Shown piece after piece: positions 1 to 64,000 of a stretch of DNA of 64,000 nt. Each line of letters opens with the position of its first letter. Positions within the stretch are counted from its first letter, which is position 1. This stretch comes from a virus. The stretch lies in the UHGV virus genome UHGV-0021337, one strand, 5' to 3'. A program made the position numbers and the translations under genes. The notes under the pieces were generated by a model. It had not been told where the DNA came from and ran no database searches. It was given only the letters and a program-made list of their open reading frames with translations.

Positions 1-1520
1 GGGTTGCCGCAGATGACGACAGCGTTAGAAAGTATGTTGAATATTTGTTGAATAAAATTAACGTAGATAAACATATTTTTGAGTGGGTTATAAATCTTTG
101 CAAATACGGAGATGTATACTTAAGACTATATCGTAAGTCAGATTATGAAGATGACGCGAAGTTCTTTGATAATTATACAAGTAAAAAATCGTTAAAAGAA
201 GCAGTTAAAATTCAAGCATATAGCGACGATGATACATATGCTCATTATGTTGAGATGATGCCAAACCCTGCAGAATACTACGAGTTAACAAAACACGGCA
301 AAACATATGGATACATAAAAGCTCCTGTTATAACTCCTTCTAGTTTTAACACAAACGTAAACAATGTTTTACTGAATAAATTTAGTTACAACTTCAAACA
401 ACAAGATGTAACAGTTTTTGATGCTACACAATTTGTTCATGCTGCATTGTACGACAATTCTAGCCGCACCCCTGAAGAAGTCAACATTAGTACCGAAGAT
501 GATTCGAAGAACTATACATATACTGTTAAAAGAGGTCAATCCTTATTTTACAATGTATTTAAGGTGTGGAGAGAATTAAGACTTCTTGAAACTGCAATAC
601 TATTAAACAGAATAACTAAATCATCTGTTGTTCGTATTGTCCAAGTAGAAGTTGGAGCTATGGATAAGACTATGGTAGGGCCACATCTTATCGGTATTAA
701 ACAAATGTTTGAACAAAAAGCAGCTCTTGACACCGACAAGAGTATGACCGAATACAACAATCCAGGCCCAACTGAAAATAACGTTTACATTCCAACAAGG
801 AACGGAGTTGGAGCAATACAAGTTCAGAATGTGGGCGGAGATACTCCAAATATAACAGGGCTTGCAGATTTAGACTACTTTAAGAATAAGTTTTATGGAG
901 CACTTCGTATCCCTAAACAATTTTTCGGCGAAACCGAAGACGGTGGCGGATTTGATGCAGGAAAATCATTGTCTGTTATATCTTCAAGATATGCTAAGAT
1001 GATTAAACGAATTCAAAACTCAATAATTCAAGCAATAACAGATATGATAAATTTAATGCTTGTTGATGCACAACTTGATTCTTATGTAAATAAATTTACT
1101 ATCAAGATGCTACCTCCGACAACACAAGAAGCACTAGACAGAAGAGACAATACTCGTGAAAAAGTTGGTATTATACAAGATATTATGAATATACTCGGCG
1201 ATGTTGATAATCAAACAGTAAAACTCAAGATACTTAAAACATTGTTGGCTGACACGATTACGGACACAGATGTTGTAAATCTACTTCAGGAAGAAATAGA
1301 CAGAAAAGAACAGGAAGAAGATGAAAGCTTCACTACAACTGAAACAATTGAAGAGACTGAAAATGAAGTTAATCCTGAGCCTGAAAAACGTCGTTCATCT
1401 ATCGATTTAGATAGAGAGTTAGGTCTTACAAATGAACCAGCTGCAGAAGAAATAGAACCTTCTGACGAGATAATACTCCCACAACCAGCGTCATTAGGAC
1501 AAGACTTTACAAACTTGTAA
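1..1520 (+). CDS. portal protein (5' partial; reading frame stays open to the window start, ORF-track start at 45 is TTG)
   Basis: There is no stop between nt 3 and 45 in this frame. The protein is at least 506 aa and sits upstream of the protease/scaffold and major capsid genes. It has a very acidic C-terminal tail (EEIEPSDEIILPQ). Central segments such as DLDYFKNKFYGALRIPKQFFGE resemble portal clip/wing regions. The call rests mainly on synteny. Confidence 0.5.
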   Translation, partial: VAADDDSVRKYVEYLLNKINVDKHIFEWVINLCKYGDVYLRLYRKSDYEDDAKFFDNYTSKKSLKEAVKIQAYSDDDTYAHYVEMMPNPAEYYELTKHGKTYGYIKAPVITPSSFNTNVNNVLLNKFSYNFKQQDVTVFDATQFVHAALYDNSSRTPEEVNISTEDDSKNYTYTVKRGQSLFYNVFKVWRELRLLETAILLNRITKSSVVRIVQVEVGAMDKTMVGPHLIGIKQMFEQKAALDTDKSMTEYNNPGPTENNVYIPTRNGVGAIQVQNVGGDTPNITGLADLDYFKNKFYGALRIPKQFFGETEDGGGFDAGKSLSVISSRYAKMIKRIQNSIIQAITDMINLMLVDAQLDSYVNKFTIKMLPPTTQEALDRRDNTREKVGIIQDIMNILGDVDNQTVKLKILKTLLADTITDTDVVNLLQEEIDRKEQEEDESFTTTETIEETENEVNPEPEKRRSSIDLDRELGLTNEPAAEEIEPSDEIILPQPASLGQDFTNL

Positions 1521-1570
1521 GCGTAAGTTTAACAGGTTTTATACTAAGGTAAATAATTTATACATGATTA

Positions 1571-1625
1571 GTTGTTTCGCCTGAGCAACACCTAAGTGCA
1601 AAGGCGAGCAACCTAATTTTATTTA
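1571..1625 (+). terminator. weak hairpin (TTCGCC / GGCGAG, large loop) followed by a T-rich tract, downstream of the portal gene
   Basis: An imperfect inverted repeat, gttgtttcgcc ... ggcgagcaac, is followed by ctaattttatttaatattt. Confidence 0.25.
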
Positions 1626-1673
1626 ATATTTCAATTTAATTTTTAGCCTGTTATACAGGAAGGAGTTAAAAAC

Positions 1674-2123
1674 ATGGCTTTAACAAAGAATGACTGCTTA
1701 TTACTACTAAGTGAAATTTCTGATAAAGGAATAAACACAGACCAAGTAACTACACAACTTTACGCTCAAAAAGAACTTCCTTTATCAGTTGTAAAATTTA
1801 TAAACGATAATCGCGAGCTAGACTTAACAAAATTCTACAAAAAACTTAGAAAAAGTTACAATGATAAACATTCAAAACTTTACTATAACATTGTAAAAGA
1901 AGTTGATGATACAACTTCAGTATTAACAACTTTAAGCTCGTTACAGCTTCAAATACTGTTATATTCAAAGCAAGCTGATAATATAGAGATGTTTTTGAAA
2001 AATGCTAGACTTTCAGAAATATCATATGTGCTGTTAAACTATGCAAAAACATATGACTTAACTCCGTGTCTCAAAGTGCTCCGGCTCATCAAAGCCGACC
2101 TAAAAGCACTTGAAACACTGTAA
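1674..2123 (+). CDS. hypothetical protein (149 aa)
   Basis: ORF with RBS AGGAGT 8 nt upstream of the ATG. I recognise no motifs. Confidence 0.5.
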   Translation: MALTKNDCLLLLSEISDKGINTDQVTTQLYAQKELPLSVVKFINDNRELDLTKFYKKLRKSYNDKHSKLYYNIVKEVDDTTSVLTTLSSLQLQILLYSKQADNIEMFLKNARLSEISYVLLNYAKTYDLTPCLKVLRLIKADLKALETL

Positions 2124-2291
2124 AAGTAGAAAGATTTTTAGATGTTTCGTCTTTTTGACGAACATATATAATATAACTTACTCATATATGCAATATAGAG
2201 TTAATATGTTATTATATGAGTTTACGAATATAATAACATATGTTTCTATATAAATATATGAGCTTTATAGCTAAATAATTTATTACATTAT

Positions 2292-2317
2292 TACGCGTAT
2301 GCGTACGCACGTGCGTG
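2292..2317. repeat. 26-nt perfectly alternating purine-pyrimidine tract (TACGCGTATGCGTACGCACGTGCGTG) containing nested palindromes TACGCGTA and ACGCACGTGCGT
   Basis: Read directly from the sequence. It is a GC-rich island inside a stretch that is more than 75% AT. The alternating Pu/Py pattern gives Z-DNA-forming potential. Confidence 0.7.
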
Positions 2318-2451
2318 AGCAAGAAATCTAAACTTCTCGACTTTCTTGAATTTGTTAAGTTACTAGAAGTTTCAAGTACTAAATTACTTATCAATTTAAT
2401 TTAATAGTTTTGTATATGATTATAGCTTCTGGAGTTTTAGGTTATAGGTCT

Positions 2452-2465
2452 TGGTGGGCCCACCA
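2452..2465. promoter_or_regulatory. 14-bp perfect GC-rich palindrome TGGTGGGCCCACCA, between an extended -10 (TTTTGTATATGAT, about 2409-2420) and the HNH gene. Possible operator or structured 5' leader.
   Basis: Perfect dyad read directly. It lies inside the region the ORF track assigns as the N-terminus of the 2410 ORF. A -10 TATAAT sits at 2479-2484 and an AGAGG RBS at 2491-2495. Confidence 0.4.
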
Positions 2466-2499
2466 GTTAGCCAGACTCTATAATCACTCTAGAGGTTGT

Positions 2500-3414
2500 A
2501 TGAATACAGGTGAATTAAAGTATAAATTACTAGAAACAGGTTTGTTTATTGATAATAACTACTTAGACAAGTATGTTCAACATGTGTTAACTCAAAATCA
2601 GCTTGTACATGTTAACTATCAAAGTGAAAAGCATCATATAATTCCACGTTGTTACTTTGTCGAGTTACATAAACCTGTTGATAATTCTTCGGAAAACATT
2701 GTAGATTTAATGCGTTCTGATCATTGTATAGCGCATGTGTTGTTAAGCTTATGTGCAAAATCTTCACGATTACAGCAAGCCAACTATACTGCTGCGTATT
2801 ACACATTGCGAACAAAAGGCAAAACTAAAATGCCGATTGAGGATATCAATAAACTTCAATCTTGGTTGCAAGAACTAAATCTTTCAAAAGCTGTGGACTT
2901 TACAAAGAGTGAACAGTTTAAATTTTTACATACACAACTTAGATGGTATACCGACGGTAAGAGTGAGTTGTATATGTCTATAGATAAAACAGTTCCCGAC
3001 GGTTATTTTCCTGGACGACTCAGAACTAGATTACAAGGTCTAAACAAAGGCACATTCTGGGCCAACGATGGAGTTAAAAACTTTAAAGTTACTTCACTTG
3101 ACAGTTTACCTGAAGGTGTACATGCAGGTATGTTACCAAGTGAATCAAAACACTGCAATTGTGGTCGTTTTGAACGCACACAAGCAACAAGAGATAAGTT
3201 AAGTGCTGCTCGTAAAGCTTATTATGCTAAAAATCCAGGGGTACGAAACGCAGGCAATTTTGTTAAAAGACAAGTCGGAATACTTTCTGGTCGTATCAGT
3301 ATAACTAATGGTGTTAAGAATAAGTTTATATTTAAGGAAGACCTTCCTAAGTGGGAATCAATAGGCTGGTACTGTGGATCAACTCAGGTGTGGCATAAAC
3401 GTAAAGGGAAATAA
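2500..3414 (+). CDS. free-standing HNH homing endonuclease (start revised from 2410 to the ATG at 2500)
   Basis: The segment SEKHHIIPRCYFVELHKPVDNSSENIVDLMRSDHCIAHVLL is a classic H-N-H motif (HH...N...H). The basic C-terminal half is consistent with a DNA-binding tail. RBS AGAGG lies 5 nt before ATG 2500. Upstream codons 2410-2499 span a palindrome and a promoter and look non-coding. Confidence 0.7.
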   Translation: MNTGELKYKLLETGLFIDNNYLDKYVQHVLTQNQLVHVNYQSEKHHIIPRCYFVELHKPVDNSSENIVDLMRSDHCIAHVLLSLCAKSSRLQQANYTAAYYTLRTKGKTKMPIEDINKLQSWLQELNLSKAVDFTKSEQFKFLHTQLRWYTDGKSELYMSIDKTVPDGYFPGRLRTRLQGLNKGTFWANDGVKNFKVTSLDSLPEGVHAGMLPSESKHCNCGRFERTQATRDKLSAARKAYYAKNPGVRNAGNFVKRQVGILSGRISITNGVKNKFIFKEDLPKWESIGWYCGSTQVWHKRKGK

Positions 3415-3416
3415 AC

Positions 3417-4907
3417 ATGAGTGATGTTAGTTTTTCATACAAGTCTTTAAGCGAAGAAGAGAAAAAGTCTCGTAATATTCTTGGTAGACTCTCTGGTGTG
3501 CTTGCAGACTTTAAACATCCCACACGAAATGGGCGCTTATATTCAGAAGCGCTTTGGGATAAAACTCTAAATAGTGACTTATTTAAGGAGCAGATAAAAA
3601 ATCGCTGCGTCTTAGGAGAACTAGGTCACCCAGAAAATAGAGATGAGATAGACATAGAAAAAGTAGCTATTTGTTTATCTGAAACACCTACTAAGATGTC
3701 AGACGGCACAATTCAGGGGATATTTGATATTCTTGATACCCCGAATGGACGCATTCTTAAAACATTGTGTGACTACGGATGCAATATTGGGATTTCTAGC
3801 CGCGGGAACGGTGACGTTGAAACAAACGTGATGGGCGAGGAAGTCGTAGATCCTGACACCTACGACTTAAAGTGCTGGGATGCCGTATTGTTACCAGCCG
3901 TTAAAGCTGCAAGAATGCGTGTGGTCGAATCATTAGAAAATAAAAAGTCATTAAAACAAGCATTAACTGAAGCCTTAAATGATGCTGATGAAGATGCTCG
4001 TAAAGTAATGACTGATACATTAAACAACTTAAAAATTGATATTGAAGAGTCCGAAGCCGAAGAAACAGTTGACGATGTCAAAGTTGAAATGGTAAAAGAA
4101 CTTCAAGAATCGATTAAGGCAAAACAATCTTTAGAAACTGAAAATAGACACTTACAAGAAAAGTTGTCAGTTTGCTATGCAAAAGAAACCAGCCTTGAAG
4201 AAGAATTACAAAGATTTAAATCTACTGTAGTTTCATTGTCTGACAGTGCAAAGAAAGTTAAACCTTTACAAACAAAAGTTGAAGCTTTAACTGAAGCATT
4301 AAATGCAAAAGATGAAGTTATCAACAAGATGAATGTAAGAATTCAAAAACTAACTGAAAGTTTGAAAGCTTCAGAAAGTCAACAAACAAGATTAACTGAA
4401 AATTTATCTGCTAAATCAAAAGAGGCTGATAAACGCTTGAATGAAAGTCTTGCTAAAAACAAAACTTTAATAGAGCAAGTTAAGAAATTTGAAGAAGAAA
4501 AAGCACAACTTAAAGAAAGTTTAGAAAACTTACGCAAAGACGCATCGTTGAAAGCAAATGAGTACAAAGCGTCACTTGAAAAAACTTCTAAATTAGTAGA
4601 ACACTATAAACAAGTTGCTAACAATGTTTCCGATTACTACATAAAATCGAGAGCAGCTGCGTTAGGTATTTCTGCACAAGAAATAAAAAATAGACTTGCT
4701 GAAAGTTACACTTATGAAGATGTTAATAAAGTGTGCGATGATATTCGTGATTATCAACTAAATGTGTCGAAACTACCTTTCGACTTAAAACGTTCAAAAG
4801 TGAAAGTTACTGAGTCAAAAGAAACTCTAGCTCCTCTAAAACAAAATCTCGACGACGAAGTCGACGAACAACTTTTAGGGTTAGCAAACTCAATGATTAA
4901 AAAATAA
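3417..4907 (+). CDS. putative prohead protease / scaffolding protein (N-terminal globular domain plus about 300-aa coiled coil)
   Basis: It lies between the portal and the major capsid gene. Residues about 180-480 are heptad-rich and charged (KLTESLKASESQQTRLTENLSAK...), typical of scaffolds. The N-terminal domain (GELGHPENRDEIDIEK...SSRGNGD) could be a protease domain. The protease function is inferred from position only. Confidence 0.4.
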   Translation: MSDVSFSYKSLSEEEKKSRNILGRLSGVLADFKHPTRNGRLYSEALWDKTLNSDLFKEQIKNRCVLGELGHPENRDEIDIEKVAICLSETPTKMSDGTIQGIFDILDTPNGRILKTLCDYGCNIGISSRGNGDVETNVMGEEVVDPDTYDLKCWDAVLLPAVKAARMRVVESLENKKSLKQALTEALNDADEDARKVMTDTLNNLKIDIEESEAEETVDDVKVEMVKELQESIKAKQSLETENRHLQEKLSVCYAKETSLEEELQRFKSTVVSLSDSAKKVKPLQTKVEALTEALNAKDEVINKMNVRIQKLTESLKASESQQTRLTENLSAKSKEADKRLNESLAKNKTLIEQVKKFEEEKAQLKESLENLRKDASLKANEYKASLEKTSKLVEHYKQVANNVSDYYIKSRAAALGISAQEIKNRLAESYTYEDVNKVCDDIRDYQLNVSKLPFDLKRSKVKVTESKETLAPLKQNLDDEVDEQLLGLANSMIKK

Positions 4908-4928
4908 TTAAGAAGGAAAAATACACTT

Positions 4929-6332
4929 ATGGCAACATTGCTTGAAAATTATGCTAAGAAATTAGCGATTTCTGAATCTGTTTATGCCAATGCACATAGC
5001 GGTGCTAAACTTTCTGACACAAAGAAAATAGCAATTGCTACTGTACTTGACAACACATCCAAATTCCTCAACGAAGCTTTTACTAACTCCGTTGGTACTC
5101 AAAGAGCAGATATGGGATTATTTAAACGTTTCTGCTTGAACCTGACTACTGTCACGATGCCAAACCTTATTGCGTCTGACCTTGTTATCGTTCATCCAAT
5201 GACCTCTATGGCCGGATACATTGCATATGTTCAGTATGTAAAAGGAACTAACAAAGGTGAAAGCAAACAAGGCGACCTTATCGCTGATCCTTTCAAACTT
5301 GGAAAAGTTGATGCGAACTATACTGCGGCTAGAGTAGTTGAAACATTCAAAGGTGACGCAACTACTAAAGACTTCACCGTTGCGTGGACTCCTGTTTTTG
5401 ACAAGAAAGATGCTAACGGTAAATACGTTGAACTTAAAGTTTTTGTAAACGGTGTTCAAGAAGCTGATGCTGATATCACAGTTGACAGCGCTACTGGTAA
5501 AATTACACTTAAAAATGCTCCTGGAACAGACGTTGAAGTTCGTATTGCTTATGTTTATGACAACATCGTTATTCCTCAGAACGACCTCCCCATTCTTAAC
5601 GCACAGATGACTTCTATGCCTCTTTTAGCTAAAGCTCGTAGAATCGCTGTTTACTACAGCCAGATCGCTGCTTTCCAAGCTAAACAGGATTATGGATTTG
5701 ATCTTGGTGATCAACTTGCAGAAAAAGCAGTTGCAGAACTTGCTTATGAAATTGATACTGAAATCACAAATCTTCTTATCGAAAATGCAGACGCTGATAC
5801 AACGTTGAGATGGAATAAAGCTCTTCCCACTGGTGTTTCTAAAGCAGAACATTATGCAGGTTTCGGTGAAATAGTTGAAGATGCTGCAAAAGTTATCTAC
5901 AAAAGAACTCAGAAACACATGCCTACTTACATGCTTATCTCTCCTGAAATTAAACCTGTGTTGAAATTTGTTCCTGGATTTACTGCTGCTTCTGTAACAA
6001 CTGTTAATGGTCCTTACTATGCAGGAACGCTTGATGGTTTGAAAGTATTCGTAACTCCTAACATTGAAGATAATAAATTTGTTCTCGGTGTTAATGGAAA
6101 CGATATGATGACCAGCGCAGCTGTTTATGCTCCTTATATGGCCATCGTTCCTACTCAACTTCTACAGTACGCTGACGGCGGAACAAGCCAGGGCTTCAGC
6201 ACAATGTACGATTTGAAAATCCTTAACAAAGACCTTCTTGTTAAAGGCGAAATCTACACTGACGTAACTGAAATCGTTTCCAACGTAGTTGGGTCGAGAG
6301 AAGTTGCTAAAGGCGACAACGGTCAAGTTTAA
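4929..6332 (+). CDS. major capsid protein
   Basis: 467 aa, directly after the scaffold-like gene. It is followed by the strongest intrinsic terminator in the module. Codon usage is consistent with high expression. No motif-level proof. Confidence 0.55.
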   Translation: MATLLENYAKKLAISESVYANAHSGAKLSDTKKIAIATVLDNTSKFLNEAFTNSVGTQRADMGLFKRFCLNLTTVTMPNLIASDLVIVHPMTSMAGYIAYVQYVKGTNKGESKQGDLIADPFKLGKVDANYTAARVVETFKGDATTKDFTVAWTPVFDKKDANGKYVELKVFVNGVQEADADITVDSATGKITLKNAPGTDVEVRIAYVYDNIVIPQNDLPILNAQMTSMPLLAKARRIAVYYSQIAAFQAKQDYGFDLGDQLAEKAVAELAYEIDTEITNLLIENADADTTLRWNKALPTGVSKAEHYAGFGEIVEDAAKVIYKRTQKHMPTYMLISPEIKPVLKFVPGFTAASVTTVNGPYYAGTLDGLKVFVTPNIEDNKFVLGVNGNDMMTSAAVYAPYMAIVPTQLLQYADGGTSQGFSTMYDLKILNKDLLVKGEIYTDVTEIVSNVVGSREVAKGDNGQV

Positions 6333-6351
6333 TCTTTAAACTAACTAAATC

Positions 6352-6383
6352 AAAGAGCAAGTAAAATTTACTTGCTCTTTTTT
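6352..6383 (+). terminator. rho-independent terminator after the capsid gene
   Basis: aagagcaagtaaa / tttacttgctctt forms an 11-12 bp perfect stem with a small loop, followed by TTTTTTGG. Confidence 0.8.
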
Positions 6384-6402
6384 GGTTATTTCTTGTATTC
6401 TT

Positions 6403-6421
6403 AGTATAATTCTTGTATAAT
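6403..6421 (+). promoter_or_regulatory. tandem extended -10 elements (TAGTATAAT / TTGTATAAT)
   Basis: Two TGnTATAAT-like hexamers lie between the capsid terminator and the 6459 gene. Confidence 0.4.
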
Positions 6422-6458
6422 AACTAACCACGACCTCTAAATTGAAGGAGAATATAAA

Positions 6459-6734
6459 ATGAAACCTTTTGTTGTTTATATCAAACCAAATAAGAATGAT
6501 AACATAACACTAACCAAAGAAGAATTTGAACAGTATATTCAAGCAGCTTATGATAAAGGCTATGCAGACGGAGAGGCTGTTGGAGGTGTGACAATTACAC
6601 CTTCGCCTGTAACACCTTTAACTAATCCAGGAACTCCTTTGAACCCCTGGTATAGTACTCCTATTACTTGTGATACTGCTCATCCTAAAACTTGCGAGTT
6701 AAACAAAAGCACTGGCGTCACACTTCATTCATAG
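6459..6734 (+). CDS. hypothetical small virion-module protein, Pro/Thr-rich C-terminal half
   Basis: RBS GAAGGAG. The sequence TITPSPVTPLTNPGTPLNPWYSTPITCD is low-complexity Pro/Thr-rich. Confidence 0.5.
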   Translation: MKPFVVYIKPNKNDNITLTKEEFEQYIQAAYDKGYADGEAVGGVTITPSPVTPLTNPGTPLNPWYSTPITCDTAHPKTCELNKSTGVTLHS

Positions 6735-6819
6735 ATAATTCATAAAACTTTAGTTACATTCAACTAAATTATTTATATCAAGTGTGGTAAAGAGTCTTTA
6801 TGACTTTTACATAGCGCTT

Positions 6820-6850
6820 AAGAGACTAGTCACACCTCCGCTAGTCTCTT
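6820..6850 (+). promoter_or_regulatory. perfect 10-bp stem-loop (AAGAGACTAG / CTAGTCTCTT) whose 11-nt loop carries CACCTCC, identical to the anti-Shine-Dalgarno core of 16S rRNA. It lies in the 5' leader of the 6872 gene.
   Basis: Read directly from the sequence. No T-run follows, so it is not a classical terminator. Confidence 0.4.
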
Positions 6851-6871
6851 GAGTTGCAGATTAAGGAACTT

Positions 6872-7597
6872 ATGGATTTTAAGTCAATTATTGAAGAAGT
6901 AAAATCAAACGTTACCGGCGGTGGTATACTAGAGTGTGAGCTAACCGACGAACAGTTTGGAAAAATTATAGATGCTTCATTTCGCGAAATACAGAGGTAT
7001 ATTGATGATACGCGTCTATTAACTTTACCTTATTCAAAATGTATTGACCTATCTGATAAATCCATATCCGCTGTAGTTCGAGTATACAGAGCAGTTGGAT
7101 ATCTTGCAGGAGATTCTGACACAGTAAGTAACGGAGGTTTCCCTGCTGACCCGATGTATATGGCTCAATGGCAGCTTTTCTCAGGCCCAAGTTCTTTGTA
7201 TAATGTTGACAATTTTGCTATGAATTATGGAGCTTGGAACACTGCGTTGCAAATAAAAAATACTGTTTCGACAGATCTCATATTCAGATATGAAAGATAT
7301 AACTCGAAACTTTATATAAATTGTCCTTATGACGTTCCAGAAAAAATAACAATCGAGTATATACCTCGGTATAACAATGTTGAAGAAATTGTTTCGGACT
7401 TCTGGATTGATAATCTACTTCGTCTATCTATTGCACAAACAAAGATTGCTTTAGGTAGATTAAGAACAAGGTTTACACAAGACAACGCATTGTGGCAGCA
7501 AGATGGTGAAACAATACTTGCCGAAGGACAAGAAGAATTGAAAGAAATACGGGAAAAATTAGATGCAGCAAGCCAGCTGTGCTACCCGGTTGATTAA
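6872..7597 (+). CDS. hypothetical structural protein (start revised to ATG 6872)
   Basis: RBS AAGGAA precedes ATG 6872. The ORF-track start at 6854 is TTG inside the hairpin. Confidence 0.5.
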   Translation: MDFKSIIEEVKSNVTGGGILECELTDEQFGKIIDASFREIQRYIDDTRLLTLPYSKCIDLSDKSISAVVRVYRAVGYLAGDSDTVSNGGFPADPMYMAQWQLFSGPSSLYNVDNFAMNYGAWNTALQIKNTVSTDLIFRYERYNSKLYINCPYDVPEKITIEYIPRYNNVEEIVSDFWIDNLLRLSIAQTKIALGRLRTRFTQDNALWQQDGETILAEGQEELKEIREKLDAASQLCYPVD

Positions 7598-7623
7598 AAC
7601 TAATTGCAATTAGGAGATATTAA

Positions 7624-9354
7624 ATGAGCATTATTCTTAATGAGGCATTTAGACAACTTGAAGCTATGGATCAGGATGTTTTTGATGCTGATAAGGAAGG
7701 ATTAAAAAAGCTTGATGCATTCCTGGACAATGATGAAGCAACCGATGTTTCGGTAGTTATCGACCCAGATGCAGAAAACGAAGATGAGTTGAAAGATTCT
7801 TACATAGGCAAAATACTTTGTCGTTGTGTGGTTTGTCAGTCAGATATAATGAAAGACGAAGATGACCTGCACGAAGACGAGGACTGTCCTGATGTAGTTA
7901 ATTGTGGTGAAGAGTGTCCTATGTGTCAATCTGTTGACGGTTATAAAATTATAGGACGAATTGCCCCTTACGAACTGCAGGATAAAGTAGAAGCTGACTT
8001 AGTAGAAGACTTACATGAAGGCGAAGATAAGAAAGAGCTTGATGATTACTACGACGATGTTGTAAACGCAATGATGGATACGTATTCCTACCTAACCAAA
8101 AACAAAGATGCTCTTATGTTTGCAGTAGATCCTGCTGTGTCTTGGTATGAAGATGATTATATGGATTTTACAGGCGAGTATCCCGACAATCCCGAAGACT
8201 CTATCATGGTGTCGAAAGATGATTTTAACAAATTCTTGAGACATTGGGTCAAACAATCTAAATGGGAAGAAATTCTTGCTGATGGTGTTAATGCGTACTT
8301 TGATGAAAATCCTGATGTCCTTAGAGAAGCTAAAGACGTCACTAAAGGCGAAAAGTCCATTGCAGCTGTTCTAAACAACGCTGAAAATAAAGCTAAAATG
8401 GAAGCGGCTGGTAGCGACGTAGAAAAGTTGAAAAGTGCTGTTTTAGACATACTTGAAGCTGATGAACTTAAAGGTAATAAAGCAATTGAAGACGCTAAAA
8501 GAATTCTTACTAATGCTGAAGGCTTTAAGTTTTTAACAACTCTTACAACTTATATGACTGGCAATAAGATTATAAGCAATAAGAGATATAACAAAAAAGA
8601 TGTTAAAGAAGCGTTTGCAGCTGCAGATTTAGCGGAATATCAAAGATGGGTTGACTTCGACATGAAGAAATATGGACGTATTTCCGATATTACAAAAAGC
8701 AAACTTGATAAAGCAGGCTTAGAAGTTGTTAAAGATGATCATGGAGACTACGAAGTTATCGCAAAAGAGGATGATGGAAAAGTTATAAATGAATCTGTAG
8801 ACAGCGTTGAAGTTAAAGCTGACGGTCAGAAAGTTGAAGTAAAACAAGAAGACGATAAAACTACAGTTGAAGTAAGCAAAGAATGTGAGAAGTGCGAAAA
8901 CGCTGAAACTATTGCTCCTATCGACGAAGTAGAAGAAAAAGAAATTGAAGCTAAACTCGACGCTAACGATGATGAGTTAGACATTGACGAGTTCAGCGAA
9001 GAAGACTTTGACGAATTAGGTGAATCTTATCTTAAACGTGTTTATGAAAATGTAGATGCGTATAAAACTACAAAAGGTTCTGTAAACGGAAATAAGATAA
9101 TGCTCGAAGGCGTTATAACATTCAAGTCTGGAAAGAAAGCAAAAACAAATTTCATGTTTGAATCTGCGAACAAAACAAAATCCGGAAAACTTAAATTCCT
9201 CGGTGAAAATAAACAGTTTGCAAAGAATAAAGCGTTTACTTTAACTGGACATAAAGACGGCAAAAAGTTGTTTATCGAAAGTTTTAACTACAAATATGCG
9301 ATAAAAGACGCAGACGGTAAATCGAAACAACTTTACGGAACTGTTAAGAAATAA
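7624..9354 (+). CDS. highly acidic head-module protein with a Cys cluster (CRCVVCQ...CPDVVNCGEECPMCQ) and a Lys-rich C-terminus
   Basis: RBS AGGAGA. The composition is extremely D/E-rich with a basic tail. It may be an internal or ejection protein, but that is speculation. Confidence 0.5.
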   Translation: MSIILNEAFRQLEAMDQDVFDADKEGLKKLDAFLDNDEATDVSVVIDPDAENEDELKDSYIGKILCRCVVCQSDIMKDEDDLHEDEDCPDVVNCGEECPMCQSVDGYKIIGRIAPYELQDKVEADLVEDLHEGEDKKELDDYYDDVVNAMMDTYSYLTKNKDALMFAVDPAVSWYEDDYMDFTGEYPDNPEDSIMVSKDDFNKFLRHWVKQSKWEEILADGVNAYFDENPDVLREAKDVTKGEKSIAAVLNNAENKAKMEAAGSDVEKLKSAVLDILEADELKGNKAIEDAKRILTNAEGFKFLTTLTTYMTGNKIISNKRYNKKDVKEAFAAADLAEYQRWVDFDMKKYGRISDITKSKLDKAGLEVVKDDHGDYEVIAKEDDGKVINESVDSVEVKADGQKVEVKQEDDKTTVEVSKECEKCENAETIAPIDEVEEKEIEAKLDANDDELDIDEFSEEDFDELGESYLKRVYENVDAYKTTKGSVNGNKIMLEGVITFKSGKKAKTNFMFESANKTKSGKLKFLGENKQFAKNKAFTLTGHKDGKKLFIESFNYKYAIKDADGKSKQLYGTVKK

Positions 9355-9379
9355 TAACTGATAGTGGAGGACGCCGTTA

Positions 9380-11590
9380 ATGAGTAAGTTATATGAAGAT
9401 AACAGAGCTCAGTTGATGGCGGCGAGCCGTTCAGCTCAAAAAGAGAACGACGGAAAAACACGCTATCAAAAAAGACTAAACTCTAGTATAGCGAGTTCTA
9501 ATCGAGAGTACAACCAAATCGACATGAACTCGTTATTCAAGAATAATATTTTAACTGTTAATATTCCCGTCAGAGGAGAAACGGATAACTATATTGTTAC
9601 TTTTTCCTTTGGCGGATTTTTAGATAAACTACACGACGAGCTTGAGCGTAATAACGAACAACTTCAACTAAGAGTTGTTATAAGAGCTGTTGTTGATTGT
9701 TTCAATTCAGACAATGTTTACATACGATGTAATTGTTTACATCCTGATACAGAAATCTTGCTTCTAGACGGGACCAAGGCTCGTGTCGAAGACTTGTGTA
9801 CTCGTTTTAACAGTGGTGAGCAGTTATTTGTCTACTCTACTGACGATAAAGGAGATTTTAAGCCAGGCGTTGTTCGCAATGTTTGGAAATCGGGAAGCTC
9901 TTCTGAGCTTGTCAAAGTTACTCTTGATAGCGGAGACATCATTCAGACAACTCCAGACCATAGATTTATGCTGCGTGATGGCTCATATATTGCCGCCAAA
10001 GACCTAAAAGAACATCAGTCACTGATGCCAATGTATTTTTCAGACTACAACGGTTACCAAACTGTTAAATTTAATAGTACTGGAAAATATCACTCAGTGT
10101 ATAAACAAGTTGCATCAGAGTTACTGGCTGATAAAATTACTGCTGCAGAGATTCGTGAAGCATCAGCCGATAAACACGGACCTTACAAAGTAGCAATTCA
10201 TCATAAAGATTTTAATAAGCGTAACAACACTCCAACTAATCTAGAGCCGCTTACTTGGGAAGAACACTGGATGTATCATGCGTCCTTAGGGTTCAATTCA
10301 TTCCCTAAAGAGACGCAAGATAAGATTAGAACTAGAGCTTCAGAATGGATGCAATGGTTAAACGCACATCCAACTGAAAAGATGTTAGAGCTAAGAAAAG
10401 AATACTGCGAGCGCGGTCGTTTAATGAATTACTTACCTGAACGGCAAGAACAGCAACGACACGTGATGAGTAAAGCAATAACAACGTACTGGCAAACGAT
10501 GTCAGACGAAGAGCGTGAGCGTCAGTCAAAAGCTAGGTCCGAGCGTTCTAAAGCTGCTGCGGAACGGGGATGTCTTAAAACCGAGAAGTTTCACACAGCT
10601 GCACTTAAACGGGGTAAAGATATGCACACAACTGAGCGCGAAAAGCTAATTGTAGCAGGTGTACGTAGATATTGGAACTCTCTTAAGGGTGAAGCTCGAG
10701 AGGCACGTGTTGCTATCTGTAGGAAAAATATTCAGAAATCTATCGACGCACGTCGAGGAACTCCTCTTACGCAAGAACACAAGGATAAAATACGTGCTAG
10801 TCGAGAACGTGAAACTCCTGAACAGCTTGCAGTTCGCGTGCAAAAATGTAACGAAACTAAAATACTTACTGTACTAAATTATCTGATAGATAACAAGCTA
10901 GAATTGACTTTGGACAACTACAACCAAATCAAAAAACGCGAATTCAACTCGTATCCCTCGATTGATAAACGATTTGAATCTATTGATGATGCTGTTAGCT
11001 ATTTCCAACTTAATCACAAAGTTGCAAAAGTTGAGTTCGTGCATCTAACTGACCCCATTGACGTTTATGATATAGATGTTGATACGTGGCACAACTTTAC
11101 AACAGCTGCAGGGGTTGTTCTGCATAATTGCGAGGACTTCCACTATCGTTTTTCCTATTGGGCCACAAAAACTGACATAATAACAGGTCCTAAGGAAAAT
11201 ATACCTTCGGATATAACAAACCCGAGCAACACCTTGGGCAAAGGCTGTAAGCATATAATGCTCTGTCTTTCTAATACCAGATGGTGTATAAAAGTAGCCG
11301 CTGTAATTAAAAACTACATTGAGTACATGGAAAGACATTTACAGTCAATGTATGCAAAAGTTATCTATCCTGCAATTTATAAACGCGATTATGAAGAGCC
11401 TATACAACAGTCAATGTTTGATACAGATGAATTAGAAACTAGTAGCGAAGTAATTGACACTGCAAGTAAAGAGGCTCGCAAGAAAGGTCAATTCCAAACT
11501 GGCAATCCGTATAGATTTACTAAACAACCAGATAAAGACCAAATATCCATTGACGACATCGAAGTTGAGGACGAGGTAAGTGAAGAATGA
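9380..11590 (+). CDS. intein-containing virion-module protein. The spliced extein would be about 271 aa of unknown function.
   Basis: RBS GGAGGA. There is an in-frame insertion bounded by canonical intein motifs (next feature). Confidence 0.6.
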   Translation: MSKLYEDNRAQLMAASRSAQKENDGKTRYQKRLNSSIASSNREYNQIDMNSLFKNNILTVNIPVRGETDNYIVTFSFGGFLDKLHDELERNNEQLQLRVVIRAVVDCFNSDNVYIRCNCLHPDTEILLLDGTKARVEDLCTRFNSGEQLFVYSTDDKGDFKPGVVRNVWKSGSSSELVKVTLDSGDIIQTTPDHRFMLRDGSYIAAKDLKEHQSLMPMYFSDYNGYQTVKFNSTGKYHSVYKQVASELLADKITAAEIREASADKHGPYKVAIHHKDFNKRNNTPTNLEPLTWEEHWMYHASLGFNSFPKETQDKIRTRASEWMQWLNAHPTEKMLELRKEYCERGRLMNYLPERQEQQRHVMSKAITTYWQTMSDEERERQSKARSERSKAAAERGCLKTEKFHTAALKRGKDMHTTEREKLIVAGVRRYWNSLKGEAREARVAICRKNIQKSIDARRGTPLTQEHKDKIRASRERETPEQLAVRVQKCNETKILTVLNYLIDNKLELTLDNYNQIKKREFNSYPSIDKRFESIDDAVSYFQLNHKVAKVEFVHLTDPIDVYDIDVDTWHNFTTAAGVVLHNCEDFHYRFSYWATKTDIITGPKENIPSDITNPSNTLGKGCKHIMLCLSNTRWCIKVAAVIKNYIEYMERHLQSMYAKVIYPAIYKRDYEEPIQQSMFDTDELETSSEVIDTASKEARKKGQFQTGNPYRFTKQPDKDQISIDDIEVEDEVSEE
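9734..11128 (+). mobile_element. intein (465 aa) with HNH endonuclease and NUMOD3-like repeats
   Basis: N-terminal block A is CLHPDTEILLLDG, starting with Cys at 9734. The C-terminal block G is VYDIDVDTWHNFTTAAGVVLHN, followed by Cys+1 (CEDF) at 11129. The internal HNH motif is AIHHKDFNKRNNTPTNLEPLTWEEHWMYH. Several repeats of the H-x-E-x-K-x-K-I/R type (for example TQEHKDKIRASRE) are NUMOD3-like. Confidence 0.75.
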
Positions 11591-12078
11591 AAGATATAGG
11601 TATTCTTTACAACGAACAAAATCTTAAACTACAAAGAATTTACTTTAACCAGATGCTTCGTATGATTGGTATAAAAGTACTTCATTACGCTCCTTTACCG
11701 GGTAAAAGATACACAACATATGCAGAAATAAAAACAGCCTTCGAGGAACCAGTTGTTACTGGATGCGTATTTGAAGAACATCCTACTCAAAAAACAATGA
11801 AGAAGTTAGGCTGGGATTCTGAAAGACAAGAAGATGCTTCTTTGATAAGTGTGCCTTATGACTTAGCTCATGTTCAAGCAGGCTCTCTATTTGCTTTACC
11901 AAGCGGTATTGATAATTCAGAAGCGAGACTATTTAGAGTTGTAGAGATGAGCACTATAATGCTATATCCTGCATCGATAACGTGTAAACTAGTTCCAGAA
12001 TGGGCAAATACAGCTCGAGAATCACAGATTGTTAATTTTAAGACACAAGATTTTAACTTGTTAAGAGAGGAAGAATGA
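11587..12078 (+). CDS. hypothetical head/neck protein
   Basis: ORF in the operon, overlapping the stop of the previous gene. Confidence 0.45.
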   Translation: MKDIGILYNEQNLKLQRIYFNQMLRMIGIKVLHYAPLPGKRYTTYAEIKTAFEEPVVTGCVFEEHPTQKTMKKLGWDSERQEDASLISVPYDLAHVQAGSLFALPSGIDNSEARLFRVVEMSTIMLYPASITCKLVPEWANTARESQIVNFKTQDFNLLREEE

Positions 12079-12833
12079 TTCTAGTAGAAAAGAATTTATT
12101 GTCTGCAAAAGAGACTGATGAACTCTTAACAAAACGTGGCTCAGATAAAACTAAATATCTTGCCTCGAAAGCAAAAGAAAAGTTTGGAAATGATCCCGAC
12201 TATGACGTTTATTCAGACGTTTTAGTCGATAGCTTAGAACAGTATGGTACCGACACAGCACAAAACAAATTTTTACAATACATTGTTACTAAGAGTGCTA
12301 CCCCATTCAATATGCAAAAAAGTCAGCCCTACTTGATTTATAACATTCTAAACAACGCTGAGGCAAATGTTACGACAGGAGCGGCTGCAAAAAGTTCTTG
12401 GTTATATAATCCTAACGCATATAATGGTAGTGATTTTAAGTTGAAAGCTTTAGCGTTTTTGTCTAGTAAAGATGCTGAAAATTATGGTGACCTAAAAACT
12501 AAACCAACGCAGAAAATACTCAATACTACTGATGATAGTGAGATTGAGACATTGCTTAGTAATTGGCAGACTAAAGATGGTGAGTCAAACTCCCGAGTCA
12601 CATATCGCAGAGCTTCTTCAAAAAATTCAGGAACAAATTATTTTAGTAAAGATTCTAAAAAAGTTGCTGCAGACAAAGCTCAAAAACTCAATCTTATAAA
12701 AGACACATATTCTTCGAGCTCTGCAGATATTGCGTCTGCAATTGATAAAGTATATAGACCAGGCATCACAGATGCAGACCTACTTACTGGTGTATCGAGG
12801 ATTTTAGGACAGAATGCTCTTGCTACTAAGTAA
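12075..12833 (+). CDS. hypothetical head/neck protein
   Basis: ORF with an ATGA overlap. Confidence 0.45.
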   Translation: MILVEKNLLSAKETDELLTKRGSDKTKYLASKAKEKFGNDPDYDVYSDVLVDSLEQYGTDTAQNKFLQYIVTKSATPFNMQKSQPYLIYNILNNAEANVTTGAAAKSSWLYNPNAYNGSDFKLKALAFLSSKDAENYGDLKTKPTQKILNTTDDSEIETLLSNWQTKDGESNSRVTYRRASSKNSGTNYFSKDSKKVAADKAQKLNLIKDTYSSSSADIASAIDKVYRPGITDADLLTGVSRILGQNALATK

Positions 12834-13224
12834 CCCGCAGAATCAAGATTTAACTGATTTATGTGATGATATAATAACTAAATTAAGTATAAGAGCTAAA
12901 GATAATATCTGGTATACACCTGGCTTAACTAGTTTGTGGGACAACTATTTAATTGAGTTGTATCAACCTGCTGAAGTTAGTCCAACTGTTGTGCAAATCT
13001 TCGAAGGATACTTCAATAATCTAATTTATGAGCAACAAGGAACTGACTATATAGTAAGAGTTGATCCAAACGCTAGATTAGAAGGTATTGAAGCTACAAT
13101 TCAAGAGTTAGCAAATATAATAAATTATGGCACTTTAGATATGCCTAGTTATCCGATATTTGATAAGTTATTTGACGCAGAAGCAGAAGAACTAACTAGC
13201 GAACAAGAGCAGGAGGATGAATAA
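12814..13224 (+). CDS. hypothetical neck/adaptor protein (acidic C-terminus)
   Basis: ORF overlapping the previous gene by 20 nt. RBS AGGACAGA. Confidence 0.45.
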   Translation: MLLLLSNPQNQDLTDLCDDIITKLSIRAKDNIWYTPGLTSLWDNYLIELYQPAEVSPTVVQIFEGYFNNLIYEQQGTDYIVRVDPNARLEGIEATIQELANIINYGTLDMPSYPIFDKLFDAEAEELTSEQEQEDE

Positions 13225-13874
13225 TGTCCGTAGGACTTTATGATAAAGCTCTTACTGACAAGATAAAAAGATGGGTTGTTGACCCAAATCTTGTTGTTCT
13301 TGGACCAGATGAGAGTGAACAACTATTTCGTTGGAAAGCTGATATAACTAACGATAGACCTATTGAATTACCTTTAATTTCAATACGTCGTGATTCAGAC
13401 ATAACAATAAATTTAACTGCTAAACGAAAGATGAGTTATCAAGGTAAGACCTTTTCAAGCAACGGAAAGACTTCCGACCATTTGAACGGTATACCAATGA
13501 CACTCAGTTATCAAATTGATGTATATACTCGCTATAGAGCTGAAGCTGACGAATATCTAAGAAATTTTGTATATAATATTGTAAATCATCCAAAGATGAC
13601 TATCGACATTCCGTACAATGATTCTAATAAACAGCAAGATTCTTTCATAGCACTAGAAGGGACTGTTACAGATACTTCTGATATTCCAGAACGGTTAATA
13701 GTCGGGCAGTTTACTAGGTACACAATTCCGATAAAGATAATTGATGCTTATCTATTTTCATATAACTTCAAAGATATTCCAAAAGTTGTATGTACAGGAA
13801 TTCAAGCAAACAAAGACTTGTCAAATAAGTCTCCAGACTTTAGTAATAGTGACGAGTTTTATAATATATCATAA
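13224..13874 (+). CDS. hypothetical neck/tail-completion protein
   Basis: RBS GGAGGA, ATGA-type coupling. Confidence 0.45.
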   Translation: MSVGLYDKALTDKIKRWVVDPNLVVLGPDESEQLFRWKADITNDRPIELPLISIRRDSDITINLTAKRKMSYQGKTFSSNGKTSDHLNGIPMTLSYQIDVYTRYRAEADEYLRNFVYNIVNHPKMTIDIPYNDSNKQQDSFIALEGTVTDTSDIPERLIVGQFTRYTIPIKIIDAYLFSYNFKDIPKVVCTGIQANKDLSNKSPDFSNSDEFYNIS

Positions 13875-13894
13875 ATAATAAGGAGAGGTAGTAG

Positions 13895-15241
13895 ATGCCT
13901 AAGATTACAATATATGAATCTGACTTGACAGGCTCTCAATACACAGGAGACGAGATTGTCGTATTTCTCCCTGGTAACTGTATAATTGCAGACGGTAAAG
14001 CAGATAAGAATGGTTGTATACTAATTCCCGAAAAATCAATTTTATCAAACTACATTTATTCAGATTATGTGCAACTGATTACAAATGTGTTGACTGCTAA
14101 AGAAATATTTGTGAAAACAGATTACACAGTTTCTACAGATGATGACAGCAATACTGTACTTACATTTAGTCTCGCAGGAACATATACATCTGCACTAGAC
14201 GCGTTGAACGCTACAAGCATACCTGAAAATGCATACCAAGCTAATGACCAAAAAAAGACAATAACAATTACTAAATATGCTTCCGATGACAGCTATTTAT
14301 TCGCAGAAATGTTGACAAATAAAGGATTCCAAGTGTTATACTATTCTGGCGCTATAAATACTGCACTCTTTGAAAATACTTGGTTCAAAGATAAAAATGA
14401 ATATAACATCAAGTATCTAACAACAGGTATGAACGGTTCACTTCCTGTAGATAAGGGCACAGCATTATATGCGTTGCTCATTTCAATATGCAATAGCAGA
14501 ATGGACTGTGTCGCGTTGATTGACACTTTGAAGCCAACAAAAAATTACACATATGACGACTTGAAAAAAGCTGTTCAAAATGTTAACGATGAAGAAGGAC
14601 GTGCTGCATTATTTGCAGATTGGGGATACATAGACGCATTAAATAACAAGATGATGCCTGGTTCTTATTTCTATCTTAGTGCATTAGGCGATTCTGTCAA
14701 CGCAGGAAAGAAGTGGGATTCTATAGCAGGTGTTAAACGTGGTGTATTGACGAGTTATGTTAAACCTGTAGCTCTTAATCTTTCGAAATACGATTTAGAT
14801 AACAACGTTATGGATTTAACCGCAGAAGGCAACCGTAGTTATAATGGTATTGTTAACATTAGACCTTATGGTTGGACAATCTGGGGGGACAGAACTCTTC
14901 GTCTAAATAATTCTGGCACAGGTTTGAAAGCAACTTCGTTTTTAAGCATAAGAGTTCTTGTTTGCGACATAGCAAAAAGAGCATACCAATCTGCTATAAA
15001 CAATACTTTTGAAAGCAACAACGATGTAACTTGGATGAATTATAAAACTTCCATTACACAGTTGCTTGACAAGATGGTTGCCGATTATAAGTTAGCTGAT
15101 TATAAGATAGTTAAACTTCCTTCAGACCGTGTTGCTCAAATAAAATGTAAAATAAGACTTGTTCCTATTGAACCTGTTGAAGATTTCGACATATACATCA
15201 ACCTCGAAAACGCTACTGCGAACATTGAGGAACAGGGTTAA
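13895..15241 (+). CDS. putative tail sheath protein
   Basis: 448 aa, immediately followed by a roughly 200-aa gene and a strong terminator. Its position relative to the chaperone and tape-measure genes supports the call. No motif proof. Confidence 0.45.
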   Translation: MPKITIYESDLTGSQYTGDEIVVFLPGNCIIADGKADKNGCILIPEKSILSNYIYSDYVQLITNVLTAKEIFVKTDYTVSTDDDSNTVLTFSLAGTYTSALDALNATSIPENAYQANDQKKTITITKYASDDSYLFAEMLTNKGFQVLYYSGAINTALFENTWFKDKNEYNIKYLTTGMNGSLPVDKGTALYALLISICNSRMDCVALIDTLKPTKNYTYDDLKKAVQNVNDEEGRAALFADWGYIDALNNKMMPGSYFYLSALGDSVNAGKKWDSIAGVKRGVLTSYVKPVALNLSKYDLDNNVMDLTAEGNRSYNGIVNIRPYGWTIWGDRTLRLNNSGTGLKATSFLSIRVLVCDIAKRAYQSAINNTFESNNDVTWMNYKTSITQLLDKMVADYKLADYKIVKLPSDRVAQIKCKIRLVPIEPVEDFDIYINLENATANIEEQG

Positions 15242-15252
15242 GGAGAATATAG

Positions 15253-15846
15253 ATGTCAGCAGTTGAAAGTTTACAAAAAGGTGCTTACCACATTGCTAAC
15301 AACAAGATAGAATACAATCCTCAAAGGAAAAGTAATTTTACGCTTATTGTTAATGGGCTAGAAGGGCTTAAGAGAGTAGGTTCTGCACATGACGATTCTG
15401 CAAATGTAATAACAGATGCTCAAAATCAAATTATTCTTGCATTAAAATCTTCAGATGTTCCGAAAGTTGCAATTGGTAAGTCAGAAATAAAACGTGGTAA
15501 CTCAACAATAAAATTTGCAGGTAAGCCTACATTTGACGATATAACATTTACTGTTTATGATTATATGGGCTCGAATGTTAAAGATACCTTACTTGCGTGG
15601 CAAAATCTTGCATACAATACACGTTACGATTATATAGGTAATGCAGCAAATTACAAGAAAACTTGTCAGTTAATTGAATACACTCCAGATGCGACAATGG
15701 TTAGATATTGGGACATAACTGGAGCGTGGTTAAGCAACGTCGAAGCAGATGGCTTTGAAGTTGACGATGAAGGAACCGTAACCGTTAAGGCAACACTCGT
15801 ATTTGATTGGGCTGAAATGCATATGCCAGATGAATTTGAAGGCTAA
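15253..15846 (+). CDS. putative tail tube protein
   Basis: 197 aa. The sheath-tube-terminator-chaperone-TMP synteny supports the call. Confidence 0.45.
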   Translation: MSAVESLQKGAYHIANNKIEYNPQRKSNFTLIVNGLEGLKRVGSAHDDSANVITDAQNQIILALKSSDVPKVAIGKSEIKRGNSTIKFAGKPTFDDITFTVYDYMGSNVKDTLLAWQNLAYNTRYDYIGNAANYKKTCQLIEYTPDATMVRYWDITGAWLSNVEADGFEVDDEGTVTVKATLVFDWAEMHMPDEFEG

Positions 15847-15867
15847 TATTTAAATATATGTTAAAGC

Positions 15868-15899
15868 AAGAGCTATTGCAAAAGCGATAGCTCTTTTTT
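15868..15899 (+). terminator. rho-independent terminator after the sheath/tube operon
   Basis: AGAGCTATTGC-aaaa-GCGATAGCTCT (11 bp, one G-U pair) followed by TTTTTTGTTTT. Confidence 0.8.
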
Positions 15900-15932
15900 G
15901 TTTTATCTTGTATATATTTATATGGAGGAATT

Positions 15933-16694
15933 ATGAACGAATCTGTAATTCAAGAAACCTTTACGTTGCCGTCTCACGGGCGCATCTACAATTGTTCTGT
16001 TAATGAAAACATAACGCTTAGGTCCATGACTACGGAAGATGAATTACGTAGGTTGTCGCCTAGCACAAAGCCGTATAAAACTATTTGTGATTTAATAGAT
16101 AGTTGTATGGCTCAATCTTGTGGTATTTCAAGCTACGATATGTGCATGGGAGATTATCAATATCTTTTGTATAGACTTCGTACTGTAACTTATGGTCCTG
16201 AGTATCCGAACATTTCATATTGCCCTTATTGTGGAAATGAAAACAAAAGCGTGCATAATCTTGACGAAATGCCTGTAAAAGAGTGGACAGACTCTTGCAC
16301 TACTTCGCTTGAAGTTACTCTGCCAGTGTCAGGAAAGACTGTTAAATTACGTTATCTTACTCCCAGAGATATGGACGATATTGAGCAACAAAAGTTCGAG
16401 TTTATGAAAACAAATCCTGAATGTAAACTCGATATGACAATGTTGTTTAACTTAAAGAAAAGCATAGAACTAATTGATAATATGCACTATGATTATGCAA
16501 AATTAGATTATTTTTTGAAAAAACTTCCAATGAGAGACACTAATATTTTATTACAGTCTATCACTAAATTAAATGATGGGATAGGAGTTAACACTTCATT
16601 CACTGAAAAGTGTGATAATCCTGCGTGTGAGTTAGAATATCAGACATCCTTTCGCATCACACAAGAATTTTTTAGACCCACAATACAATTCTGA
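15933..16694 (+). CDS. putative tail assembly chaperone (upstream frame)
   Basis: Positioned between the tube and the tape measure. It contains CPYCG...C. A downstream +1-frame extension overlaps its 3' end. Confidence 0.4.
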   Translation: MNESVIQETFTLPSHGRIYNCSVNENITLRSMTTEDELRRLSPSTKPYKTICDLIDSCMAQSCGISSYDMCMGDYQYLLYRLRTVTYGPEYPNISYCPYCGNENKSVHNLDEMPVKEWTDSCTTSLEVTLPVSGKTVKLRYLTPRDMDDIEQQKFEFMKTNPECKLDMTMLFNLKKSIELIDNMHYDYAKLDYFLKKLPMRDTNILLQSITKLNDGIGVNTSFTEKCDNPACELEYQTSFRITQEFFRPTIQF

Positions 16695-16893
16695 TGGAAC
16701 ACTATATGCTCCTGTCAGATTTAAGCAGATAACATTAGAACGTTTTTACATAACAAAAAACTCTAACATAAGTTTTTATGACACTGGGAAAATGACCCCT
16801 GAAGAAAGAAAACTTGTACTAGGTTGGATTAAAGACCAACTTGATGCTCAACAAAAAGCAATAGAAGAAGCAAAACAAAAGTCTCGTAAGTAG
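16636..16893 (+). CDS. candidate frameshift extension of the tail chaperone (+1 or -2 relative to 15933 ORF)
   Basis: The frame (codon start positions equal to 1 mod 3) is open for 85 codons from 16636 and has no ATG until 16792. It overlaps the last 59 nt of the upstream ORF, including GAATTTTTTAGA. This matches the conserved gpG/gpGT-like arrangement before the tape measure gene. Confidence 0.3.
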   Translation, partial: NIRHPFASHKNFLDPQYNSDGTLYAPVRFKQITLERFYITKNSNISFYDTGKMTPEERKLVLGWIKDQLDAQQKAIEEAKQKSRK

Positions 16894-16902
16894 AGGAATT
16901 AG

Positions 16903-18864
16903 ATGGCAAAAACACTCATTGGGAAAGTTAGTGGATTAGGCTCAACCGACCCCGCTTCTGCAAAACGTGTAGCAGAGCAAGTAAATGCATATAACAAAAA
17001 ACTTCGCTTAGAGACTGAAAAAGCTGTTCAAGCTCTTCGTCAGAAATATGATACTAAATTAGCTAATGCAGATGATAAGACTCGTATAAAACTCGAGAAA
17101 AAACGTGAAAACGAGATAATAAAACGTCGACAAGCTGCAGAAGATGAGCTTGCTGCATATCAACTTCTTCTTTCTTATCAGAATCAAGAAGATGTTAAAA
17201 AGCGTAGAAGAGACATGGATAAAGAGCTAGCGAAGTATCAAGCAGCTGATTTTTCAAAGGGTCTCAGTGCAAATGTTGATGCTCAGCTAAAAAATATCGG
17301 ATATAATGCTGCAGAAGTTGGAAAACAAGCATTTAATGCTATTGCAGGAAGTGTTGAAAAATATTTAGATGTTTATGTTAAATACTATTCTGCAATAAAT
17401 ACACGGCTTCAAAATACCGGACTTACATATAATAAAATAAATGACTTATTCAAAGGTCAGTCTGCAGCTAACCCGTACTTAAAATACGAAAGCTTACTAG
17501 AAAATTTGAACACACTTGTTGAGCTTGGTATTGCAGATAACGTAACACAAAGAGCGTTCTTTGGGTCTATATCAGGCAAAATCGCTACAACGTTCAAAGT
17601 AGCTGAAGCTTCTATGCTCGAAATAATTCGTATACAGCAAAAAGATACAACTGCTGCTCGTTTAGGTATGGAAGCAAATTTAACACGTTTGTTCAATGCT
17701 TACTTTCACGACACTTCATACTTAAATCAAGTATATGACACAGTTCAATCTGCGTTAATTGATACAAGCGCAATGTTTCCTTCAACAGAAGCGTCAGTCG
17801 AGTTTGAATATATAATTCAAAAATGGTTAGGTTCTCTTGGTTCAGTGGGGGTCAAAGAATCTACGCTAACTTCAATTGCACAAGGGATAAATGCACTCGC
17901 AACAGGTGATGTTGATTATTTATCCAGTAACGCTGCAATGCAAAATTTGTTAGTTATGTCTGCTTCCAGAGTTGGAAAGAACTATGGAGAGTTACTTTCA
18001 AAAGGGCTTTCCTCGTCCGATGCTAATTTGTTAATGAAGGGTGTAATTGAGTATATTCAAACAATTCTTCAGTCAAATAACAATGTTGTTAAAAAACAGT
18101 ATGCGTCGTTATTTGGTGTAACAATATCTGACTTAGCAGCATTCTCGAACTTAACAAACGATACAATCAACAATCTATACAACACAGTTCTTTCTTACGA
18201 CGGCACATTAAAAGAAGTTACTGAACAACTTAAGCAAGTAGGTTCTAGAACACACATCTCAGAAATGATTGATAATGTGCTAGAAAATACTTTGATGGGC
18301 ATAGGAACAGGAGTTGCAAACAACTCAATTATGTATGCCACATACAAAGCTGCTGATATGTTAGAGAAGATTACTGGAGGTATTCAACTTCCAACTATTG
18401 GTGCGTTCGGGAACTTCGTCGACTTAAACATGTCACTTGAAGGTATGATAAAAGGCGGAATTCTGGGTATATCAGCCGTAGGAAGTCTTGTTAGTGCTGT
18501 TAGTAACATGATTACTGGAGGATTCCTTGACCCTGAAAAATACAGATTAGAATCATCGGGAGAAGGATTTACAACCTGGAGTAAGCCTGGGGAACTAATT
18601 CAAACAACCTCTGCAACAACTGTTGTGTCGAATGTTAGCGAAACAGGTATGTCTCAAAGTTTAGTTCAACAACAAAAACAAACAGGCGAATCAGTAACAG
18701 GAACGCAACAAGAAACTGATATTGAAAAAGAATACTATCAACCATATAAAACTTCTTTAGAAAGTATAATTGATTTATTGAAAGGAACATTATCCGTCAG
18801 CGTAACAAATGCTGTTCAAATCAGTAACATTTCACAGCCAGGAAGCCCTGGATTAGGACAATAG
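16903..18864 (+). CDS. tail tape measure protein
   Basis: 653 aa. The N-terminal part is a charged coiled coil (KKLRLETEKAVQALRQKYD...). Central and C-terminal Gly-rich hydrophobic stretches (GIGTGVANNS..., GGILGISAVGSLVSAVSNMITGG) are present. The gene follows the chaperone genes. Confidence 0.65.
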   Translation: MAKTLIGKVSGLGSTDPASAKRVAEQVNAYNKKLRLETEKAVQALRQKYDTKLANADDKTRIKLEKKRENEIIKRRQAAEDELAAYQLLLSYQNQEDVKKRRRDMDKELAKYQAADFSKGLSANVDAQLKNIGYNAAEVGKQAFNAIAGSVEKYLDVYVKYYSAINTRLQNTGLTYNKINDLFKGQSAANPYLKYESLLENLNTLVELGIADNVTQRAFFGSISGKIATTFKVAEASMLEIIRIQQKDTTAARLGMEANLTRLFNAYFHDTSYLNQVYDTVQSALIDTSAMFPSTEASVEFEYIIQKWLGSLGSVGVKESTLTSIAQGINALATGDVDYLSSNAAMQNLLVMSASRVGKNYGELLSKGLSSSDANLLMKGVIEYIQTILQSNNNVVKKQYASLFGVTISDLAAFSNLTNDTINNLYNTVLSYDGTLKEVTEQLKQVGSRTHISEMIDNVLENTLMGIGTGVANNSIMYATYKAADMLEKITGGIQLPTIGAFGNFVDLNMSLEGMIKGGILGISAVGSLVSAVSNMITGGFLDPEKYRLESSGEGFTTWSKPGELIQTTSATTVVSNVSETGMSQSLVQQQKQTGESVTGTQQETDIEKEYYQPYKTSLESIIDLLKGTLSVSVTNAVQISNISQPGSPGLGQ

Positions 18865-18865
18865 T

Positions 18866-20050
18866 ATGCAAGCTTTTGACACTAATACATTAGAATATCA
18901 ATATATCCAAGCATTGTTGTACGATACATATATACCTACAATACCTGTATTTTCTTCTGCTCCAAATTCGGACACACTTAGAAGTTTGTATAGTAGTAAT
19001 GTTAGGTCAATAATAGTTTCAAATTCAATTTTAAGAATAACTGAAGAAATACCAAACAAACAATACGCTTTAACTACATTGCATCCTTATACATTTGGAA
19101 AATTTTATAAAGGATTTACAACAAACTTTATAAATAAGCAAAATTACTATAACACCGCATTACACGAGGCGTTAGGAAACTATCTTAGATTTTATAACGA
19201 TTACTACAACATTGACTTGTTGCCTCTGTATAATTGTTTCTCAAACAGATATGTTGATAGTTTTTCGTTGCCTATAAGTTATAATGATTCACTCAACACG
19301 TTTGAAGGAGCTGCAGCAAAAGCTGCTACAAGAACACTTGCAGTGCCTGTTAAAAACAATAAAAGTTATCAGATAGCTATTGAAAGTTCTGGCACCGCAC
19401 TAAATGCTCAACTTGCGTATTTCAATGGTTCAAAATTAGTAAGTTGTAACTCTACATCTGTTTTGCCTTCATACGTTATAGCATCGTCCTTCGATAACCC
19501 CGATGTTATAGATGTTAATATTGAAGGACTTGACTATACATTTGAAAAGTACTTATATCTATTCATAGAGATACCTACTGAAAATACCTCTTCTATTGTT
19601 ATTCTAGAACGGTACTCTAAAAATGATTTGTGTTTGAATCCAACATTGCTTAGGACAAACCTCTACTCTCAAAGAGCATTTAGTGATAAACTTATGCAGT
19701 ATTTAACAAGTAATGCTATAACTCCTGTTTTTAATACACAAACAAGTATTGCAGCATTACAGGATATTATGAGTTCTAAACAATTTGGAGAGATATATAA
19801 GGACCCTGAAGGGCATCCCAGAATTTTGTCAAACTTTAATCGAGGAACTTTTAACACCGGTTATGATAGTATGCATTCCTTCATTTACAATACGTTTAGA
19901 ACTGTAAACATTACTTATCCTGGTAGCGTTGATCCTGAACCGATTCGAGATTTCATGGGATATATTGATAGCGATGTTGAGCAGTTAATACTCGACGCAA
20001 AGTCAATGCCACTTTGCAAAAGTAAGATAATTAGCACTACAGGATATTAA
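18866..20050 (+). CDS. hypothetical tail/baseplate protein (Mu gpN-like position)
   Basis: 394 aa, immediately after the tape measure. The call is by position only. Confidence 0.35.
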   Translation: MQAFDTNTLEYQYIQALLYDTYIPTIPVFSSAPNSDTLRSLYSSNVRSIIVSNSILRITEEIPNKQYALTTLHPYTFGKFYKGFTTNFINKQNYYNTALHEALGNYLRFYNDYYNIDLLPLYNCFSNRYVDSFSLPISYNDSLNTFEGAAAKAATRTLAVPVKNNKSYQIAIESSGTALNAQLAYFNGSKLVSCNSTSVLPSYVIASSFDNPDVIDVNIEGLDYTFEKYLYLFIEIPTENTSSIVILERYSKNDLCLNPTLLRTNLYSQRAFSDKLMQYLTSNAITPVFNTQTSIAALQDIMSSKQFGEIYKDPEGHPRILSNFNRGTFNTGYDSMHSFIYNTFRTVNITYPGSVDPEPIRDFMGYIDSDVEQLILDAKSMPLCKSKIISTTGY

Positions 20051-20052
20051 AC

Positions 20053-20649
20053 ATGGCAACTAAACAATTTGATTTAATTCAAAATTACATATACATATAT
20101 CAATTAGATAAGTACTGTATCATTCCTTCTTATCCAGAGCAGTTAACTGACACGCTTGGGTCAACTTTTGCACAAACAAACGCATTAGCAAGAACAGCTC
20201 CTATATATTCGTATTCTTATTCAGGACCTAGAACAGTTCAGATAACTCTCCAGTTGCATAGAGATATGCTAAATGATGTTAACAGAACAAACTTGGATTT
20301 TTCTGACAAAGTAATTGCACTTGATGATGATTATGTTGATACACTTATCAAATATCTTCAAGCAATGGCATTACCTTCTTATAAAGCACAGGAAGTCTCT
20401 TCAAAGACTGTAAATCCTCCACTGGTCGCTATCAGGTTTGGCAATACATTATTTGTAAAGGGAATTGTTAGTGGTGATGTTCAAGTTACGTGGTCAGGGG
20501 GCTTAACACGAAATAATAAGTACCAAGAAGCTAATGTCACATTCAGAGTTTTAGAAACCGACCCTCAAGACGCAGATTCAATTGCAAAGTGGGGTAGTTT
20601 CCGAGGACTTGAAACAGCTTTAACAAAAGGATTGCATAGGAAAGCGTAA
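20053..20649 (+). CDS. hypothetical tail/baseplate protein
   Basis: 198 aa, within the operon. Confidence 0.35.
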   Translation: MATKQFDLIQNYIYIYQLDKYCIIPSYPEQLTDTLGSTFAQTNALARTAPIYSYSYSGPRTVQITLQLHRDMLNDVNRTNLDFSDKVIALDDDYVDTLIKYLQAMALPSYKAQEVSSKTVNPPLVAIRFGNTLFVKGIVSGDVQVTWSGGLTRNNKYQEANVTFRVLETDPQDADSIAKWGSFRGLETALTKGLHRKA

Positions 20650-20966
20650 TGGAAACAGCTATTGATAAAACATATAAAAAGTATGATTATGTATCTAGAT
20701 ATGAAGCATTTCCATACTACTACAACAAACTCGACGAAAGGTATTTCTACGGAATTACTTCGTGGTTGGACACAACTGCTGGATATGCTCTTTACACAGT
20801 TCGACCTGGTGATACTTATGACAGTATTGCTCTTGATTATTATGGAAGCCCTACTTTCTACTGGGCGATTTGTGACTTCAATAGAATTCTTGATTCTTTT
20901 TCAATTCCAGAAGTAGGCACAAAATTGAAACTTCCTGCGCTTAACGGACTGTCATTTGAGGAGTAA
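20649..20966 (+). CDS. LysM-domain tail protein (P2 gpX-like)
   Basis: YTVRPGDTYDSIALDYYGSPTFYWAICDFN is a LysM signature. 105 aa, in the gpX position before the D-like gene. Confidence 0.6.
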   Translation: METAIDKTYKKYDYVSRYEAFPYYYNKLDERYFYGITSWLDTTAGYALYTVRPGDTYDSIALDYYGSPTFYWAICDFNRILDSFSIPEVGTKLKLPALNGLSFEE

Positions 20967-20968
20967 TT

Positions 20969-22231
20969 GTGGCTGAATTATTATCTACAACTTCAAGAGT
21001 ACAAGTACCTTACATTGTTGTTACAATAGGGAACTATACATTTGGTTTATATGCTAAAACAAAAACAACAGTAGAAGTCGACAGAAAGTACTATACAGCA
21101 ATTAAAACAACATATCCAAATTATATGAAATCTCTTGTTGTTAAGAAAGTCAACGGTACGCTTAATTCATATACTTTGACTATGGAGTATGGTATAACTC
21201 AAGCTGACGATCCAAATATGTTTGAAAAGGTTTTTGGGTCTGTATCAAAGTCAAGAAAGATCACGTTTACTTATGGAGACTGTGCAACTCCGTCGTATAT
21301 GTACCGAAATGAAGAAGCACTTATAACAAATATAACATCTTCTTTAGACACAGCTAATGCAAAAATTACATACACGATACAAGCCGTCAGCTCGGCATTG
21401 AAAGCATCGGCCGGACTATTTAATTTTCCGTCTTACGCTAGTCGTAAACCTAGTGACGTTATTATCGAATTATTAAAGAATAAACAGTATGGATTGCAAG
21501 AAATATTCTATGGTATGCACGATGTATCAAGAGTGCTAAGTAAAGGCGTTATACTGCGTGATGATAAAGCAGTTTCTATTCCTGCACGTAGCAGTATAAC
21601 ACCTTGGGATTACATAGGATACCTTGTTACATGTATGGTGTGCAACACAGACTCTACAACAGGGATGAAAAATACTCGTTATACTCTTACAGTTCATGAT
21701 GATGTTTCCGAGTTTTTGGACGGACCTTATTTTCAAATAAACAGACTTACAACATCGCTTCAAAAATTGACATCAGTCGATTACTACACAATAAATGTTG
21801 GGTATCCTGATAAAGATTTTGTCTCGAGTTTTTCTGTAACTGACGACCAGTCATACGCACTTCTATATAACTATTCTGGTTCTATACAACAATCAAATTA
21901 TGTGTATAGAATCGGTGATGATGGCAACGCAACTGAAATATTTTCTCCTACATTGACAAATTCAAAATCTCTGTATAAAACAACTGAAGCTGATAGAACT
22001 TGGTGGACAGATTTAACACAGTTTCCAATCAAAGCAACTATGACGATTCGAGGGCTTCTTAGAGCTATACTACTTATGTCTTACATAAAAGTAAATGTAT
22101 ACTATTATGGTAAAAAACACATCTCAAGTGGTGTATATGTAGTTACGCAGCAAGAAGACACTATAAATCAGCAAGGGTATTTTACAACACTTTCGTTACT
22201 AAGAGTTGGAGGAGACACTGATGGTAACTAG
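20969..22231 (+). CDS. putative baseplate hub / late-control-D-like protein (GTG start)
   Basis: 420 aa between the X-like and V-like genes. RBS GAGGAG. Confidence 0.4.
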   Translation: MAELLSTTSRVQVPYIVVTIGNYTFGLYAKTKTTVEVDRKYYTAIKTTYPNYMKSLVVKKVNGTLNSYTLTMEYGITQADDPNMFEKVFGSVSKSRKITFTYGDCATPSYMYRNEEALITNITSSLDTANAKITYTIQAVSSALKASAGLFNFPSYASRKPSDVIIELLKNKQYGLQEIFYGMHDVSRVLSKGVILRDDKAVSIPARSSITPWDYIGYLVTCMVCNTDSTTGMKNTRYTLTVHDDVSEFLDGPYFQINRLTTSLQKLTSVDYYTINVGYPDKDFVSSFSVTDDQSYALLYNYSGSIQQSNYVYRIGDDGNATEIFSPTLTNSKSLYKTTEADRTWWTDLTQFPIKATMTIRGLLRAILLMSYIKVNVYYYGKKHISSGVYVVTQQEDTINQQGYFTTLSLLRVGGDTDGN

Positions 22232-22634
22232 AGCATTTATTGAAGAAGTCGACTATGCTAACGCTAAACTTCGTGTTCGAATACCAACTTTGAATGGTGT
22301 TGAAGAAAGTACTACATCTACTCCTACTGACCAGTTGGAATGGGCTTCCATCATTCAAATTCCTGGGGTGGACATAACATATGAAGTTGGAGATGTAGTT
22401 GTTGTAAGTTTCGAAGATAATGACTTGAGCTCACCTATTGTTTTAGGTTTTTTGAAGCTTGTTGAGAATAGTACAAAAAATCTACAAAATAGATTATTTC
22501 TAACAGCTGCAAATCTAACTGTTACAAATAACGTTACTTTACCAACAAACATAGTTTTTAATAGCCCCACAACTGGAACACAAGCATTATCTTTTGAAGA
22601 TTTGTGGGATTCTATACATAAGGAGACAAAATGA
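22221..22634 (+). CDS. baseplate spike protein, gpV/gp5-N-like OB fold (start revised to ATG 22221)
   Basis: KLRVRIPTLNGVEESTTS...WASIIQIPGVDITYEVGDVVVVSFEDNDLSSPIVLGFL matches the gpV family pattern (RVRV...G...W...P..G.....GD.V.V.F..GD...P.VLG). RBS GGAGGA. Confidence 0.55.
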   Translation: MVTRAFIEEVDYANAKLRVRIPTLNGVEESTTSTPTDQLEWASIIQIPGVDITYEVGDVVVVSFEDNDLSSPIVLGFLKLVENSTKNLQNRLFLTAANLTVTNNVTLPTNIVFNSPTTGTQALSFEDLWDSIHKETK

Positions 22635-23002
22635 ACGCAGTTCAGTTTCCAAATATGATATCTAATAATCAAACAAACATTGTGTACGATTACAACGCAA
22701 CGTTACAAAATTTAACTGCATTGATATTATCTTCTAAGAAGACGTTGTTCGGTGACCCTTATTTCGGAACAAACATAAAAAAACTTATATATGATAGAAA
22801 TAGTGCTGTGCTAAGAGACATCGTTATTGATGACATTTTCACAGCAATAACAATGTTTATGCCTCAAATAAGAGTTGAACGTAGAAATATAACAGTAGAG
22901 TCGTCAGGCTCTTCTTTGTATATAAATATAAAAGCTCAAAATTTGTTAGATTACAGTTTTGACGATTACACAATAAATATGTTAAACATAGAGGAGTTAT
23001 AA
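22631..23002 (+). CDS. baseplate wedge protein gpW/gp25-like
   Basis: 123 aa, between the V-like and J-like genes. RBS AAGGAGA. Confidence 0.45.
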   Translation: MNAVQFPNMISNNQTNIVYDYNATLQNLTALILSSKKTLFGDPYFGTNIKKLIYDRNSAVLRDIVIDDIFTAITMFMPQIRVERRNITVESSGSSLYINIKAQNLLDYSFDDYTINMLNIEEL

Positions 23003-26000
23003 TGACCTCGAACGAAAAATCTCTTGCAAACATATCATTTATAAATAAAGATTTTGAGTCTTTATGGACCGAGTTACTTGCATTAGTACCTAAATTAACA
23101 CGTAAGTGGGATCCGAGTCAAGCGAACGAATCAGACCCACTTGCAGTATTACTTAAACTTATTGCAATAGCTCAAGATAAAGCAAACTACAACATCGATA
23201 AAAACATACTTGAGCTATATCCATTGTCTTTGACACAACAATCTTCTGCATTTAATGTGTATGATGCTCTTGGGTACACTGTTGGGTGGTATAGAAGCGG
23301 CTCAGGACAAGTTTTATTGAAATATGTCGGCTCACTTGAAGCACCTCAAGGAGTTACAGTACCAAGATTTAGTCAAGTTAGTAATAACGATAGCTCTTTA
23401 GTTTATACTATAGTTAGTGACGATATTACATTTGCGGATAAGTCAGCTGCAGAAGATAGCAGAATTATTTCTACATTAGTTGACATACTACAAGGACGTT
23501 GTACCGACTTCTTAATAAACGGAGAATCAATCATTACTAGCAATAACCTCGACGCGAATAACCGACTTTATTTCATTGAGCCAAATATTGCTCAAAACGG
23601 CGTGTTTATTAAGTCAGCTGATAATACGACTTCTTGGAAAAAGGATGATGATTGGAAGAAAGTTTCAAACCTGTCTCAAGTTGCAAGTAACACAAAATGC
23701 TATCAATTTGGTGTAGACCCTAGAACTAGTTCTTGCTATATTCAGTTTCCTGATGATATTGGGTCTTTGATTGGCGCTGGGTTGAAGATAAAGTATATTG
23801 TATCTGACGGGGAAAGTGGTAATGCACTTAGCAGAACCATAACACAATTTTACAATAACTTGAAATTATCTTACATAAATAATGAAGGAAATGTTGACCA
23901 AGCAACTGCAAATGATATATTTTCCGTGTCTAATTCAAACGCTATTCTTGATGGTAAAAATCCAGACAACTTAGATACAACATATGATGATTATAAAAGA
24001 ACTACAAATATTGTTAACACACTTGTTACATTACTAGACTACAAGGAATATCTAAGAGACTATATACAGGATAATAGGAATATTGTTTCGAATGTTCAGG
24101 TTGCCGATAGAACTAACGATTTGTATTCTTCATATGCAGTTAAAACACTAGATGAAAATCATCAGTTCTCAACAGAGACACATTCTGCAACAGGTAATGA
24201 ATTATCCGCATACGACCTCAGACTTTATCCACTTGCAAGTTCTTCAGATACTACTACAAAGTTAGGATATGACAATTCTTTCCAGTATCTCGATAACAAC
24301 GAAGAACTGGTTACTGCATTAGATACTGCAAAAACTATAAATCACAACTTTCAAGACCTGGGTTACCCGATAATACTTACTTACGACCTAGCGGGGCAAA
24401 TATATCTCGATTCCAGAGTCACTGCTCAAGAAGCTCGTGAAATACGCGCTAATGTTTTATCTGCACTATATCAATCATTTAGCGCATATAACGTGGATTT
24501 TGGTGCAGAACCGGACTACAAGAAATTAGTTGATACAATTACAAATGCTGACAAGAGAATTCAATATGTAGCTTTACAACCTATTAGTGATTATACACAA
24601 ACATCAAAAGATAACGACCCTATCGAACAAATTGATGTTATTGAAAGGTCTGTATTAGCTGGAAAGACCCCGTGGGCAGTACTTCGCGATAAAGATAATA
24701 CGACAACTATCTCAGACGCTTACAAAGATACAGTCAATATTGCTATGGGACAAGACGCTAAAGCTAACATCGTACTGAATAATAAAGTTGCATCATATCT
24801 ACAAGCAGGTGTTGTGTTAACAGCAGTACAGGGAACAACTACAACATTAGAAGTTGGCCCAAATGAACACATTAGTTTTTTAACACCTCAATATAAAGAG
24901 GACATAACTTACACTAACTACTTATACTACAAAGTGCAGTTAAGTAACGAAATTCCTGCTAACACTCCATATATATTGCAACCAGGAGAGGAAATAACAT
25001 TTTACGAAACAACACAGGATTACGACGCTAACAATATTTATGCTAAAATCTCTGCCGGAACTATTGTCAAATCAAACATATCTCTTGAAACAGATACATC
25101 TAATTATCTTACACTTAATGCAAAGAATACAATTTCTACATTGAGTCCTGTCGAAGCATCTGATTGGGAACCTGGCGACTCTTTCTACTGCAGCTCAGAA
25201 AGTGTGTATAATCGAGTAATGGTTCCTCAAACATATTTTATACTACAATCTGGTGAGTATATTATATATTTGAAAGCATCAGGTGACTTCATAGTTTATG
25301 GCGAAGGAACCGCTGTTGCAACAAGCAATACACTAGACCCTAATGATTTTACTGAGTATCGTTCTGCTTCTAGTACTAACTTAGCATACTATCAAGAATC
25401 AGGTGATATATCCTCCTTGATGTCGTATTTCATACTTATCCAATACGAAAAAGACAAACTAATCTTTGGCGCAAATACAATACTTACATTCGGAGAAGGA
25501 TACAAATTTATTTTTGGAAAGTCAAGTGACGAACCTCTTGATAATTTCTGGGATACGAAATTCACGTCAAAAACGTTACAAACTATGTCGCCAGAATATG
25601 GATTCTATCGTATTACTTCTGCTGACTTACAAGGAACTACATCAAGAAACAATGTCTACTATTCGAAAGATGGTAACAACTGGACTGCTCTTCCAACCGT
25701 TCTTTCATCTCAGACGTCAGGAGCTACGGGATGGAGATTTATTGTGTACTTGTCTCTTGCAGTTTCTCCAAAATCTGAACAAACATTCTATACGTTCTGG
25801 TCTAAAGATTCTACACAAGCGGACGGAACATATAAACAAGACAACACGTATGTTAAACACGTACAGTTACTAGGATACAAAAACCTTGCTAAAACATTAG
25901 TGTCAACATATGATAATACAACAAACATTCCTACTAGCACTTACACATTATCCGCAAGTAAGACCTTACTCAGTAGTGCTACTAGCATACCTGTCGACGA

Positions 26001-26523
26001 AGAAGTTGAATTGTATTCATTTATAATAGCTAATGATAAAGCTTATAACATACGTGACTCTTTTGTGTCAGTAGACGGATTAGGAACATTAAAAACTCCA
26101 AATATACGGAATGTGTACTACATATTGCCTGCAATCAAACGTGGTTCTTCCTCAGTCTCTTACTATTTATATAAACCAGGTAAAACGATAGTTACTACAA
26201 ATATTGATAAAATATCTAGTTTAGTGGCAATATCCACACGCGATGGTAGTAATTTAACTCACTATTACGACGGAGCTGCAAATAAATATCAAACATTAGA
26301 CACACTCTTTTCAACTGCAGGCGCTGATTTTGTTGAGCTCCAGTTAAACGCACGGTATGATGAATTGTTCTCTCCTGCATATATACCGTCCGAAACAGAA
26401 GAGATATTAAACCCTGCTCTTTTTACAACATTTTTCAATAAAAATCACGTGTTCAATAGATATGTAATATCAAAGATAGGAAATACAGATTCCCTTATTA
26501 TAAGTTCCTTGTCAGTACAGTGA
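23002..26523 (+). CDS. baseplate J-like protein with long C-terminal extension (likely receptor-binding)
   Basis: 1173 aa. The N-terminal region (WDPSQANESDPLAVLLKLIAIAQDKANYNIDKNILELY...) is similar to the gpJ N-domain. It is followed by an I-like gene. Confidence 0.55.
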   Translation: MTSNEKSLANISFINKDFESLWTELLALVPKLTRKWDPSQANESDPLAVLLKLIAIAQDKANYNIDKNILELYPLSLTQQSSAFNVYDALGYTVGWYRSGSGQVLLKYVGSLEAPQGVTVPRFSQVSNNDSSLVYTIVSDDITFADKSAAEDSRIISTLVDILQGRCTDFLINGESIITSNNLDANNRLYFIEPNIAQNGVFIKSADNTTSWKKDDDWKKVSNLSQVASNTKCYQFGVDPRTSSCYIQFPDDIGSLIGAGLKIKYIVSDGESGNALSRTITQFYNNLKLSYINNEGNVDQATANDIFSVSNSNAILDGKNPDNLDTTYDDYKRTTNIVNTLVTLLDYKEYLRDYIQDNRNIVSNVQVADRTNDLYSSYAVKTLDENHQFSTETHSATGNELSAYDLRLYPLASSSDTTTKLGYDNSFQYLDNNEELVTALDTAKTINHNFQDLGYPIILTYDLAGQIYLDSRVTAQEAREIRANVLSALYQSFSAYNVDFGAEPDYKKLVDTITNADKRIQYVALQPISDYTQTSKDNDPIEQIDVIERSVLAGKTPWAVLRDKDNTTTISDAYKDTVNIAMGQDAKANIVLNNKVASYLQAGVVLTAVQGTTTTLEVGPNEHISFLTPQYKEDITYTNYLYYKVQLSNEIPANTPYILQPGEEITFYETTQDYDANNIYAKISAGTIVKSNISLETDTSNYLTLNAKNTISTLSPVEASDWEPGDSFYCSSESVYNRVMVPQTYFILQSGEYIIYLKASGDFIVYGEGTAVATSNTLDPNDFTEYRSASSTNLAYYQESGDISSLMSYFILIQYEKDKLIFGANTILTFGEGYKFIFGKSSDEPLDNFWDTKFTSKTLQTMSPEYGFYRITSADLQGTTSRNNVYYSKDGNNWTALPTVLSSQTSGATGWRFIVYLSLAVSPKSEQTFYTFWSKDSTQADGTYKQDNTYVKHVQLLGYKNLAKTLVSTYDNTTNIPTSTYTLSASKTLLSSATSIPVDEEVELYSFIIANDKAYNIRDSFVSVDGLGTLKTPNIRNVYYILPAIKRGSSSVSYYLYKPGKTIVTTNIDKISSLVAISTRDGSNLTHYYDGAANKYQTLDTLFSTAGADFVELQLNARYDELFSPAYIPSETEEILNPALFTTFFNKNHVFNRYVISKIGNTDSLIISSLSVQ

Positions 26524-26530
26524 GGTATAT

Positions 26531-27043
26531 ATGTTTACTACAACACAAAATGTTCCTGCAATATATGTAGAAAAGTCTAGAGATTTTCAACTTCTTTGTA
26601 ACATTGTTGACGTTTTTGTTAATTCAGTTACAGGAAACGCTAATAAAATGCAACTACAAAATTCAGCACAATTCTGTGATGAACGTATGTTGCCATTACT
26701 TGCTACATATGTTGGATTCTTCACACAAGAATATCTACCTGCAGCTGTGCAAAGGAACATTATCTCCGTTTTTCCATTTATCATAAAGAATAAAGGAAAT
26801 AAACAAAGTATAGATGTAGCTGCAAAAGCTGCTTTACGAGTTTATCCTCTTATAAATAGTATTACTACTAACATCAAGAACGACACTTACACTGTGTTCA
26901 TACTCTGCAATTGTCAGAACTGGTTTGATATTGATGAACGGTATATTCGAGAAGTTATGAAATACACGTTGCCTACAGGTTATCTGCTTGCACTTATTCA
27001 AAAAGTTGGAGCGGAAGAGCGGGTACGCTACATAACATTGTAA
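26531..27043 (+). CDS. putative baseplate protein gpI-like
   Basis: 170 aa, directly after the J-like gene. Confidence 0.35.
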   Translation: MFTTTQNVPAIYVEKSRDFQLLCNIVDVFVNSVTGNANKMQLQNSAQFCDERMLPLLATYVGFFTQEYLPAAVQRNIISVFPFIIKNKGNKQSIDVAAKAALRVYPLINSITTNIKNDTYTVFILCNCQNWFDIDERYIREVMKYTLPTGYLLALIQKVGAEERVRYITL

Positions 27044-27073
27044 ATAAACTCAGAAACATATTGTATAACATGT

Positions 27074-27484
27074 ATGAATCTATTAGATAGCACCGTACAT
27101 AATGACACTGTTGTGTGCAGGTTTATGCGAAATACGTACAAAGAGGATGAATTTTCAAGAGTTGTCAATGACCTGCTACAAGTACCAAGCTTTGTAATCA
27201 AGCTAACATCTTTTGAGATACATTTTAATTATTGTAGCAAATATTTTGTACTACCGTTATCTTTATTTGATAAGTTTAGTTCTGTGTATGTTAGTCAAGC
27301 TTATAGCCGCGATGACATGGCAGCAAACAAGAACGATGTAGAAACACTAGTTATTGCACAAAAACATAAACCTAAATCGTTGCATCTACTAGAAAAAGTT
27401 AACAATAAATGGTGTGTACCATTACATAGTCAAATACGAATTACAAAGTCAAAAGATATCGTATTAGATGACGGCGAATTATAA
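27074..27484 (+). CDS. hypothetical protein (136 aa; no clear RBS)
   Basis: ORF with an upstream TTGTATAAC -10-like element. A terminator follows. Confidence 0.35.
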   Translation: MNLLDSTVHNDTVVCRFMRNTYKEDEFSRVVNDLLQVPSFVIKLTSFEIHFNYCSKYFVLPLSLFDKFSSVYVSQAYSRDDMAANKNDVETLVIAQKHKPKSLHLLEKVNNKWCVPLHSQIRITKSKDIVLDDGEL

Positions 27485-27511
27485 GAGCAGATTTACTGCT
27501 CTTATTTTTTT
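27483..27511 (+). terminator. rho-independent terminator closing the structural module
   Basis: AAGAGCAG-attta-CTGCTCTT followed by ATTTTTTT. Confidence 0.75.
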
Positions 27512-27538
27512 GATTCTTTACACTTTGTATATTATAAT
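27510..27538 (+). promoter_or_regulatory. sigma-A-type promoter TTGATT-17-TATAAT (with TGTATAT upstream of the -10)
   Basis: -35 at 27510-27515 and -10 at 27533-27538, 17-nt spacer. It drives the MTase-SbcCD operon. Confidence 0.6.
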
Positions 27539-27544
27539 GTAAGT

Positions 27545-28288
27545 ATGAACGAAAACAACATTGAACTTTATTTAGGTAACTGGAAAGAACGATTTAAAAC
27601 AATTCCCGACAAATCTATTGATTTGATTTATACCGACCCACCGTATGATATAGGCATATTTAGACCAGGTTCAGGTGGCAGCGTTAACAACATAATGAAG
27701 TTAGATAAGACGTTGTTGCCTATAAATCAAATAACCGAAACAAAATACAATCTAACAGAATTCTGCGACGAAGCAGTTCGAGTTATGAAAGATATCAATA
27801 TTTATATATGGTGTAACAAGCCTCAGATAATTCATTACTTCAATTACTTTGTTAACGAGTTAGGATGCAAGTATGATATTCTATTCTGGAATAAAACAAA
27901 TGCTCTACCGACATATTCAAATAAATACTTAACGGATTGTGAGTATCTATTAGTTTTTCGTAAAGGGAAAGCAGCGTTACATCCAGAATGTTATGAAGAT
28001 GCAAAAACTGTTTTTCAAAGTCCTATAAATCGAGAAAACAAGATTTATAAACACCCTAACATAAAACCTCTTGAATTAGTTCTACGTGGTATTAAAAATT
28101 CATCAAAGGAAGGCGATATAGTTCTAGACCCATTCATGGGAAGTGGAACCACTGGCGTTGCATGTAAACAAACCGGCAGGAAATTCATTGGATGTGAGAT
28201 AAATCCAGAATTCTTTGAAACAGCACAGCAACGAATACTTGGAACTGAGTATCAAGTTACGTCTACCAAAGGAGGTTTGTGGGATTGA
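27545..28288 (+). CDS. DNA methyltransferase, beta-class (N6-adenine or N4-cytosine)
   Basis: Motif IV (DLIYTDPPYD) is near the N-terminus. Motif I (VLDPFMGSGTTGVA) is near the C-terminus. The order IV then I indicates the beta class. Confidence 0.8.
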   Translation: MNENNIELYLGNWKERFKTIPDKSIDLIYTDPPYDIGIFRPGSGGSVNNIMKLDKTLLPINQITETKYNLTEFCDEAVRVMKDINIYIWCNKPQIIHYFNYFVNELGCKYDILFWNKTNALPTYSNKYLTDCEYLLVFRKGKAALHPECYEDAKTVFQSPINRENKIYKHPNIKPLELVLRGIKNSSKEGDIVLDPFMGSGTTGVACKQTGRKFIGCEINPEFFETAQQRILGTEYQVTSTKGGLWD

Positions 28289-29349
28289 AGATTGTTTTTT
28301 ATAGCGATGTACATTTTAGTACTTACTCAAGTATTTTTCGCAAACGTGGAAAAACATATTCTGCAAGACTTGAGAGTTGCATAAACAGCGTCGGATGGGC
28401 AGAAGACTACGCAGAGCGGATAGGAGCCGATTTAATTGTAATAGGTGGAGACTTTTTTGATAAAAGTGATTTAAGCGCCGAAGAATTAACTGCGTTGAAA
28501 GAGGTCTATTTCAGTCAAAAAATAAACCACACTGTACTTGTAGGAAATCATGAGATGAAAACTAGAAACAGGTCTCTTACAAGCGCACATCTATTTCAAA
28601 CCCTACACGGTACGTTTGATGTTTTTGATACTCCTGTTGTCTGGAAAGGTCTTGAAATTAACAAAAATTTTAACTATGTTTTTCTACCTTATATAAATGA
28701 AGAAGAAAGGCACGCATTTGTTGAGTATCTTCCAAACAATGATTTACCTTCAATTGTATTCAGTCACAACGACATTGCAGGAATCCAACTAGGTCAGTTT
28801 ACCTCAAAAGAAGGATTTGAAATAAAAGATGTTGAACAATCTTCTGCATTATTCATAAACGGACATCTTCATAACGGAACTTTCCTAAATCAAAAGCATA
28901 CTATTTGTAACGTAGGTAATCTAACAGGAAAAGATTTCGGAGAAAACGGATTTCAGTTTAAGCATCAACTTGCAGTAATTGACACTGATACAATGAGCGT
29001 TGAGTTAGTAGATAATCCTTATGCAGCATATTTCTATAAATTTGAATTTCATAAAAGTATATCCGAAAGTGAAATACAGAATATTTGTAGTTCTCTTGCT
29101 CCTATTTCGTGTATTACATGTAAAGTAGAAATCGACGATGTACAAGTAGTAAAATCCGCACTAGACAATTTACCTTGGGTAGTGGACTATCGCCTGATTG
29201 CGACTAAAGCACAAGGCGAGCAACCCGAAAGTGACAATGTTGTTGACACATTTGCATCAATTGACCACATAGCAGCATTCAAGACTTATATTAAGTCACA
29301 AATCGGTAACTCTGAGTTATTAGAAAAGGAGTTACAAGAATTAGTATGA
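28279..29349 (+). CDS. sbcD: SbcD/Mre11-like nuclease (GTG start)
   Basis: Phosphoesterase motifs are present: DVHFS, GGDFFD, GNHE, GHLH. Confidence 0.8.
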   Translation: MGLKIVFYSDVHFSTYSSIFRKRGKTYSARLESCINSVGWAEDYAERIGADLIVIGGDFFDKSDLSAEELTALKEVYFSQKINHTVLVGNHEMKTRNRSLTSAHLFQTLHGTFDVFDTPVVWKGLEINKNFNYVFLPYINEEERHAFVEYLPNNDLPSIVFSHNDIAGIQLGQFTSKEGFEIKDVEQSSALFINGHLHNGTFLNQKHTICNVGNLTGKDFGENGFQFKHQLAVIDTDTMSVELVDNPYAAYFYKFEFHKSISESEIQNICSSLAPISCITCKVEIDDVQVVKSALDNLPWVVDYRLIATKAQGEQPESDNVVDTFASIDHIAAFKTYIKSQIGNSELLEKELQELV

Positions 29350-31214
29350 AATTACAATTTACACGTATACAGATACACAATTTTATGTCATTTAGTGACG
29401 CCGACATTAGCTTATCCGACCGAGGCTACGTTTTAGTCCGAGGTGAAAACAATAACCCTGTAGATAATGCACAAAGCAACGGTGCAGGAAAAACAACGAT
29501 ATTTCACGCATTATCTTGGTGTTTAACGGGACTAACGCTTTCTGGGATTAAAAGCAATGTAGCAAACATAAAGCTCGACGATGGATGCTGGGTAAGAGTT
29601 GAATTCAGGAATGAAGGACATATATATAGTATTCTTAGGTCAAAAGATTCATCCGAGTATAAGACTGATTTGAAAATTTTTATCGATAACGAAGATAAAT
29701 CAGGCAAGGGAATACGTGATTCCGAAAAACTACTTGAACAATACTTGCCAGACTTAACTTATCAGCTTCTAGGGTCAGTCATTCTTCTTGGTCAAGGGCT
29801 ACCTCAACGTTTTACAAACAACACACCTTCGGGTCGTAAGGAAGTTTTAGAGAAACTATCTAAATCTGACTTTATGATTGAAGACTTAAAGTCAAAATTA
29901 ACATCACGTAAATCCACATTACAGAATGATTTACGACAAGTTGAAGATGCTATACTAACAAAAACTGCAACTATAACCACAAAAGAACAATTCAAGCAAC
30001 AGTTAGAAGCTTCAAATGCTACACTTGATTCTTCCGTAATAGCGGCAGAAGTAGAAGCAGTACAAAAAAGCCAAAAAGAATTGTCTGAAAAGATTTCTTA
30101 TTATGACGAACAATTTTCAGAATGTGGTGTTAAAGACCAAGAGCTGCTTAATCAAAAAGATGCTGCGTATTCTGATTACTTGTCTGAGTTGCTAGGGCTA
30201 CAACATCGTTATGACCCTCAAATTGACGCTGCTCAAAAAGAATTTCAATCCGCTCAGATTTTATACGCTACACAGAGTGCAGAGTTAACACGACTCAAAT
30301 CAATAAAAGATGTTTGCCCTACTTGTGGTCAACATATACCTGGTGTTAGCCGTCCTGACACTTCCGAGCTAGAAGTTATTGTTAACAATCTGTCGCGAGA
30401 AGTTCAACAGATTTCTGACAAATTATCTACGCTAAAAGACGCTCTCAATAAAGAAAAATCAAGCATTACCTCTAGTTATGATACCAAAGCTCGTGAGTTA
30501 ACTATGTTACGCTCTCAGCTCCAGTTTAAGTGCACTGACATTAGAGGAACTCGAGAATTACTTCAATCTCAGTACTCCATTGGAGCAACACGTTTAACAT
30601 CCTTGCAAGGACAACTAGCATCTTTGAACGAAACAAAGATTAAAAATGAAACAACAATACGCACTATAGCTCAAGAAATTGAAGATCTACATTCTGAAAT
30701 CTTGTATAACAATACGAAAAAAGAAGAGTTAACAACACGATTGAGTTTAGTTACAAAAATGTTAACTATTGCAACAAGAGATTTCCGAGGATTCCTACTA
30801 ACTAATGTTATTGACTACATTGACTCTTGTGCAAAAAACTATTGTCAACAGATATTTGAAACTGATAAACTTAATTTTTACCTCGATAGTAACAATTTAG
30901 ACATAACGTATGACGGTAAACTATATGAAGGATTATCAACAGGTGAAAAACAAAAAGTCGACGTAATAATACAACTATCGTTGCGTGATATGCTCTGCAA
31001 GTATATGAATTTCAATTGCAACATTCTTGCTCTTGATGAGGTGTTTGATGGCCTTGATAGCGTGGGGTGCGAAAGAATTGTTAATTTAATAAACAACATA
31101 ACTGACATTGAGAGCATCTTTATCATAACGCATCATTGTAACGATATTGAGTTAAGTTATGATGATGAAATCGTTGTTGTTAAAAATAAAGATGGAATAA
31201 GTGAGATTAAATAG
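29346..31214 (+). CDS. sbcC: SbcC/Rad50-like ATPase
   Basis: Walker A is NGAGKTT, followed by a long coiled coil. A CPTCGQ zinc hook is present. The signature/Walker B is LALDEVFDGLD. Confidence 0.8.
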   Translation: MKLQFTRIQIHNFMSFSDADISLSDRGYVLVRGENNNPVDNAQSNGAGKTTIFHALSWCLTGLTLSGIKSNVANIKLDDGCWVRVEFRNEGHIYSILRSKDSSEYKTDLKIFIDNEDKSGKGIRDSEKLLEQYLPDLTYQLLGSVILLGQGLPQRFTNNTPSGRKEVLEKLSKSDFMIEDLKSKLTSRKSTLQNDLRQVEDAILTKTATITTKEQFKQQLEASNATLDSSVIAAEVEAVQKSQKELSEKISYYDEQFSECGVKDQELLNQKDAAYSDYLSELLGLQHRYDPQIDAAQKEFQSAQILYATQSAELTRLKSIKDVCPTCGQHIPGVSRPDTSELEVIVNNLSREVQQISDKLSTLKDALNKEKSSITSSYDTKARELTMLRSQLQFKCTDIRGTRELLQSQYSIGATRLTSLQGQLASLNETKIKNETTIRTIAQEIEDLHSEILYNNTKKEELTTRLSLVTKMLTIATRDFRGFLLTNVIDYIDSCAKNYCQQIFETDKLNFYLDSNNLDITYDGKLYEGLSTGEKQKVDVIIQLSLRDMLCKYMNFNCNILALDEVFDGLDSVGCERIVNLINNITDIESIFIITHHCNDIELSYDDEIVVVKNKDGISEIK

Positions 31215-32065
31215 TGCAAACATTTTTTAAGCCAAAAGACAAACGTTGGGTTGACTTAGCAATTTGGTGCGACCAAAATGCTTACAAGACAGATTGTGAC
31301 AATAATACTTTATATCAATATCTATATCTTTTGTTTTGGATGTTGTCACATAAGTGGAACTACTTCCACAAAGAATCTGACTATGACGAATTTTGTCTTC
31401 TTGGTGCTCAAACAGTTTATATGCGATTGAAAAATCCTAAACAATTTGACGGAAGTGGTAAGCTACAACCAGTTAAGTCAGTATTGAATTACATAAAGAA
31501 TGTTATATACCCCATATCTGTAACATTTCAAATGCAATCCTTTGCCCAAGGATTTACAATTGAAGATGATTACAATGCGGCATTACGAGCTCAACATATG
31601 CTTAATGAAAAAGCTCGTCACTATAGCGATGACACAATGCGCATGGAATTTGAGCATTGTTTATCTTGTATAACAAATACGATAAAAACATTAGTAAAAG
31701 AACTTCCATATCGTAATGACAAACTAACAACTCACAATATTTATATAAGTTGTTTACTTACAATACTAAACTATTTGAAACTCGACAAAATTAAACTTGC
31801 CCGTCTTAATTATCGAGATAATAAAGGTATGAACAACGAATGGGTAATAAATGAGTTGTATAGAGACACACGATATCAGAAAGCACTCTTATTCCATCTA
31901 CCAGACTCTATGAGCAACTATGTGTCTGTTATTGTTAATAGAGCACTTGCTCTTATGTCAGCTGATTTGATTGGTGTTATTGGAAGTTATCAACCCTCTG
32001 ATGCTATTGTAAAGGCAATCATTGCTTCTCCGTTAGAGGATTATGTGGAGCCAAATAATGACTAA
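31214..32065 (+). CDS. hypothetical protein (283 aa, GTG start)
   Basis: ORF only. Confidence 0.4.
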   Translation: MQTFFKPKDKRWVDLAIWCDQNAYKTDCDNNTLYQYLYLLFWMLSHKWNYFHKESDYDEFCLLGAQTVYMRLKNPKQFDGSGKLQPVKSVLNYIKNVIYPISVTFQMQSFAQGFTIEDDYNAALRAQHMLNEKARHYSDDTMRMEFEHCLSCITNTIKTLVKELPYRNDKLTTHNIYISCLLTILNYLKLDKIKLARLNYRDNKGMNNEWVINELYRDTRYQKALLFHLPDSMSNYVSVIVNRALALMSADLIGVIGSYQPSDAIVKAIIASPLEDYVEPNND

Positions 32066-32453
32066 CAACCAGATTAAAAACTTGAAAGATACCGACTGTT
32101 ATAGTTTAATCTTATTTTGTTTATATAAGCTTTTAGATGTACCAGAATATTCTTCTTTAAGCGAACTAGTATATGTTTTAGATAAACAAAATTTACTCAA
32201 TTTATGTGAGTATTTTGGGGGGCAAACAATTACAATACCCACTATTGAAGAATTAGAGACATTAACATATTCATTACTTCTTTATCAATACGTGAATGTC
32301 GAAAAGAAAGACTACACAGAAGCTCTTGAACTTATAGGACACGAATCAAAAGATTTGCGAAGAGTAAAAAAATTCTACACAAAACTTTGCGAAGTTCTTG
32401 AAAAGTATAGTTTTCTGCCTCGAGATCCTGCACATAAATCGGTGGCTCTATGA
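32058..32453 (+). CDS. hypothetical protein (start revised to ATG 32058)
   Basis: GGAG lies 8 nt upstream of ATG 32058. Confidence 0.4.
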   Translation: MTNNQIKNLKDTDCYSLILFCLYKLLDVPEYSSLSELVYVLDKQNLLNLCEYFGGQTITIPTIEELETLTYSLLLYQYVNVEKKDYTEALELIGHESKDLRRVKKFYTKLCEVLEKYSFLPRDPAHKSVAL

Positions 32454-32647
32454 CACAGGCAGGCATATACAAAATGCTCGAAGAGCTTAGCGAGCATAAG
32501 AGAGACAGACGATACTTGACTCAAATATTCATTCAAGACCGACTTAATAAATCTATAGAAACTTACTATGACGATTTAACGCGTTCATATAATTCATTAA
32601 AACATAAAAATGAATTACACGTTTTAAGAAAATTAAACAAGGCATAA
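32450..32647 (+). CDS. hypothetical small protein
   Basis: ORF with ATGA coupling. Confidence 0.35.
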   Translation: MTQAGIYKMLEELSEHKRDRRYLTQIFIQDRLNKSIETYYDDLTRSYNSLKHKNELHVLRKLNKA

Positions 32648-32652
32648 ATATC

Positions 32653-32979
32653 ATGACAAATGTTGTTGAAGATTTGAATACAATTACATCGATACCTCGA
32701 GCAAATATTTCAAAACTATTTCAAAGAGTGGAGTGGCTTATTTGCAATGCCATATATGAGGCATATATATCGGGAAATGACCTCGCGGAAATAAACTTAG
32801 GATTCGGCAAAATTTCTGTGCTGATAACAGGAAATGAGCTTAAGTATAGATTCCAGCCCTCAAGAAAAACAGAAGCTATGTTACGTGAGATATTTGAAAA
32901 GGGTTATGACCCTATCGCAGCGGAAGCAGAAAAAGCTGTCGTGGGCACAACTTTGAAAGCATATAAGGATTTATTGTGA
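32653..32979 (+). CDS. hypothetical protein
   Basis: ORF. Confidence 0.4.
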   Translation: MTNVVEDLNTITSIPRANISKLFQRVEWLICNAIYEAYISGNDLAEINLGFGKISVLITGNELKYRFQPSRKTEAMLREIFEKGYDPIAAEAEKAVVGTTLKAYKDLL

Positions 32980-33518
32980 GCGAAGAAACTCGTGTAGCGT
33001 TGTCTGATGCTACAACAAAACTAGATAATGAGTCTAATGATATCGTCAATGAACTTGTAGAAACCAAAGACCCGCAACAAATTCAGGACCTTACTGCATT
33101 ATTTAATATAACAAATACTAAAAAGAATGCTTTACGAATAATGCGGTTAGGGGAATTATGGGACGCGTCTTCGTCTGAGTTGTTAAAACGTGTTTCAGAG
33201 CATCCGGATATGCATTCTAATGAAGACTTGGTTAAATACTTATCTATTGCAGAGAGCGGAATGGACCGAGCTGCTAAGACGCTCGGCAATGTGGATGTAA
33301 CACCGATAATCCAAATAAACCAACAAAACAACACTGTAAATATAAACAATGACAATGAATTAAGCCGTGATGACCGCTTGAAAGTTATGGATGTTGTAAA
33401 TAGCATCCTTAAAAAAGTTAAAACAGAAGAATTATTTGATAAAGATAACGATATAACAGATAATTCTACTGTATTAAATAACAATAATGAATTAGGAGAT
33501 GACGATGCCAGTGTCTGA
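32976..33518 (+). CDS. hypothetical acidic protein
   Basis: ORF with a GTG/ATGA overlap. Confidence 0.4.
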   Translation: MSEETRVALSDATTKLDNESNDIVNELVETKDPQQIQDLTALFNITNTKKNALRIMRLGELWDASSSELLKRVSEHPDMHSNEDLVKYLSIAESGMDRAAKTLGNVDVTPIIQINQQNNTVNINNDNELSRDDRLKVMDVVNSILKKVKTEELFDKDNDITDNSTVLNNNNELGDDDASV

Positions 33519-33702
33519 TGATACAATAAAAGCAACAAAAGCAGACCTCGAAGCTGAACTTACTCAGTTACGAAATGAAAACAACAACTTAAATAAGCAA
33601 CTAGAGGAAACACGTAGAGAAGTACAAAACCTAAATGCTCGTTATAACAAGCTTTTTGGACTTTTCGCAAATAACATAGATTACTACCTCGGTAATAAAT
33701 AA
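33499..33702 (+). CDS. hypothetical small coiled-coil protein
   Basis: ORF, RBS AGGAG. Confidence 0.35.
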   Translation: MTMPVSDDTIKATKADLEAELTQLRNENNNLNKQLEETRREVQNLNARYNKLFGLFANNIDYYLGNK

Positions 33703-33711
33703 AGGTGACTA

Positions 33712-34902
33712 ATGGTTAACGACACACTTGCACAGGAACTTATCAATGTAGACATTCATAATTTTGAAGATTATGTAGGATTTCTAGTAGACTCAAAATT
33801 TGACGGAACAGCCGATATTAGCTATCAGGATATTTCGGACCTAGTTTATGATAAACTTGGAATCAAGTATGGTAAAGACTGGTATCGAATTCACGCACAT
33901 GAATTCTTAAAATCAGATGATGTATGTGTAGATGCAGAAGAAAACAACACTGATATTTATGACGCTATTCAAGATTTGAAAAAAGAACGTGTCAAACTAT
34001 CAGATGAACGAATTCAAAATAACGCATACATACGTAGACTTGCTCGTGAAGATACTCTAAAAGAAATTGCCAGAGATGCAGTAGCAGCAATGAACGATAA
34101 ATTCATCCTTCCGTGCCTTGCTAAGAACCTCTCTAATTCTAACACTGAAGGAATTTTATGTCTGAGCGATTGGCACTATGGGTTTGATTTCGTAAATGCA
34201 TTCAATACATATAACCCCGAAGTTGCAGTCGAAAGAGTTGCTAAACTTAGAGATAAGGTAATAGATTACATACAGAAAGAGCACATATCTAAACTTCACG
34301 TCCTCAACTTAGGTGACTTAATTGCAGGAAGAATACATCTTACAATAAGACTAGAAAGTAGGTTTGATGTAATAACACAGATAATTCAAGTTTCTGAAAT
34401 TCTTGCCGAATTGCTACACTCTTTCACACCTTATTGTGAAGTTGATTACTATTCCGCAATAGACAATCACTCGAGACTTGAACCCAAAAAATCAGATTCT
34501 TTAGATCTTGAATCTCTCGCACGTATAACTGATTGGTATATAAAAGACCGTCTGTACGGACAGATAACTGTTCACGAAAATAAATTCGGTAAAGATATAA
34601 TAACACTTGAATGCTTAGGGCATAAAATAATGGGTGTACATGGAGACAAAGATAATCACGTTACAATGATTGATAAATTGTCGATGATGACCCGTGATTC
34701 TTATGACTTAGTACTCGCGGCCCATCTTCACCATTACTCGAGCGACGAGAAAAATATGTGTGTTTCAATTGGTAACGGAACACTTATGGGTGTTGACTCG
34801 TACGCCGAAAGTTTACGTTTAACTAGTACTCCTTCGCAAAATTTAATTGTTGTAACTCCTGAAAATGTTACAGAAAGTATTCATAGAATCATATTAGATT
34901 AA
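33712..34902 (+). CDS. calcineurin-like metallophosphoesterase
   Basis: Motifs are present: LSDWHYG (D-x-H), LGDLIAGRIH (GD..R), AIDNHSR and GVHGDKDNH, AAHLHH. Confidence 0.55.
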   Translation: MVNDTLAQELINVDIHNFEDYVGFLVDSKFDGTADISYQDISDLVYDKLGIKYGKDWYRIHAHEFLKSDDVCVDAEENNTDIYDAIQDLKKERVKLSDERIQNNAYIRRLAREDTLKEIARDAVAAMNDKFILPCLAKNLSNSNTEGILCLSDWHYGFDFVNAFNTYNPEVAVERVAKLRDKVIDYIQKEHISKLHVLNLGDLIAGRIHLTIRLESRFDVITQIIQVSEILAELLHSFTPYCEVDYYSAIDNHSRLEPKKSDSLDLESLARITDWYIKDRLYGQITVHENKFGKDIITLECLGHKIMGVHGDKDNHVTMIDKLSMMTRDSYDLVLAAHLHHYSSDEKNMCVSIGNGTLMGVDSYAESLRLTSTPSQNLIVVTPENVTESIHRIILD

Positions 34903-34963
34903 CTTGAAATCTTAAAGTCCAACACATAAGTCAAATAAGTAAGGGTGTTGGTAAGGAGAATAT

Positions 34964-35401
34964 ATGAAAATTTATGGTAACGATGGTAATGCTTATGCAA
35001 CCGTCAAAGAAGCAAAAGAAGCAGATGAACGTTTTGAATTAGCACAAAAAGAAGCAGCTATCAAAAAAGAACAATCTGAAAAATGTGTTGTTAACGAAAA
35101 GAAAGAACTTTCAAATAAAATTCAAGTGGCTGAGCAGAAATATCAAGACGCTCTTGCTAACTACACGCAACTTAAGAAAGATGCTGAAGATTTAATACGG
35201 GAAGCCAACAAGAAAGCATACAACATTCTTCTTGAAGGCGCAAAAGAAGTAGAAAAGTATTCTAATGAACGTATGAATTTGATAAAAGAATTCAACGATA
35301 AATATGACAGGCCCTTCACACAATTTTACACAGGTAAAGATGCAGAAGAGCAATACAATAAGGTTATTAAGCAGTTTGCAGAAATATTCAAACTATTCTA
35401 A
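34964..35401 (+). CDS. hypothetical coiled-coil protein
   Basis: RBS AAGGAGA. A strong terminator follows. Confidence 0.5.
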   Translation: MKIYGNDGNAYATVKEAKEADERFELAQKEAAIKKEQSEKCVVNEKKELSNKIQVAEQKYQDALANYTQLKKDAEDLIREANKKAYNILLEGAKEVEKYSNERMNLIKEFNDKYDRPFTQFYTGKDAEEQYNKVIKQFAEIFKLF

Positions 35402-35419
35402 TTAAATCTATTTATGCTA

Positions 35420-35455
35420 ATAACTGCAATTATTTTGTTGCAGTTATTTTTTTTG
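35420..35455 (+). terminator. rho-independent terminator
   Basis: ATAACTGCAA-ttattttg-TTGCAGTTAT (10 bp) followed by TTTTTTTT. Confidence 0.75.
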
Positions 35456-35465
35456 TATATAATAT

Positions 35466-35813
35466 ATGAAACAATTTGAAACATTACATTTGACAGACTT
35501 CGCTATTCAATTTTTATATGATGAAGCAGCACCGATAGTAGCTCACGATTTTGTAGGGTACATTACAAAATATTCAACTCACAGTAAGGTCGGCATTGGA
35601 GTAACAATATCAGGAGACATACTGGTATTTTCAATGACCTCTAAACCTTTGTCTGCTCGAAAAATTACACGTATATTGAATAAACTGATTAAAAAGCAAT
35701 TTCTTGAAGTATCAATTGAGCCCTTTCCTGAGTTTTCTGAAAAATTTAATCTGCAATTTGATTTGTCGAAAGCATTTATATTAGACGGCCCATATTTTAG
35801 GAGAGCGTCGTGA
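35466..35813 (+). CDS. hypothetical protein
   Basis: ORF. The TATAAT at 35458-35463 is too close to the ATG for a normal leader, so the start is uncertain. Confidence 0.35.
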   Translation: MKQFETLHLTDFAIQFLYDEAAPIVAHDFVGYITKYSTHSKVGIGVTISGDILVFSMTSKPLSARKITRILNKLIKKQFLEVSIEPFPEFSEKFNLQFDLSKAFILDGPYFRRAS

Positions 35814-36526
35814 AAAAGTATTTTTGTTTCGGAGACGTACACAGTTTTTATACTGAACTCAAAGCTTCATTAGAAACTGCAGGATATGATAAAAATAACA
35901 AAGACCATATAATTGTAAGTTGTGGTGACCTTCTAGACAGAGGCAATGAGTCAATAGAATGTCTAAACTTTGTTAATTCTCTTCCTAAAAATAGGAAAAT
36001 CTTGATTAGAGGTAATCACGAAGACTTACTAGAAGAGTGTATAGATAGAAAAGAGTTCTTATCACATGATTTGCATAACGGGACTCTAAAAACCATCTTT
36101 CAACTGTGTGGTAAAGATGACTCTGAATTTTGGTTTAATGATAACTATAAAATTGTATTTGACCTTATAAAACAATGCAAGCCCTTGTATAAATACTTGA
36201 ATAGTTTACAAGATTACGCAGAAGTTGGTCCATACTTATTTGTTCATGGATGGTTTCCTTTATGTTTAGATTGGACACCCGAAGCTTGGAATAAAGCAAG
36301 GTGGTTGAATGGTATGGCTCAATGGCAAACAGGCCAACGCTATCCTGAAAAAACAGTTGTTTGTGGACATTGGCATACTAGTTGGGGAAATAGCAAACTT
36401 CATAACATCGGAGTTGAATGGGGACAAGATGCATCGTTTGAACCTTTTGTTGATGAAGGCATAATTGCCCTAGATGGTTGCGTTGCATATTCTAAAACAA
36501 TAAATGTAGTTGTATTGGAGATATAA
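35810..36526 (+). CDS. lambda-type Ser/Thr protein phosphatase (PPP family)
   Basis: GDVHSFY...CGDLLDRGNESIECL...IRGNHEDL...FVHGW...CGHWH is collinear with the lambda phosphatase motifs GDLHG / GDLVDRG / GNHE. Confidence 0.75.
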   Translation: MKKYFCFGDVHSFYTELKASLETAGYDKNNKDHIIVSCGDLLDRGNESIECLNFVNSLPKNRKILIRGNHEDLLEECIDRKEFLSHDLHNGTLKTIFQLCGKDDSEFWFNDNYKIVFDLIKQCKPLYKYLNSLQDYAEVGPYLFVHGWFPLCLDWTPEAWNKARWLNGMAQWQTGQRYPEKTVVCGHWHTSWGNSKLHNIGVEWGQDASFEPFVDEGIIALDGCVAYSKTINVVVLEI

Positions 36527-36915
36527 TGAATAACGATATAGTTAATTTTCTATACCAGAATGGTTGTGTTCAAGATGCTAGCGGACATATCACAACAGCT
36601 TGTGGTGATTATGTTACATATGCTAAACTTGATTCTGAACCAATCGCGAATTTTATATATAAACATAAGTTAACTGATTTACAATCAATTTCTACAGCAC
36701 GCGGAGAAGGTTGCGGAGGAGCAGTCGGTATCGGGTTCAATGCTGACGAGCAAAAATGGTATGGATTCACACATCGCGGATTTGGTTCGTTTGGAATTGG
36801 ATTCAAAGTAAAACCTCAATATGCAATTGCTTCTTCTTTACCTGAAGGATTTGAATGCAAAACTCTTGAAGATTGTAAACAAGCCGCTATTGCAATGAGT
36901 GAGTATCTTGATTAG
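36526..36915 (+). CDS. hypothetical protein
   Basis: ORF with an ATGA overlap. Confidence 0.4.
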   Translation: MNNDIVNFLYQNGCVQDASGHITTACGDYVTYAKLDSEPIANFIYKHKLTDLQSISTARGEGCGGAVGIGFNADEQKWYGFTHRGFGSFGIGFKVKPQYAIASSLPEGFECKTLEDCKQAAIAMSEYLD

Positions 36916-36923
36916 AGGAAAAT

Positions 36924-37238
36924 ATGGCAGTTAAAGATTTAGAAAAATACTATGAGAAACTAACAAAACAACATATAGAGTTGAATGAAGAATATCTAGA
37001 CTATGCAAGAAACAATGTGTTAACAGAAGCTGATGAAAAGGAACATCAAGTCGAAGATACAAACTGGAAACGTGTTACTTATCTAATGTATCTTCTACAT
37101 AAACCTACAAAGAAATGCAAGCATAAAAAATATGAATTGATGAATAAAAAATTGCTGGCGACTGTTGGAAAAGAAAATACTGCAGAAGCCGTATTAAAAG
37201 AAAATAAAGACGCTATATCGAGAGTAACCCATGATTGA
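36924..37238 (+). CDS. hypothetical protein
   Basis: ORF, RBS GAGGAAAA. Confidence 0.4.
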   Translation: MAVKDLEKYYEKLTKQHIELNEEYLDYARNNVLTEADEKEHQVEDTNWKRVTYLMYLLHKPTKKCKHKKYELMNKKLLATVGKENTAEAVLKENKDAISRVTHD

Positions 37239-37506
37239 AGATGTTGCAAAGATACTAAAAATTGATAACTTTAACAGTAATGCTAGTGGCGATTCCATAA
37301 CATACACGCTTGACACAGACAACGATTTTGGTTCAGTTTATACTGTATTAGAATCAAACGATGATTTTCAAGAATCACAAGATAACTATATGTTGAATCC
37401 TACGATAGCCAACCTTGAATATGTATATAATAATGATTATAGAATTGAGTTGAAAGGAAATTTTGACTCGAACACATATTCAGTAACAATTACGGAGAAA
37501 CAATGA
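37231..37506 (+). CDS. hypothetical protein
   Basis: ORF. Confidence 0.4.
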   Translation: MIEDVAKILKIDNFNSNASGDSITYTLDTDNDFGSVYTVLESNDDFQESQDNYMLNPTIANLEYVYNNDYRIELKGNFDSNTYSVTITEKQ

Positions 37507-38159
37507 ATATAATAACAGACATCGAAAAACTGTCAAACAGATGTGATGAAGTTCTTGATTTAAGAAAAGAGAATAAAATAGTTCAACAAATAATCTTAGC
37601 TCTTAAGTCTAAGATTAGAGAAGATAAACTTGTAGGTCTAGCCGCTAACCAGCTCGGGTTCGATAAAAGAATAGTTGTTGTCGCATTTGGAGACGATTTA
37701 AGGACTTTCATAAATCCTATAATATCAAATGCAGAAGGATTAACTGTGTCAATTGAAACCTGTCCAAGTTTACCTGACAAGAAATTTTTGCGTTTACGAA
37801 ACCAGAAAGTTTCCGTAACATATACAGACCCTCTCGGTAAAATACTGACTGCAAAAGATTTGATTGGTAAAGCTGCGTTTGTAATGCAAGAACTCATAGA
37901 ACACTTAGATGGAGTAGTTCTTTCGGATATAGGTATGGAACTAGAAAAAGATTTTGACGAAGCGCCTATCGAAGAAAAAGAAGAGCTAATAAAAGCATAT
38001 TGTGACACAATGGATGTAAAATTACGTGATGTTAAGAAAGAAATCGAAGACACTCCAGAACTAAAGAAAATTTCCGATGCTGCTAATTTAATAAATAAAA
38101 TTCAAACAGGCAATGTTAAAGTAGAGCTTGTTGACAAGAGTATAAAGAAAGCCAAATAA
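37503..38159 (+). CDS. peptide deformylase-like protein
   Basis: GLAANQLG matches PDF motif 1 (GLAAxQ). ETCPSLP is in the position of motif 2 (EGCLS). QELIEHLDGV matches motif 3 (QHExDHLxG). The protein is 218 aa. Confidence 0.55.
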   Translation: MNIITDIEKLSNRCDEVLDLRKENKIVQQIILALKSKIREDKLVGLAANQLGFDKRIVVVAFGDDLRTFINPIISNAEGLTVSIETCPSLPDKKFLRLRNQKVSVTYTDPLGKILTAKDLIGKAAFVMQELIEHLDGVVLSDIGMELEKDFDEAPIEEKEELIKAYCDTMDVKLRDVKKEIEDTPELKKISDAANLINKIQTGNVKVELVDKSIKKAK

Positions 38160-38223
38160 TTTTTATATAAACCTTAGTATCTAACTCCTTACTGATTGTA
38201 TATATGATGTAAGGAGTTTTATT

Positions 38224-38550
38224 ATGATTGAAGATAAAGAAGTTCAAACATTGAAGTGCCCTAAATGTGGATATGAATACTTGCCAGGAGAAATTTTTAT
38301 ACCAAACAATTTTGTAGGTAAGCCAACAGATATTTCTAGAACATTTGATGGCAAGATTAAATACTTTGATGGTCTTGATATGGACCCTGATGAAACATAC
38401 GTGTGTGACCATTGTGGGACACCTCTGAAAATACACGCAGAAGTTTCTTTCAAGGTGTCTGTTGATAGTAAAAGAGATTTTTCTAGCGACTATACATCGT
38501 CATTGAAACAAAAGAAAGCTGTTCTTTGGGAAGGCCCTGACAGTGATTAG
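38224..38550 (+). CDS. zinc-ribbon protein
   Basis: CPKCGYEY ... CDHCGT. Strong RBS AAGGAG. Confidence 0.45.
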   Translation: MIEDKEVQTLKCPKCGYEYLPGEIFIPNNFVGKPTDISRTFDGKIKYFDGLDMDPDETYVCDHCGTPLKIHAEVSFKVSVDSKRDFSSDYTSSLKQKKAVLWEGPDSD

Positions 38551-40213
38551 TATAGAAGAAAAACAACCTAAGAAATGTCCAGGACTGACATCGTTGTTTG
38601 TTTCTTTTGATTATCGACCTCAGATTGTTGAAACATTGAAACAAGTTGACGGTGCACAGTATGACAGTAAAAATAAAACTTGGGAAGTACCTCTTCTGGG
38701 ATTACAACAATTACTTGATGCGTTTGCTAATATAGATGATGTTCAAGTTAAACTGTTGAAATCAAAAGCAAAAGAACAACATACATATAGACTTAAGAAA
38801 TACAAAACTGAAGCATTTAAGCATCAAAAAGAAGCAATTCAATTTGGACTAAACAACGAACGATTCTTACTAAATGATGCTCCCGGGTTAGGCAAAACTG
38901 CAACCATAATACATCTTGCTGAAGAGCTTAAATCCAGAGAAAACTTAAAACATTGTTTAGTTGTTTGTGGAATAAATGCTCTAAAGTCAAACTGGGCAAA
39001 AGAAATTGCTAAGCATTGTGACCTTGATTCTATAATAGTTGGGCAGAAAATTACTAAAACAGGTAAAACTGTTGTAACTTCTGTAAAAGAACGCTTGGAG
39101 CAATTTAAGCAAAAGATTACCGAATTTTTTGTCATCATAAACATTGAGTCGTTGAGAGAAGATGCTATTGTAAAGGCAATAAATAATGGCCCTAATAAGT
39201 TTGACATGATCGTCATAGATGAATGCCATAAAGTAAAAAATCCGCAAGCTCAACAGTCAAAAAACTTTCTTAAATTAACAAAAGCAGAACATCGTATAGG
39301 ATTAACAGGAACTGTAATGGTCAATAGTCCTCTCGATTGTTATATGCCATTAAAGTGGATTGGAGCTGAACATTCAGCATTTACTAACTTCAGATATTTC
39401 TATTGTATATATGATGACAAATTTCATAACATACTGATGGGGTATAAGAATACCAAGTTGCTTAAAAACCAACTAGACAATTACTCTTTAAGACGAACAA
39501 AAGACTTACTTGAGTTACCTCCTAAAACTATTATAAAAGAGATAGTAGAAATGGAACCTACACAAGTAATATTCTATGACCAAGTTAAAAAAGGAATAAA
39601 GGACCAAGTAGATAAAGTTAAGTTAACAACAGCAAACGTTTTAGCATTATCTGCAAGATTGAGGCAAGCAACTGTTTGTCCTTCTATTTTAACAACAGAA
39701 AACATTCCTTCTGCAAAACTTGACCGTTGCGTCGATTTAGTTGAGGAAATAGTAGAAAGTGGAAGTAAGGTAGTTATCTTTTCAGTTTTCAAAGAACCAT
39801 TAAATGTTCTACAAAAATTGTTAGCTAAGTATAATCCACTTATTGGAACTGGTGATCTGCCTGACGATGTCGTTTCTAAAAACATCGATAAATTTCAAAA
39901 TGACTCAAAATATAAAGTATTTCTTGGTACACATAGTAAGATGGGGACAGGTGTTACACTTACAGCAGCATCTTATGCCATAATGCTCGACCAGTTGTGG
40001 ACTCCTGCTGATAACTTACAGTCAGAAGATAGGATATACCGTATAGGAACAACAAAGGGTGTTTTCATCTACTATTTGATAACAAAAGACACAATTGATG
40101 AACACGTGGATAAAGTTGTAAACGATAAATCCATAGTTGTTGATTACATTGTTGACGGACAAGTTCCTGCAAAAGCAGTCGACAGACTACGTGAGTTGAT
40201 TACGGATTTATGA
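38543..40213 (+). CDS. SNF2-family helicase
   Basis: Motif I is DAPGLGKT, motif II is VIDECHKVKN (DExH), motif III is LTGTVMVNSP. The C-terminal helicase motifs are GVTLTAASYAIMLD and QSEDRIYRIG. Confidence 0.8.
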   Translation: MISIEEKQPKKCPGLTSLFVSFDYRPQIVETLKQVDGAQYDSKNKTWEVPLLGLQQLLDAFANIDDVQVKLLKSKAKEQHTYRLKKYKTEAFKHQKEAIQFGLNNERFLLNDAPGLGKTATIIHLAEELKSRENLKHCLVVCGINALKSNWAKEIAKHCDLDSIIVGQKITKTGKTVVTSVKERLEQFKQKITEFFVIINIESLREDAIVKAINNGPNKFDMIVIDECHKVKNPQAQQSKNFLKLTKAEHRIGLTGTVMVNSPLDCYMPLKWIGAEHSAFTNFRYFYCIYDDKFHNILMGYKNTKLLKNQLDNYSLRRTKDLLELPPKTIIKEIVEMEPTQVIFYDQVKKGIKDQVDKVKLTTANVLALSARLRQATVCPSILTTENIPSAKLDRCVDLVEEIVESGSKVVIFSVFKEPLNVLQKLLAKYNPLIGTGDLPDDVVSKNIDKFQNDSKYKVFLGTHSKMGTGVTLTAASYAIMLDQLWTPADNLQSEDRIYRIGTTKGVFIYYLITKDTIDEHVDKVVNDKSIVVDYIVDGQVPAKAVDRLRELITDL

Positions 40214-40283
40214 AGTTGATTGTTATTTACTTCTACAATATAATCATTGTATCAACGTTGCACACAATGATTTGTAAACTAAA

Positions 40284-40316
40284 GAGAATCGAGTGTCAAG
40301 CACTTGATTCTTTTAT
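40284..40316 (+). terminator. rho-independent terminator after the SNF2 gene
   Basis: GAATCGAGTG-tcaag-CACTTGATTC followed by TTTTATT. Confidence 0.6.
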
Positions 40317-40365
40317 TGTATTACCATATAATATAACTGTAAATTGAATTATCTGAGGAGATTGA

Positions 40366-41205
40366 ATGTTAGATGACTTGCGAAGAAGTTTAGAGTCTCA
40401 TGCGGACGCTACAATACCTGGTTGGAGACAGCTTTCTAAAATAGAGCTATGTAATAAGTATATAGACATTGATGGTGATAAAGATGCTTATCTTGAGTGT
40501 AGGAATAATCCACAAAAGTCAGCTTATTTTGCAGCAATAATAGCGAAGTATTGGAATTCTATCAATAGGTGTTATAGTAAGGTTTATAAAACTGCGTCTG
40601 TACAAGATTGTTACGATATGGTTGTAGACGGGATTATGTGTGCGTTAAAACTTGCACCTTGGAGAAACCCAAATAACAAGCTATATAACGACCCTAAAGG
40701 TCCAGATAAAGCGATAAATGTATCTATTTCGTCTGCAATTCTTGTGTACTACCAGTTTTCAAATACTTTGAAACGAAGGGCAAACGTTGCGGCAATCAGT
40801 GTCGAATATCTACAAGATGAATTTGGAGATACAGCATTCAAAGAGGCAAATGAATTAGATGAAGAAAAAGACATTGTTGTTGAAACATTAGTTCGACAGA
40901 ATTTTCAAAAACAGAACTATATCGCATCTTTTGTTATTGATGGTGCAGCGTATGGTGACTGTTTGAAATTTACAAAAGAACATAGTGGGTATATAACGTC
41001 TCAGTTTAGTAAACGATTACTTCTAAGACATTTGAGAGCGTTAGATTCAGACTATGTTTCTATTTTTTCAAAAAGATATAGCTTAGATAAAACAAAAGTA
41101 CAGGAAGCAGCAGATATTTGTTTATCTACTTCATCTTCCAGAATTGACACAGTTATTAGAAAAACATTTGAGTCATTACGTCATAGTAATTATTTTGAGG
41201 TGTAG
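40366..41205 (+). CDS. hypothetical protein (possible replication-initiation factor, by position)
   Basis: RBS GAGGAG. It lies upstream of the DnaC-like gene. Confidence 0.45.
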   Translation: MLDDLRRSLESHADATIPGWRQLSKIELCNKYIDIDGDKDAYLECRNNPQKSAYFAAIIAKYWNSINRCYSKVYKTASVQDCYDMVVDGIMCALKLAPWRNPNNKLYNDPKGPDKAINVSISSAILVYYQFSNTLKRRANVAAISVEYLQDEFGDTAFKEANELDEEKDIVVETLVRQNFQKQNYIASFVIDGAAYGDCLKFTKEHSGYITSQFSKRLLLRHLRALDSDYVSIFSKRYSLDKTKVQEAADICLSTSSSRIDTVIRKTFESLRHSNYFEV

Positions 41206-41934
41206 ATGTTAGTGGATTTATTATCAACAGATTGTCAAGTTAGTTATAATTGTAATCTAGCACAGGTTATAGGACTACATGCGTCGATTTATGTTACAGA
41301 GCTAATAAACATAAGTCGTAAAGCAGCACAGAAAAAGAAGTTGTTTGATGATAGGTATTTTGTTGTTGATAGAAAATATATAACAGCTAGAACAACTTTA
41401 GCTCCTGCAGAACAGAAATCAATTGAAAAAGGTCTTGAAGAGTTAAACATTGTTTCGTTTGGAAAAGTTCCGGATTCTGTTTACATTGATTTGACAACAT
41501 TATCTGGCGTTATGATTGGTGATGCAGATATTCAGGAAAAAGCAAAGAAAGCTGCACAAAATCTTGCAACAAAGTCAAAACCTATGACAGCAAAACAGCG
41601 TTGTGCTATTGATATGAAAAAGTATATCTATACTACAAATTCTGAGTTATATTCTGCGTATAGTGAGTGGATTGATGCTGTTTGTGATAAACTCGGATGG
41701 ATGTCTCAAAAAGCCGTAACAGTTGGACAACAAACAGTCGATAATTACGCTAAAGGCGATTTAGACGTAGCGTTGAAGATAATTGAACTTGCAACAGCAG
41801 CTGGGTATCGAGATGTTAATTGGGCAATAAGTGCATTTGAAAAAGATTATAAGTCAAGATTTGAAGCAGAACGAAAAGAGGCGAGTAAGCCAACATTGCG
41901 GATTCGAAAAGAAGTTGGTAACGAGGTGTTCTAA
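41206..41934 (+). CDS. hypothetical protein
   Basis: ORF, coupled to its neighbours. Confidence 0.45.
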   Translation: MLVDLLSTDCQVSYNCNLAQVIGLHASIYVTELINISRKAAQKKKLFDDRYFVVDRKYITARTTLAPAEQKSIEKGLEELNIVSFGKVPDSVYIDLTTLSGVMIGDADIQEKAKKAAQNLATKSKPMTAKQRCAIDMKKYIYTTNSELYSAYSEWIDAVCDKLGWMSQKAVTVGQQTVDNYAKGDLDVALKIIELATAAGYRDVNWAISAFEKDYKSRFEAERKEASKPTLRIRKEVGNEVF

Positions 41935-42611
41935 TGATTGAAGTAAATGATTGCTGGATGAAAGGGCGTTGTCCTAAATTTAATCGTTGCCCCGAATTTT
42001 GCATGAAGTTATTTAAGCTATCCGAATTGTACGATAAAGCTCTAATTTCGTTAAAACAACGACAGCATATTAACCTTAGAGTTGATGCAGATGGAACTGA
42101 CAGTGACAAGTTTGTTCAGCTCAAAGATATTGCAAACGATATAGATAAGTTTGTAGATAACGGAAAAACGTTGTATATTCATTCAAGAAATACAGGAAAT
42201 GGAAAAACTTCGTGGGCCTTACGTTTTGTTGAGAATTACTTTGAAAGTATTTGGTGGAAATCTGATTTAACGTGTAAAGCACTATACATTAGTGTTCCAC
42301 GGTACATATTAGCTCTGAAAGCGAGTATAAGCAAACCTGATGAATATATCAACTATATTCACGAAAATATCTTCAAAGCAGATTTAGTAATTCTCGATGA
42401 AATAGGAATTAAAGCAGCGACAACGTTCGAAATGGAACATTTGTTAGACTTTGTAAATCATAGAATTGAGTTAGGTAAGTCAACAATTTACACTTCGAAT
42501 TTGACAGACAACGAATTACAAGAACGTTTAGGAGATAGGTTGTATAGTCGTATTGCAAATAGTACGTATAACGTTGAATTTTTAGGTCAGGATAAGAGGT
42601 ATTTGAAATGA
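41934..42611 (+). CDS. DnaC/IstB-like AAA+ helicase loader
   Basis: Walker A is GNGKTSWA. Walker B is LVILDEIG. Confidence 0.7.
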   Translation: MIEVNDCWMKGRCPKFNRCPEFCMKLFKLSELYDKALISLKQRQHINLRVDADGTDSDKFVQLKDIANDIDKFVDNGKTLYIHSRNTGNGKTSWALRFVENYFESIWWKSDLTCKALYISVPRYILALKASISKPDEYINYIHENIFKADLVILDEIGIKAATTFEMEHLLDFVNHRIELGKSTIYTSNLTDNELQERLGDRLYSRIANSTYNVEFLGQDKRYLK

Positions 42612-43888
42612 TTCAGTTACAAGTTTTAAATCGTGTTCTAAGTAATCATGATGCATCAATGTTATTAACAAATAACTTGAATCAAGAGTTCTTTAGCGAT
42701 TACATTTCTGAATATAACTTTATTCAAGAGCACTTACGAAAATACGGAACGGTCCCGGACGAAGTAACATTTCTTGCTAAGTTTCCTGACTTTGATGTTA
42801 TAAATGTAACAGAGACAGACAGTTATCTTGTTGATGCATTGTTTGAAGATAGAAATAAACGAATGCTTGCAAGAGTATTTAATCGTGTTCGTGAACTCCT
42901 TAATGCAGGAAAAGTTGACGAAGCGATGAAAACATATATGGCAGCGTCAAATGATGTTGTTAAAGCAACACATCTTGATTGTGTAGACATTTTAACAGAC
43001 ACTTCAAGATATGACGCATATGTTGAACGAACAGAATATTATAACAAGTATTACGTTAAAACAGGCATAAAAGAACTAGATGATGTTATTGGTGGTTGGG
43101 ATAGGAAAGAAGAACTTGCAACAATAGCTGCACGAACAAACGTTGGTAAGTCTTGGATACTTTTGAAAGTAGCAATTGCAGCAGCACAACAAGGGTTAAA
43201 TGTTGGTATATATTCAGGCGAGATGACAGAAAATAAAGTTGGATATAGAATTGACACTCTAGTTTCACATATTTCAAACGGTAAGTTAATTCACGGCGAC
43301 AGCTCAATTGAAAATGATTATAAAAGATATCTTGAAGGATTAAAAGATAAGATTCCCGGCTCTATAAAAGTTTTAACTCCTGCAATGATAGGGTGTACTC
43401 CTGGTGTTACAGCATTAAGGGCGTTTATTGAAAAGGAAAAACTGGATATGTTATGCATTGACCAACATTCTTTGTTAGAAGATGACAGAGGTGCTAGAGA
43501 CCCTGTCCAAAAAGCAGCAGATATATCCAAAGATTTGAAAACACTACAAGTATTAAAACAGATACCTATTATTGCAGTTTCGCAATTAAATAGAACAGCA
43601 GTAAATTCAGAGACTGGGCTTGATCCCTCGCACATTGCACAATCGGACAGAATTGCTCAAGATAGTACGATAATCATAGGGCTCGAGAAGAAAGAAAATG
43701 TTATGACATTAACACTGTTGAAATCAAGAGATAGTTTAGTTGGTGCAAGATTAAAATACGCTCTTGATTTAGATAAAGGTATGTTTATTTTTATTCCGAA
43801 CGAAGATGACGCGACAAACGGACAGGGTTGTGAAGAACTTAAAAAACAATTTGAAGCAGTTGAAAGTACAGGGACGGACGTTTTTTAA
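42608..43888 (+). CDS. DnaB-like replicative helicase
   Basis: Walker A is ARTNVGKSW within a RecA-like C-terminal domain. An N-terminal helical domain is present. 426 aa. Confidence 0.75.
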   Translation: MIQLQVLNRVLSNHDASMLLTNNLNQEFFSDYISEYNFIQEHLRKYGTVPDEVTFLAKFPDFDVINVTETDSYLVDALFEDRNKRMLARVFNRVRELLNAGKVDEAMKTYMAASNDVVKATHLDCVDILTDTSRYDAYVERTEYYNKYYVKTGIKELDDVIGGWDRKEELATIAARTNVGKSWILLKVAIAAAQQGLNVGIYSGEMTENKVGYRIDTLVSHISNGKLIHGDSSIENDYKRYLEGLKDKIPGSIKVLTPAMIGCTPGVTALRAFIEKEKLDMLCIDQHSLLEDDRGARDPVQKAADISKDLKTLQVLKQIPIIAVSQLNRTAVNSETGLDPSHIAQSDRIAQDSTIIIGLEKKENVMTLTLLKSRDSLVGARLKYALDLDKGMFIFIPNEDDATNGQGCEELKKQFEAVESTGTDVF

Positions 43889-44829
43889 TGGAGTTAGTAA
43901 TCAACAACAAACTAATAGACACACCCATAACAACTATACTAGAGACATTAAGAGAAGAAAGTAACAGAGGTTTATTTGCTCAAATCCACAACAAAGGTGA
44001 CAATATAATGACGAATTGTCCGTGTCACAAAAATGGACTAGAGAGAAAGCCTTCTTGTAGTATTTATAACTCCACAAGTGGTAGCACTCAATACGGTTGG
44101 GTCCACTGTTTTGCTTGCGGGTATAATGTTCCACTATATAAAATGGTCGGAGATGTTTTTGGCGAAGACGAGAATTTTGGTAAAGACTGGTTATTAAATC
44201 GGTTCGGAAATACATTAGTTGAAAACATAAAAATACTTGATGAGATAAAGTTAGAAAAACCTAAACAAGAATTTTTAGATGATTCTGTTCTTAGACAGTA
44301 CAACTACCACACTAATTATTGGGCTACCAGACAGATAAGCGATGAGGTCATACAAAAATTTGAGCTCGGCTACGATATTCAGAACGATATGGTAGTTTTT
44401 CCTATGCGTAACGCACAAGGAAAATTGGTTATGTTAACAAAACGTAGTACAAAAACAAAATTTTTTCAAATCGATGAAGATAAAGAAAAACCTGTTTATT
44501 TGTTGTACTATTGTATTAAAAATAATATAGATACAGTTGTTGTTTGTGAGTCTCAGATCAATGCATTAACATTGTGGAGCTGGGGTATTCCTGCTGTAGC
44601 GTTAGTGGGGACAGGCTCAGTTTCGCAGTATAAAGTTCTTAAACGCAGTGGAATAAGACATTACATTTTAGCATTTGACGGAGACAACGCAGGAGATAAA
44701 GGAACACAACGATTCATATCGAATATGCCAAAAGACATTTTGATAAGTATTAAACGAATACCTCGTGGTAAAGATGTTAACGATTTATCTAAAGAGCTTT
44801 TTGAATCTTTACCTGAAGATATCATATAA
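43888..44829 (+). CDS. DnaG-like primase
   Basis: Zinc finger CPCHKNG...HCFACG. TOPRIM residues VVCESQ (E) and FDGDNAGDKG (DxD). Confidence 0.75.
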   Translation: MELVINNKLIDTPITTILETLREESNRGLFAQIHNKGDNIMTNCPCHKNGLERKPSCSIYNSTSGSTQYGWVHCFACGYNVPLYKMVGDVFGEDENFGKDWLLNRFGNTLVENIKILDEIKLEKPKQEFLDDSVLRQYNYHTNYWATRQISDEVIQKFELGYDIQNDMVVFPMRNAQGKLVMLTKRSTKTKFFQIDEDKEKPVYLLYYCIKNNIDTVVVCESQINALTLWSWGIPAVALVGTGSVSQYKVLKRSGIRHYILAFDGDNAGDKGTQRFISNMPKDILISIKRIPRGKDVNDLSKELFESLPEDII

Positions 44830-44869
44830 TAATTGTATAAATAAACGTAATAAATTGGAGGATCCTTAG

Positions 44870-45832
44870 ATGGGAAGAATTTCCGAAGAAGAACTCAATG
44901 CTACTTCCAGTAGCAATACTAATCAGAACGACTCTCCTTACTATTGGTATTTTGGTCTCGCAAAAGAAGGCGATAGTGCAATAGTAAGAATAATGGACAA
45001 CTCTCGAGAGGATTTAGAGCCTCTTGCTACGCACCCTGTAAAGATTAAGGGTAAGTATCGCAGAGTAAGTTGTTTACGCGACACAAAAGAACCTCTTGAA
45101 TTGTGTCCACTTTGTGCGGCTGAAGCTCCAAGAGAGAAAAAAGTTTATATTCATTTAATCGAATACATAACTGCAGCTGACGGGTCTGTAATTCCTACAC
45201 CAAGAGTTTGGGAAAGACCTACTGGGTATATAAACGAATTAAACGAGTATATGGCAGACTATGCTCCTTTATCTGATAATGTATTTAAGATAAAAAGAAC
45301 AGGTCAAGGTGCAGGAACCAGATATGCATTGATTCCGCTCAATCCTGCAACTGTGAATATATCTAAATATCCAAAAGACGAATCATTCTTTGCAAACTAT
45401 AAAGCGCTCGGTGTGAATGTTCAAGTAAGAGATGCCGAAAACATCATAAAGGGTATGTCAGATGGAACACTTACGTTTGAAGTGAAACAAGCGGAAGCTC
45501 AAGCTACTCCGGATGCAACAACGTTAACACCTAACGCTGTGCCTGAAGCTCCTGTCCAGCAAACTGTAGAAACTCCTGTGTCGAGTGTTGTTCCCCCCGT
45601 TATAACACCTTCAGCAACAGTAGCTACTCATAACCAAGACAATATATCTATCGCTCCTGTAACACCTGTTGCTCCGCCTGTTGCGCCTGTTGTACCACCC
45701 GTTACGCCGGTAGCTCCTGCTACAAATAATAATCCTTGGGCGCAACCTGCTCCAAGAAGGACATATACTCCCTCTACTCCTGTAAATAATTCAGCTCCTG
45801 CATCTGGTTTTAGACCTATTCGTAATGTATAA
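44870..45832 (+). CDS. putative gp32-like ssDNA-binding protein with a Pro/Val/Ala-rich C-terminal tail
   Basis: The H-x12-C-x10-C-x2-C arrangement (HPVKIKGKYRRVSCLRDTKEPLELCPLC) mirrors the His/Cys3 zinc subdomain spacing of T4 gp32. The C-terminal 90 aa are PVxP repeats. It lies between the primase and the polymerase. Confidence 0.45.
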   Translation: MGRISEEELNATSSSNTNQNDSPYYWYFGLAKEGDSAIVRIMDNSREDLEPLATHPVKIKGKYRRVSCLRDTKEPLELCPLCAAEAPREKKVYIHLIEYITAADGSVIPTPRVWERPTGYINELNEYMADYAPLSDNVFKIKRTGQGAGTRYALIPLNPATVNISKYPKDESFFANYKALGVNVQVRDAENIIKGMSDGTLTFEVKQAEAQATPDATTLTPNAVPEAPVQQTVETPVSSVVPPVITPSATVATHNQDNISIAPVTPVAPPVAPVVPPVTPVAPATNNNPWAQPAPRRTYTPSTPVNNSAPASGFRPIRNV

Positions 45833-45897
45833 CACTTGCACTAATAGTTTAACGAATAAGTGTTAAGTTTATAAAACAAGTGTTAGATGGAGGATAG

Positions 45898-48396
45898 ATG
45901 GCAGGATCATTGTGGGGCGAGAGTTTCGAGATTCCTGAAACTCCAAAAGTTGTTAAAAAAGTACTTGAGAAAGTAAATCATCCGAAAGATACAAAAGTTT
46001 CAGTTACAAAGACTATTAAATCTAACAAAGTTTCCGACAGAGATAAGTTGGTTTTAATTCGTGAAAATGTCAACAGAATTTTAGGCAAGTATGGTGATGA
46101 TACTCAGTTAATAAAAACAAGAGAAGAGTTAACAAAGTACATTGACTTTGCAATAAATTGTAGTGAGATAGCAATCGATACAGAAACAGATAATAGTTTG
46201 GACCCGATAACGTGTAAGTTAATGGGTGCGTGTATCTATTCTCCTGGACTTAAAAATGTTTATATTCCTGTAAATCACGTAGATATAAATACTCGTGAAC
46301 GATTTGATTGGCAGCTTACAGAGGCAGATATCAAAGAAGAATTTGACCGTTTAACAGCTGCCAAAACAAAAGTCATAACGCACCATGGAAAGTTCGATTA
46401 TGAAGTTCTAAAAATGACTACAGGTTATGTAATGTCTGTTTATTGGGATACTCTTGTTGGTGAAAAAATACTTGATGAAAACAAGCATGAATACGGCTTG
46501 AAACATCTTTATAGAGATAAATTTGACCCCGAACAAGAAAAGTATGACATAGAAGAATTGTTTGAAGGTGTCGAGTATGCAATAGTGGAGCCTGAGTTGT
46601 TTGCGTTATATGCAGCAACAGATGCTTACATGACTTACAAGTTATATAAATGGCAATTAGAACAATTTGACATTCCTGACCATAGCAGAATTAAGAATTT
46701 ATTTCTTAGCATTGAAATGCCTGTCTTACAAGTTTCCGCAGAAATGGAACTTGCAGGTATATGCTTAGATCAAGAATATGCAAAGAGGTTAAGTGCTAAG
46801 TACGCAAAGAAGCTTGAAGATATTGACGAAAAAACAGAAACGGAAGTTGCTAAATACGAAGACATCATATCTCAGTGGCGATTAACTACAGACGCAAACG
46901 AACATCCTATCAAGAACGGTAAGATGCAGAGGTCAAAAAGTGAACAATTAAAGTTTCCTGTAAACCTTGATAGTCCAACACAGCTCGCTATCTTATTGTA
47001 TGATGTTCTTAAATGTGGTGTTGTAAATAAGAAAAAGCCCAGAGGAACTGGAGAAGAAGAACTTACAGCTATTTATGCAAAGTACAAGATAGAACTTTGT
47101 AACATAATACTAGAGAGAAGAGGTCTTCTTAAGTTGATTACAACATATATAGATAAACTTCCACAGTGTGTAAATCCAGCAGACGGAAAACTCCACGCTA
47201 AGTTTAATCAGCTCGGCGCGGGCACAGGCAGGTTTAGTTCTAGTGACCCAAATCTTCAAAACATTCCGTCTCACGAAAAATCAATAAGAATGTTATTCGA
47301 AGCAAGTCCAGGGTGTTGCCTTTGTGGTGCGGATTTCTCGGCCCAAGAACCTCGTCTTTTAACACAGTTCAGCCAGGATTCTAAGATGCTTAACGCATAC
47401 AAAGAAGGAAAAGACTTGTATGCAATAATAGCTCAACAAGCCTTTCATAATGGATACTGGGATAACATGGAGCATTACGAAGATGGTTCTCCTAATCCAG
47501 AAGGCAAGAAAAGACGTGGTATCGCAAAAACTTTGCTCTTAGGAATAATGTACGGAAGAGGTTGTGCATCTATTGCAGACCAAATAGGGTGTAGTATTCC
47601 CGAAGCTCAAAAAATCATTGATACATTCTTCGAAAGTTTTCCTAAAGTAAGGGATTGGGTGACTAAAACAGAACAAGATGCTAAAAAACTAGGTTATGTT
47701 GAAGACTATTGGGGACGTAGAAGACGACTTCCTGATATTATGAAGCCTAAGTATACAATAACTGCTAAGGGTGAAGACACATCTATTTCAAAAGATTTCA
47801 ACCCGTTGTTAGGTGCATTAGGTCTCGTTAAAAATACACAGGGCACATTGACTGAAAAATGGCAGAATGCATTGTCAAAAATGAAAGGTCGTAAAGAGTA
47901 CGAGCAGATAAAATTGAACGCTGCAAAAGAAGGTGTGACGATAATCGATAATGGTGCATTTATAGCACAAGCAGAAAGGCAGTGTGTAAATGCACGTATT
48001 CAAGGTTCTGCTGCAACGTTAACTAAACTAGCAATGATTGAAGTATTCCACGATGAAGAACTTAGAACTCTTGGATTTAAACTTTTACTTGCAGTTCACG
48101 ACGAGTTGATTGGAGAATGCCCGATTGAAAACGTGAAAAAAGCAGCTGAACGTTTGTCTTATGTTATGGTTAATGCTGGAGTTAAGAATAACGTCGATAC
48201 ACCTATGAAGTGTGATGCAGAAATAGAGGACCATTGGTATTTCAACGAATATAAAACATTGATTAGGAAGGAATACGCAAAATATATTAGTGCAGGAGAT
48301 AGCAAAGAAGTTGCGTGGAGCAAACTTTGTGAGGAGCATTGTGAATCAACTCCTGAGCAGTTAAAAATAATTCTTGAAAGCGAGGAGGTAGCGTGA
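45898..48396 (+). CDS. DNA polymerase, family A with 3'-5' exonuclease domain
   Basis: Exo I is AIDTETDN. Motif A is ADFSAQEPRLL, motif B is RRGIAKTLLLGIMYG, motif C is VHDELIGE. Confidence 0.9.
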   Translation: MAGSLWGESFEIPETPKVVKKVLEKVNHPKDTKVSVTKTIKSNKVSDRDKLVLIRENVNRILGKYGDDTQLIKTREELTKYIDFAINCSEIAIDTETDNSLDPITCKLMGACIYSPGLKNVYIPVNHVDINTRERFDWQLTEADIKEEFDRLTAAKTKVITHHGKFDYEVLKMTTGYVMSVYWDTLVGEKILDENKHEYGLKHLYRDKFDPEQEKYDIEELFEGVEYAIVEPELFALYAATDAYMTYKLYKWQLEQFDIPDHSRIKNLFLSIEMPVLQVSAEMELAGICLDQEYAKRLSAKYAKKLEDIDEKTETEVAKYEDIISQWRLTTDANEHPIKNGKMQRSKSEQLKFPVNLDSPTQLAILLYDVLKCGVVNKKKPRGTGEEELTAIYAKYKIELCNIILERRGLLKLITTYIDKLPQCVNPADGKLHAKFNQLGAGTGRFSSSDPNLQNIPSHEKSIRMLFEASPGCCLCGADFSAQEPRLLTQFSQDSKMLNAYKEGKDLYAIIAQQAFHNGYWDNMEHYEDGSPNPEGKKRRGIAKTLLLGIMYGRGCASIADQIGCSIPEAQKIIDTFFESFPKVRDWVTKTEQDAKKLGYVEDYWGRRRRLPDIMKPKYTITAKGEDTSISKDFNPLLGALGLVKNTQGTLTEKWQNALSKMKGRKEYEQIKLNAAKEGVTIIDNGAFIAQAERQCVNARIQGSAATLTKLAMIEVFHDEELRTLGFKLLLAVHDELIGECPIENVKKAAERLSYVMVNAGVKNNVDTPMKCDAEIEDHWYFNEYKTLIRKEYAKYISAGDSKEVAWSKLCEEHCESTPEQLKIILESEEVA

Positions 48397-48659
48397 CTTT
48401 TACATTAGATGGCGTAGAGGCAATAGGACTAGTAGCTACAGTCATTCTTGTTGCTTCTATGTGTTTCAATACTAAAACTTTTATCGGAACATTACTTATG
48501 CGAGTTTTGAATCTTGTATGTAGTGTTGTGTGGATTATATATGCCTGTGCTCATACGCCAGGACTTTTATCAACTTTGGTTTCAAACATTTTGTTAACAA
48601 TTATCAATTTGTATTTTCTTATCATTGCCGTAAAAAATAAAGATAACTTTGGTAAGTAA
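48393..48659 (+). CDS. small 3-TM membrane protein (GTG start, overlaps the polymerase stop)
   Basis: Three hydrophobic helices, loosely SemiSWEET/holin-like in size. Confidence 0.4.
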   Translation: MTFTLDGVEAIGLVATVILVASMCFNTKTFIGTLLMRVLNLVCSVVWIIYACAHTPGLLSTLVSNILLTIINLYFLIIAVKNKDNFGK

Positions 48660-48683
48660 ACAAAATAGTTTGTATACATATAT

Positions 48684-48743
48684 AGAGGGATGTTCAGTTG
48701 TCTACTCCCGCCCTCTTAAAAATAAATTAAAACGGAGACTATT
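48684..48743 (+). promoter_or_regulatory. candidate preQ1-I-like riboswitch / structured leader upstream of the YhhQ-family transporter
   Basis: AGAGGG-(21-nt loop AUGUUCAGUUGUCUACUCCCG)-CCCUCU is followed by the A-rich tail UAAAAAUAAAUUAAAACGGAG. For comparison, the B. subtilis preQ1-I aptamer is AGAGG-UUCUAGCUACA-CCCUCU-AUAAAAAACUAAGGA. The loop CUCC can pair with the SD GGAG. The loop is longer than the consensus. Confidence 0.3.
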
Positions 48744-49463
48744 ATGAAGAAATTATTAAACGAATACAAAATTTTATTACGAAATGTACCTAGTCTAATT
48801 GTTGGCTTGTTTATTGTTGCAGTTGTTAGCTGTAATATACTTGCAAATAAAACAATTGTAAGTGTTGGAGATTGGTTCGCACTAGATGGAGGAATTGTTG
48901 TTAGTTGGCTTATATTCTTGTGTATGGATATGGTAACTAAACGATTCGGACCAAAAGCAGCAACGCGTTTAACTTTAGTTGCAGCAGGTGTTAATTTACT
49001 TGTGTGTGGTTTATTCTACATTGTTAGCGTTATACCTTCTTCAGCTGATGACTATACAGCACTAAATGGAATTTTAGGCGGTACTTGGTTTATTCTGATG
49101 GATAGTACAATAGCATTTATTGTCTCAGGAATAATCAACAATTTTGTAAACGCTGGTATAGGTAAAGCGTTCAGGAAAAATCCAGACGGAAAACTTGCAT
49201 ATGTTTCAAGAACTTATGTATCTACGTTTATTGGACAATTTATTGACAACTTAATTTTTGCAGTTTTAACCTTTATGGTATTCAGCCCTATTTTCTGGGA
49301 CGGATTTAGTTGGACATTCTTACAGTGTGTAACGTGTTCTTTAACAGGAGCAATTGCTGAATTATTGATGGAAATCATCTTCTCGCCTCTTGGATATAAA
49401 ATTTGCAATAAATGGAAAGCAGAAGGCGTTGGCAATGAATATCTTGAATTGGTAAAAGCCTAG
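48744..49463 (+). CDS. yhhQ: YhhQ/COG1738-family queuosine-precursor (preQ0/preQ1) transporter
   Basis: About 6 TM helices. LDGGIVVSWLIFLCMDMVTKRFGPKAATR aligns with E. coli YhhQ TWGAFSFPFIFLATDLTVRIFGAPLARR. FIDNLIFAVL aligns with NVSDTLAFF. Confidence 0.7.
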   Translation: MKKLLNEYKILLRNVPSLIVGLFIVAVVSCNILANKTIVSVGDWFALDGGIVVSWLIFLCMDMVTKRFGPKAATRLTLVAAGVNLLVCGLFYIVSVIPSSADDYTALNGILGGTWFILMDSTIAFIVSGIINNFVNAGIGKAFRKNPDGKLAYVSRTYVSTFIGQFIDNLIFAVLTFMVFSPIFWDGFSWTFLQCVTCSLTGAIAELLMEIIFSPLGYKICNKWKAEGVGNEYLELVKA

Positions 49464-49474
49464 TTCATACAGAG

Positions 49475-49511
49475 ACGACACGAAATACGGCATCGTGTCG
49501 TTTTCTTTTTG
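49475..49511 (+). terminator. rho-independent terminator after the transporter
   Basis: ACGACACG-aaatacggcat-CGTGTCGT followed by TTTTCTTTTTG. Confidence 0.75.
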
Positions 49512-49640
49512 ATTTATTCTTTGATTACCTTTATAATAAATGTATAAGTTAGGAGAAAGCTAACTTGAACATTGAAGAAATTAAAAAATCTAATCAAACA
49601 ACCTGAAAAGGTGAATTTATGAGTAGAGTTGGAGGTAGAT

Positions 49641-49901
49641 ATGAACTGGAAAAAAGAATTTATCAAATTATTAGAATCGAGAGCCTTTGCGACTAATTCA
49701 GAAATCGATGATTACGCTGACGAACACAATTTGCCAGTAGCCGACGTTTGGCAGTGTTTCTCGGAATATATGGAAGATTGTTTAATTAAACAGTCAATCG
49801 GAACACCTTGCGAAGGTTGCAAATACGTTGTTCAAACAAAAGGCTCGATACCTTGTTATGAGTGTTGTCGAAATAAGGCTGATTTTTACAAAAAGATATA
49901 A
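49641..49901 (+). CDS. small Cys-rich (zinc-ribbon) protein, start revised to ATG 49641
   Basis: RBS GGAGG. PCEGCK...PCYECC. Confidence 0.45.
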   Translation: MNWKKEFIKLLESRAFATNSEIDDYADEHNLPVADVWQCFSEYMEDCLIKQSIGTPCEGCKYVVQTKGSIPCYECCRNKADFYKKI

Positions 49902-49930
49902 CAGAAGACACGTTTCATTAGGGGGTAATT

Positions 49931-50092
49931 ATGCGTAAAGAACACGACGGGAAGATTTACTTCCCACATTATGAAGAAATTTTGCTCGAGGATGCTTTGA
50001 CCGCGATGGTTAAAATTATGCAGGAAACTGGACATTTGTATTACGTTGAATGGAACGGAAAGTTCTATTACAGCGACGAGGTAAAAATATGA
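49931..50092 (+). CDS. small hypothetical protein (53 aa, not in the ORF track)
   Basis: RBS GGGGG 6 nt upstream of the ATG. ATGA-coupled to the next gene. Confidence 0.35.
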   Translation: MRKEHDGKIYFPHYEEILLEDALTAMVKIMQETGHLYYVEWNGKFYYSDEVKI

Positions 50093-50292
50093 GATTCAAC
50101 GGACAAAATATGATATACACTGCAGACGACGAATTTCCCAACTGTAGCGTGTGTGAAAAACAAGACTTCTGTTATTTATGCATGGAGTGCGGTCCAAGCT
50201 TTGCGTGGCAACACTACGAAAGATCTGAAGACAATGCTGAGCTGAATCGTCTGTACAAGGAGCTTGAGAGGTACAAGAAACAATATGATTAA
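50089..50292 (+). CDS. small zinc-finger protein (start revised to ATG 50089)
   Basis: CSVCEKQDFCYLCMEC. Confidence 0.4.
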   Translation: MRFNGQNMIYTADDEFPNCSVCEKQDFCYLCMECGPSFAWQHYERSEDNAELNRLYKELERYKKQYD

Positions 50293-50470
50293 ATACTACA
50301 CCGAGCGTGAGCTTGATTACAACGAAATTGAAACTCCATCCTCATATCCAAAAGAAGTAGTCCTAGACAAAATCAAAAATCTAGATAAACGAGATATAAA
50401 GTTTAAGCCTGTACTCGATCCTCAGTGTGTTATAACTACAACTTGGACTATAAGTAATGACGATAACTAA
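50285..50470 (+). CDS. small hypothetical protein
   Basis: Coupled ORF. Confidence 0.35.
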   Translation: MIKYYTERELDYNEIETPSSYPKEVVLDKIKNLDKRDIKFKPVLDPQCVITTTWTISNDDN

Positions 50471-50522
50471 TTGATTGTTTATATAAATTATATTATAATA
50501 AGCATATAAGAGAGGTGTATAT

Positions 50523-50747
50523 ATGAATAACGAGAAACACGAAGTAACAAAAGAAGAAGTTGGAGAACAGATCTGGGAACTTTTCAAAGGTGACTCTAAA
50601 AAACATAGAACGCATAACTATGAAAAAACATATGATGGAATTAGTCAATGTTTCACGTTACGTAATAGTAAACGATATTTAATAACACAGAATTCAAAAG
50701 ATAACAACGATATAAAAGTCGAAAGATATATAAAAAATCATCACTAA
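50523..50747 (+). CDS. small hypothetical protein
   Basis: RBS AGAGAGG. Confidence 0.4.
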   Translation: MNNEKHEVTKEEVGEQIWELFKGDSKKHRTHNYEKTYDGISQCFTLRNSKRYLITQNSKDNNDIKVERYIKNHH

Positions 50748-50761
50748 GGTTTAAGTTAATT

Positions 50762-50965
50762 ATGAACTGTCCTAGATATATAAAAGACAAAATTCTTTTA
50801 CGAGCAAAATACGCTATGAAATTTATGAAATTAGATTGCGATATATGCAATTGGATGCAGGCTAATAATATAGATAGTGAATACTCTCTTCCCGGATATG
50901 TAGAAAGTCTGTGTGGTGGTTACAGTGCAGCTGAAGAAACACTTCAAGACATTGAAAATTCATAA
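50762..50965 (+). CDS. small Cys-containing hypothetical protein
   Basis: ORF. Confidence 0.4.
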   Translation: MNCPRYIKDKILLRAKYAMKFMKLDCDICNWMQANNIDSEYSLPGYVESLCGGYSAAEETLQDIENS

Positions 50966-51020
50966 AATTCGTGTTAATTAGACATAAGTTATTGTATAAC
51001 AAATACAAACAGGAGGTATT

Positions 51021-51971
51021 ATGCCATATTATTTTTCTGGAGCATATAATCAGGCCTTGAAAATACGGTTAAATGTTGACCAACTATTCTCAGTGTATCA
51101 TGAGAAAAAATTGATTGAAAAAACAATCTTATATAAAAGAGAACATCCTGAATATACCGCAAAAATTTTCTTAGACAGTGGAGCTTTCACGCATTTCCAG
51201 AATATGAAGAAAAAGGGAATCACGCTTACTGACAACGACATAAAGGACTACACAGATAAATATCTTTCTTTCTTAAATGAATGGGGCGAAGACTTGGAGT
51301 GCTTTGTTGGCGTCGATAGTGTACCAAATCCAGAACACGTTGACCCAACGTTTGTTCATAAAACTTGGGCAAATTATTTGTATATGTGGGAAAGGTTAAA
51401 ACCGAGTATTCGTCATAAATTGATTCCTGTTTTCCACTTTGGGGAAGATTTCAATGAATTGAAGAAGTGGCTTGAATATAGACATCCAGATGGAAGTAAA
51501 GTTGAGTATCTTGGTCTTGCAATTTCGTTGGAAGGAAATCGAAAAGTAAGAATTGCTTGGGGACAAGAAGCCGAAAGAATAATCAAAGCATCTTCTAATC
51601 CAAATGTTAAGACTCACGCGTTTGGTGTTGGGGTTAAGAGCGTTATGGAAAATATAAACGTAACTTCGACGGATGCCACGAGTTGGTTGAAGCGTGCAGC
51701 ATATGGAATGATTTCGGTAGACGATAAGACTGTATATATAAGTGACTTGCAAGAACAGAAGTCCGACGGCAGACATCTTAAAGATAAGTCACTAGCTTAT
51801 CAAGAAGAAGTATTTAAGAAAATAAAAGAAAAAGGCTTTACGCTTGAGCAGTTAGCTACAGACAATTACGCGAGAGCGGAATTTAACATTTTGGATACGT
51901 TAGAATGGTATAATAAATTAGAAGCATCAAAACGTATCGAAAAGGGCGCAAAGGTTGATTTAGGTTGGTAA
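51021..51971 (+). CDS. dpdA: DpdA-like DNA-guanine transglycosylase (TGT superfamily, no zinc subdomain)
   Basis: IFLDSGAFTHFQ matches the TGT catalytic DSGGFQ motif. HAFGVGVKSVMEN matches LMGVGKPEDL. VTSTDATSWLKRAAYG matches FDCVMPTRNARNG. RBS AGGAGG. Confidence 0.6.
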   Translation: MPYYFSGAYNQALKIRLNVDQLFSVYHEKKLIEKTILYKREHPEYTAKIFLDSGAFTHFQNMKKKGITLTDNDIKDYTDKYLSFLNEWGEDLECFVGVDSVPNPEHVDPTFVHKTWANYLYMWERLKPSIRHKLIPVFHFGEDFNELKKWLEYRHPDGSKVEYLGLAISLEGNRKVRIAWGQEAERIIKASSNPNVKTHAFGVGVKSVMENINVTSTDATSWLKRAAYGMISVDDKTVYISDLQEQKSDGRHLKDKSLAYQEEVFKKIKEKGFTLEQLATDNYARAEFNILDTLEWYNKLEASKRIEKGAKVDLGW

Positions 51972-51982
51972 TCTCAGACGAG

Positions 51983-53869
51983 ATGAAACAAGATGTTGTT
52001 GAGTTCTATAAAACAAACTCAACAACAATTACTTGTGAACAATTTCATATAACTTGGGACAGGCTTAAAAAGATACTGGCTGAATATGATGTAGCTCCAC
52101 ACGATGCAAAAATTAATAGAGAACTGACATCGTTATACAGATTCGGAGTTACTAATGCAGGAAAATCTGTAGAGTTACAGGAAAAAGCAAAACAAACAAC
52201 AGCGTCAAGATATGGTAGTTCAAATTACAGGAATCACGACAAAGCTCGTCAGACCCGTATAAACAAAGATGGCTCATTAGAAGCATCATATAGAAAAGCT
52301 CAGAAAAGACAAGAAGAAACGAACTTGGCTAAGTATGGAGTTAAAAGTTATTTTCAAACTGAATTATTTCAAGAACAGTCTAAGGATACTTGCTTAGAAC
52401 GTTACGGCAAAGAGTTCTATCGTCAAACTCAAGAATATCAGGACCGCGTTAAAGAAACATCTTTACAAAAATATGGAGTAGAACACTATACTCAATCTGA
52501 CCAGTATAAAACAAAAGTAAGAGATACTTGCCAAGAAAGATACGGCAACGATTCGTGGTTTGGCTCGGAAGCTGGTAAGAATGCTATCAAAGACAGTTGT
52601 TTACAGAGGTATGGTGTTTCTAACGCTATGCAGTCGTATGAAGTGATAACGCGAGCAAAAGAAAAGCTTGTTCAGAAATATGGTGTTGACAACGTTATGA
52701 AATCTTCAGATATCAGAAGTAAGCAAGCACAGTCGAGTCGTTGTTCTAATTTTGAGCAAGAAGTTCAGCATTGGTTGTCAAATAGAAACGTTGCTTTTAC
52801 TACTCACTATGTTATTAAACAAGGAGGTTTGATTCACGAGTTTGATATTGCTTTATACGAAGGTAATCAGCTCGTTTGTCTAGTAGATTGTGACGGGACT
52901 TACTATCATGGATACAACGACGATATAAATGGTAGATCTGTAAACCCATACATAGATGAATATAGAATGCTGCTTGTTCCTAAAGATGTTTTATTTCTTG
53001 TGTTACTTCCAGACACTTGGCAAGAGCAGCTTGAAGAATACTTTAATAACAAACAAAGTTACGAGCAAGTCATATTCACCTGGTGTAAATCTATAGACTT
53101 TCCATATCCTAACATAGACAATGTTGAGGCTTCCTATAAGTCACTGGTAAAGGCAGATGTGAGTAAATTTTCGATGAACGCTCGATATGGAATGCGAGTT
53201 ATCGACGCTTTTCATAAATCTATCTGGAAAGCAAATAGAAAAGGTTTCTTGAGCCCTTATGCTGCTTGGCGTGATGAAGAATTGCTACGCAGATGTATCA
53301 ATAATCGTATAATTTATAAAGGTACTAACTTAGACCCTTCCAAGGTTCTATACGGTTTTAGTGCTGCAAAGATTGCTCCTAAAGTGTCGATATTTAATCC
53401 TTATCTGGCTAAGTATTTGATAAATAAGTACTTGAACGAATTTACAACTGTTTTTGACCCTTGCTCTGGATATAGCGGCAGACTTTTAGGCGCAACATCA
53501 TTGGGTAAACATTATGTAGGACAAGATATAAATGCTACAACAGTTGAAGAATGTTTACAAATACGTGATAAGCTCAATCTCGACGCTGAATTATCTGTTG
53601 TTGATTCTTTGAGTACTACAGGAAGTTATGAGGCTTTATTTACCTGTCCTCCTTATAGTGACAAAGAAAACTGGAACCAAGAAATTTTGAATCTAACATG
53701 CGATGAATGGATTACTCGATTTATAGAAAACTATAAATGTAAAAGATATTTATTCATTGTAGACAAAACAGAAAAGTATAAAGATTATATTGTTGAAGAA
53801 ATAGAGAATAAATCACATTTTAGTGAGAATATTGAATATGTTATATTGATAAATAGAGGTAATATATGA
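51983..53869 (+). CDS. tri-domain protein: eight tandem YG repeats of about 22 aa, a Vsr/DUF559-like PD-(D/E)xK nuclease domain, and a C-terminal MTase-like domain
   Basis: Repeats are of the type ..(K/R)YG(V)...(Q)..(E/D)....K.. T (KYGVKSYFQTE..., ERYGKEFYRQTQ..., QKYGVEHYTQSD..., and so on). The middle domain is HEFDIALYEGNQLVCLVDCDGTYYHG (D...(V/I)DCDG..H, Vsr/I-Bth0305I-like). The C-terminal domain has FDPCSGYSGRLLGA (motif I) followed by LFTCPPYSD (motif IV-like). The start codon is uncertain (TTG 51965 or ATG 51983/51992). Confidence 0.5.
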   Translation: MKQDVVEFYKTNSTTITCEQFHITWDRLKKILAEYDVAPHDAKINRELTSLYRFGVTNAGKSVELQEKAKQTTASRYGSSNYRNHDKARQTRINKDGSLEASYRKAQKRQEETNLAKYGVKSYFQTELFQEQSKDTCLERYGKEFYRQTQEYQDRVKETSLQKYGVEHYTQSDQYKTKVRDTCQERYGNDSWFGSEAGKNAIKDSCLQRYGVSNAMQSYEVITRAKEKLVQKYGVDNVMKSSDIRSKQAQSSRCSNFEQEVQHWLSNRNVAFTTHYVIKQGGLIHEFDIALYEGNQLVCLVDCDGTYYHGYNDDINGRSVNPYIDEYRMLLVPKDVLFLVLLPDTWQEQLEEYFNNKQSYEQVIFTWCKSIDFPYPNIDNVEASYKSLVKADVSKFSMNARYGMRVIDAFHKSIWKANRKGFLSPYAAWRDEELLRRCINNRIIYKGTNLDPSKVLYGFSAAKIAPKVSIFNPYLAKYLINKYLNEFTTVFDPCSGYSGRLLGATSLGKHYVGQDINATTVEECLQIRDKLNLDAELSVVDSLSTTGSYEALFTCPPYSDKENWNQEILNLTCDEWITRFIENYKCKRYLFIVDKTEKYKDYIVEEIENKSHFSENIEYVILINRGNI

Positions 53870-54162
53870 AAAGTTATTATCATTATTATGATGTATGTTT
53901 TACAAAAGATGCTGCTGTTTTTGATAGAGAATTTACAACTGATGACTGTGAAGTAATTGAAGGTTTAGATGATGTTACATCAAATGAATTACAACTAATC
54001 ATTAAAGTGATTGAATACGTTAGACCCGATATTGAAAGAATACGTGTATTATATAATGTATATGAACATGACGATGATGCTGAAGATGATATATGTTTAA
54101 CATGCGATAGCATATTAGATGTTGTTAGAGATAATGAAGGTAAATTTGTTTTAAATTGCTGA
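53866..54162 (+). CDS. hypothetical acidic protein (very AT-rich gene)
   Basis: ORF with ATGA coupling. Confidence 0.4.
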   Translation: MKSYYHYYDVCFTKDAAVFDREFTTDDCEVIEGLDDVTSNELQLIIKVIEYVRPDIERIRVLYNVYEHDDDAEDDICLTCDSILDVVRDNEGKFVLNC

Positions 54163-54235
54163 TATAATGAATTTATTACATTTTAGTTGATAAATATTTG
54201 TTTTTATGTTACAATAAAATAAAAAGAGGTTTATT

Positions 54236-54637
54236 ATGTTAACTAAAAATAATTGGCAAAACGCTTTTGATATGTTAAATGATTATGCTAATATTGATGA
54301 TAGATTTTACGGTGGTGTATGTTCTTATAAATTTTTAAGTTTTGAAGGTGTTAAAAAGTTAGTTGAAAATAAGTATTTAAATTTAACTGAGAGACAAAAC
54401 TATTCACCTATGGTTAAAAATTGGATTAAATTTATAGAGACTAATAATTTACAAGACAAAATATTTTTTCATGGTTATATTGTAGAGAAAGGTAGATTTG
54501 ATAGACGTATTTCTATAGAAGGTATACAAGCTAACGCCAATATTAAATTTTCAGAGGATGAATTAAAATCCATTGTAGATTTTTGTTATGGCGCAGATAC
54601 ACTTAGAATCTCTCCATTATATGTTTGGTGGGATTAA
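54236..54637 (+). CDS. hypothetical protein (very AT-rich gene)
   Basis: RBS AAGAGG. Confidence 0.4.
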   Translation: MLTKNNWQNAFDMLNDYANIDDRFYGGVCSYKFLSFEGVKKLVENKYLNLTERQNYSPMVKNWIKFIETNNLQDKIFFHGYIVEKGRFDRRISIEGIQANANIKFSEDELKSIVDFCYGADTLRISPLYVWWD

Positions 54638-54728
54638 ATTAAACTATAATCATTATGTCTAATAACGATTGTAATGAATCTGATGACTTCTAGATAGCTG
54701 CTAAATTAAAAATATAGGAGATATAGTT

Positions 54729-54896
54729 ATGCCTAAATTAAATATAAATGAAGGTTTTGATGAATTATATAATCATAAGTGTGCAGATGTTTTACGTGCT
54801 GAATTAGATGGAAATTATGATGATAATGTGCATGAAGATAATTTATTACAAGATGTTTTATTTCATTTTGAAAACAGAGTAGATAAAAATAAATAA
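54729..54896 (+). CDS. small hypothetical protein (55 aa, not in the ORF track)
   Basis: RBS AGGAGA 7 nt upstream of the ATG. Confidence 0.35.
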   Translation: MPKLNINEGFDELYNHKCADVLRAELDGNYDDNVHEDNLLQDVLFHFENRVDKNK

Positions 54897-54917
54897 AACT
54901 TCGATGTTGTGTTATAA
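54895..54917 (+). promoter_or_regulatory. extended -10 promoter TGTGTTATAAT
   Basis: TGnTATAAT at 54907-54917. Confidence 0.4.
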
Positions 54918-54979
54918 TATAAGAAAGTAAGAAAATAAACTGAGAGTAAATATTTTGGAGACTTAAATAGGAGCAATTT

Positions 54980-55129
54980 ATGAGATATAGTAATTTTCAC
55001 CGTCATTCCATGTACAGCAATTTGCCCGCCGGGATTATAATGATTTGTTTAGGGATGTGTGAGCTCTTTCAAGGGCTATCATCGGAAGTACGCAAAAGAA
55101 CAATAAGTCAGTATCACGTATTTAGTTGA
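54980..55129 (+). CDS. small ORF (49 aa) in a locally GC-richer segment
   Basis: RBS AGGAG 7 nt upstream. The composition (CCCGCCGGG...) differs from the flanks. It could be non-coding instead. Confidence 0.25.
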   Translation: MRYSNFHRHSMYSNLPAGIIMICLGMCELFQGLSSEVRKRTISQYHVFS

Positions 55130-55181
55130 TTCTTCCTCGATAATCCCTTATAATAAATGTAATAAATAAGAGGTAGATAGT

Positions 55182-55505
55182 ATGAAATTTTCAGATATGG
55201 ATGCAAGACAACAAAAAGCTTTTCGCAACATTAAATACGCAGCAGATGATTTGTTAGGTGGTTTAGAAAACACGTTACTCGATTATGATGAACAAGATCA
55301 AGAATATATCGACGCCGAAAAATTACTCTCGAATCACTCCGAACTTGTTAATCAACTTTATAAGAAGGCTACTACAGAACTTTACGGGCCAGGTTTTTGT
55401 GGTTTTGGAAAAGAGGCTCAGATGATTATTCGGGATATAAATTTCTGCGGCAAAGTGTGGTTGATGGAACGTTGTGAAAAACGAATAACAAAAGAAGGCT
55501 ATTGA
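55182..55505 (+). CDS. hypothetical protein
   Basis: RBS AGAGGTAG. Confidence 0.4.
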   Translation: MKFSDMDARQQKAFRNIKYAADDLLGGLENTLLDYDEQDQEYIDAEKLLSNHSELVNQLYKKATTELYGPGFCGFGKEAQMIIRDINFCGKVWLMERCEKRITKEGY

Positions 55506-55550
55506 TTGTAGCATAAACATTGTATAACATAAACATAACAGGAGGTATAA

Positions 55551-56273
55551 ATGGCAACAGCATTAGTTACAGGAACAAGCTCGGGAGTGGGTAAAGCAAC
55601 AGCTCTTAAACTTCTAGCTATGGGAATAGATGTTATAGGTCTTGATTGGAAAGATAGTACAATTCATAGACCTCATTATTTTCACTTCAAATGTGATGTA
55701 AGCAAGTATGAAGAACTTCCTTCGCTTGACAGTTTAGGAGGCATTGAGTACATTGTTAACAATGCAGGAATAGTAACACCTAAAGCAGACGCTATCGCAG
55801 TTAATCAGATTGGATATATAAATGTATTGCAAAAATATGCGGATAACAATCCGAAGTTAAAAAGCATTGTAATTATTGGTTCATCTGCCTCGGTCAAGGG
55901 CTACGACAATCGAGAATATTGCACTTCGCAAGGTGCAAGAGATGCATTAACCAAGTGGGCCGCTAACAACTATGGTAACGACCCTAGACACGTTTTAGTC
56001 AACGAACTTCGTCTCGATGGTATTGTAGCAGCAGACCCGGAAAAGGGTATTGAAGGTACTACTTTGGAACCTGAGCTTTATGCAGCAGATGGATTGATGG
56101 ACCAAATAGCTAATCTGAGCATTTTAAAAAGGTTGGCTACTGTCGAAGAGATTGCAGAATGGATTTATTTTATTCTTGTAGTTAACACAATTGTAACTGG
56201 GCAGATAATAGATGTTGACGGAGAACTCATGGGAGCTTTCAAATTTGTTCCTTACAAAGGGTGGAATGACTAG
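55551..56273 (+). CDS. short-chain dehydrogenase/reductase (SDR) family protein
   Basis: N-terminal Rossmann motif ALVTGTSSGVGKA (TGxxxGxG). NNAG motif VNNAGI. The catalytic YxxxK is non-canonical (YCTSQ). Confidence 0.7.
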   Translation: MATALVTGTSSGVGKATALKLLAMGIDVIGLDWKDSTIHRPHYFHFKCDVSKYEELPSLDSLGGIEYIVNNAGIVTPKADAIAVNQIGYINVLQKYADNNPKLKSIVIIGSSASVKGYDNREYCTSQGARDALTKWAANNYGNDPRHVLVNELRLDGIVAADPEKGIEGTTLEPELYAADGLMDQIANLSILKRLATVEEIAEWIYFILVVNTIVTGQIIDVDGELMGAFKFVPYKGWND

Positions 56274-56274
56274 T

Positions 56275-57156
56275 ATGAAGATAATGTGCTTAACACCTTG
56301 TCTGATGTTAGATAATACCAGAGCAATAAACGCTAAGTCAATACAAAATAACATAGATGTTCTTAAACTCGATGAATATGTAATCTATGACCAGATGTTT
56401 GCACCTAGCGATTTTAACTCGAAATGTACATATATAGGTCACGCAGATAAACGAATGGGCTGGGCAGTACCAAGAAATGCTTTACTTAAGTATTTTTATG
56501 ATTCTGACTTTGACTATGCGTTTTTTATTGATGCAAATTCTGTTCCGTCTAAACCTACGCTAAATGATTTACTGAGCATAATAAGAAGTCTTAGAGCAGG
56601 TGAGTTATCTTTCTGCGACGCTATTTTTAGCACATTAGGTATGTGGGTAAGTCAAGAGCGTATAATGTGCAAATCCTTACCTGACCACCTCGAAAATGTT
56701 CATCTAGTACCCGCTCGTTGTGATAAAAGTTACAACTGGATGCACGGATTATTTGTAAAGAATTTCAAGAAGTATTATGGCCAGGAATTCTATATGGATG
56801 AAAGATGTCATGTATTAGAAGGAACTCCAGAAGATGTATTCTTTGCTCGTCTATTAAGGAAGTATGCAAATTGTTGGGTTGCTCCTACAGTGGTAATCAA
56901 CAAACCTTCTTCTAATGCTTCTTGTACAATGGCAAATGGTAAAGGTACTTATGATTATCCGCCTGTATTGTTTGATAAAGAAGATGAATACATTTCTGAA
57001 CTCTCTCAGAAAAACGGATATCATCACTGTAATAGAAGTGTACGACCTAGCGAAGTTGTTATACCTCGCGTTTCGGAGTATAAAGATTTAGTTACTCCGT
57101 ATAAATCAAGACAAAAGAAAGTACAAGAAACTTCAAGAAAACAAGTACTTTTTTAA
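56275..57156 (+). CDS. family-2-like (GT-A fold) glycosyltransferase (start revised to ATG 56275)
   Basis: GWAVPRNALLKYFYDSDFDYAFFIDANSVP fits the GT2 pattern (G.A.ARN.G......DYI.FLDADD). RBS AAAGGGTGG. The gene overlaps the SDR stop. Confidence 0.45.
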   Translation: MKIMCLTPCLMLDNTRAINAKSIQNNIDVLKLDEYVIYDQMFAPSDFNSKCTYIGHADKRMGWAVPRNALLKYFYDSDFDYAFFIDANSVPSKPTLNDLLSIIRSLRAGELSFCDAIFSTLGMWVSQERIMCKSLPDHLENVHLVPARCDKSYNWMHGLFVKNFKKYYGQEFYMDERCHVLEGTPEDVFFARLLRKYANCWVAPTVVINKPSSNASCTMANGKGTYDYPPVLFDKEDEYISELSQKNGYHHCNRSVRPSEVVIPRVSEYKDLVTPYKSRQKKVQETSRKQVLF

Positions 57157-57186
57157 CATATTCTTTAGTAATCACGAAAATGCTTT

Positions 57187-57196
57187 TGTATATAAT
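57187..57196 (+). promoter_or_regulatory. extended -10 promoter TGTATATAAT
   Basis: The same motif recurs at 27526, 35455 and 6414. Confidence 0.4.
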
Positions 57197-57219
57197 TTCA
57201 AATGGAGGACAATTGAATA

Positions 57220-58341
57220 ATGATTATTAGAACTGAAAAATTACAGCCTGCTTGTAGTAAGTTACTTCCTGCAGTAGACTCAACCGCTATTGCAGAAATA
57301 ACCGATGTACTCGAGTTAAAAACTGTATGTAAGATGCTCTATATAAATGTTACGAATAGAGAGTATTTTGCACAAGTTAAAATTGAACTTGACGATGTTG
57401 TTGATTTCCACGCAACTGTTAGTGCAAACCTGTTTTTAAGACTTGTTGCTCAGATTACGACCGAAACCGTTGAGCTCAACATTTCAGACACAACTTTGAA
57501 AATGAAAGGTAATGGGTCTTATGACATTCCGTTGATATTTGACAACGACAAGTTGATGGACCTTCCAGCAATCGAAATCAAAAATCCGACTGCAGAACTC
57601 TCTGTAGACAGTGACATTCTTCAAAGCATCATGAACTACAACTCTAAAGAACTTATGAAGGATTTGATTCTTCAACCTGTTCAGAAAATGTATTACATTG
57701 ACCAAGAAGGTTGTATTACATTCACGACTGGAGCGTGTGTAAATAACTTCCATCTTGACCAGCCGATAAAAGTACTTCTTAATCAGCGTCTTGTTAAACT
57801 TTTCAAGTTGTTTAACAATGGCAAAGTTAAAGTAACTCTCGGTCATGATCCGTTATCAGAAACGATAATTCAGACAAAGATTAGATTTGAATCAGATATG
57901 GTTTGTTTAACTGCAATACTTTCGTGTGATGACGATATGGTCAATAGAGTTCCGGCAGTAGCTATCAGAGGAAGAGCTAATAAAAAATATCCGTACAATA
58001 TTACTATTAGTAAAGCTGAATTGAATGAAACGATAAACAGACTTCTTCTTTTCTCGAGCACAAGTACTCTTAATAGAATTAAAGCAGATAGTAAATTTGT
58101 ATTTGAAAATTCTTGTGTTAGAGTTTACGACGTTACTCAAGCAAATGTAGAAAAAGTTTACTATAAAACTGGTGTACTTCCCGAAGGTGAACAGTATGTA
58201 GCAACGTTTGACTTAAACGATTTAAAACACGCACTAGATAGCAGCGATGATGACTTCGTTACATTTGGTTTCGGAGACCACGCAGCTCTTGTAATTATTT
58301 CTAAATCAGTTAGACACGTTGTTCCGGAAGTAGCTGCTTAA
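57220..58341 (+). CDS. hypothetical protein (373 aa; weak sliding-clamp-like length and pattern)
   Basis: RBS GGAGGA. The length matches DnaN-type clamps, and there is a loose N-terminal resemblance (KLQPACSKLLPAVDS...). No firm motif. Confidence 0.3.
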   Translation: MIIRTEKLQPACSKLLPAVDSTAIAEITDVLELKTVCKMLYINVTNREYFAQVKIELDDVVDFHATVSANLFLRLVAQITTETVELNISDTTLKMKGNGSYDIPLIFDNDKLMDLPAIEIKNPTAELSVDSDILQSIMNYNSKELMKDLILQPVQKMYYIDQEGCITFTTGACVNNFHLDQPIKVLLNQRLVKLFKLFNNGKVKVTLGHDPLSETIIQTKIRFESDMVCLTAILSCDDDMVNRVPAVAIRGRANKKYPYNITISKAELNETINRLLLFSSTSTLNRIKADSKFVFENSCVRVYDVTQANVEKVYYKTGVLPEGEQYVATFDLNDLKHALDSSDDDFVTFGFGDHAALVIISKSVRHVVPEVAA

Positions 58342-58823
58342 TGGTAAATCGTGGTAAGCAGTGGGAAAAACGGTTTGAAGAAGATTGGCGGCGCTGTTAT
58401 CCAAACGGCGTCGTCATACGTATACCTGACCAACAAAGTGGATTAAGAGGCAGTAAAAATCTTTGCGATTTTATATGTTTTGACGGTGAGCATCTATACT
58501 TAAACGAGTGTAAGACTATCACAGGTAATACGTTCCCAATCGGAGGATTTACCCAGTTAGAAGCCTTGTTGCCCTATTGTAACTACCATAATATTCGGGC
58601 AGGGGTCGTAATATGGTATAACCAGCACAATCGTGTAGTTTATGTTCCTGCAAAAGCATTTAAGAAAGCTATTGATGACGGGTTAAAATCAATCAATATA
58701 AACAAGACTGATTTTGCGAAATACAGGATTGTTGAAATTCCTTCGATAACAAAAAGAGTTTTTCCAACGTGCGATTATAAAATACTACAAACTTTAGGAG
58801 ATGATTATGGAGAATGTAGTTAA
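58341..58823 (+). CDS. Holliday-junction-resolvase-like PD-(D/E)xK nuclease
   Basis: CDFICFDGEHLYLNECKT contains D...E.K. Confidence 0.5.
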   Translation: MVNRGKQWEKRFEEDWRRCYPNGVVIRIPDQQSGLRGSKNLCDFICFDGEHLYLNECKTITGNTFPIGGFTQLEALLPYCNYHNIRAGVVIWYNQHNRVVYVPAKAFKKAIDDGLKSININKTDFAKYRIVEIPSITKRVFPTCDYKILQTLGDDYGECS

Positions 58824-59361
58824 TCAAGATGATAAATTGATAGCAACATTAAACGAAACAGACGTTGCTACAGAACAACTTACACAGATTGCTGACCAGA
58901 TAGTTCAGTCATATTCTTACACATTAGATAATTTAATGCAAAGGATATATCAAGATATCGTTAGTAATAAAGACTCTTCAGACCAAACACTTGAAAAGTA
59001 TTTTCTTGAATTATCTAGCACTTTGTATTTCATAGGCGAACAGGTCGAGCACCTTGGCATAAGTAATGACTATGCAGAAGCAAATTTCAAAGAAAAGTTC
59101 AACCGTGCATATCTGAATTGTGCTGCAGAAAAAGACGAAAAAGGAAAGTCTCTTAGAACTGTCAACGAAAACAATGCATTAGCCGCTGAAAATTCAAAAT
59201 ATGAAAGTACTGTATCAAATTTACAGTCAAGAGCATTAGACCTACTTAAGTATAAAGTTACTTCTGCTCAGACAATGGTTGGCACACTAAGTAAGATGAT
59301 TTCGAAGAAGATGAGTGATGCATCGTTGACAATGACTTCAAGTAGAGGAACAGCTGAATGA
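58807..59361 (+). CDS. hypothetical protein
   Basis: RBS AGGAG 7 nt upstream of ATG 58807. Confidence 0.4.
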   Translation: MENVVNQDDKLIATLNETDVATEQLTQIADQIVQSYSYTLDNLMQRIYQDIVSNKDSSDQTLEKYFLELSSTLYFIGEQVEHLGISNDYAEANFKEKFNRAYLNCAAEKDEKGKSLRTVNENNALAAENSKYESTVSNLQSRALDLLKYKVTSAQTMVGTLSKMISKKMSDASLTMTSSRGTAE

Positions 59362-59882
59362 TAAAATTTGAAAAAGTTTCGTGGAACGAGTATCTTAGTT
59401 CATATAAAGAATTCGTGGAAATAAATTGTCTTAACAAGGATATCGACGAAACCGTTTTGAAAATTGAGTATGACTATATGAAATTACCGAAGCGTAGTAC
59501 TTCCGGTAGTGCTGGGTACGATTTCTTCGCTCCGTTCGCCATAAGTGTGCTTACTCATGATATGCCTGCTGTAGCGTACCCTACAGGTATACGTTTTGTT
59601 ACAGATAGAGATGATGTGTTTCTTGCTTGTGTACCCAGAAGTGGGTTAGGGTTCAAGTATAATTTAGCGTTAAAGAATACCCTAGGCATAATTGATGCAG
59701 ATTATCAAAACTCTGACAACGAAGGGCATATAAAAGTTAAACTTTCTGCACAAACTCCACTAACGATTGAACCTGGAAAAGCATTTATGCAAGGAATTAT
59801 CTTGCCCTTCCTTAAAACTGATGATGATTATTGTATAAATACTCGTAATGGTGGATTTGGTAGCACCGATAAACAAAATTGA
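59358..59882 (+). CDS. dut: dUTPase (trimeric type)
   Basis: SGSAGYDFFAP is motif 2. PRSGLGFKYNL is motif 3. GIIDADYQ is motif 4. Confidence 0.8.
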   Translation: MIKFEKVSWNEYLSSYKEFVEINCLNKDIDETVLKIEYDYMKLPKRSTSGSAGYDFFAPFAISVLTHDMPAVAYPTGIRFVTDRDDVFLACVPRSGLGFKYNLALKNTLGIIDADYQNSDNEGHIKVKLSAQTPLTIEPGKAFMQGIILPFLKTDDDYCINTRNGGFGSTDKQN

Positions 59883-59890
59883 GGTATTAA

Positions 59891-61036
59891 GTGGCAAAAT
59901 TAAGTGAACTTGTAACAATTGTTTGTAAAGAGTATAAAGATCAAAATCTAATTGTAAAAAGCACAGTCAATCCGAAGCATAGAAAATTAGCTTGTGGTGC
60001 ATTTGGAATGGACTATCCTCTGTTTGGAGGATTACCTTATGGTAGAATCTGTACATATTCAGGCCAAAATCATTCTGGTAAAACCACAGCTGCGTGTGTT
60101 GAATTAGCTGCATACCAGAGAGCTAACCCGGATAAAATGTGTGTTTACGTAGATGTAGAACACTCTCTTGACTTAAAATTCCAAGCAAATATGACAGGGT
60201 TAGATTTAGACAAGTTGTATTACATGAACCCAACGCAGCTTTCTGGTGAACAAATACTTGATGTTATCGTTGACTTGCAGAAAGACGCTGATGACATTGG
60301 TATGATTGTTTTAGATTCTATTCCTGCACTTCTTCCTGCTGATGTTTTAGAAAATGATATAAGTAAAGACGTGGGAATGAGAGGAACTATTGCAAAGCCT
60401 TTGCATAAATTCTTGATTGAAATGTCAGCATTGTTAAACAAACGCGATAACATTCTTATTCTTATAAATCAGGTCCGTCAGGTCGGAACTACGTTTACTG
60501 GAGCTCCGATATATAAAGAACCAGGTGGAGATGCTCCGAGATACTACTCTTCCGTTAGCGTTAGATTCGGCACAAGAACATTTACGCTTGGAGATAACGT
60601 GGATGCGTGTAAACCCGATGGTGAAGGAGCTGACGGGTTCAGGCTTAGATTTAAGATTGTTAAAAATAAGGTTTCCCCTTGCAATAGAGGTGGCGGATTT
60701 ATTACATTCAGATATTCTACAGGGCTTGATTGGATTCACGACTTACTCGAAATTGCAGTTCAGTTTGACTTCATTCAGCGTTTGAATAACATTACATATC
60801 AGTTGATTGATTTAGAGACTGGTGAGGTTTTGAAGGATGAAAATGGAAAAGAGCTTAAAGGTAAGAAAGCAGACCTTGTAGATTATATAAAAACAAATAT
60901 CGACTTCCAAGTTAAGTATTTGAATATGCTAACTAAATACATCTCTGCAGACGATACTTCTTACGGCTCTTTGCTTGACGAAAGAACTTCTAAAGAGATT
61001 GACCAAGAAGATGCTTCAGTTGATAGCGGTAAATAA
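59891..61036 (+). CDS. RecA/UvsX-like recombinase (GTG start)
   Basis: Walker A is SGQNHSGKTT. Walker B is MIVLDSIPAL. ILILINQVRQ corresponds to RecA IFINQIR. Confidence 0.8.
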   Translation: MAKLSELVTIVCKEYKDQNLIVKSTVNPKHRKLACGAFGMDYPLFGGLPYGRICTYSGQNHSGKTTAACVELAAYQRANPDKMCVYVDVEHSLDLKFQANMTGLDLDKLYYMNPTQLSGEQILDVIVDLQKDADDIGMIVLDSIPALLPADVLENDISKDVGMRGTIAKPLHKFLIEMSALLNKRDNILILINQVRQVGTTFTGAPIYKEPGGDAPRYYSSVSVRFGTRTFTLGDNVDACKPDGEGADGFRLRFKIVKNKVSPCNRGGGFITFRYSTGLDWIHDLLEIAVQFDFIQRLNNITYQLIDLETGEVLKDENGKELKGKKADLVDYIKTNIDFQVKYLNMLTKYISADDTSYGSLLDERTSKEIDQEDASVDSGK

Positions 61037-61038
61037 CA

Positions 61039-61416
61039 ATGGCATTTGGACTGGTTACAAGAGAAAAGAACGGTCAAAAGAAACCTACTCGATATTACAG
61101 TAGTAAACAAGAAAAAGCTGTAGCAGAGGCAACAGGTGGTAAACAAACTTCTAACTCCGGAGCAACAAACTTTGGAGGAAAGGGGGATGTTCTACTTCCT
61201 GGTCACAGCTTTCTTATTGAGTGTAAAACAAAAACAACTCCATCTGACTCTATATCGATTAGAAAAGAATGGATTGAAAAGAATGCTCAAGAAGCTGTAT
61301 TTGAAGGCAAGGCATATAGTGCTATTGCATTTAATTTTGGGCCAGGAGAGCGAAGTTACTACATAATCGATGAATTTTTATTTCAAGACTTACTAGAATA
61401 TAAGAAAAATAACTAA
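61039..61416 (+). CDS. second Hjc-like PD-(D/E)xK nuclease, paralogue of 58341-58823
   Basis: GDVLLPGHSFLIECKTKT has the same D...E.K layout and a similar N-terminal Gly-rich segment. Confidence 0.45.
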   Translation: MAFGLVTREKNGQKKPTRYYSSKQEKAVAEATGGKQTSNSGATNFGGKGDVLLPGHSFLIECKTKTTPSDSISIRKEWIEKNAQEAVFEGKAYSAIAFNFGPGERSYYIIDEFLFQDLLEYKKNN

Positions 61417-61424
61417 AGAATTTT

Positions 61425-61455
61425 AGAGCTAGCCCTTGTGACTAGCTCTTTTTTA
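61425..61455 (+). terminator. rho-independent terminator
   Basis: AGAGCTAG-cccttgtga-CTAGCTCT followed by TTTTTT. Confidence 0.7.
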
Positions 61456-61469
61456 TAGTATAACAATAT

Positions 61470-62603
61470 ATGAAAGATACGATTAAATGGTCACACAGTA
61501 AACTTGCAACAATTTTAAGCTGCCCGATGTCTTATTACTTGAATTACATACAAGGTATTCAACCTAAGAAAACAAAGCCTGCTTTTGAAATAGGAAGTGC
61601 AGTCCATTGGGGTATAGAACACAATACATACGACTTGAGGGAATACTACATTGAAGAAGAAGCACTTGGAGAAGAATTTACTCAAGAGCAGCTTCTTGCA
61701 CAAGCAATGGATTACTTTTATTTATCTTTTAAAGACAGCATCTATGGAATGATTCTATGTGACAATAAAACTGGTGAAAGATACAATTTATTAGAAGAAA
61801 AGCACGAAGGTTTTATGAATGCAAAGTTAGACTCTTATATAGATGAATTAGAGCCGCACAATTTCTTGGGAATTGTCGATTTGCTTTTTAGAACAGACAA
61901 AGGATTCATCATAATTGACTTCAAGACTTCTAGCGCAGAACCAGACTGGAGCACATATTTAGAACAGCTTTATAGGTACATATATCTTGTTAAATCTCGT
62001 TATCCAGATGTTCCTATTTTGAAAATAGGTATTGTAAATATTCGTAAAGCTCAGATATACAAAAGAAAGGATACGCCAAGTCAAGACTATTTTAACATTC
62101 TGTGCGAAGAATACTTTAAGCATCCGGAACAGTATTTAGACTATCATGAGTTTCCTACCGAAACAATAAACGAAAAGTTTATGGAAGAATATATAAAGAA
62201 TTTATCTCGAATGGTAGATACTGCATATACTATTGATAAAAACGCTGCTTGGTATATAAACTTTGCAGAGGCTGAGGGAAAATATGGAAAATCAGATTAC
62301 TATGATATTTTCTATAAAACAAAAAATGCGTATAAGAAATACAAAATAAAAGATAAAGTCTGGTCTGAAGAGAAACAAGCCCTTGTAAAGTTTAGAGAGT
62401 GTATTCCACTAGATATGGAAGTTATCGACAATAGAAAAATTGTAAATCATTATAACGATTATGTTAAACTAGAAAAAGAACATCCTGATAATTTTATAGA
62501 GTGGATTAAAGAAAATTACATCATTGACGACAGTCTAATTCGACTATATGAATTGACAAAATTAAAAATAAAAGAAAAGAAACTAGAGGAAGAACGAATA
62601 TGA
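61470..62603 (+). CDS. RecB/Cas4-family PD-(D/E)xK exonuclease
   Basis: The N-terminal region is SHSKLATILSCPMSYYLNY...GSAVHW. The catalytic region is IVDLLFRTDKGFIIIDFKTS (D...D.K). Confidence 0.55.
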   Translation: MKDTIKWSHSKLATILSCPMSYYLNYIQGIQPKKTKPAFEIGSAVHWGIEHNTYDLREYYIEEEALGEEFTQEQLLAQAMDYFYLSFKDSIYGMILCDNKTGERYNLLEEKHEGFMNAKLDSYIDELEPHNFLGIVDLLFRTDKGFIIIDFKTSSAEPDWSTYLEQLYRYIYLVKSRYPDVPILKIGIVNIRKAQIYKRKDTPSQDYFNILCEEYFKHPEQYLDYHEFPTETINEKFMEEYIKNLSRMVDTAYTIDKNAAWYINFAEAEGKYGKSDYYDIFYKTKNAYKKYKIKDKVWSEEKQALVKFRECIPLDMEVIDNRKIVNHYNDYVKLEKEHPDNFIEWIKENYIIDDSLIRLYELTKLKIKEKKLEEERI

Positions 62604-62914
62604 TAAGTAAAGAACTATATGACACTTCCACAAGATACGCTTCTGATGGGTATAGTTTTAAAGCAAACAACACTGAAACTCTTCTAAGAATGATTAAACT
62701 TGAAAGAAAGCATAGAGACGTTCTTGATGTAGTTGAAGATAAGCTAATGGAAATTAGAGATACAGACTCAGAATCTATTCATTTTGATTGTCCTAAGACG
62801 GATTATGAAGAAGTCAAAGAAATGCTGAAGTGGTATAGATTTGGTTATTATGATAAAAACATTAAAATAATAAGTAAAGATACTTTTACTTATGATGTAG
62901 AATTATTTGTGTGA
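62600..62914 (+). CDS. hypothetical protein
   Basis: ATGA-coupled ORF. Confidence 0.4.
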   Translation: MISKELYDTSTRYASDGYSFKANNTETLLRMIKLERKHRDVLDVVEDKLMEIRDTDSESIHFDCPKTDYEEVKEMLKWYRFGYYDKNIKIISKDTFTYDVELFV

Positions 62915-62923
62915 GGAAATAAG

Positions 62924-63181
62924 ATGTTAAATAAATCAACAACTATTAAACTAATAACTCAAATTCGAGCTCTTGATAAGTTAGAGCAAAATATATCTAA
63001 GTTATTTGATTGCAGTATAAGTCAAGTAATGTCGAACATAATCGATGAATTATCGGCTGCACTTGAAATTGGATTTGATGTTAACTGGACCGACGAGTTA
63101 TATGATAAGATATATAACAAAGATATTTCGGAGTATGACTTGTATGATACTCTATGTCAGTTAGAAGAAGACGATATATGA
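62924..63181 (+). CDS. hypothetical protein
   Basis: RBS GAGGAAA. Confidence 0.4.
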   Translation: MLNKSTTIKLITQIRALDKLEQNISKLFDCSISQVMSNIIDELSAALEIGFDVNWTDELYDKIYNKDISEYDLYDTLCQLEEDDI

Positions 63182-63393
63182 AAAACTATAAAGTTGTGTC
63201 TGTGATACTGCCTGTACTTAAAAATAAAGAATTAGCGTTAGAACAGGTATTAACCTACTTGGAAGAAAAACTATCAGAAGGTTTCAAAGTTGAACAAATA
63301 CTCGTGTATACAGATAAAGAAATACAGTTGTTGTGTTCAGAAACCGGATCATATCATATAGAAGATGATATCTTTTTTAATCATTTAATTTAA
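63178..63393 (+). CDS. hypothetical protein (start revised to the ATGA-overlap ATG at 63178)
   Basis: ATG 63178 overlaps the stop of the previous gene. Confidence 0.35.
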   Translation: MKNYKVVSVILPVLKNKELALEQVLTYLEEKLSEGFKVEQILVYTDKEIQLLCSETGSYHIEDDIFFNHLI

Positions 63394-63454
63394 TTGATTC
63401 ATTTGTTAAAATATCTTACAATATAGACATAAAATAAATTGGAGGTGTTCTTAG

Positions 63455-63793
63455 ATGAGAACCAAATTAACGGATTTTGAAGTAGACAAAAAGGTAAGAC
63501 TTGCTTATACGCAGTATGACAGAAAAAGAAAGCTTTCTGACAGGAATGTTGAAACGATTAAACGTAATCTTATGAAAGGCAAAAAGACTATTGCTCAACT
63601 TGCAAAGAAATACAAGGTTACGGAACATACGATTCGTTATAACATAGATCCTGAATATCGTCAGAATGCCATCAATATTCGTAGCGGTAAACATTACGGC
63701 GAAGGTCATATAACTGTCGAGAACAGAATTGCGTATAAAAGAAAACTTCTTAGAAACAGAACTTATCTCAGAAAAGTAGGAGTTAGAGGTTAA
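63455..63793 (+). CDS. basic HTH-like DNA-binding protein
   Basis: RBS GGAGGTG. KKTIAQLAKKYKVTEHTIRYNI is a helix-turn-helix-like segment. Confidence 0.4.
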   Translation: MRTKLTDFEVDKKVRLAYTQYDRKRKLSDRNVETIKRNLMKGKKTIAQLAKKYKVTEHTIRYNIDPEYRQNAINIRSGKHYGEGHITVENRIAYKRKLLRNRTYLRKVGVRG

Positions 63794-64000
63794 TGTTAAC
63801 TACCGAACAGATTGAACAAAATAAACAAACATTTATAAGTATACTTCGTTCTATAAACAGAGAAGGAGCAAACATCGAAGGAATGATCTATAAACTTGAA
63901 CATTCCGACTTCTTTGACGCTCCGGCAAGCGTGCAGTATCACAACTCCTTCAAGGGAGGACTTTGTCAACACTCTTTGAATGTACGTAATGCTTTATTTC
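63793..64000 (+). CDS. HD-domain phosphohydrolase-like protein (3' partial, open to the window end)
   Basis: PASVQYHNSFKGGLCQHSLNV fits the HD/YhaM-like pattern (H..F.GGL..HSL.V). There is no stop before the window end. Confidence 0.35.
   Translation, partial: MLTTEQIEQNKQTFISILRSINREGANIEGMIYKLEHSDFFDAPASVQYHNSFKGGLCQHSLNVRNALF

What the first reader, a model, noticed from the sequence alone, without database searches (positions are those of the whole stretch)
9734..11128. Full-length HNH/NUMOD3 intein inside a virion-module gene
The sequence shows canonical splice junctions: N-terminal Cys in CLHPDTEILLLDG and HN|C at the C-terminus. An HNH motif lies inside. Inteins are classically found in replication and packaging enzymes (terminase, polymerase, helicase, RNR). 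Here the host gene sits between the capsid and neck genes, and its 271-aa extein has no recognisable function. Either the extein is an unrecognised enzyme packaged in the virion, or this is a rare structural-protein intein. The junction RCN|CED marks a probably conserved site of the extein.
Basis: seen in the sequence. Interest (0 to 1): 0.7.

Follow-up and report, generated by a model that had tools for sequence, protein, structure and literature searches.

The report
Intein inside phage SWIM zinc-finger gene
A gene in the neck/tail cluster of a human-gut T4-like phage is interrupted by a genuine, mobile self-splicing protein element (an intein with an HNH nuclease) that sits in the middle of a zinc-binding motif; the element is ordinary in mechanism, but the interrupted protein family was not found in the intein literature searched here.

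Summary
ORF 9380-11590 (736 aa) carries a 465-aa in-frame insertion (9734-11128). It passes the curated intein models (Pfam Intein_splicing, TIGR01445, TIGR01443), and it has Cys1, block B TxxH, a terminal His-Asn and a +1 Cys. Related gut phages lack exactly this DNA: alignments break at 9730/11128, and their genes are 816 nt, the length of the spliced gene.

The intein carries an HNH endonuclease whose motif residues are invariant in 109 relatives. NUMOD3 was not detected.

The extein is recognisable. It is a SWIM zinc finger (CxC...CxH) module, and the intein splits the CxC, so the +1 Cys is also the second predicted zinc ligand. The gene lies between a T4 gp13-like neck gene and a weak gp15-like gene/tail sheath, as in Bacillus phage SP-15.

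At least 120 relatives of the intein all sit in this extein family, at three sites within five residues. Mini-intein forms also occur. One relative is 88% identical in intein DNA but about 70% in extein DNA, which indicates horizontal movement.

In distant relatives the SWIM module is the C-terminus of proteins carrying ART-PolyVal and other effector domains. This suggests, but does not show, a virion-packaged anchor role.

Verdict: real intein, new member of a known kind.

The parts
9380..11590 (+). Precursor ORF, 736 aa (85.6 kDa), with the stop codon; RBS GGAGG at 9366-9370
   Evidence: An identical protein, P0121, lies on a 143-kb human-gut metagenome contig.
9380..9733 (+). N-extein, 118 aa, ending ...YIRCN. 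Cys117 (TGT 9728-9730) is the first Cys of the SWIM CxC.
   Evidence: Alignments A1 and A2: C117 is invariant.
9734..11128 (+). Intein, 465 aa (54.1 kDa), from Cys1 (CLHPD...) to ...VVLHN
   Evidence: Pfam Intein_splicing 65.2 bits. TIGR01445 and TIGR01443 score above their cut-offs. This DNA is absent from L011 and L003.
9734..10063 (+). N-terminal HINT splicing region (blocks A and B; Cys1, Thr73-x-x-His76)
   Evidence: TIGR01445 covers residues 1-79. C1, T73 and H76 are invariant in 109 of 109 relatives.
10169..10288 (+). HNH endonuclease core (AIHHKDFNKRNNTPTNLEPLTWEEHWMYH)
   Evidence: HNH_3 26.6 bits against a cut-off of 24.8 on the isolated segment. H156, H157, N165, N169, H178 and H182 are invariant. 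PHROG HNH families match.
10301..10933 (+). Basic, variable region between the HNH core and the C-terminal HINT part; presumed DNA-binding part of the endonuclease. It has degenerate [ST]xE...K/R-I motifs. NUMOD3 was not detected.
   Evidence: Only a weak RepB-RCR_reg match, 20.3 bits against 21. This is the most variable and gap-rich part of the family alignment. The DNA-binding role is inferred.
11012..11128 (+). C-terminal HINT splicing region (blocks F and G: VYDIDV...GVVLHN)
   Evidence: TIGR01443 covers residues 443-465. D446 is conserved in 108 of 109 relatives; H464 and N465 in 109 of 109.
11129..11587 (+). C-extein, 153 aa, starting CEDFHYRF. The +1 Cys (TGC 11129-11131) is the second Cys of the SWIM CxC. 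Cys623-Lys-His625 (11246-11254) is the CxH half.
   Evidence: C584, C623, K624 and H625 are invariant. SWIM PF04434 is matched by 38 of 57 homologues.
6854..7597 (+). Context: T4 gp13-like neck protein (head-tail adaptor Ad2)
   Evidence: phrog_211. PF26809 Phage_T4_gp13 on the same gene of the near-identical contig L005.
7624..9354 (+). Context: upstream 576-aa acidic protein with Cys-pair motifs and no family match
13224..13874 (+). Context: 216-aa protein with a weak match to the T4 gp15 tail sheath stabiliser
   Evidence: PF16724, E 0.014, 15 bits, below the cut-off
13895..15241 (+). Context: tail sheath, followed by the tail tube (15253-15846)
   Evidence: phrog_23; phrog_4542 and Phage_T4_gp19

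Best explanation
The insertion at 9734-11128 is a canonical class 1 intein that carries an HNH homing endonuclease. It interrupts a 271-aa SWIM zinc-finger protein encoded in the neck/tail gene cluster of a T4-like human-gut phage.

Shown here. The element has every sequence hallmark of a splicing-competent intein. It is a precise in-frame insertion that closely related phages lack. It sits between the two cysteines of the invariant CxC of the CxC...CxH motif. It belongs to a large intein family found so far only in this extein family, and it has moved between diverged phage lineages.

Inferred mechanism. The 85.6-kDa precursor splices in four steps: an N-S acyl shift at Cys1, transthioesterification to the +1 Cys, cyclisation of Asn465, and an S-N shift. 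The products would be the 31.5-kDa protein with the restored sequence ...RCN-CEDF... and a free 54-kDa intein. Because the +1 nucleophile is also the second predicted zinc ligand, the zinc site could form only after splicing. The free intein's HNH nuclease would cut intein-less alleles during co-infection, and repair would copy the intein in (homing).

More weakly inferred (about 0.4). The SWIM module is a virion-associated, possibly DNA- or neck-bound, anchor. In relatives it forms the C-terminus of polyvalent-type proteins carrying ADP-ribosyltransferase and other effector domains. In this window it stands alone.

The confidence given (0.85) is for the intein/homing part of this statement.
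For: - Intein models score above their curated cut-offs.
- C1, T73, H76, H464, N465 and the +1 Cys are invariant in 109 of 109 family members, and D446 in 108 of 109.
- The HNH motif is invariant, and HNH_3 scores above its cut-off on the isolated domain.
- Intein-free homologues of exactly 271 aa / 816 nt exist at 88-93% aa and 85-86% nt identity. DNA alignments break at 9730->11128 (L011) and 9735->11125 (L003), with the same neighbouring genes.
- Mobility: the intein of L012 is 88% nt / 90% aa identical, while its exteins are 68-71% nt / 65-66% aa and its major capsid protein 73% aa identical.
- Empty alleles, full-length inteins and mini-inteins of about 140-150 aa all occur in the family.
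- Position in the virion cluster is conserved in SP-15, LIS04 and HSE3.
- Fusion to effector domains: ART-PolyVal in 16 of 65 long relatives, plus SprT-like, NTase and NUDIX. One checked fused ORF is genuine, read with TGA as Trp. Two others lie in virion gene clusters.
- ART- and MuF-type polyvalent proteins encoded among virion genes are inferred to be packaged and injected (PMC5512222).
Against: - No experiment: splicing, zinc binding, nuclease activity and virion location are all untested.
- The window protein has no effector domain. Its 576-aa upstream neighbour is not similar to the N-terminal extensions of the fused relatives.
- HNH_3 is below its cut-off in the context of the whole protein.
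Confidence: 0.85

Rival explanations
1. The HINT domain acts as an autoproteolytic processing module (bacterial intein-like or pretoxin-HINT type). It would cleave the protein rather than ligate the flanks, as in polymorphic toxins.
For: There is a weak PT-HINT match (16 bits, E 0.013). Relatives of the extein occur in polyvalent-type multidomain proteins, where processing would be plausible.
Against: PT-HINT scores far below its cut-off of 27.7, whereas the intein models score above theirs. The terminal His-Asn and the +1 Cys are invariant. The flanks rejoin to give exactly the conserved CxC of intein-free homologues of identical length. An HNH homing nuclease is embedded, and the element moves as a unit.
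Confidence: 0.03
2. The element is a decayed, no longer splicing or no longer mobile intein. It would be retained as a permanent insertion, or the gene would be a pseudogene.
For: Nothing specific. HNH_3 is sub-threshold in the whole protein. Mini-inteins and shortened versions in the family show that decay does happen.
Against: All splicing and HNH residues are intact and invariant across 109 relatives. The ORF is open throughout. Intein DNA that is 88% identical sits in a phage whose exteins are about 70% identical, which argues for recent movement. The interrupted motif is invariant in the family, so a non-splicing insertion should be selected against.
Confidence: 0.05
3. The extein is a plain structural neck or head-completion protein (functional analogue of T4 gp14 or gp4) with a structural zinc site, and it is not an anchor for injected effectors.
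For: Its position is conserved between the gp13-like neck gene and the gp15-like gene/sheath in the window, SP-15, LIS04 and HSE3. The window protein has no effector domain. phrog_1722 is labelled 'tail protein'.
Against: There is no sequence similarity to T4 gp14, gp4 or gp15 and no fold match to solved phage neck proteins. Frequent N-terminal fusion to ART, SprT-like, NTase and NUDIX domains is unusual for a pure building block.
Confidence: 0.3
4. The extein is not a virion component. It would be a DNA-binding assembly or regulatory factor that is merely encoded among late genes.
For: SWIM domains are generally DNA- or protein-binding. No proteomic evidence was found.
Against: Tight, conserved synteny inside the neck/tail cluster. 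Fusion to ART-PolyVal domains, which Iyer et al. associate with packaged, injected proteins.
Confidence: 0.2

Closest known systems
Canonical class 1 inteins with an embedded homing endonuclease, as catalogued in phages (for example mycobacteriophage inteins in terminase, helicase, primase, methylase and portal protein; Kelley et al. 2016, PMC5050341)
   Same: Cys1, block B TxxH, terminal His-Asn and a +1 Cys. In-frame insertion at an invariant functional motif of the host protein. Sporadic presence and absence among close relatives. Insertion sites one or a few residues apart are also described there (TerL1-a and -b).
   Different: The host protein is a SWIM zinc-finger module of the neck/tail gene cluster, not a replication or packaging enzyme. 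The insertion point is inside a zinc-ligand pair rather than an ATPase or catalytic motif. No isolated phage in the 50,697-record collection has this intein; the best match is 22.8% identical, in another SP-15 gene.
HNH-type intein endonucleases (Pfam HNH_3), such as the HNH-associated PolB intein described for Pseudomonas phage MIJ3 (PMC6892783)
   Same: An HNH nuclease is associated with the HINT splicing domain. The His-His...Asn...Asn...His motif is conserved.
   Different: Here the intein is contiguous, not split. The nuclease is followed by a basic, variable region of about 210 aa with no Pfam match. NUMOD3 was not detected.
SWIM zinc finger (Pfam PF04434)
   Different: It is part of a 270-aa phage module with its own N- and C-terminal helices. 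The spacer between CxC and CxH is about 38 residues. The window's protein alone does not reach the Pfam model.
MuF / SPP1 gp7-type head modules of polyvalent proteins, and T4 Alt (Iyer et al. 2017, PMC5512222)
   Same: A module encoded among virion genes that, in many relatives, is fused to ART-PolyVal, SprT-like peptidase, nucleotidyltransferase or NUDIX effector domains.
   Different: No sequence relationship to MuF was seen. In that paper SWIM is mentioned only once, for SWI2/SNF2 ATPases and not as a polyvalent-protein module. Packaging of this module is untested. The window's copy carries no effector.

Membership tests
Intein (class 1) | In-frame insertion absent from homologues, whose flanks are contiguous in the intein-free protein | tested here: met
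   The 465-aa gap falls exactly between N118 and C584 in 11 homologues. Intein-free genes are 816 nt, the length of the spliced gene. DNA alignments break at 9730/11128 and 9735/11125.
Intein (class 1) | [quoted passage not shown] | tested here: met
   TIGR01445 scores 56.6 bits against a cut-off of 24.5. C1, T73 and H76 are invariant in 109 of 109 relatives.
Intein (class 1) | C-terminal splicing region: blocks F and G ending His-Asn, followed by Cys/Ser/Thr at +1 | tested here: met
   TIGR01443 scores 18.8 bits against a cut-off of 15.6. H464 and N465 are conserved in 109 of 109 relatives. The +1 Cys is present in all junctions listed.
Intein (class 1) | HINT domain profile match | tested here: met
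   PF14890 scores 62.6-65.2 bits against a cut-off of 35.8 and covers profile positions 2-155 of 155.
Intein (class 1) | Protein splicing actually occurs (ligated exteins and a free intein) | not testable with these tools
   Needs expression or mass spectrometry.
HNH homing endonuclease | HNH catalytic motif or profile | tested here: met
   HNH_3 scores 26.6 bits against a cut-off of 24.8 on residues 123-189 of the intein, but 21.9-22.5 bits in the whole protein. H156, H157, N165, N169, H178 and H182 are invariant.
HNH homing endonuclease | Evolutionary signature of mobility (the element is more similar than its host gene; there is an empty-site polymorphism) | tested here: met
   Intein 88% nt against exteins 68-71% nt between the window and L012. 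Empty alleles are 85-86% nt identical.
HNH homing endonuclease | Site-specific cleavage of the intein-less allele | not testable with these tools
   Needs an in vitro cleavage assay on the L011 or L003 target sequence.
NUMOD3 DNA-binding module | Match to Pfam PF07460 | tested here: not met
   Not reported at E<=1 on the whole protein or at E<=10 on the 207-aa and 57-aa segments. Only degenerate motif-level resemblance is seen by eye.
SWIM zinc finger (extein) | CxCxnCxH signature, conserved | tested here: met
   C117, C584, C623 and H625 are invariant in A1. C117, C119, C158 and H160 are invariant in 57 intein-free homologues.
SWIM zinc finger (extein) | Profile match to PF04434 | tested here: inconclusive
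   The window's spliced extein has no Pfam hit at E<=1. 38 of 57 homologues match at E<=1, with a best E of 7e-6. The domain is precomputed on P0108 and P0111.
SWIM zinc finger (extein) | Fold similarity to solved SWIM domains | tested here: inconclusive
SWIM zinc finger (extein) | Zinc binding | not testable with these tools
   Needs metal analysis of the spliced protein.
Polyvalent / virion-packaged effector proteins (Iyer et al. 2017) | Several effector domains in one polypeptide encoded among virion genes | tested here: not met
   The window protein is the SWIM module alone plus the intein. Relatives do meet this feature: ART-PolyVal in 16 of 65, plus SprT-like, NTase and NUDIX. So this is a functional lead, not membership.
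Polyvalent / virion-packaged effector proteins (Iyer et al. 2017) | Packaged in the virion and delivered to the host | not testable with these tools
   No proteomic data were found.
T4 neck/head-completion proteins (gp13, gp14, gp15, gp4, gp2, gp3) | Sequence similarity to the T4 proteins | tested here: not met
   The A2 profile against six T4 proteins gives all scores below 0 bits.
Pretoxin-HINT / bacterial intein-like domains | Profile match to PF07591 | tested here: not met
   16 bits against a cut-off of 27.7.

The most novel reading that the evidence does not exclude
The intein is more than a parasite. Its +1 nucleophile is a zinc ligand, and the precursor re-creates a Cys-x-Cys pair (Cys117-Asn-Cys1) at the N-junction. 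Splicing could therefore be gated by zinc or redox state. That would time the maturation of a SWIM module which, like MuF, anchors proteins (in relatives, ADP-ribosyltransferase effectors) in the virion for injection with the DNA. This would be a conditional-splicing switch on a new class of virion-targeting domain.
Probability: 0.08. Interest if true: 0.75.

Novelty: new member of a known kind. Interest (0 to 1): 0.45.

Why it matters
- It adds a host protein family and an insertion-site type (inside a zinc-ligand pair of a SWIM finger, in a neck/tail-cluster gene) to the exteins I found described for inteins. Most of those are replication, repair and packaging enzymes.
- The family is large: at least 120 intein-bearing clusters and 738 representatives of the extein module. 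It contains empty sites, full-length HNH inteins and mini-inteins.
- One intein lineage sits 1 and 4 residues away from the main site. This gives a natural data set for studying the homing cycle and how inteins shift insertion point.
- The conserved 270-aa SWIM module is a candidate virion-targeting or DNA-associated domain. In relatives it carries ADP-ribosyltransferase and other effector domains.
- The intein itself may be useful as a Cys1/Cys+1 HNH intein from a gut phage.

Tried and rejected
- blastn of 9000-12000 against 50,697 phage records gave no match. The phage is known only from metagenomes.
- I rejected the hypothesis that the extein is a T4 gp14, gp4, gp15, gp2 or gp3 homologue.
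- I rejected the hypothesis that the 576-aa upstream protein corresponds to the N-terminal extensions of fused relatives. Only one weak BLAST hit was found.
- The suspicion that the long 'fused' relatives are gene-calling artefacts was tested on one contig, L008. Seven in-frame TGA codons are spread through the ORF, two of them in the SWIM-module part, so that contig uses TGA=Trp and the fusion is real. L009 and L010 also fail to translate under table 11, but I did not inspect their stop codons.
- I looked for Cys 'scars' of lost site-b or site-c inteins in intein-free alleles and found none in 231 motifs.
- I looked for further related inteins or HNH domains in the window and found none.
- NUMOD3 was not detected.
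- Literature searches for intein+SWIM+phage, SWIM+virion and SWIM+neck found nothing relevant. No virion proteome covering the SP-15 homologue was found.
Full report
1. THE OBSERVATION

ORF 9380-11590 on the + strand is open for 736 codons and follows a GGAGG ribosome-binding site at 9366-9370. In its frame, TGT at 9734 begins CLHPDTEILLLDG. AAT at 11126-11128 ends ...GVVLHN. TGC at 11129 begins CEDFHYRF. The coordinates in the finding are therefore exact: a 465-aa insert (54.1 kDa) in a 271-aa host protein (31.5 kDa), with a precursor of 85.6 kDa.

This is not a chance motif match.
- Pfam Intein_splicing scores 62.6-65.2 bits against a curated cut-off of 35.8 and spans the whole profile.
- NCBIfam TIGR01445 (intein N-terminus) scores 56.6 against 24.5, and TIGR01443 (intein C-terminus) 18.8 against 15.6.
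- Block B is T73-P-D-H76.
- In an alignment of 109 full-length relatives, C1, T73, H76, H464 and N465 are invariant, and the block F Asp is present in 108 of 109.

2. IT IS AN INSERTION, NOT A CONTIGUOUS DOMAIN

A search with the conceptually spliced extein found 296 homologues. The best are 271 aa long and 93% and 88% identical. In the alignment the 465 residues fall as one clean gap between N118 and C584.

The DNA shows the same thing. The intein-free genes of contigs L003, L004 and L011 are 816 nt, exactly the length of the spliced gene, and are 85-86% identical to it without gaps. BLASTN alignments of those contigs to the window stop at 9730 or 9735 and resume at 11128 or 11125. The neighbouring genes are the same.

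3. THE ENDONUCLEASE

Residues of about 146-185 read AIHHKDFNKRNNTPTNLEPLTWEEHWMYH. HNH_3 is just below its cut-off in the whole protein (21.9-22.5 against 24.8) and above it on the isolated segment (26.6 bits, E 5e-6). PHROG HNH families also match. H156, H157, N165, N169, H178 and H182 are invariant in 109 of 109 relatives. This fits a nuclease under selection.

PF07460 is not reported at E<=1 or at E<=10. The basic region of about 210 aa after the HNH core has only a sub-threshold RepB-like match, and it is the most variable part of the family. By eye it contains degenerate [S/T]-x-E-x3-K/R-I motifs. A NUMOD-like role therefore remains a guess.

4. EVIDENCE THAT THE ELEMENT MOVES

A search with the intein returned 366 proteins. 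All 120 listed carry N- or C-extein similarity to this same host family, 115 of them on both sides.
- The intein of P0122 (contig L012) is 90% aa and 88% nt identical to the window's.
- The flanking exteins of L012 are only 65-66% aa and 68-71% nt identical.
- The major capsid, gp13-like and tube proteins of that phage are 73-80% aa identical to the window's.

The intein is thus much younger than the divergence of the two phages. Together with the empty alleles in closer relatives, this is the signature of homing. The intein is also slightly richer in G+C than its surroundings: 41% against 37% for the extein and 35% for the window. A profile search of 1.84 billion representatives additionally found mini-inteins of about 140-150 aa at the same place. 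Empty sites, nuclease-bearing inteins and nuclease-less inteins all coexist in the family.

5. THE HOST PROTEIN

The extein does carry a recognisable motif: C117-x-C584 ... C623-x-H625, all invariant. This is the SWIM zinc-finger signature.
- The window's own spliced sequence hits no Pfam family at E<=1.
- 38 of 57 intein-free homologues match PF04434, with a best E of 7e-6.
- In the viral structure library the same model matches SWIM-type proteins of the phages Motura and BcepSauron and an uncharacterised protein of phage Y3.

The intein sits between the two cysteines of the CxC. Its +1 nucleophile is therefore the second predicted zinc ligand, and the zinc site can exist only after splicing. 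This matches the usual preference of inteins for invariant functional residues (established knowledge; see also PMC5050341).

6. GENOMIC SETTING

The window encodes a T4-like morphogenetic module, in this order:
- portal (45-1520);
- a free-standing HNH homing endonuclease (2410-3414);
- prohead protease (3417-4907);
- major capsid protein (4929-6332);
- gp13-like neck protein (6854-7597);
- a 576-aa acidic protein (7624-9354);
- the SWIM/intein gene;
- four small genes, the last with a weak gp15 match (13224-13874);
- sheath, tube and baseplate hub.

The same order, with an intein-free SWIM protein of 181-184 aa, is found in Bacillus phages SP-15 and HSE3 and in Listeria phage LIS04. The gene therefore lies inside the neck/tail-completion cluster, downstream of the neck gene rather than strictly between capsid and neck. 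At least two of the source samples are human-gut metagenomes, one of them from the Hadza.

7. WHAT THE SWIM MODULE MIGHT DO

No solved phage neck or tail protein resembles it, and it is unrelated in sequence to T4 gp2, gp3, gp4, gp13, gp14 and gp15.

The most informative clue came from the representative search. In 97 of the 144 newly returned representatives (of the best 150), the complete module forms the C-terminus of a longer protein. Of 65 such proteins, 16 carry ART-PolyVal (PF18760). Others carry SprT-like, nucleotidyltransferase, NUDIX or DUF3990 domains.

I checked whether these fusions are artefacts. In contig L008 the ORF contains seven in-frame TGA codons spread along its length, two of them in the SWIM-module part (codons 727 and 869), so that contig uses TGA=Trp and the fusion is genuine. 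L009 and L010 also do not translate under table 11, but I did not inspect their stop codons. Those two loci still lie in virion gene clusters.

This domain repertoire is that of the polyvalent proteins of Iyer et al. When such proteins are encoded among virion genes, they are inferred to be packaged and injected with the DNA, with MuF as the usual head-anchoring module (PMC5512222). By analogy, the SWIM module may be a virion-anchoring or DNA-associated module. In the window it occurs alone. This is an inference with perhaps 40% confidence. A plain structural neck protein (about 30%) and a non-virion late factor (about 20%) remain open.

8. COMPARISON WITH WHAT IS KNOWN, AND NOVELTY

[quoted passage not shown] Inteins in virion proteins have precedent: portal proteins of mycobacteriophages.

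I found no description of an intein in a SWIM protein or in this gene family. No isolated phage in the 50,697-record collection carries it. The best match there is 22.8% identical and lies in a different SP-15 gene. It is therefore a new member of a known kind: a new extein family and insertion site.

9. A SIDE RESULT OF SOME INTEREST

The family uses three insertion points within five residues.
- Site a: ...C-x|C-P-D-F... This is the window's site; 87 of 109 relatives.
- Site c: ...C-x-C|C-D-F... 2 of 109.
- Site b: ...C-x-C-P-D-F|C-Y-R... 20 of 109.

At sites b and c the +1 Cys replaces a variable residue. In a neighbour-joining tree of the inteins, the b and c inteins form one bipartition (77 of 100 bootstraps), with c inside it. 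The corresponding exteins are scattered through the extein tree. This suggests a single shift of insertion point followed by spread. The tree is rough (NJ on corrected p-distances), and the result needs a proper phylogeny. No Cys 'scar' of a lost b or c intein was seen in 231 intein-free motifs.

10. VERDICT

- the intein and the HNH nuclease are real;
- NUMOD3 is not confirmed;
- the extein is a SWIM zinc-finger module rather than featureless;
- the 'packaged enzyme' idea is supported only through relatives.

Splicing, zinc binding, nuclease activity and virion location are all untested. Interest is moderate.

Noticed in passing
Relatives P0161, P0171, P0172, P0175, P0187, P0190 and others (junctions listed): Related inteins occupy three insertion points within five residues of the SWIM CxC: site a C-x|C (87 of 109), site c C-x-C|C (2) and site b C-x-C-P-D-F|C (20). 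The b and c inteins form one bipartition in an NJ tree (77 of 100 bootstraps), while their exteins are scattered. This suggests a single shift of insertion point followed by spread.
   Followed up: partly
Representatives P0243, P0248, P0250, P0318, P0327, P0347, P0376: Mini-inteins of about 140-150 aa, with no endonuclease domain, occur at the same sites in the same extein family. Shortened or partly aligning inteins also occur (P0168, P0197, P0200, P0226, P0228).
   Followed up: partly
Representatives P0263, P0261, P0287, P0324 and 12 others; loci L008, L009, L010: The whole SWIM module is the C-terminus of long proteins carrying ART-PolyVal (16 of 65), SprT-like, nucleotidyltransferase, NUDIX or DUF3990 domains. 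In L008 the ORF has seven in-frame TGA codons read as Trp, so that contig is recoded. L009 and L010 also fail to translate under table 11, but their codons were not inspected.
   Followed up: partly
window 2410-3414 (+): A free-standing homing endonuclease gene (phrog_655 / HNH phrog_12434, 334 aa) sits between the portal and prohead protease genes. The related phage L012 has no gene of this size there.
   Followed up: no
window 7624-9354 (+): The 576-aa protein directly upstream is highly acidic and Lys-rich. It has Cys-pair motifs (CRCVVCQS...CPMCQS) and no match in Pfam, PHROGs or NCBIfam. Its size varies among relatives (540 aa in L003, 364 aa in L012).
   Followed up: partly
window 9734-11128 compared with its surroundings: The intein is 41% G+C, against 37% for the extein and 35% for the window. 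In intein-free alleles, nucleotide identity to the window is lowest in the 30-60 nt around the insertion site (0.57-0.77). This fits either target-site divergence or co-conversion.
   Followed up: partly
L001 (Bacillus phage SP-15) 1046-3563; SP-15 record 12642-13772: The SP-15 major capsid protein gene is annotated as joined from two pieces, with an endonuclease ORF inside. A different SP-15 gene holds a distant (22.8% identical) full-length relative of this intein.
   Followed up: no
L010 1233-2048 and 12719-14584: In one recoded relative, the gene upstream of the ART-SWIM protein has weak Hom_end_hint/PT-HINT hits, and a MJ0330_N-family protein nearby carries its own Intein_splicing domain. 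This suggests these phages are rich in inteins.
   Followed up: no

Follow-up and report, generated by a model that had tools for sequence, protein, structure and literature searches.

How would a phage that carries a DpdA-type DNA-guanine transglycosylase and no recognisable genes for 7-deazaguanine synthesis in the surrounding sequence obtain the base to be inserted into its DNA? The question is raised by a 64-kb stretch (hereafter the window) of the genome of an uncultured human gut phage (∼144 kb; 144.5 kb) with a T4-like capsid and probably a Bacillota host, in which a preliminary description had recognised a YhhQ/COG1738 transporter and a DpdA-like protein ∼1.5 kb apart, and had read them as a scavenging-based variant of the known modification systems. 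The genes of this region all lie on the plus strand, in the order family-A DNA polymerase (PolA), TM88, transporter (Vut_1), small ORFs, DpdA, DUF7487 protein, small ORFs, SDR, glycosyltransferase (GT) and sliding clamp (Table 1); the SDR, the GT, TM88 and the transporter leader are additions to that description. The phage also encodes translation-related proteins (peptide deformylase, ribosomal protein S21).

Table 1. Coordinates of the features between the polymerase and clamp genes of the window
Feature	Position	Strand	Basis or remark
Family-A DNA polymerase (PolA)	45898..48396	+	Pfam DNA_pol_A_exo1 and DNA_pol_A on the identical gene in L002/L003
TM88, 88-aa membrane protein	48393..48659	+	hydropathy windows 3-27, 29-55, 57-82
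Conserved transporter-gene leader, 60 nt	48684..48743	+	hairpin AGAGGG...CCCUCU, A-rich tail, GGAG ribosome-binding site
Vut_1/QPTR (YhhQ, COG1738) transporter, divergent subfamily	48744..49463	+	239 aa; Pfam PF02592
Six small ORFs, s1-s6 (53-90 aa)	49629..50965	+	variable accessory genes, outside the conserved module
Predicted DpdA-type (DpdA1-like) DNA-guanine transglycosylase	51021..51971	+	316 aa; phrog_887
DUF7487-repeat protein, 634 aa	51965..53869	+	DUF7487 E 3.5e-45; homing-endonuclease PHROGs
Four small ORFs (98, 133, 55, 107 aa)	53866..55505	+	mostly variable
SDR-family oxidoreductase	55551..56273	+	adh_short / adh_short_C2 E 3e-14
GT-A fold glycosyltransferase	56275..57156	+	AF2 pLDDT 91.8; Foldseek; phrog_2456
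DnaN-like sliding clamp	57220..58341	+	phrog_947 DNA polymerase processivity factor E 4e-11; weak Pfam DNA_pol3_beta match

Both family assignments of the preliminary description held. The putative transglycosylase matches phrog_887 ('queuine tRNA-ribosyltransferase', E 2.5e-38), shares 32% identity with its closest characterised counterpart, the DpdA of Streptococcus phage Dp-1, and carries the DSG(A/G)F..FQ and GVG motifs in the form DSGAF..FQ and HAFGVGV. Its AF2 model (pLDDT 94.7) confidently predicts a TGT fold, and the top 45 Foldseek matches in the PDB all have this fold (TGT, arcTGT, QTRT1, Cap10). The transporter, encoded 1.56 kb upstream of dpdA and, as described, next to the polymerase gene, scores 94.1 bits with the Vut_1 family PF02592 (cut-off 27.2) and 46.8 bits with TIGR00697, below the equivalog cut-off of 50.95, as does its whole clade (46–50 bits).

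The absence of preQ0 synthesis genes, noted earlier for the window, extends into its flanks. Neither tblastn with the Dp-1 and CAjan FolE, QueD, QueE, QueC and QueF proteins nor five-sequence Que profile HMMs run against 543 six-frame segments (no match at E ≤ 10) revealed such genes in the window or the adjoining 10 kb at either end, a search that spans 82 of the 144.5 kb (57% of the genome), while the same reference proteins, as a positive control, detect the Que genes of sister phages. In 24 related loci (56–100% DpdA identity) the gene order is PolA, Vut_1 (with or without TM88), DpdA, SDR, GT (in some) and clamp, and it is the same in L039, at 41% DpdA identity; PolA, the upstream anchor of this slot, precedes the module in every locus reaching that far, and the clamp is the downstream anchor. 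In the sister phages (34–37% DpdA identity) the order is instead PolA, QueD, QueE, FolE, QueF (in some), QueC, DpdA and clamp, and neither transporter nor SDR was found there. The transporter occupies the PolA–DpdA slot that is held by the Que synthesis operon in sister lineages. As the module-bearing loci all come from a single collinear group of phages, this adjacency could also reflect inherited order rather than functional coupling.

The alternation bears on a first alternative, in which modification does not depend on uptake: preQ0 would come from the host pathway or from Que genes elsewhere in the genome, and the transporter would only top up the supply, as in Escherichia phage CAjan, whose yhhQ lies within a full Que cluster and whose deletion of this gene left modification unchanged (PMC6884629, PMC7544227). 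De novo queuosine synthesis is found in about half of the gut reference genomes, and a pathway in the rest of the phage genome would lie beyond the 57% covered. We nonetheless judge this account unlikely, given that the Que operon of the sister phages sits precisely where the transporter is found here and that none of the ∼27 module-bearing loci has Que genes within 10 kb of DpdA; weakly in the same direction, the 80 top-ranked QueE-positive viral loci include none of the 18 IMG/VR contigs that bear the module, nine of which exceed 100 kb.

Relatives of the transporter outside phages provided additional support for the scavenging reading. Homologues occur in Bacillota MAGs at 55–69% identity, and among the best 80 of at least 591 genome matches, all from Bacillota (gut and rumen) or unclassified-bacterium MAGs, an SDR gene lies immediately downstream of the Vut_1 homologue in 76, with a 4-nt overlap in 38. 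The window SDR is 39% identical to this bacterial SDR (E 1e-42). No phage genes were seen around the 80 loci, whose other neighbours differ, and TM88 was not found in them. The literature searched contained no mention of a Vut_1–SDR pairing. Judged by these sequence relationships, a bacterial origin of the phage pair is supported.

In bacteria the pair stands alone, presumably for tRNA modification, which raises the alternative that in the phage it serves as an auxiliary metabolic cassette, increasing the queuosine content of host tRNA for the benefit of phage translation, and is functionally unrelated to DpdA. Such tRNA boosting has been proposed for phages with Que genes and no DpdA (Hutinet 2019, PMC6884629), and the deformylase and S21 genes would fit it. 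It is improbable here: transporter and SDR flank DpdA in every relative (the SDR follows DpdA wherever the locus was read through that position), the pair alternates with the DpdA-feeding Que operon of the sister phages, and the catalytic Lys of the YxxxK motif has become Gln in the phage SDR (Y-x-x-S-Q-G in 23 of the 24 phage copies, as opposed to YCASKGG in bacteria), a change fixed in phages and absent from bacteria that suggests an altered role. The missing Lys is in itself a counterpoint to the DNA-modification reading too.

In some of these loci the leader of the bacterial pair resembles a preQ1-I riboswitch. Two of its variants find their top Rfam match in PreQ1 (28.9 bits, E 1e-4; 16.7 bits, E 0.12) and show the type-I hallmarks, with UU after the P1 5′ strand, UC preceding the 3′ strand, a conserved C and an A-rich tail. 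Every bacterial match falls below the gathering score of 39 bits, and the commonest variant has no Rfam PreQ1 match. Model R1, whose helix is backed by three compensatory pairs, detects the leader in 25 of the 80 bacterial loci, about a third, and also directly upstream of phage Vut_1 in L029, L014, L030 and, weakly, L026 (E 5e-4 to 0.33). The leader of the window matches neither Rfam PreQ1 nor R1; it folds into a hairpin with an MFE of −9.1 kcal/mol, differs by one compensatory pair in L010, and is 89% identical to its counterparts in L012 and L036, where the upstream flank and the coding sequence are only 51–53% identical.

Several SDRs reduce pterins. This would fit a further alternative, in which the transporter imports a compound outside the queuosine pathway (a different purine, for example, or a pterin or vitamin) and DpdA either incorporates an unknown base or obtains its base by another route, as would the TIGR00697 score below cut-off, the original name of the Vut_1 family ('putative vitamin uptake transporter') and the lack of an Rfam PreQ1 match for the window leader and the commonest bacterial variant. 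COG1738 substrates are heterogeneous (PMC5372724, PMC11130926), but the characterised members all transport preQ0, preQ1 or queuine, which, together with the slot swap with the Que operon and the PreQ1 matches of the two leader variants, leaves this alternative with little likelihood.

Turning to the enzyme itself, all of 105 DpdA homologues, although only 25–68% identical to the window protein, retain D52, D99, H139, H199, G202 and D218, and in the alignment these residues correspond to the DCGAF and TSIDST motifs of bacterial DpdA; we based the residue correspondence on the bacterial active site of Asp95, Asp130, His181 and Asp256 (PMC10164549). The structural Zn site conserved in TGT and bacterial DpdA (PMC10164549) is missing, since the window protein has a single Cys. 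That the homologue is inactive or works at trace level, giving no real protection, is suggested by the DpdA-only phages tested so far, of which Mycobacteriophage Orion showed no modification and Salmonella phage 7-11 had ∼50 modifications per million nucleotides (PMC6884629, PMC7544227), and is doubtful in view of the invariant catalytic residues, a family of at least 921 cluster representatives (E ≤ 1e-3) and the retention of dpdA in every relative despite the turnover of its neighbours.

That turnover concerns the genes between transporter, DpdA and SDR. The preliminary description spoke of six tiny Zn-ribbon ORFs, yet only two of s1–s6 carry paired CxxC motifs (49629–49901 and 50050–50292), 50762–50965 has one pair, and the remaining three have no or one Cys. 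Its tri-domain nuclease/methyltransferase protein is roughly right: beside the DUF7487 repeats, the PD-(D/E)XK-like middle was read by eye only, and the methyltransferase-like C-terminus is weakly indicated (phrog_18146 E 9e-6; Pfam N6_N4_Mtase E 0.065). The suggestion that these proteins are tailoring factors was rejected, as they differ between near-identical strains. L002 retains only s1, s5 and s6, and L010, a relative at 86% identity, only s5 and no 634-aa protein. More distant relatives lack s1–s6, except for an s5-like ORF in L039/L040. DUF7487 genes occupy four other positions in relatives, the methyltransferase-bearing form sitting between SDR and GT in L016, and in the window a mobile, homing-endonuclease-like insertion, the 634-aa protein, separates DpdA from the SDR. 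From the four ORFs that follow it, only the 107-aa one recurs in L002 and L010; in distant relatives all four are missing and the SDR directly follows DpdA.

TM88, with about three hydrophobic helices, is phage-specific and has no match in Pfam, PHROG or NCBIfam; it always adjoins the transporter gene, on one side or the other, and is found in most of the 24 loci and also in L039. The GT, present in many relatives but not all, is linked to glycosyltransferases by its model (Foldseek: TarP, AvpGT, TarS and RmlT at E 2.5e-8, plus viral GT2 proteins) and by phrog_2456 (E 1.3e-4). Its C-terminal tail ends in LF, as do 30 of the 46 members of its family, and DpdA ends in LF or LW in 74 of the 105 diverse homologues.

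Akin to the window, the Streptococcus phages Dp-1 (dPreQ1 in its DNA) and MS1 encode a DpdA1-type enzyme with similar C-termini (...RRLF and ...NRLF) directly upstream of a DnaN-like clamp, a precursor transporter immediately 5′ of DpdA (QueT in Dp-1, Vut_1 in MS1) and a similar replication module with RecU, dUTPase and a UvsX/RecA-type recombinase. They differ in having the full FolE/QueD/QueE/QueC set (in Dp-1 also a QueF-like gene), no SDR or GT-A, and 56-kb genomes; the MS1 transporter is only 24% identical to that of the window and passes TIGR00697 (112 bits). In CAjan (Queuovirinae, dPreQ0), DpdA (27% identity) is likewise a neighbour of the polymerase processivity factor, and the deazaguanine cluster includes a yhhQ-like transporter, but the Que pathway is complete, yhhQ is dispensable and its 159-aa product has no detectable similarity to the window transporter. 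The 'Group 3' phages of Hutinet et al. 2019 (e.g. Salmonella 7-11, Mycobacterium Orion) share DpdA without preQ0 genes, with no or trace modification in tested members. Fusobacterium phage phiFN37 has, by annotation, DpdA, one ORF and then a queuosine-precursor transporter, and its surroundings, over the 16 kb read, hold no synthesis genes; it is temperate (85 kb), and its transporter is canonical (152 bits) and 25% identical to ours. Neither Group 3 nor phiFN37 offers an SDR partner, slot-swap evidence or a leader element.

The bacterial Dpd system (DpdA/DpdB/DpdC, Salmonella Montevideo; PDB 7UI4) would use the same TIM-barrel transglycosylase chemistry and shares the active-site set of three Asp and a His, while the window lacks the DpdB ATPase partner, the Zn site and the bacterial insertions, and sequence similarity is marginal (E 0.02). 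Bacterial QPTR/YhhQ genes under a preQ1-I riboswitch (e.g. E. coli yhhQ, type III) likewise place a COG1738 importer behind a small hairpin/A-rich-tail leader with the ribosome-binding site inside the tail; the importer described here differs in its translational coupling to an SDR, and its leaders have longer loops and score below the Rfam gathering score. The general idea is already published: Hutinet 2019 (PMC6884629) listed 76 phages with DpdA alone, suggested that the host or uptake supplies them, and pointed to YhhQ homologues in phages. The novelty of the preliminary description was overstated.

Taken together, the slot alternation, the bacterial gene pair and the preQ1-I-like leaders of some bacterial pairs give the core of the scavenging proposal, its tailoring part excepted, firmer support than the preliminary description had, and we think it fairly probable that DpdA is fed by an imported precursor with no local synthesis. 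By TGT double-displacement, the DpdA1-like enzyme would excise guanine from phage DNA and insert a 7-deazaguanine; if the roles follow those in bacterial DpdA, D218 would act as nucleophile and D52 as general acid/base, with D99 and H139 reading the base edge. The basic ...L[F/W] tail may tether the enzyme to the sliding clamp encoded just downstream. The base would not be made by the phage and would be supplied by the QPTR/YhhQ-family importer, possibly as preQ0, preQ1 or a queuine-type precursor and perhaps assisted by TM88, and what is taken up is presumably converted or conditioned by the SDR, which in Bacillota of gut and rumen is the fixed operon partner of the transporter. Sharing of Q precursors is widespread in the gut (PMC6593275), and with an importer and an SDR matching a bacterial salvage pair in place of the synthesis genes, we infer that this phage probably protects its DNA with a scavenged base.

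Comparison of the replication module of this phage with those of its relatives indicated that the slot between PolA and DpdA is occupied by either of two sets of genes. In 24 loci whose DpdA is 56–100% identical to that of the window, collected from ENA, Logan and IMG/VR, local annotation gave one invariant order (optional genes in parentheses): DnaB, primase, PolA, (TM88, an 88-aa membrane protein), Vut_1, (inserts), DpdA, SDR, (GT-A, (CofD-like, NTP-transferase)), DnaN-like clamp and, further on, RecA. The order Vut_1 ... DpdA-SDR-GT-clamp was still kept in a relative at 41% DpdA identity (L039). Three sister phages at 34–37% DpdA identity (L041–L043) have the same DnaB-primase-PolA ... clamp ... 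RecA module, have neither transporter nor SDR, and encode preQ0/preQ1 synthesis, in the order PolA > QueD > QueE > FolE > QueC > DpdA > clamp (L041 and L042) or PolA > QueD > QueE > FolE > QueF > QueC > x > DpdA > clamp (L043). As different genes take up one position in sister phages, the slot holds either a synthesis operon or an importer, the importer type having an SDR gene after DpdA. This swap, in which a Vut_1 gene adjoining DpdA alternates with the Que operon across phages, argues most strongly for the importer as the supplier of DpdA. Coordinates of the features discussed are compiled in the table.

Coordinates of features in the window (all on the + strand) and in related phage or bacterial loci
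Feature	Locus	Coordinates
Structural-region protein with intein-splicing domain	window	9380-11590
ORF ending KLF	window	34964-35401
Tad6-like protein	window	36526-36915
Peptide deformylase	window	37503-38159
PolA	window	45898-48396
TM88	window	48393-48659
Leader of Vut_1	window	48684-48743
Vut_1 transporter	window	48744-49463
DpdA	window	51021-51971
DpdA C-terminus	window	51944-51971
DUF7487 gene	window	51965-53869
SDR	window	55551-56273
GT-A	window	56275-57156
GT-A C-terminus	window	57127-57156
DnaN-like clamp	window	57220-58341
DUF7487 gene	L002 (phage)	14593-15735
DUF7487 gene	L016 (phage)	12236-14284
DUF7487 gene	L027 (phage)	8447-9910
DUF7487 gene	L031 (phage)	13850-15430
PF05014-like protein	L014 (phage)	9385-9774
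PF05014-like protein	L015 (phage)	8274-8777
PF05014-like protein	L030-L033, L037 (phage)	9382-9871
CofD/NTP_transf_3 insert	L012 (phage)	12879-15306
CofD/NTP_transf_3 insert	L016 (phage)	15203-17628
CofD/NTP_transf_3 insert	L023 (phage)	12546-14971
CofD/NTP_transf_3 insert	L027 (phage)	12865-15324
Ribosomal protein S21 homologue	L009 (phage)	17244-17543
Leader of Vut_1	L047 (bacterial)	5799-5844
Vut_1 transporter	L047 (bacterial)	6001-6711

The preliminary description had placed the transporter in the YhhQ/COG1738 family and had recognized a DpdA-like protein of TGT fold, and both assignments were borne out. The transporter matched Pfam PF02592 (Vut_1) at 94.1 bits (gathering threshold 27.2) over profile positions 1–150 of 152, and scored 46.8 bits, just under the cut-off of 50.95, against the NCBIfam equivalog TIGR00697 (‘queuosine precursor transporter’); within the same transporter clade a bacterial member reached 50.0 bits and that of phage locus L014 45.9 bits, and the cut-off was passed by the MS1 (112 bits) and phiFN37 (about 153 bits) transporters. 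DpdA was modelled as a TGT-type TIM-barrel (AF2 pLDDT 94.7, pTM 0.91), and the best 45 Foldseek matches of the model in the PDB were TGT, arcTGT, QTRT1 and Cap10 (E from 1e-7, TM 0.5–0.6). The protein matched phrog_887 (E 2.5e-38) and the DpdA proteins of Dp-1 (32% identity, E 6e-34) and CAjan (27%, E 2e-17), with tblastn matches to DpdA of Dp-1, MS1, CAjan and 9g-like phages; a Pfam search returned no family, TGT PF01702 included, at E ≤ 0.1. Six residues are invariant in an alignment of 105 diverse DpdA homologues: D52 (within DSGAF56), D99, H139, H199, G202 and D218 (within TSTDATS). The best PDB sequence match of the DpdA profile was the bacterial DpdA 7UI4, in which the two motifs read DCGAF and TSIDSTT. 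In the bacterial enzyme Asp95 is the general acid/base, Phe99 a gate and Asp256 the nucleophile, and Asp130 and His181 read the base (PMC10164549); the motifs of the window DpdA align with these positions, so that D52 would act as general acid/base, D218 as nucleophile, and D99 and H139 as the base-reading pair. All four being invariant, the alignment indicates that the catalytic machinery is intact. Unlike bacterial DpdA and TGT, of which a structural Zn site is a defining feature (PMC10164549), the window DpdA does not have the CxCx2Cx22H site, since there is a single Cys among its 316 residues.

The absence of preQ0 synthesis genes from the window was confirmed by three approaches. Queries from Dp-1 and CAjan (FolE, QueC, QueD, QueE and QueF-like) gave no tblastn match, either in the window or in four loci related to it; Que families were absent from Pfam scans of the non-structural genes; and profile HMMs, for each family made from five phage sequences, some of them from the sister lineage, found nothing at E ≤ 10 among 543 six-frame segments of the window and both 10-kb flanks. 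As a positive control, the same reference proteins readily detected these genes in the sister phages. The window corresponds to positions 60849–124848 of ENA ERZ28613651 scaffold_231 (144,491 bp), and no preQ0 pathway was found within the part of that scaffold which the Que search covers, positions 52522–134641 (82 kb, 57% of the genome). That a Que cluster lies elsewhere in the genome is made less likely by the slot swap. A weak tblastn match had suggested a QueE candidate, which was rejected because the protein is a peptide deformylase. The 80 top-ranking QueE-positive viral loci listed included none of 18 module-bearing IMG/VR contigs, a weak check.

The slot and its surroundings also hold variable genes. 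Optional inserts between Vut_1 and DpdA are TM88, a GDSL esterase, a nucleoside-deoxyribosyltransferase-like protein, small ORFs or a DUF7487 gene. TM88, which belongs to no known family and was not found among the bacterial Vut_1 loci described below, shares its first 4 nt with the 3′ end of the polymerase gene in the window and lies before or after the transporter gene in relatives, always beside Vut_1. The nucleoside 2-deoxyribosyltransferase-like protein (PF05014) occurs between transporter and DpdA in one sub-lineage, where it could release or exchange bases of imported nucleosides, and the GDSL esterase occupies the same interval in another. In the window, a DUF7487 gene encoding 634 aa and four small ORFs separate DpdA from SDR. 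The preliminary description had considered the 634-aa protein and the small ORFs between transporter and DpdA as possible tailoring factors. The DUF7487 gene and the four small ORFs after it are missing from a relative at 86% identity (L010), and DUF7487 genes are found between genes of the replication module at five sites (that of the window and four elsewhere), so that these inserts, like the small ORFs between transporter and DpdA, are mobile or variable genes rather than tailoring factors. The gene in L016, between SDR and GT, has the same methyltransferase-like domain as that of the window. This C-terminal domain of the two DUF7487 proteins, with motifs DPCSGYSG and CPPY, is an odd partner for a homing-endonuclease-like gene and found no match by PDB sequence search. 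The count of ‘six Zn-ribbon ORFs’ between transporter and DpdA was overstated, as paired CxxC motifs are present in two of them, a third has a single CxxC, and the other three lack the motif. The PolA gene is itself split in relatives, with a GIY-YIG gene between its parts in L016.

The partner of the transporter became apparent from bacterial genomes. When a single genome from each GTDB species was scanned with an alignment of phage Vut_1 proteins, at least 591 matches came up. The top 80 (55–69% identity) all lie on MAG contigs of Bacillota or of unclassified bacteria, and include Clostridia, Oscillospiraceae, Ruminococcus, Eubacteriales, Acholeplasmatales and Erysipelotrichaceae. An SDR homologue directly follows Vut_1 in 76 of these 80 loci, with a 4-nt overlap in 38; the 80 loci contain no phage genes, and their remaining neighbours are not conserved. 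Phage and bacterial SDRs share 39% identity over their full length, including an unusual C-terminus. The phage pair thus matches the bacterial pair in both genes, and the recurrence of the SDR directly downstream points to it as the functional partner of the transporter. The SDR of the window has TGTSSGVG and NNAG and passes Pfam adh_short, and the YxxxK position reads Y-C-T-S-Q, leaving the classical Ser-Tyr-Lys set incomplete. Gln replaces the catalytic Lys (Y-x-x-S-Q-G) in 23 of the 24 phage copies, and the bacterial partners keep YCASKGG; this lineage-fixed Lys-to-Gln change may reflect altered chemistry or a binding-only role. Literature searches found no published link between QPTR, the transporter family, and SDR, nor does a dehydrogenase partner figure in the QPTR papers of 2017 and 2024. 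The transporter-SDR operon, apparently uncharacterized, is widespread among Bacillota of gut and rumen, and its SDR could represent a step so far lacking from queuosine salvage.

A conserved leader precedes Vut_1 in many of the bacterial loci (for example L047), comprising a hairpin of 5–7 bp with UUC after the 5′ strand and UC before the 3′ strand, an A-rich tail, AAAAC and a ribosome-binding site; after several of them a terminator-like hairpin and a T-run were discerned by eye. These features are the hallmarks of type-I preQ1-I riboswitches (PMC11625349). Rfam PreQ1 (RF00522) was the top match for two bacterial leader variants (28.9 bits, E 1e-4 and 16.7 bits, E 0.12), both below the 39-bit gathering threshold and surfacing in short-window searches only; PreQ1 was matched neither by the commonest bacterial variant, which has a longer loop, nor by a phage leader, and at gathering thresholds Rfam returned no riboswitch in 11 bacterial loci. 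A covariance model (R1) built from ten leaders of one subgroup, whose helix has 100% of cells paired and three compensatory pairs, matched 25 of the 80 bacterial loci, about a third. R1 also matched directly upstream of phage Vut_1 in L029, L014 and L030, and weakly in L026. The leader of the window scored 4 bits with R1, no match, and gave no PreQ1 match at E ≤ 10 in a 76-nt search, in which SAM-II was best at 13.5 bits. It has the same layout as the bacterial leaders and is 89% identical to those of L012 and L036, the adjoining coding sequence being only 51% identical. Judged by this conservation the leader is clearly under selection, with the preQ1-I class as a candidate only.

The 293-aa protein encoded after SDR has a GT-A fold (pLDDT 91.8), with TarP, AvpGT, TarS and RmlT as structural matches (E 2.5e-8, TM about 0.5) and no match by PDB sequence search. 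Its family is small (79 proteins). The invariant residues are D78, D80 and D86 within ...SDFDYAFFIDAN..., which is not a textbook DxD. Candidate acceptors are DNA, a wall polymer and a small molecule. In some relatives a 565-aa CofD-family protein (PF01933) and an NTP_transf_3 nucleotidyltransferase are encoded between the GT-A and clamp genes. In F420 synthesis, the pairing of CofD with a nucleotidyltransferase makes and transfers an activated phospho-group.

The ends of DpdA and GT-A suggest a connection with the DnaN-like clamp, which is encoded next in gene order. Among the 105 DpdA homologues, drawn from many phage groups, 60 end in LF and 14 in LW (74/105) after a basic stretch, Dp-1 and MS1 included; the window DpdA ends in DLGW, and 30 of 46 aligned GT-family proteins end in LF. 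Both tails are disordered, low-pLDDT ends in the models. They resemble clamp-binding peptides (QLxLF-like), from which we infer that the two enzymes may be tethered to the clamp; literature searches found no published link between DpdA and a clamp. If DpdA works on the sliding clamp, this would explain how a base-exchange enzyme keeps up with replication. A third ORF of the window ends in KLF.

Proteins of the window recur, identical in sequence, on 143–144 kb ENA scaffolds from human-gut metagenomes, and scaffold_231 carries T4-type head genes (Gp23, Portal_T4 and gp13). The nearest cultured relatives of the capsid protein are the Bacillus phages vB_BceM-HSE3 and SP-15 and the Listeria phage LIS04, at ∼31–32% identity, and megablast found no DNA-level match to the region among deposited phages; the phage thus represents an uncultured lineage, and its host is probably a member of the Bacillota. 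MT835496.1 was rejected as a full-length relative, because it has only a distant Vut_1 in common with the window. Several other genes of this phage deserve mention. A 129-aa protein matches Pfam Tad6, an inhibitor of type I Thoeris (E 1.4e-14), and is likely, by this match, to be an anti-defence factor; the peptide deformylase (E 5e-21) and a ribosomal protein S21 homologue encoded ∼7 kb downstream of the window are translation-related auxiliary genes; and a 736-aa structural-region protein contains an intein-splicing domain (PF14890; an identical gene occurs in L008).

Taken together, these observations allow a joint reading, which we regard as unlikely to hold in its entirety: the SDR is an unrecognized Q-precursor salvage enzyme, the phages captured the importer-SDR pair to feed DpdA, and the GT glycosylates the inserted base. 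The SDR gene and that of a divergent QPTR importer make up a two-gene operon in the genomes of Bacillota from gut and rumen, at least several hundred of them, and the enzyme would convert imported preQ0, a queuine-type molecule or a different 7-deazaguanine into the base that is both sensed and put to use. A whole lineage of large gut phages may have taken up this bacterial pair as a substitute for preQ0 synthesis genes, and the putatively clamp-tethered GT-A present in part of the lineage, sometimes with the CofD-like protein and nucleotidyltransferase, could decorate the inserted base. To our knowledge, glycosylated 7-deazaguanine is not yet known in DNA.

The observation in the preliminary description was largely confirmed, and its interpretation as a scavenging-based variant of the DpdA system is partly supported, by the importer in the slot of the synthesis operon and by the bacterial transporter-SDR pair. 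The general idea had already been published: Hutinet et al. (2019; PMC6884629) defined a large group of DpdA-only phages and suggested host supply or uptake, described phage YhhQ homologues ‘with no correlation to any group’, and found none or trace modification in the two DpdA-only phages tested; the yhhQ of CAjan is dispensable. A 2023 survey of DpdA subfamilies mentions neither transporter nor clamp. New in the present case are the replacement of the synthesis operon throughout a lineage, a transporter-SDR pair in common with a bacterial operon bearing a preQ1-like leader, and the possible tethering to the clamp. With a replication module that sister phages share, and with either synthesis genes or the importer-SDR pair in one and the same place, the lineage offers a natural comparison on whether DpdA-only phages modify their DNA. 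If the module works, the protection of gut phage DNA would hang on a micronutrient shared by the community, the queuosine precursors, and anti-restriction would be tied to nutrient ecology.

Follow-up and report, generated by a model that had tools for sequence, protein, structure and literature searches.

A probable expanded preQ1-I variant in the leader of a phage queuosine-precursor transporter gene

Analysis of a 64,000-nt stretch of the virus genome UHGV-0021337 (the window) identified an RNA element in the leader of a yhhQ-type queuosine-precursor transporter gene, which is probably an expanded preQ1-I variant. There is little doubt that this leader is a conserved functional RNA element, and a relationship to preQ1-I is likely. 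With moderate confidence, 48684-48738 is read as a preQ1/preQ0-responsive translational OFF switch in the yhhQ leader, an expanded type I-like relative whose OFF polarity, like its ligand and its pseudoknot, is inferred. A first-pass annotation had proposed a preQ1-class riboswitch at this site. The comparative data (a graded series of leaders, covariation in P1, the ligand-contact positions and island-like conservation) favour that proposal, while the Rfam searches, the P2 helix and the 21-nt loop that accompanied it do not. Half of the case fails on direct tests, as there was no Rfam match and the stability of the hairpin was ordinary; the comparative data then reverse this outcome.

The leader at 48684-48746 reads AGAGGG-AUGUUCAGUUGUCUACUCCCG-CCCUCU-UAAAAAUAAAUUAAAAC-GGAG-ACUAUU-AUG, letter for letter as it had been transcribed before. 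The 5′ strand of the P1 stem (AGAGGGAUG, AGAGGG(AU)G) is located at 48684..48692 (+) and the 3′ strand (CCGCCCUCU, C(CG)CCCUCU) at 48708..48716 (+). P1 contains six Watson-Crick pairs, 48684-48689 with 48711-48716, above which the unpaired A48690 and U48691 face G48710 and C48709; the closing G48692-C48708 pair stands above this 2x2 mismatch, and its C48708 would form the floor of the pocket. The loop (UUCAGUUGUCUACUC, 48693..48707 (+)) is 15 nt long, with the same length and UUC...UC ends as the loops of the type A and type B leaders described below. P1 is followed by L3, an A-rich tail of 16 nt (UAAAAAUAAAUUAAAA, 48717..48732 (+)), the last A of which corresponds to A30 of type I aptamers, and by a conserved C at 48733 (+), which closes an AAAAC motif (48729-48733) found in nearly all lineages. 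This C corresponds to C31 of type I and C30 of the Tte aptamer, the role of which has been described (PMC8752633, PMC11625349). The Shine-Dalgarno (SD) sequence GGAGA (48734..48738 (+)) abuts the conserved C, and both L3 and the SD are single-stranded in the minimum-energy folds. The whole element, with nine P1 positions, the 15-nt loop and the 16-nt L3, is approximately 50 nt. An intrinsic terminator at 48684-48716 was considered and rejected, as the stem is followed by the A-rich UUAAAAAUAAA with no U-run, and no terminator was called there.

By homology, a nine-position P1 with a 15-nt loop is a better reading than a 21-nt loop. The loop had been described earlier as longer than canonical, which holds, but the 21 nt then counted are better parsed as 15 nt above a P1 that extends through the 2x2 mismatch. 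The same register was picked independently by model R1, a covariance model built without window-type sequences, and is also indicated by two related leaders (L026 and L005), which have 10-position stems with a single mismatch beneath the closing pair, at the spot equivalent to the 2x2 mismatch of the window. RNAfold favours a register slipped by one base at the top of the stem, with a G48692-C48709 pair and a bulged A48690. The register of the P1 top is ambiguous because the CCC run permits this slip. The closing G-C pair is held in both registers (G48692-C48708 by homology, G48692-C48709 by RNAfold). The bases before the P1 3′ strand are U48706-C48707 in the homology register and C-C in the slipped register, with a cytosine present in both. 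The folding energy of the hairpin was unremarkable (z = +0.73 and +0.46), with equally good folds in 133-152 of 200 shuffles.

The ATG at 48744 opens a 239-aa ORF (48744..49463 (+)), the regulated gene, which matches PF02592 (Vut_1) with an E of 1.5e-26 and TIGR00697 ('queuosine precursor transporter') with 46.8 bits, just below the cutoff of 50.95. Homology searches found 4391 yhhQ homologues. The precursor transporter previously annotated downstream of the leader is thus confirmed. The statement that preQ1 riboswitches control transporters of the yhhQ type also agrees with the literature, in which yhhQ is controlled by several preQ1 riboswitch classes (PMC5372724). Terminator calling placed a hairpin with a U-run after yhhQ at 49487..49501 (+), which is likely the end of the transcription unit. 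A sigma-70 promoter at the upstream TATATA/TATAAT was rejected, as it is unconserved in a relative of this leader (L006) and a start there would drop the P1 5′ strand.

PolA (45898-48396) and an 88-aa membrane-like ORF are encoded upstream of the leader. The nearest matches to PolA, at about 38% identity, are the polymerases of Clostridium phage phiCTP1 and Streptococcus phages Dp-1 and MS1, which indicates that the phage infects a Bacillota host; no relative at the DNA level was found among GenBank phages by blastn. A DpdA/TGT-like transglycosylase is encoded 1.5 kb downstream of yhhQ (51021..51971 (+); phrog_887 queuine tRNA-ribosyltransferase, E 2.5e-38). The 'DpdA-like' neighbour of the first-pass annotation is therefore real, and it is the likely consumer of the imported base. 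DpdA inserts dPreQ1, and the DNA of Dp-1 carries dPreQ1 (PMC6884629). A search of the window ORFs at 27-62 kb, from a genome of roughly 130-150 kb, found no preQ0 synthesis genes.

Several neighbouring genes were noted. The 88-aa ORF (48393-48659 (+)) encodes three hydrophobic segments, overlaps the stop codon of polA and is conserved in three related loci (L001, L239 and L242); it had no match in Pfam, PHROG or NCBIfam, and its product could be a small membrane protein that partners the transporter. The DpdA-like gene is overlapped at its 3′ end by a 634-aa ORF (51965-53869 (+); DUF7487, with homing-endonuclease-like PHROG matches). In the closest homologues (L224-L238), yhhQ is always followed by a short-chain dehydrogenase (SDR; adh_short), with QueF next in L224. 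A similar SDR is present in the window at 55551-56273, 6 kb downstream, and may be an unrecognised partner in 7-deazaguanine salvage. The window also encodes a peptide deformylase (37503-38159 (+), PF01327, E 5e-21) and an N6/N4 DNA methylase (27545-28288 (+), PF01555, E 2e-36), which would be a second DNA-modification function beside DpdA.

The search of the whole window against Rfam 15 at the gathering score identified no preQ1 family. When 48600-48800 (201 nt) was searched at E<=10, as the earlier annotation had proposed for this site, RF00522, RF01054 and RF02680 were all absent. The folds of preQ1-II (RF01054) and preQ1-III (RF02680), with an HLout pseudoknot or 80-100 nt, are unfit as the element is too short, and neither family matched at gathering or at E<=10. 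For RF00522, which has a gathering threshold of 39 bits, scores among the relatives reached 20.2 bits in L019 and 11.4 bits in type A, while type B had no Rfam match at E<=10. The window and 38 loci searched against Rfam at gathering gave tRNAs only. Minimal preQ1-I aptamers have a 5-bp P1, a loop of ~10-13 nt and an L3 of ~8 nt, in an aptamer of ~34 nt, which the window element exceeds. The 'CUA' tail of type I, the U32 of which pairs with A12 in the ceiling of the pocket, is replaced by CGG in the window and CCA in type A; L236, L019, L026 and L005 have CUA. Formal membership of preQ1-I therefore failed on three counts, namely the missing Rfam match, the excess size and the absent 'CUA' tail. 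The leader position of preQ1-I on genes of queuosine synthesis or salvage is shared, with the element directly upstream of yhhQ.

Approximately 240 loci that encode YhhQ relatives or carry related leaders were gathered. Their leaders form a graded series from textbook preQ1-I type I, through type B with its 15-nt loop, to type A and the window form. At the canonical end, four loci in a bacterial context (L236, L237, L238 and L023) encode YhhQ proteins 69-70% identical to that of the window. The leader of L236, L237 and L023 is AGAUAG-UUCGAAACCAUC-CUAUCU-AUAAAUAAAAC-UAGGG followed by a terminator, and L238 belongs to the same group. In a comparison with the printed consensus, it agrees position by position with RF00522, aGuGG-UUCGuAAaCcUC-CCaCu-AUAAAAAAC-UAAGg, in which UUCGuAAaCcUC is the loop; the L236 loop is 12 nt. 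A viral contig, L019, carries a leader with a loop of 13 nt, for which the best Rfam match is RF00522 (E 0.023), below gathering. A 152-kb phage contig with the gene order yhhQ-SDR-queF (L224) has the leader AGCAG-UAUCCUAAC-CUGCU-...AAAAC-AAAAAGGAG, which parallels the Tte aptamer.

Type B was represented by 12 distinct sequences (L036:1289-1340, L027, L029, L037, L039, L041, L046, L060, L063, L064, L074 and L077) of the form (C/U)GACAG-UUCGUUUGUACCAUC-CUGUC(G/A)-UAAAACAAAAC-CAGGAC, with one or two terminator hairpins downstream. Covariation is seen at the outer P1 pair, which changes from C-G to U-A. Type B corresponds to the L236 leader with ~3 nt added in the loop, an insertion shared by the window loop, and from its sequence it seems to be the transcriptional counterpart of this aptamer. 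Type A leaders (L104-L223, for example L104:1605-1661 on the minus strand, together with L034, L053, L054 and L091) have the form AGCGrAG-UUCGGCCUCUAAAUC-CUyCGCU-UAAyAAAAUAAAAC-CAAGGAG and are located directly before yhhQ in at least 113 genomes of gut or rumen Bacillota. The aptamer is thus found on two platforms, with terminators in type B and L236 and with an SD in type A and the window, a modularity that is typical of riboswitches.

Some yhhQ leaders depart from these forms. In L076 (1385-1481) and L078, a GC-rich hairpin (CGCCGGGGCU...AGCCCCGCCG) is inserted in the L3 of an otherwise typical type A leader. Although outside the training set, L076 still scored 37 bits with model R1; structured RNAs typically tolerate insertions in loops, as with this L3 hairpin. 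The leader of L002 (5870-5980) has the aptamer tail wired to mutually exclusive helices (AAAACUU:GAGUUUU and GAGGAG:CUCCUU). This relay also holds an 8-bp SD sequestor (AUCUCCUU:AAGGAGAU), and the leader folds at z = -2.05. Three sets of phage yhhQ leaders (L007-L014 with L018; L015-L017; L004 with L093) follow the plan of stem, loop, A-rich tail and SD with other loops, of 20 nt (UUUUGUAUUCCUUUGAAACC), 15 nt (UUUAAUUCUUCAAUC) and 19 nt (UUAGGCAUUCCUUAUAAUC), respectively, some of which end in CC and not UC; they may be further subtypes. Seven loci with the order amidase-yhhQ-SDR (L225-L231; YhhQ identity 69-71%) have a 46-nt AT-rich spacer without a hairpin. As these have no leader structure, the element is not universal in the YhhQ clade.

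All seven type I ligand-contact positions are present in the window in the homology register. The equivalents are U48693 for U6, U48694 for U7, U48706 for U16, C48707 for C17, A48732 for A30 and C48733 for C31, with G48692-C48708 for the G5-C18 floor. C48695 is the equivalent of C8. The roles of these positions in type I aptamers have been described (PMC11625349; also PMC8752633). U48693 and U48694, directly after the P1 5′ strand, are kept in types A and B and in L236, L019, L026 and L005, and the specificity cytosine, equivalent to C48707, is invariant in the family. The window loop is identical to the type B loop at 9/15 positions and is invariant in all six window-type variants. Judged by sequence, the element probably functions as preQ1-I type I aptamers do, and descent from such an aptamer is probable.

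For the genome scan, the type A loop-plus-tail signature was used, with P1 and the downstream gene left free. The signature was present in at least 120 genomes, nearly all of them gut or rumen Bacillota. Among the at least 120 matches listed, 113 were directly before a yhhQ homologue and three were truncated by contig ends; the four others represent one conserved Acidobacteriota coding sequence, a chance match. In 120 aligned sequences, 87% of P1 cells were paired, compared to 49-58% in slid controls, and the covariation score was reached by 0/500 shuffles. The base pairs at 7-36 were AU (71), CG (20), UA (5) and GC (4), and those at 9-34 were CG (103), AU (13) and GC (4), with zero unpaired cells. 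The closing G-C pair was invariant (120/120), and the unpaired loop and tail bases were better conserved than the stem. Of the two helices for which covariation had been considered earlier, P1 covaries strongly across these 120 sequences and P2 has no statistical support.

Conservation of the window form itself was island-like. Compared with L006, the YhhQ of which is 48% identical, the element was identical at 54/55 positions (98%), whereas the flanks, made up of 120 nt of upstream sequence and the initial 450 nt of the coding sequence, were 63-64% identical, no more than shuffled sequence gives. The changes in the six window-type variants were confined to the 5′ half of L3, the flanks and the outermost P1 pair, which is changed from A-U to U-A in L001, a compensatory change. 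A viral scan with the 17-mer of the window loop returned only known contigs and one chance coding match (L103).

The best match of model R1 in the 128 kb searched was 48684-48739, with 16.5 bits and an E of about 0.07. The noise level was given by a chance match at 57072-57121 (+) with 14.1 bits, so that the match to the window is marginal, being suggestive and not decisive. The candidate at 57072-57121 (CGGAG-15 nt-CUCCG with an A-rich tail) was rejected, as it lies inside the ORF 56212-57156, has no UU...UC ends and is not followed by a start codon. Type B scored only ~3 bits with R1; as type B is clearly related, covariance model scores understate relatedness for a motif this short. MAFFT placed types A and B out of register when they were aligned together, and no joint model was built. 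A descriptor was also composed from other members, consisting of a G-C-closed stem, a 12-16-nt loop with UUC...UC ends, an A-rich L3 of 8-22 nt ending in AAAC, and an SD. In the 64-kb window this descriptor, which was composed after the window had been seen, matched once, at the leader, and matched 0/400 dinucleotide shuffles. In 1.26 Mb of loci, all 116 matches were family members, from the canonical L236 to the window type.

The pairing of a loop CUCC with the SD GGAG, which had been put forward earlier as the pseudoknot, was not supported, being no better than with shuffled loops (p = 0.5 for the window). In the homology register it would consume the U-C expected to contact the ligand. Loop-SD duplexes in general had a mean z of -0.1 over 13 lineages against composition-matched shuffles. 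The length of L3 increased with the length of P1 (rho 0.85, n = 13 lineages, p = 2.5e-4; rho 0.71 in the new leaders alone), with a minimum L3 of 8, 10, 13, 16 and 17 nt for a P1 of 5, 6, 7, 9 and 10, respectively. Such scaling is expected if the tail runs back along P1 and is unexplained for a mere spacer, and it lends indirect support to an H-type topology. By analogy with the Bacillus subtilis aptamer, which we read as L1 UU(C), CUAG, CUACA and C, the window loop could be laid out as L1 UUC, the P2 strand (A)GUUG, L2 UCUACU and then C. This layout would give the pairs G48700-C48733, U48699.G48734 and U48698.G48735, and would bury the first two SD bases.

The element was compared with known riboswitches. 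The preQ1-I type I aptamers (for example in Carnobacterium antarcticum; RF00522) share with the window a G-C-closed hairpin, a loop that in the homology register starts with UUC and ends with UC, its C abutting the P1 3′ strand, and an A-rich L3 closed by a conserved C next to the SD of a Q-precursor salvage gene. The canonical members L236 and L023 are likewise placed before a 69-70% identical yhhQ. The window differs in its P1 (nine positions with a 2x2 mismatch vs 5 bp), loop (15 vs 12 nt), L3 (16 vs 8 nt), the CGG in place of CUA after the tail C, the missing Rfam match and the phage host. The B. subtilis queC preQ1-I aptamer (type II), which the first-pass annotation had quoted correctly as AGAGGUUCUAGCUACACCCUCUAUAAAAAACUAAGG (PMC10639078), shares the AGAGG/CCUCU stem, a loop with UUC...CUAC and an A-rich tail. 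However, its 3′ strand is preceded by AC and not UC, and its control is transcriptional, by way of a terminator, whereas the window has an adjacent SD and is longer by ~3 nt in the loop and by 8 nt in L3. The preQ1-I type III riboswitch of Escherichia coli controls the same transporter family, its pseudoknot burying the SD (PMC10622847, PMC11625349). In the window, too, the SD starts immediately after the tail C. Type III differs in having the smallest and most stringent model and AC at the specificity base, and in being confined to Pseudomonadota. A precedent for phage-borne riboswitches is provided by the glutamine riboswitches of marine phages (Melnitz, pelagimyophages and cyanophages; PMC9004378), which have another ligand, fold and set of regulated genes.

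In the proposed mechanism, P1, with nine stacked positions closed by G48692-C48708, would bear the 15-nt loop, and the 16-nt A-rich tail would run back along the P1 groove, so that AAAAC and the leading bases of the SD reach the loop. The docked tail would close an H-type pseudoknot on a 7-deazaguanine base, either preQ1 or possibly preQ0. In the absence of the ligand, only P1 would form, the SD would be free and YhhQ would be made. This default ON state is suggested by the minimum-energy folds, which leave L3 and the SD single-stranded. Ligand binding would tie up the tail together with the 5′ edge of the SD, and translation of the importer would fall (OFF). For the phage, this would provide feedback on the uptake of the base that the DpdA-like enzyme inserts into DNA.

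An extension of the preferred reading, which we regard as rather unlikely, is that the long-stem leaders with 15-nt loops (types A, B and the window) are an uncurated subclass with an enlarged pocket and altered specificity or stoichiometry (for example, for preQ0 or queuine), captured by the phage to sense the host pool of its own DNA base. A ligand-independent leader, in which the hairpin and A-rich spacer set mRNA stability or translation efficiency, or bind a protein or sRNA, is a shade less probable again. Such a leader would be compatible with the ordinary stability of the hairpin and with the demonstration of P1 alone and not P2, and A-rich leaders raise translation in AT-rich organisms. 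However, the greater conservation of loop and tail bases than of the stem is typical of a binding pocket, and the scaling of L3 with P1, the joining of the aptamer to either terminators (type B and L236) or SDs (type A and the window), and the strict linkage to one transporter family also argue against it.

Slightly more doubtful still is an element of the same architecture with another ligand, in which the expanded loop and a ceiling of CGG or CCA instead of CUA would adapt the pocket to whichever base this YhhQ clade carries, be it preQ0, queuine, or some other 7-deazapurine or purine. The three expanded types are invisible to RF00522, and the position after the conserved C departs from type I. 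The joining of yhhQ to QueF in L224 suggests that preQ0 is imported there, and the YhhQ family carries both preQ0 and preQ1 (PMC5372724, PMC11625349). Against another ligand, all of the positions that make the alpha-site and beta-site contacts of preQ1 are kept, and the canonical type I aptamers that precede 69-70% identical YhhQ genes argue for one shared ligand. The absence of function, with the hairpin arising by chance or serving as a terminator of the upstream 88-aa ORF, is very improbable, for although the folding z was about 0 and Rfam matches were absent, the hairpin is followed by A-rich and not U-rich sequence with no terminator called, the element is 98% conserved against flanks at random level, L001 carries the compensatory change and none of the 400 shuffles matched the descriptor.

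Riboswitches have been described as 'a rare feature in phages' (PMC9004378), and no report of a preQ1-type riboswitch in a phage or on a phage DNA-modification pathway was found in the literature searched. The type A and type B loop sequences were likewise not found, and earlier alignments (McCown et al. 2014) may include such variants. If the reading of the leader as an expanded preQ1-I variant is correct, the smallest riboswitch fold would accommodate a stem, loop and tail of sizes far beyond those in present models, and Rfam-based annotation would overlook a variant present in >100 genomes of gut and rumen Bacillota. The graded series, from a 12-nt loop to a 15-nt loop and then to a longer P1 and L3, would be a natural experiment on the coupling of L3 and P1 length in an H-type pseudoknot, and would supply ready constructs for structural and ligand-specificity work. 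The window would contain a rare viral riboswitch, the first that we could find tied to a DNA-modification pathway, and phages with 7-deazaguanine-hypermodified DNA would control the import of the precursor by direct sensing of the metabolite.
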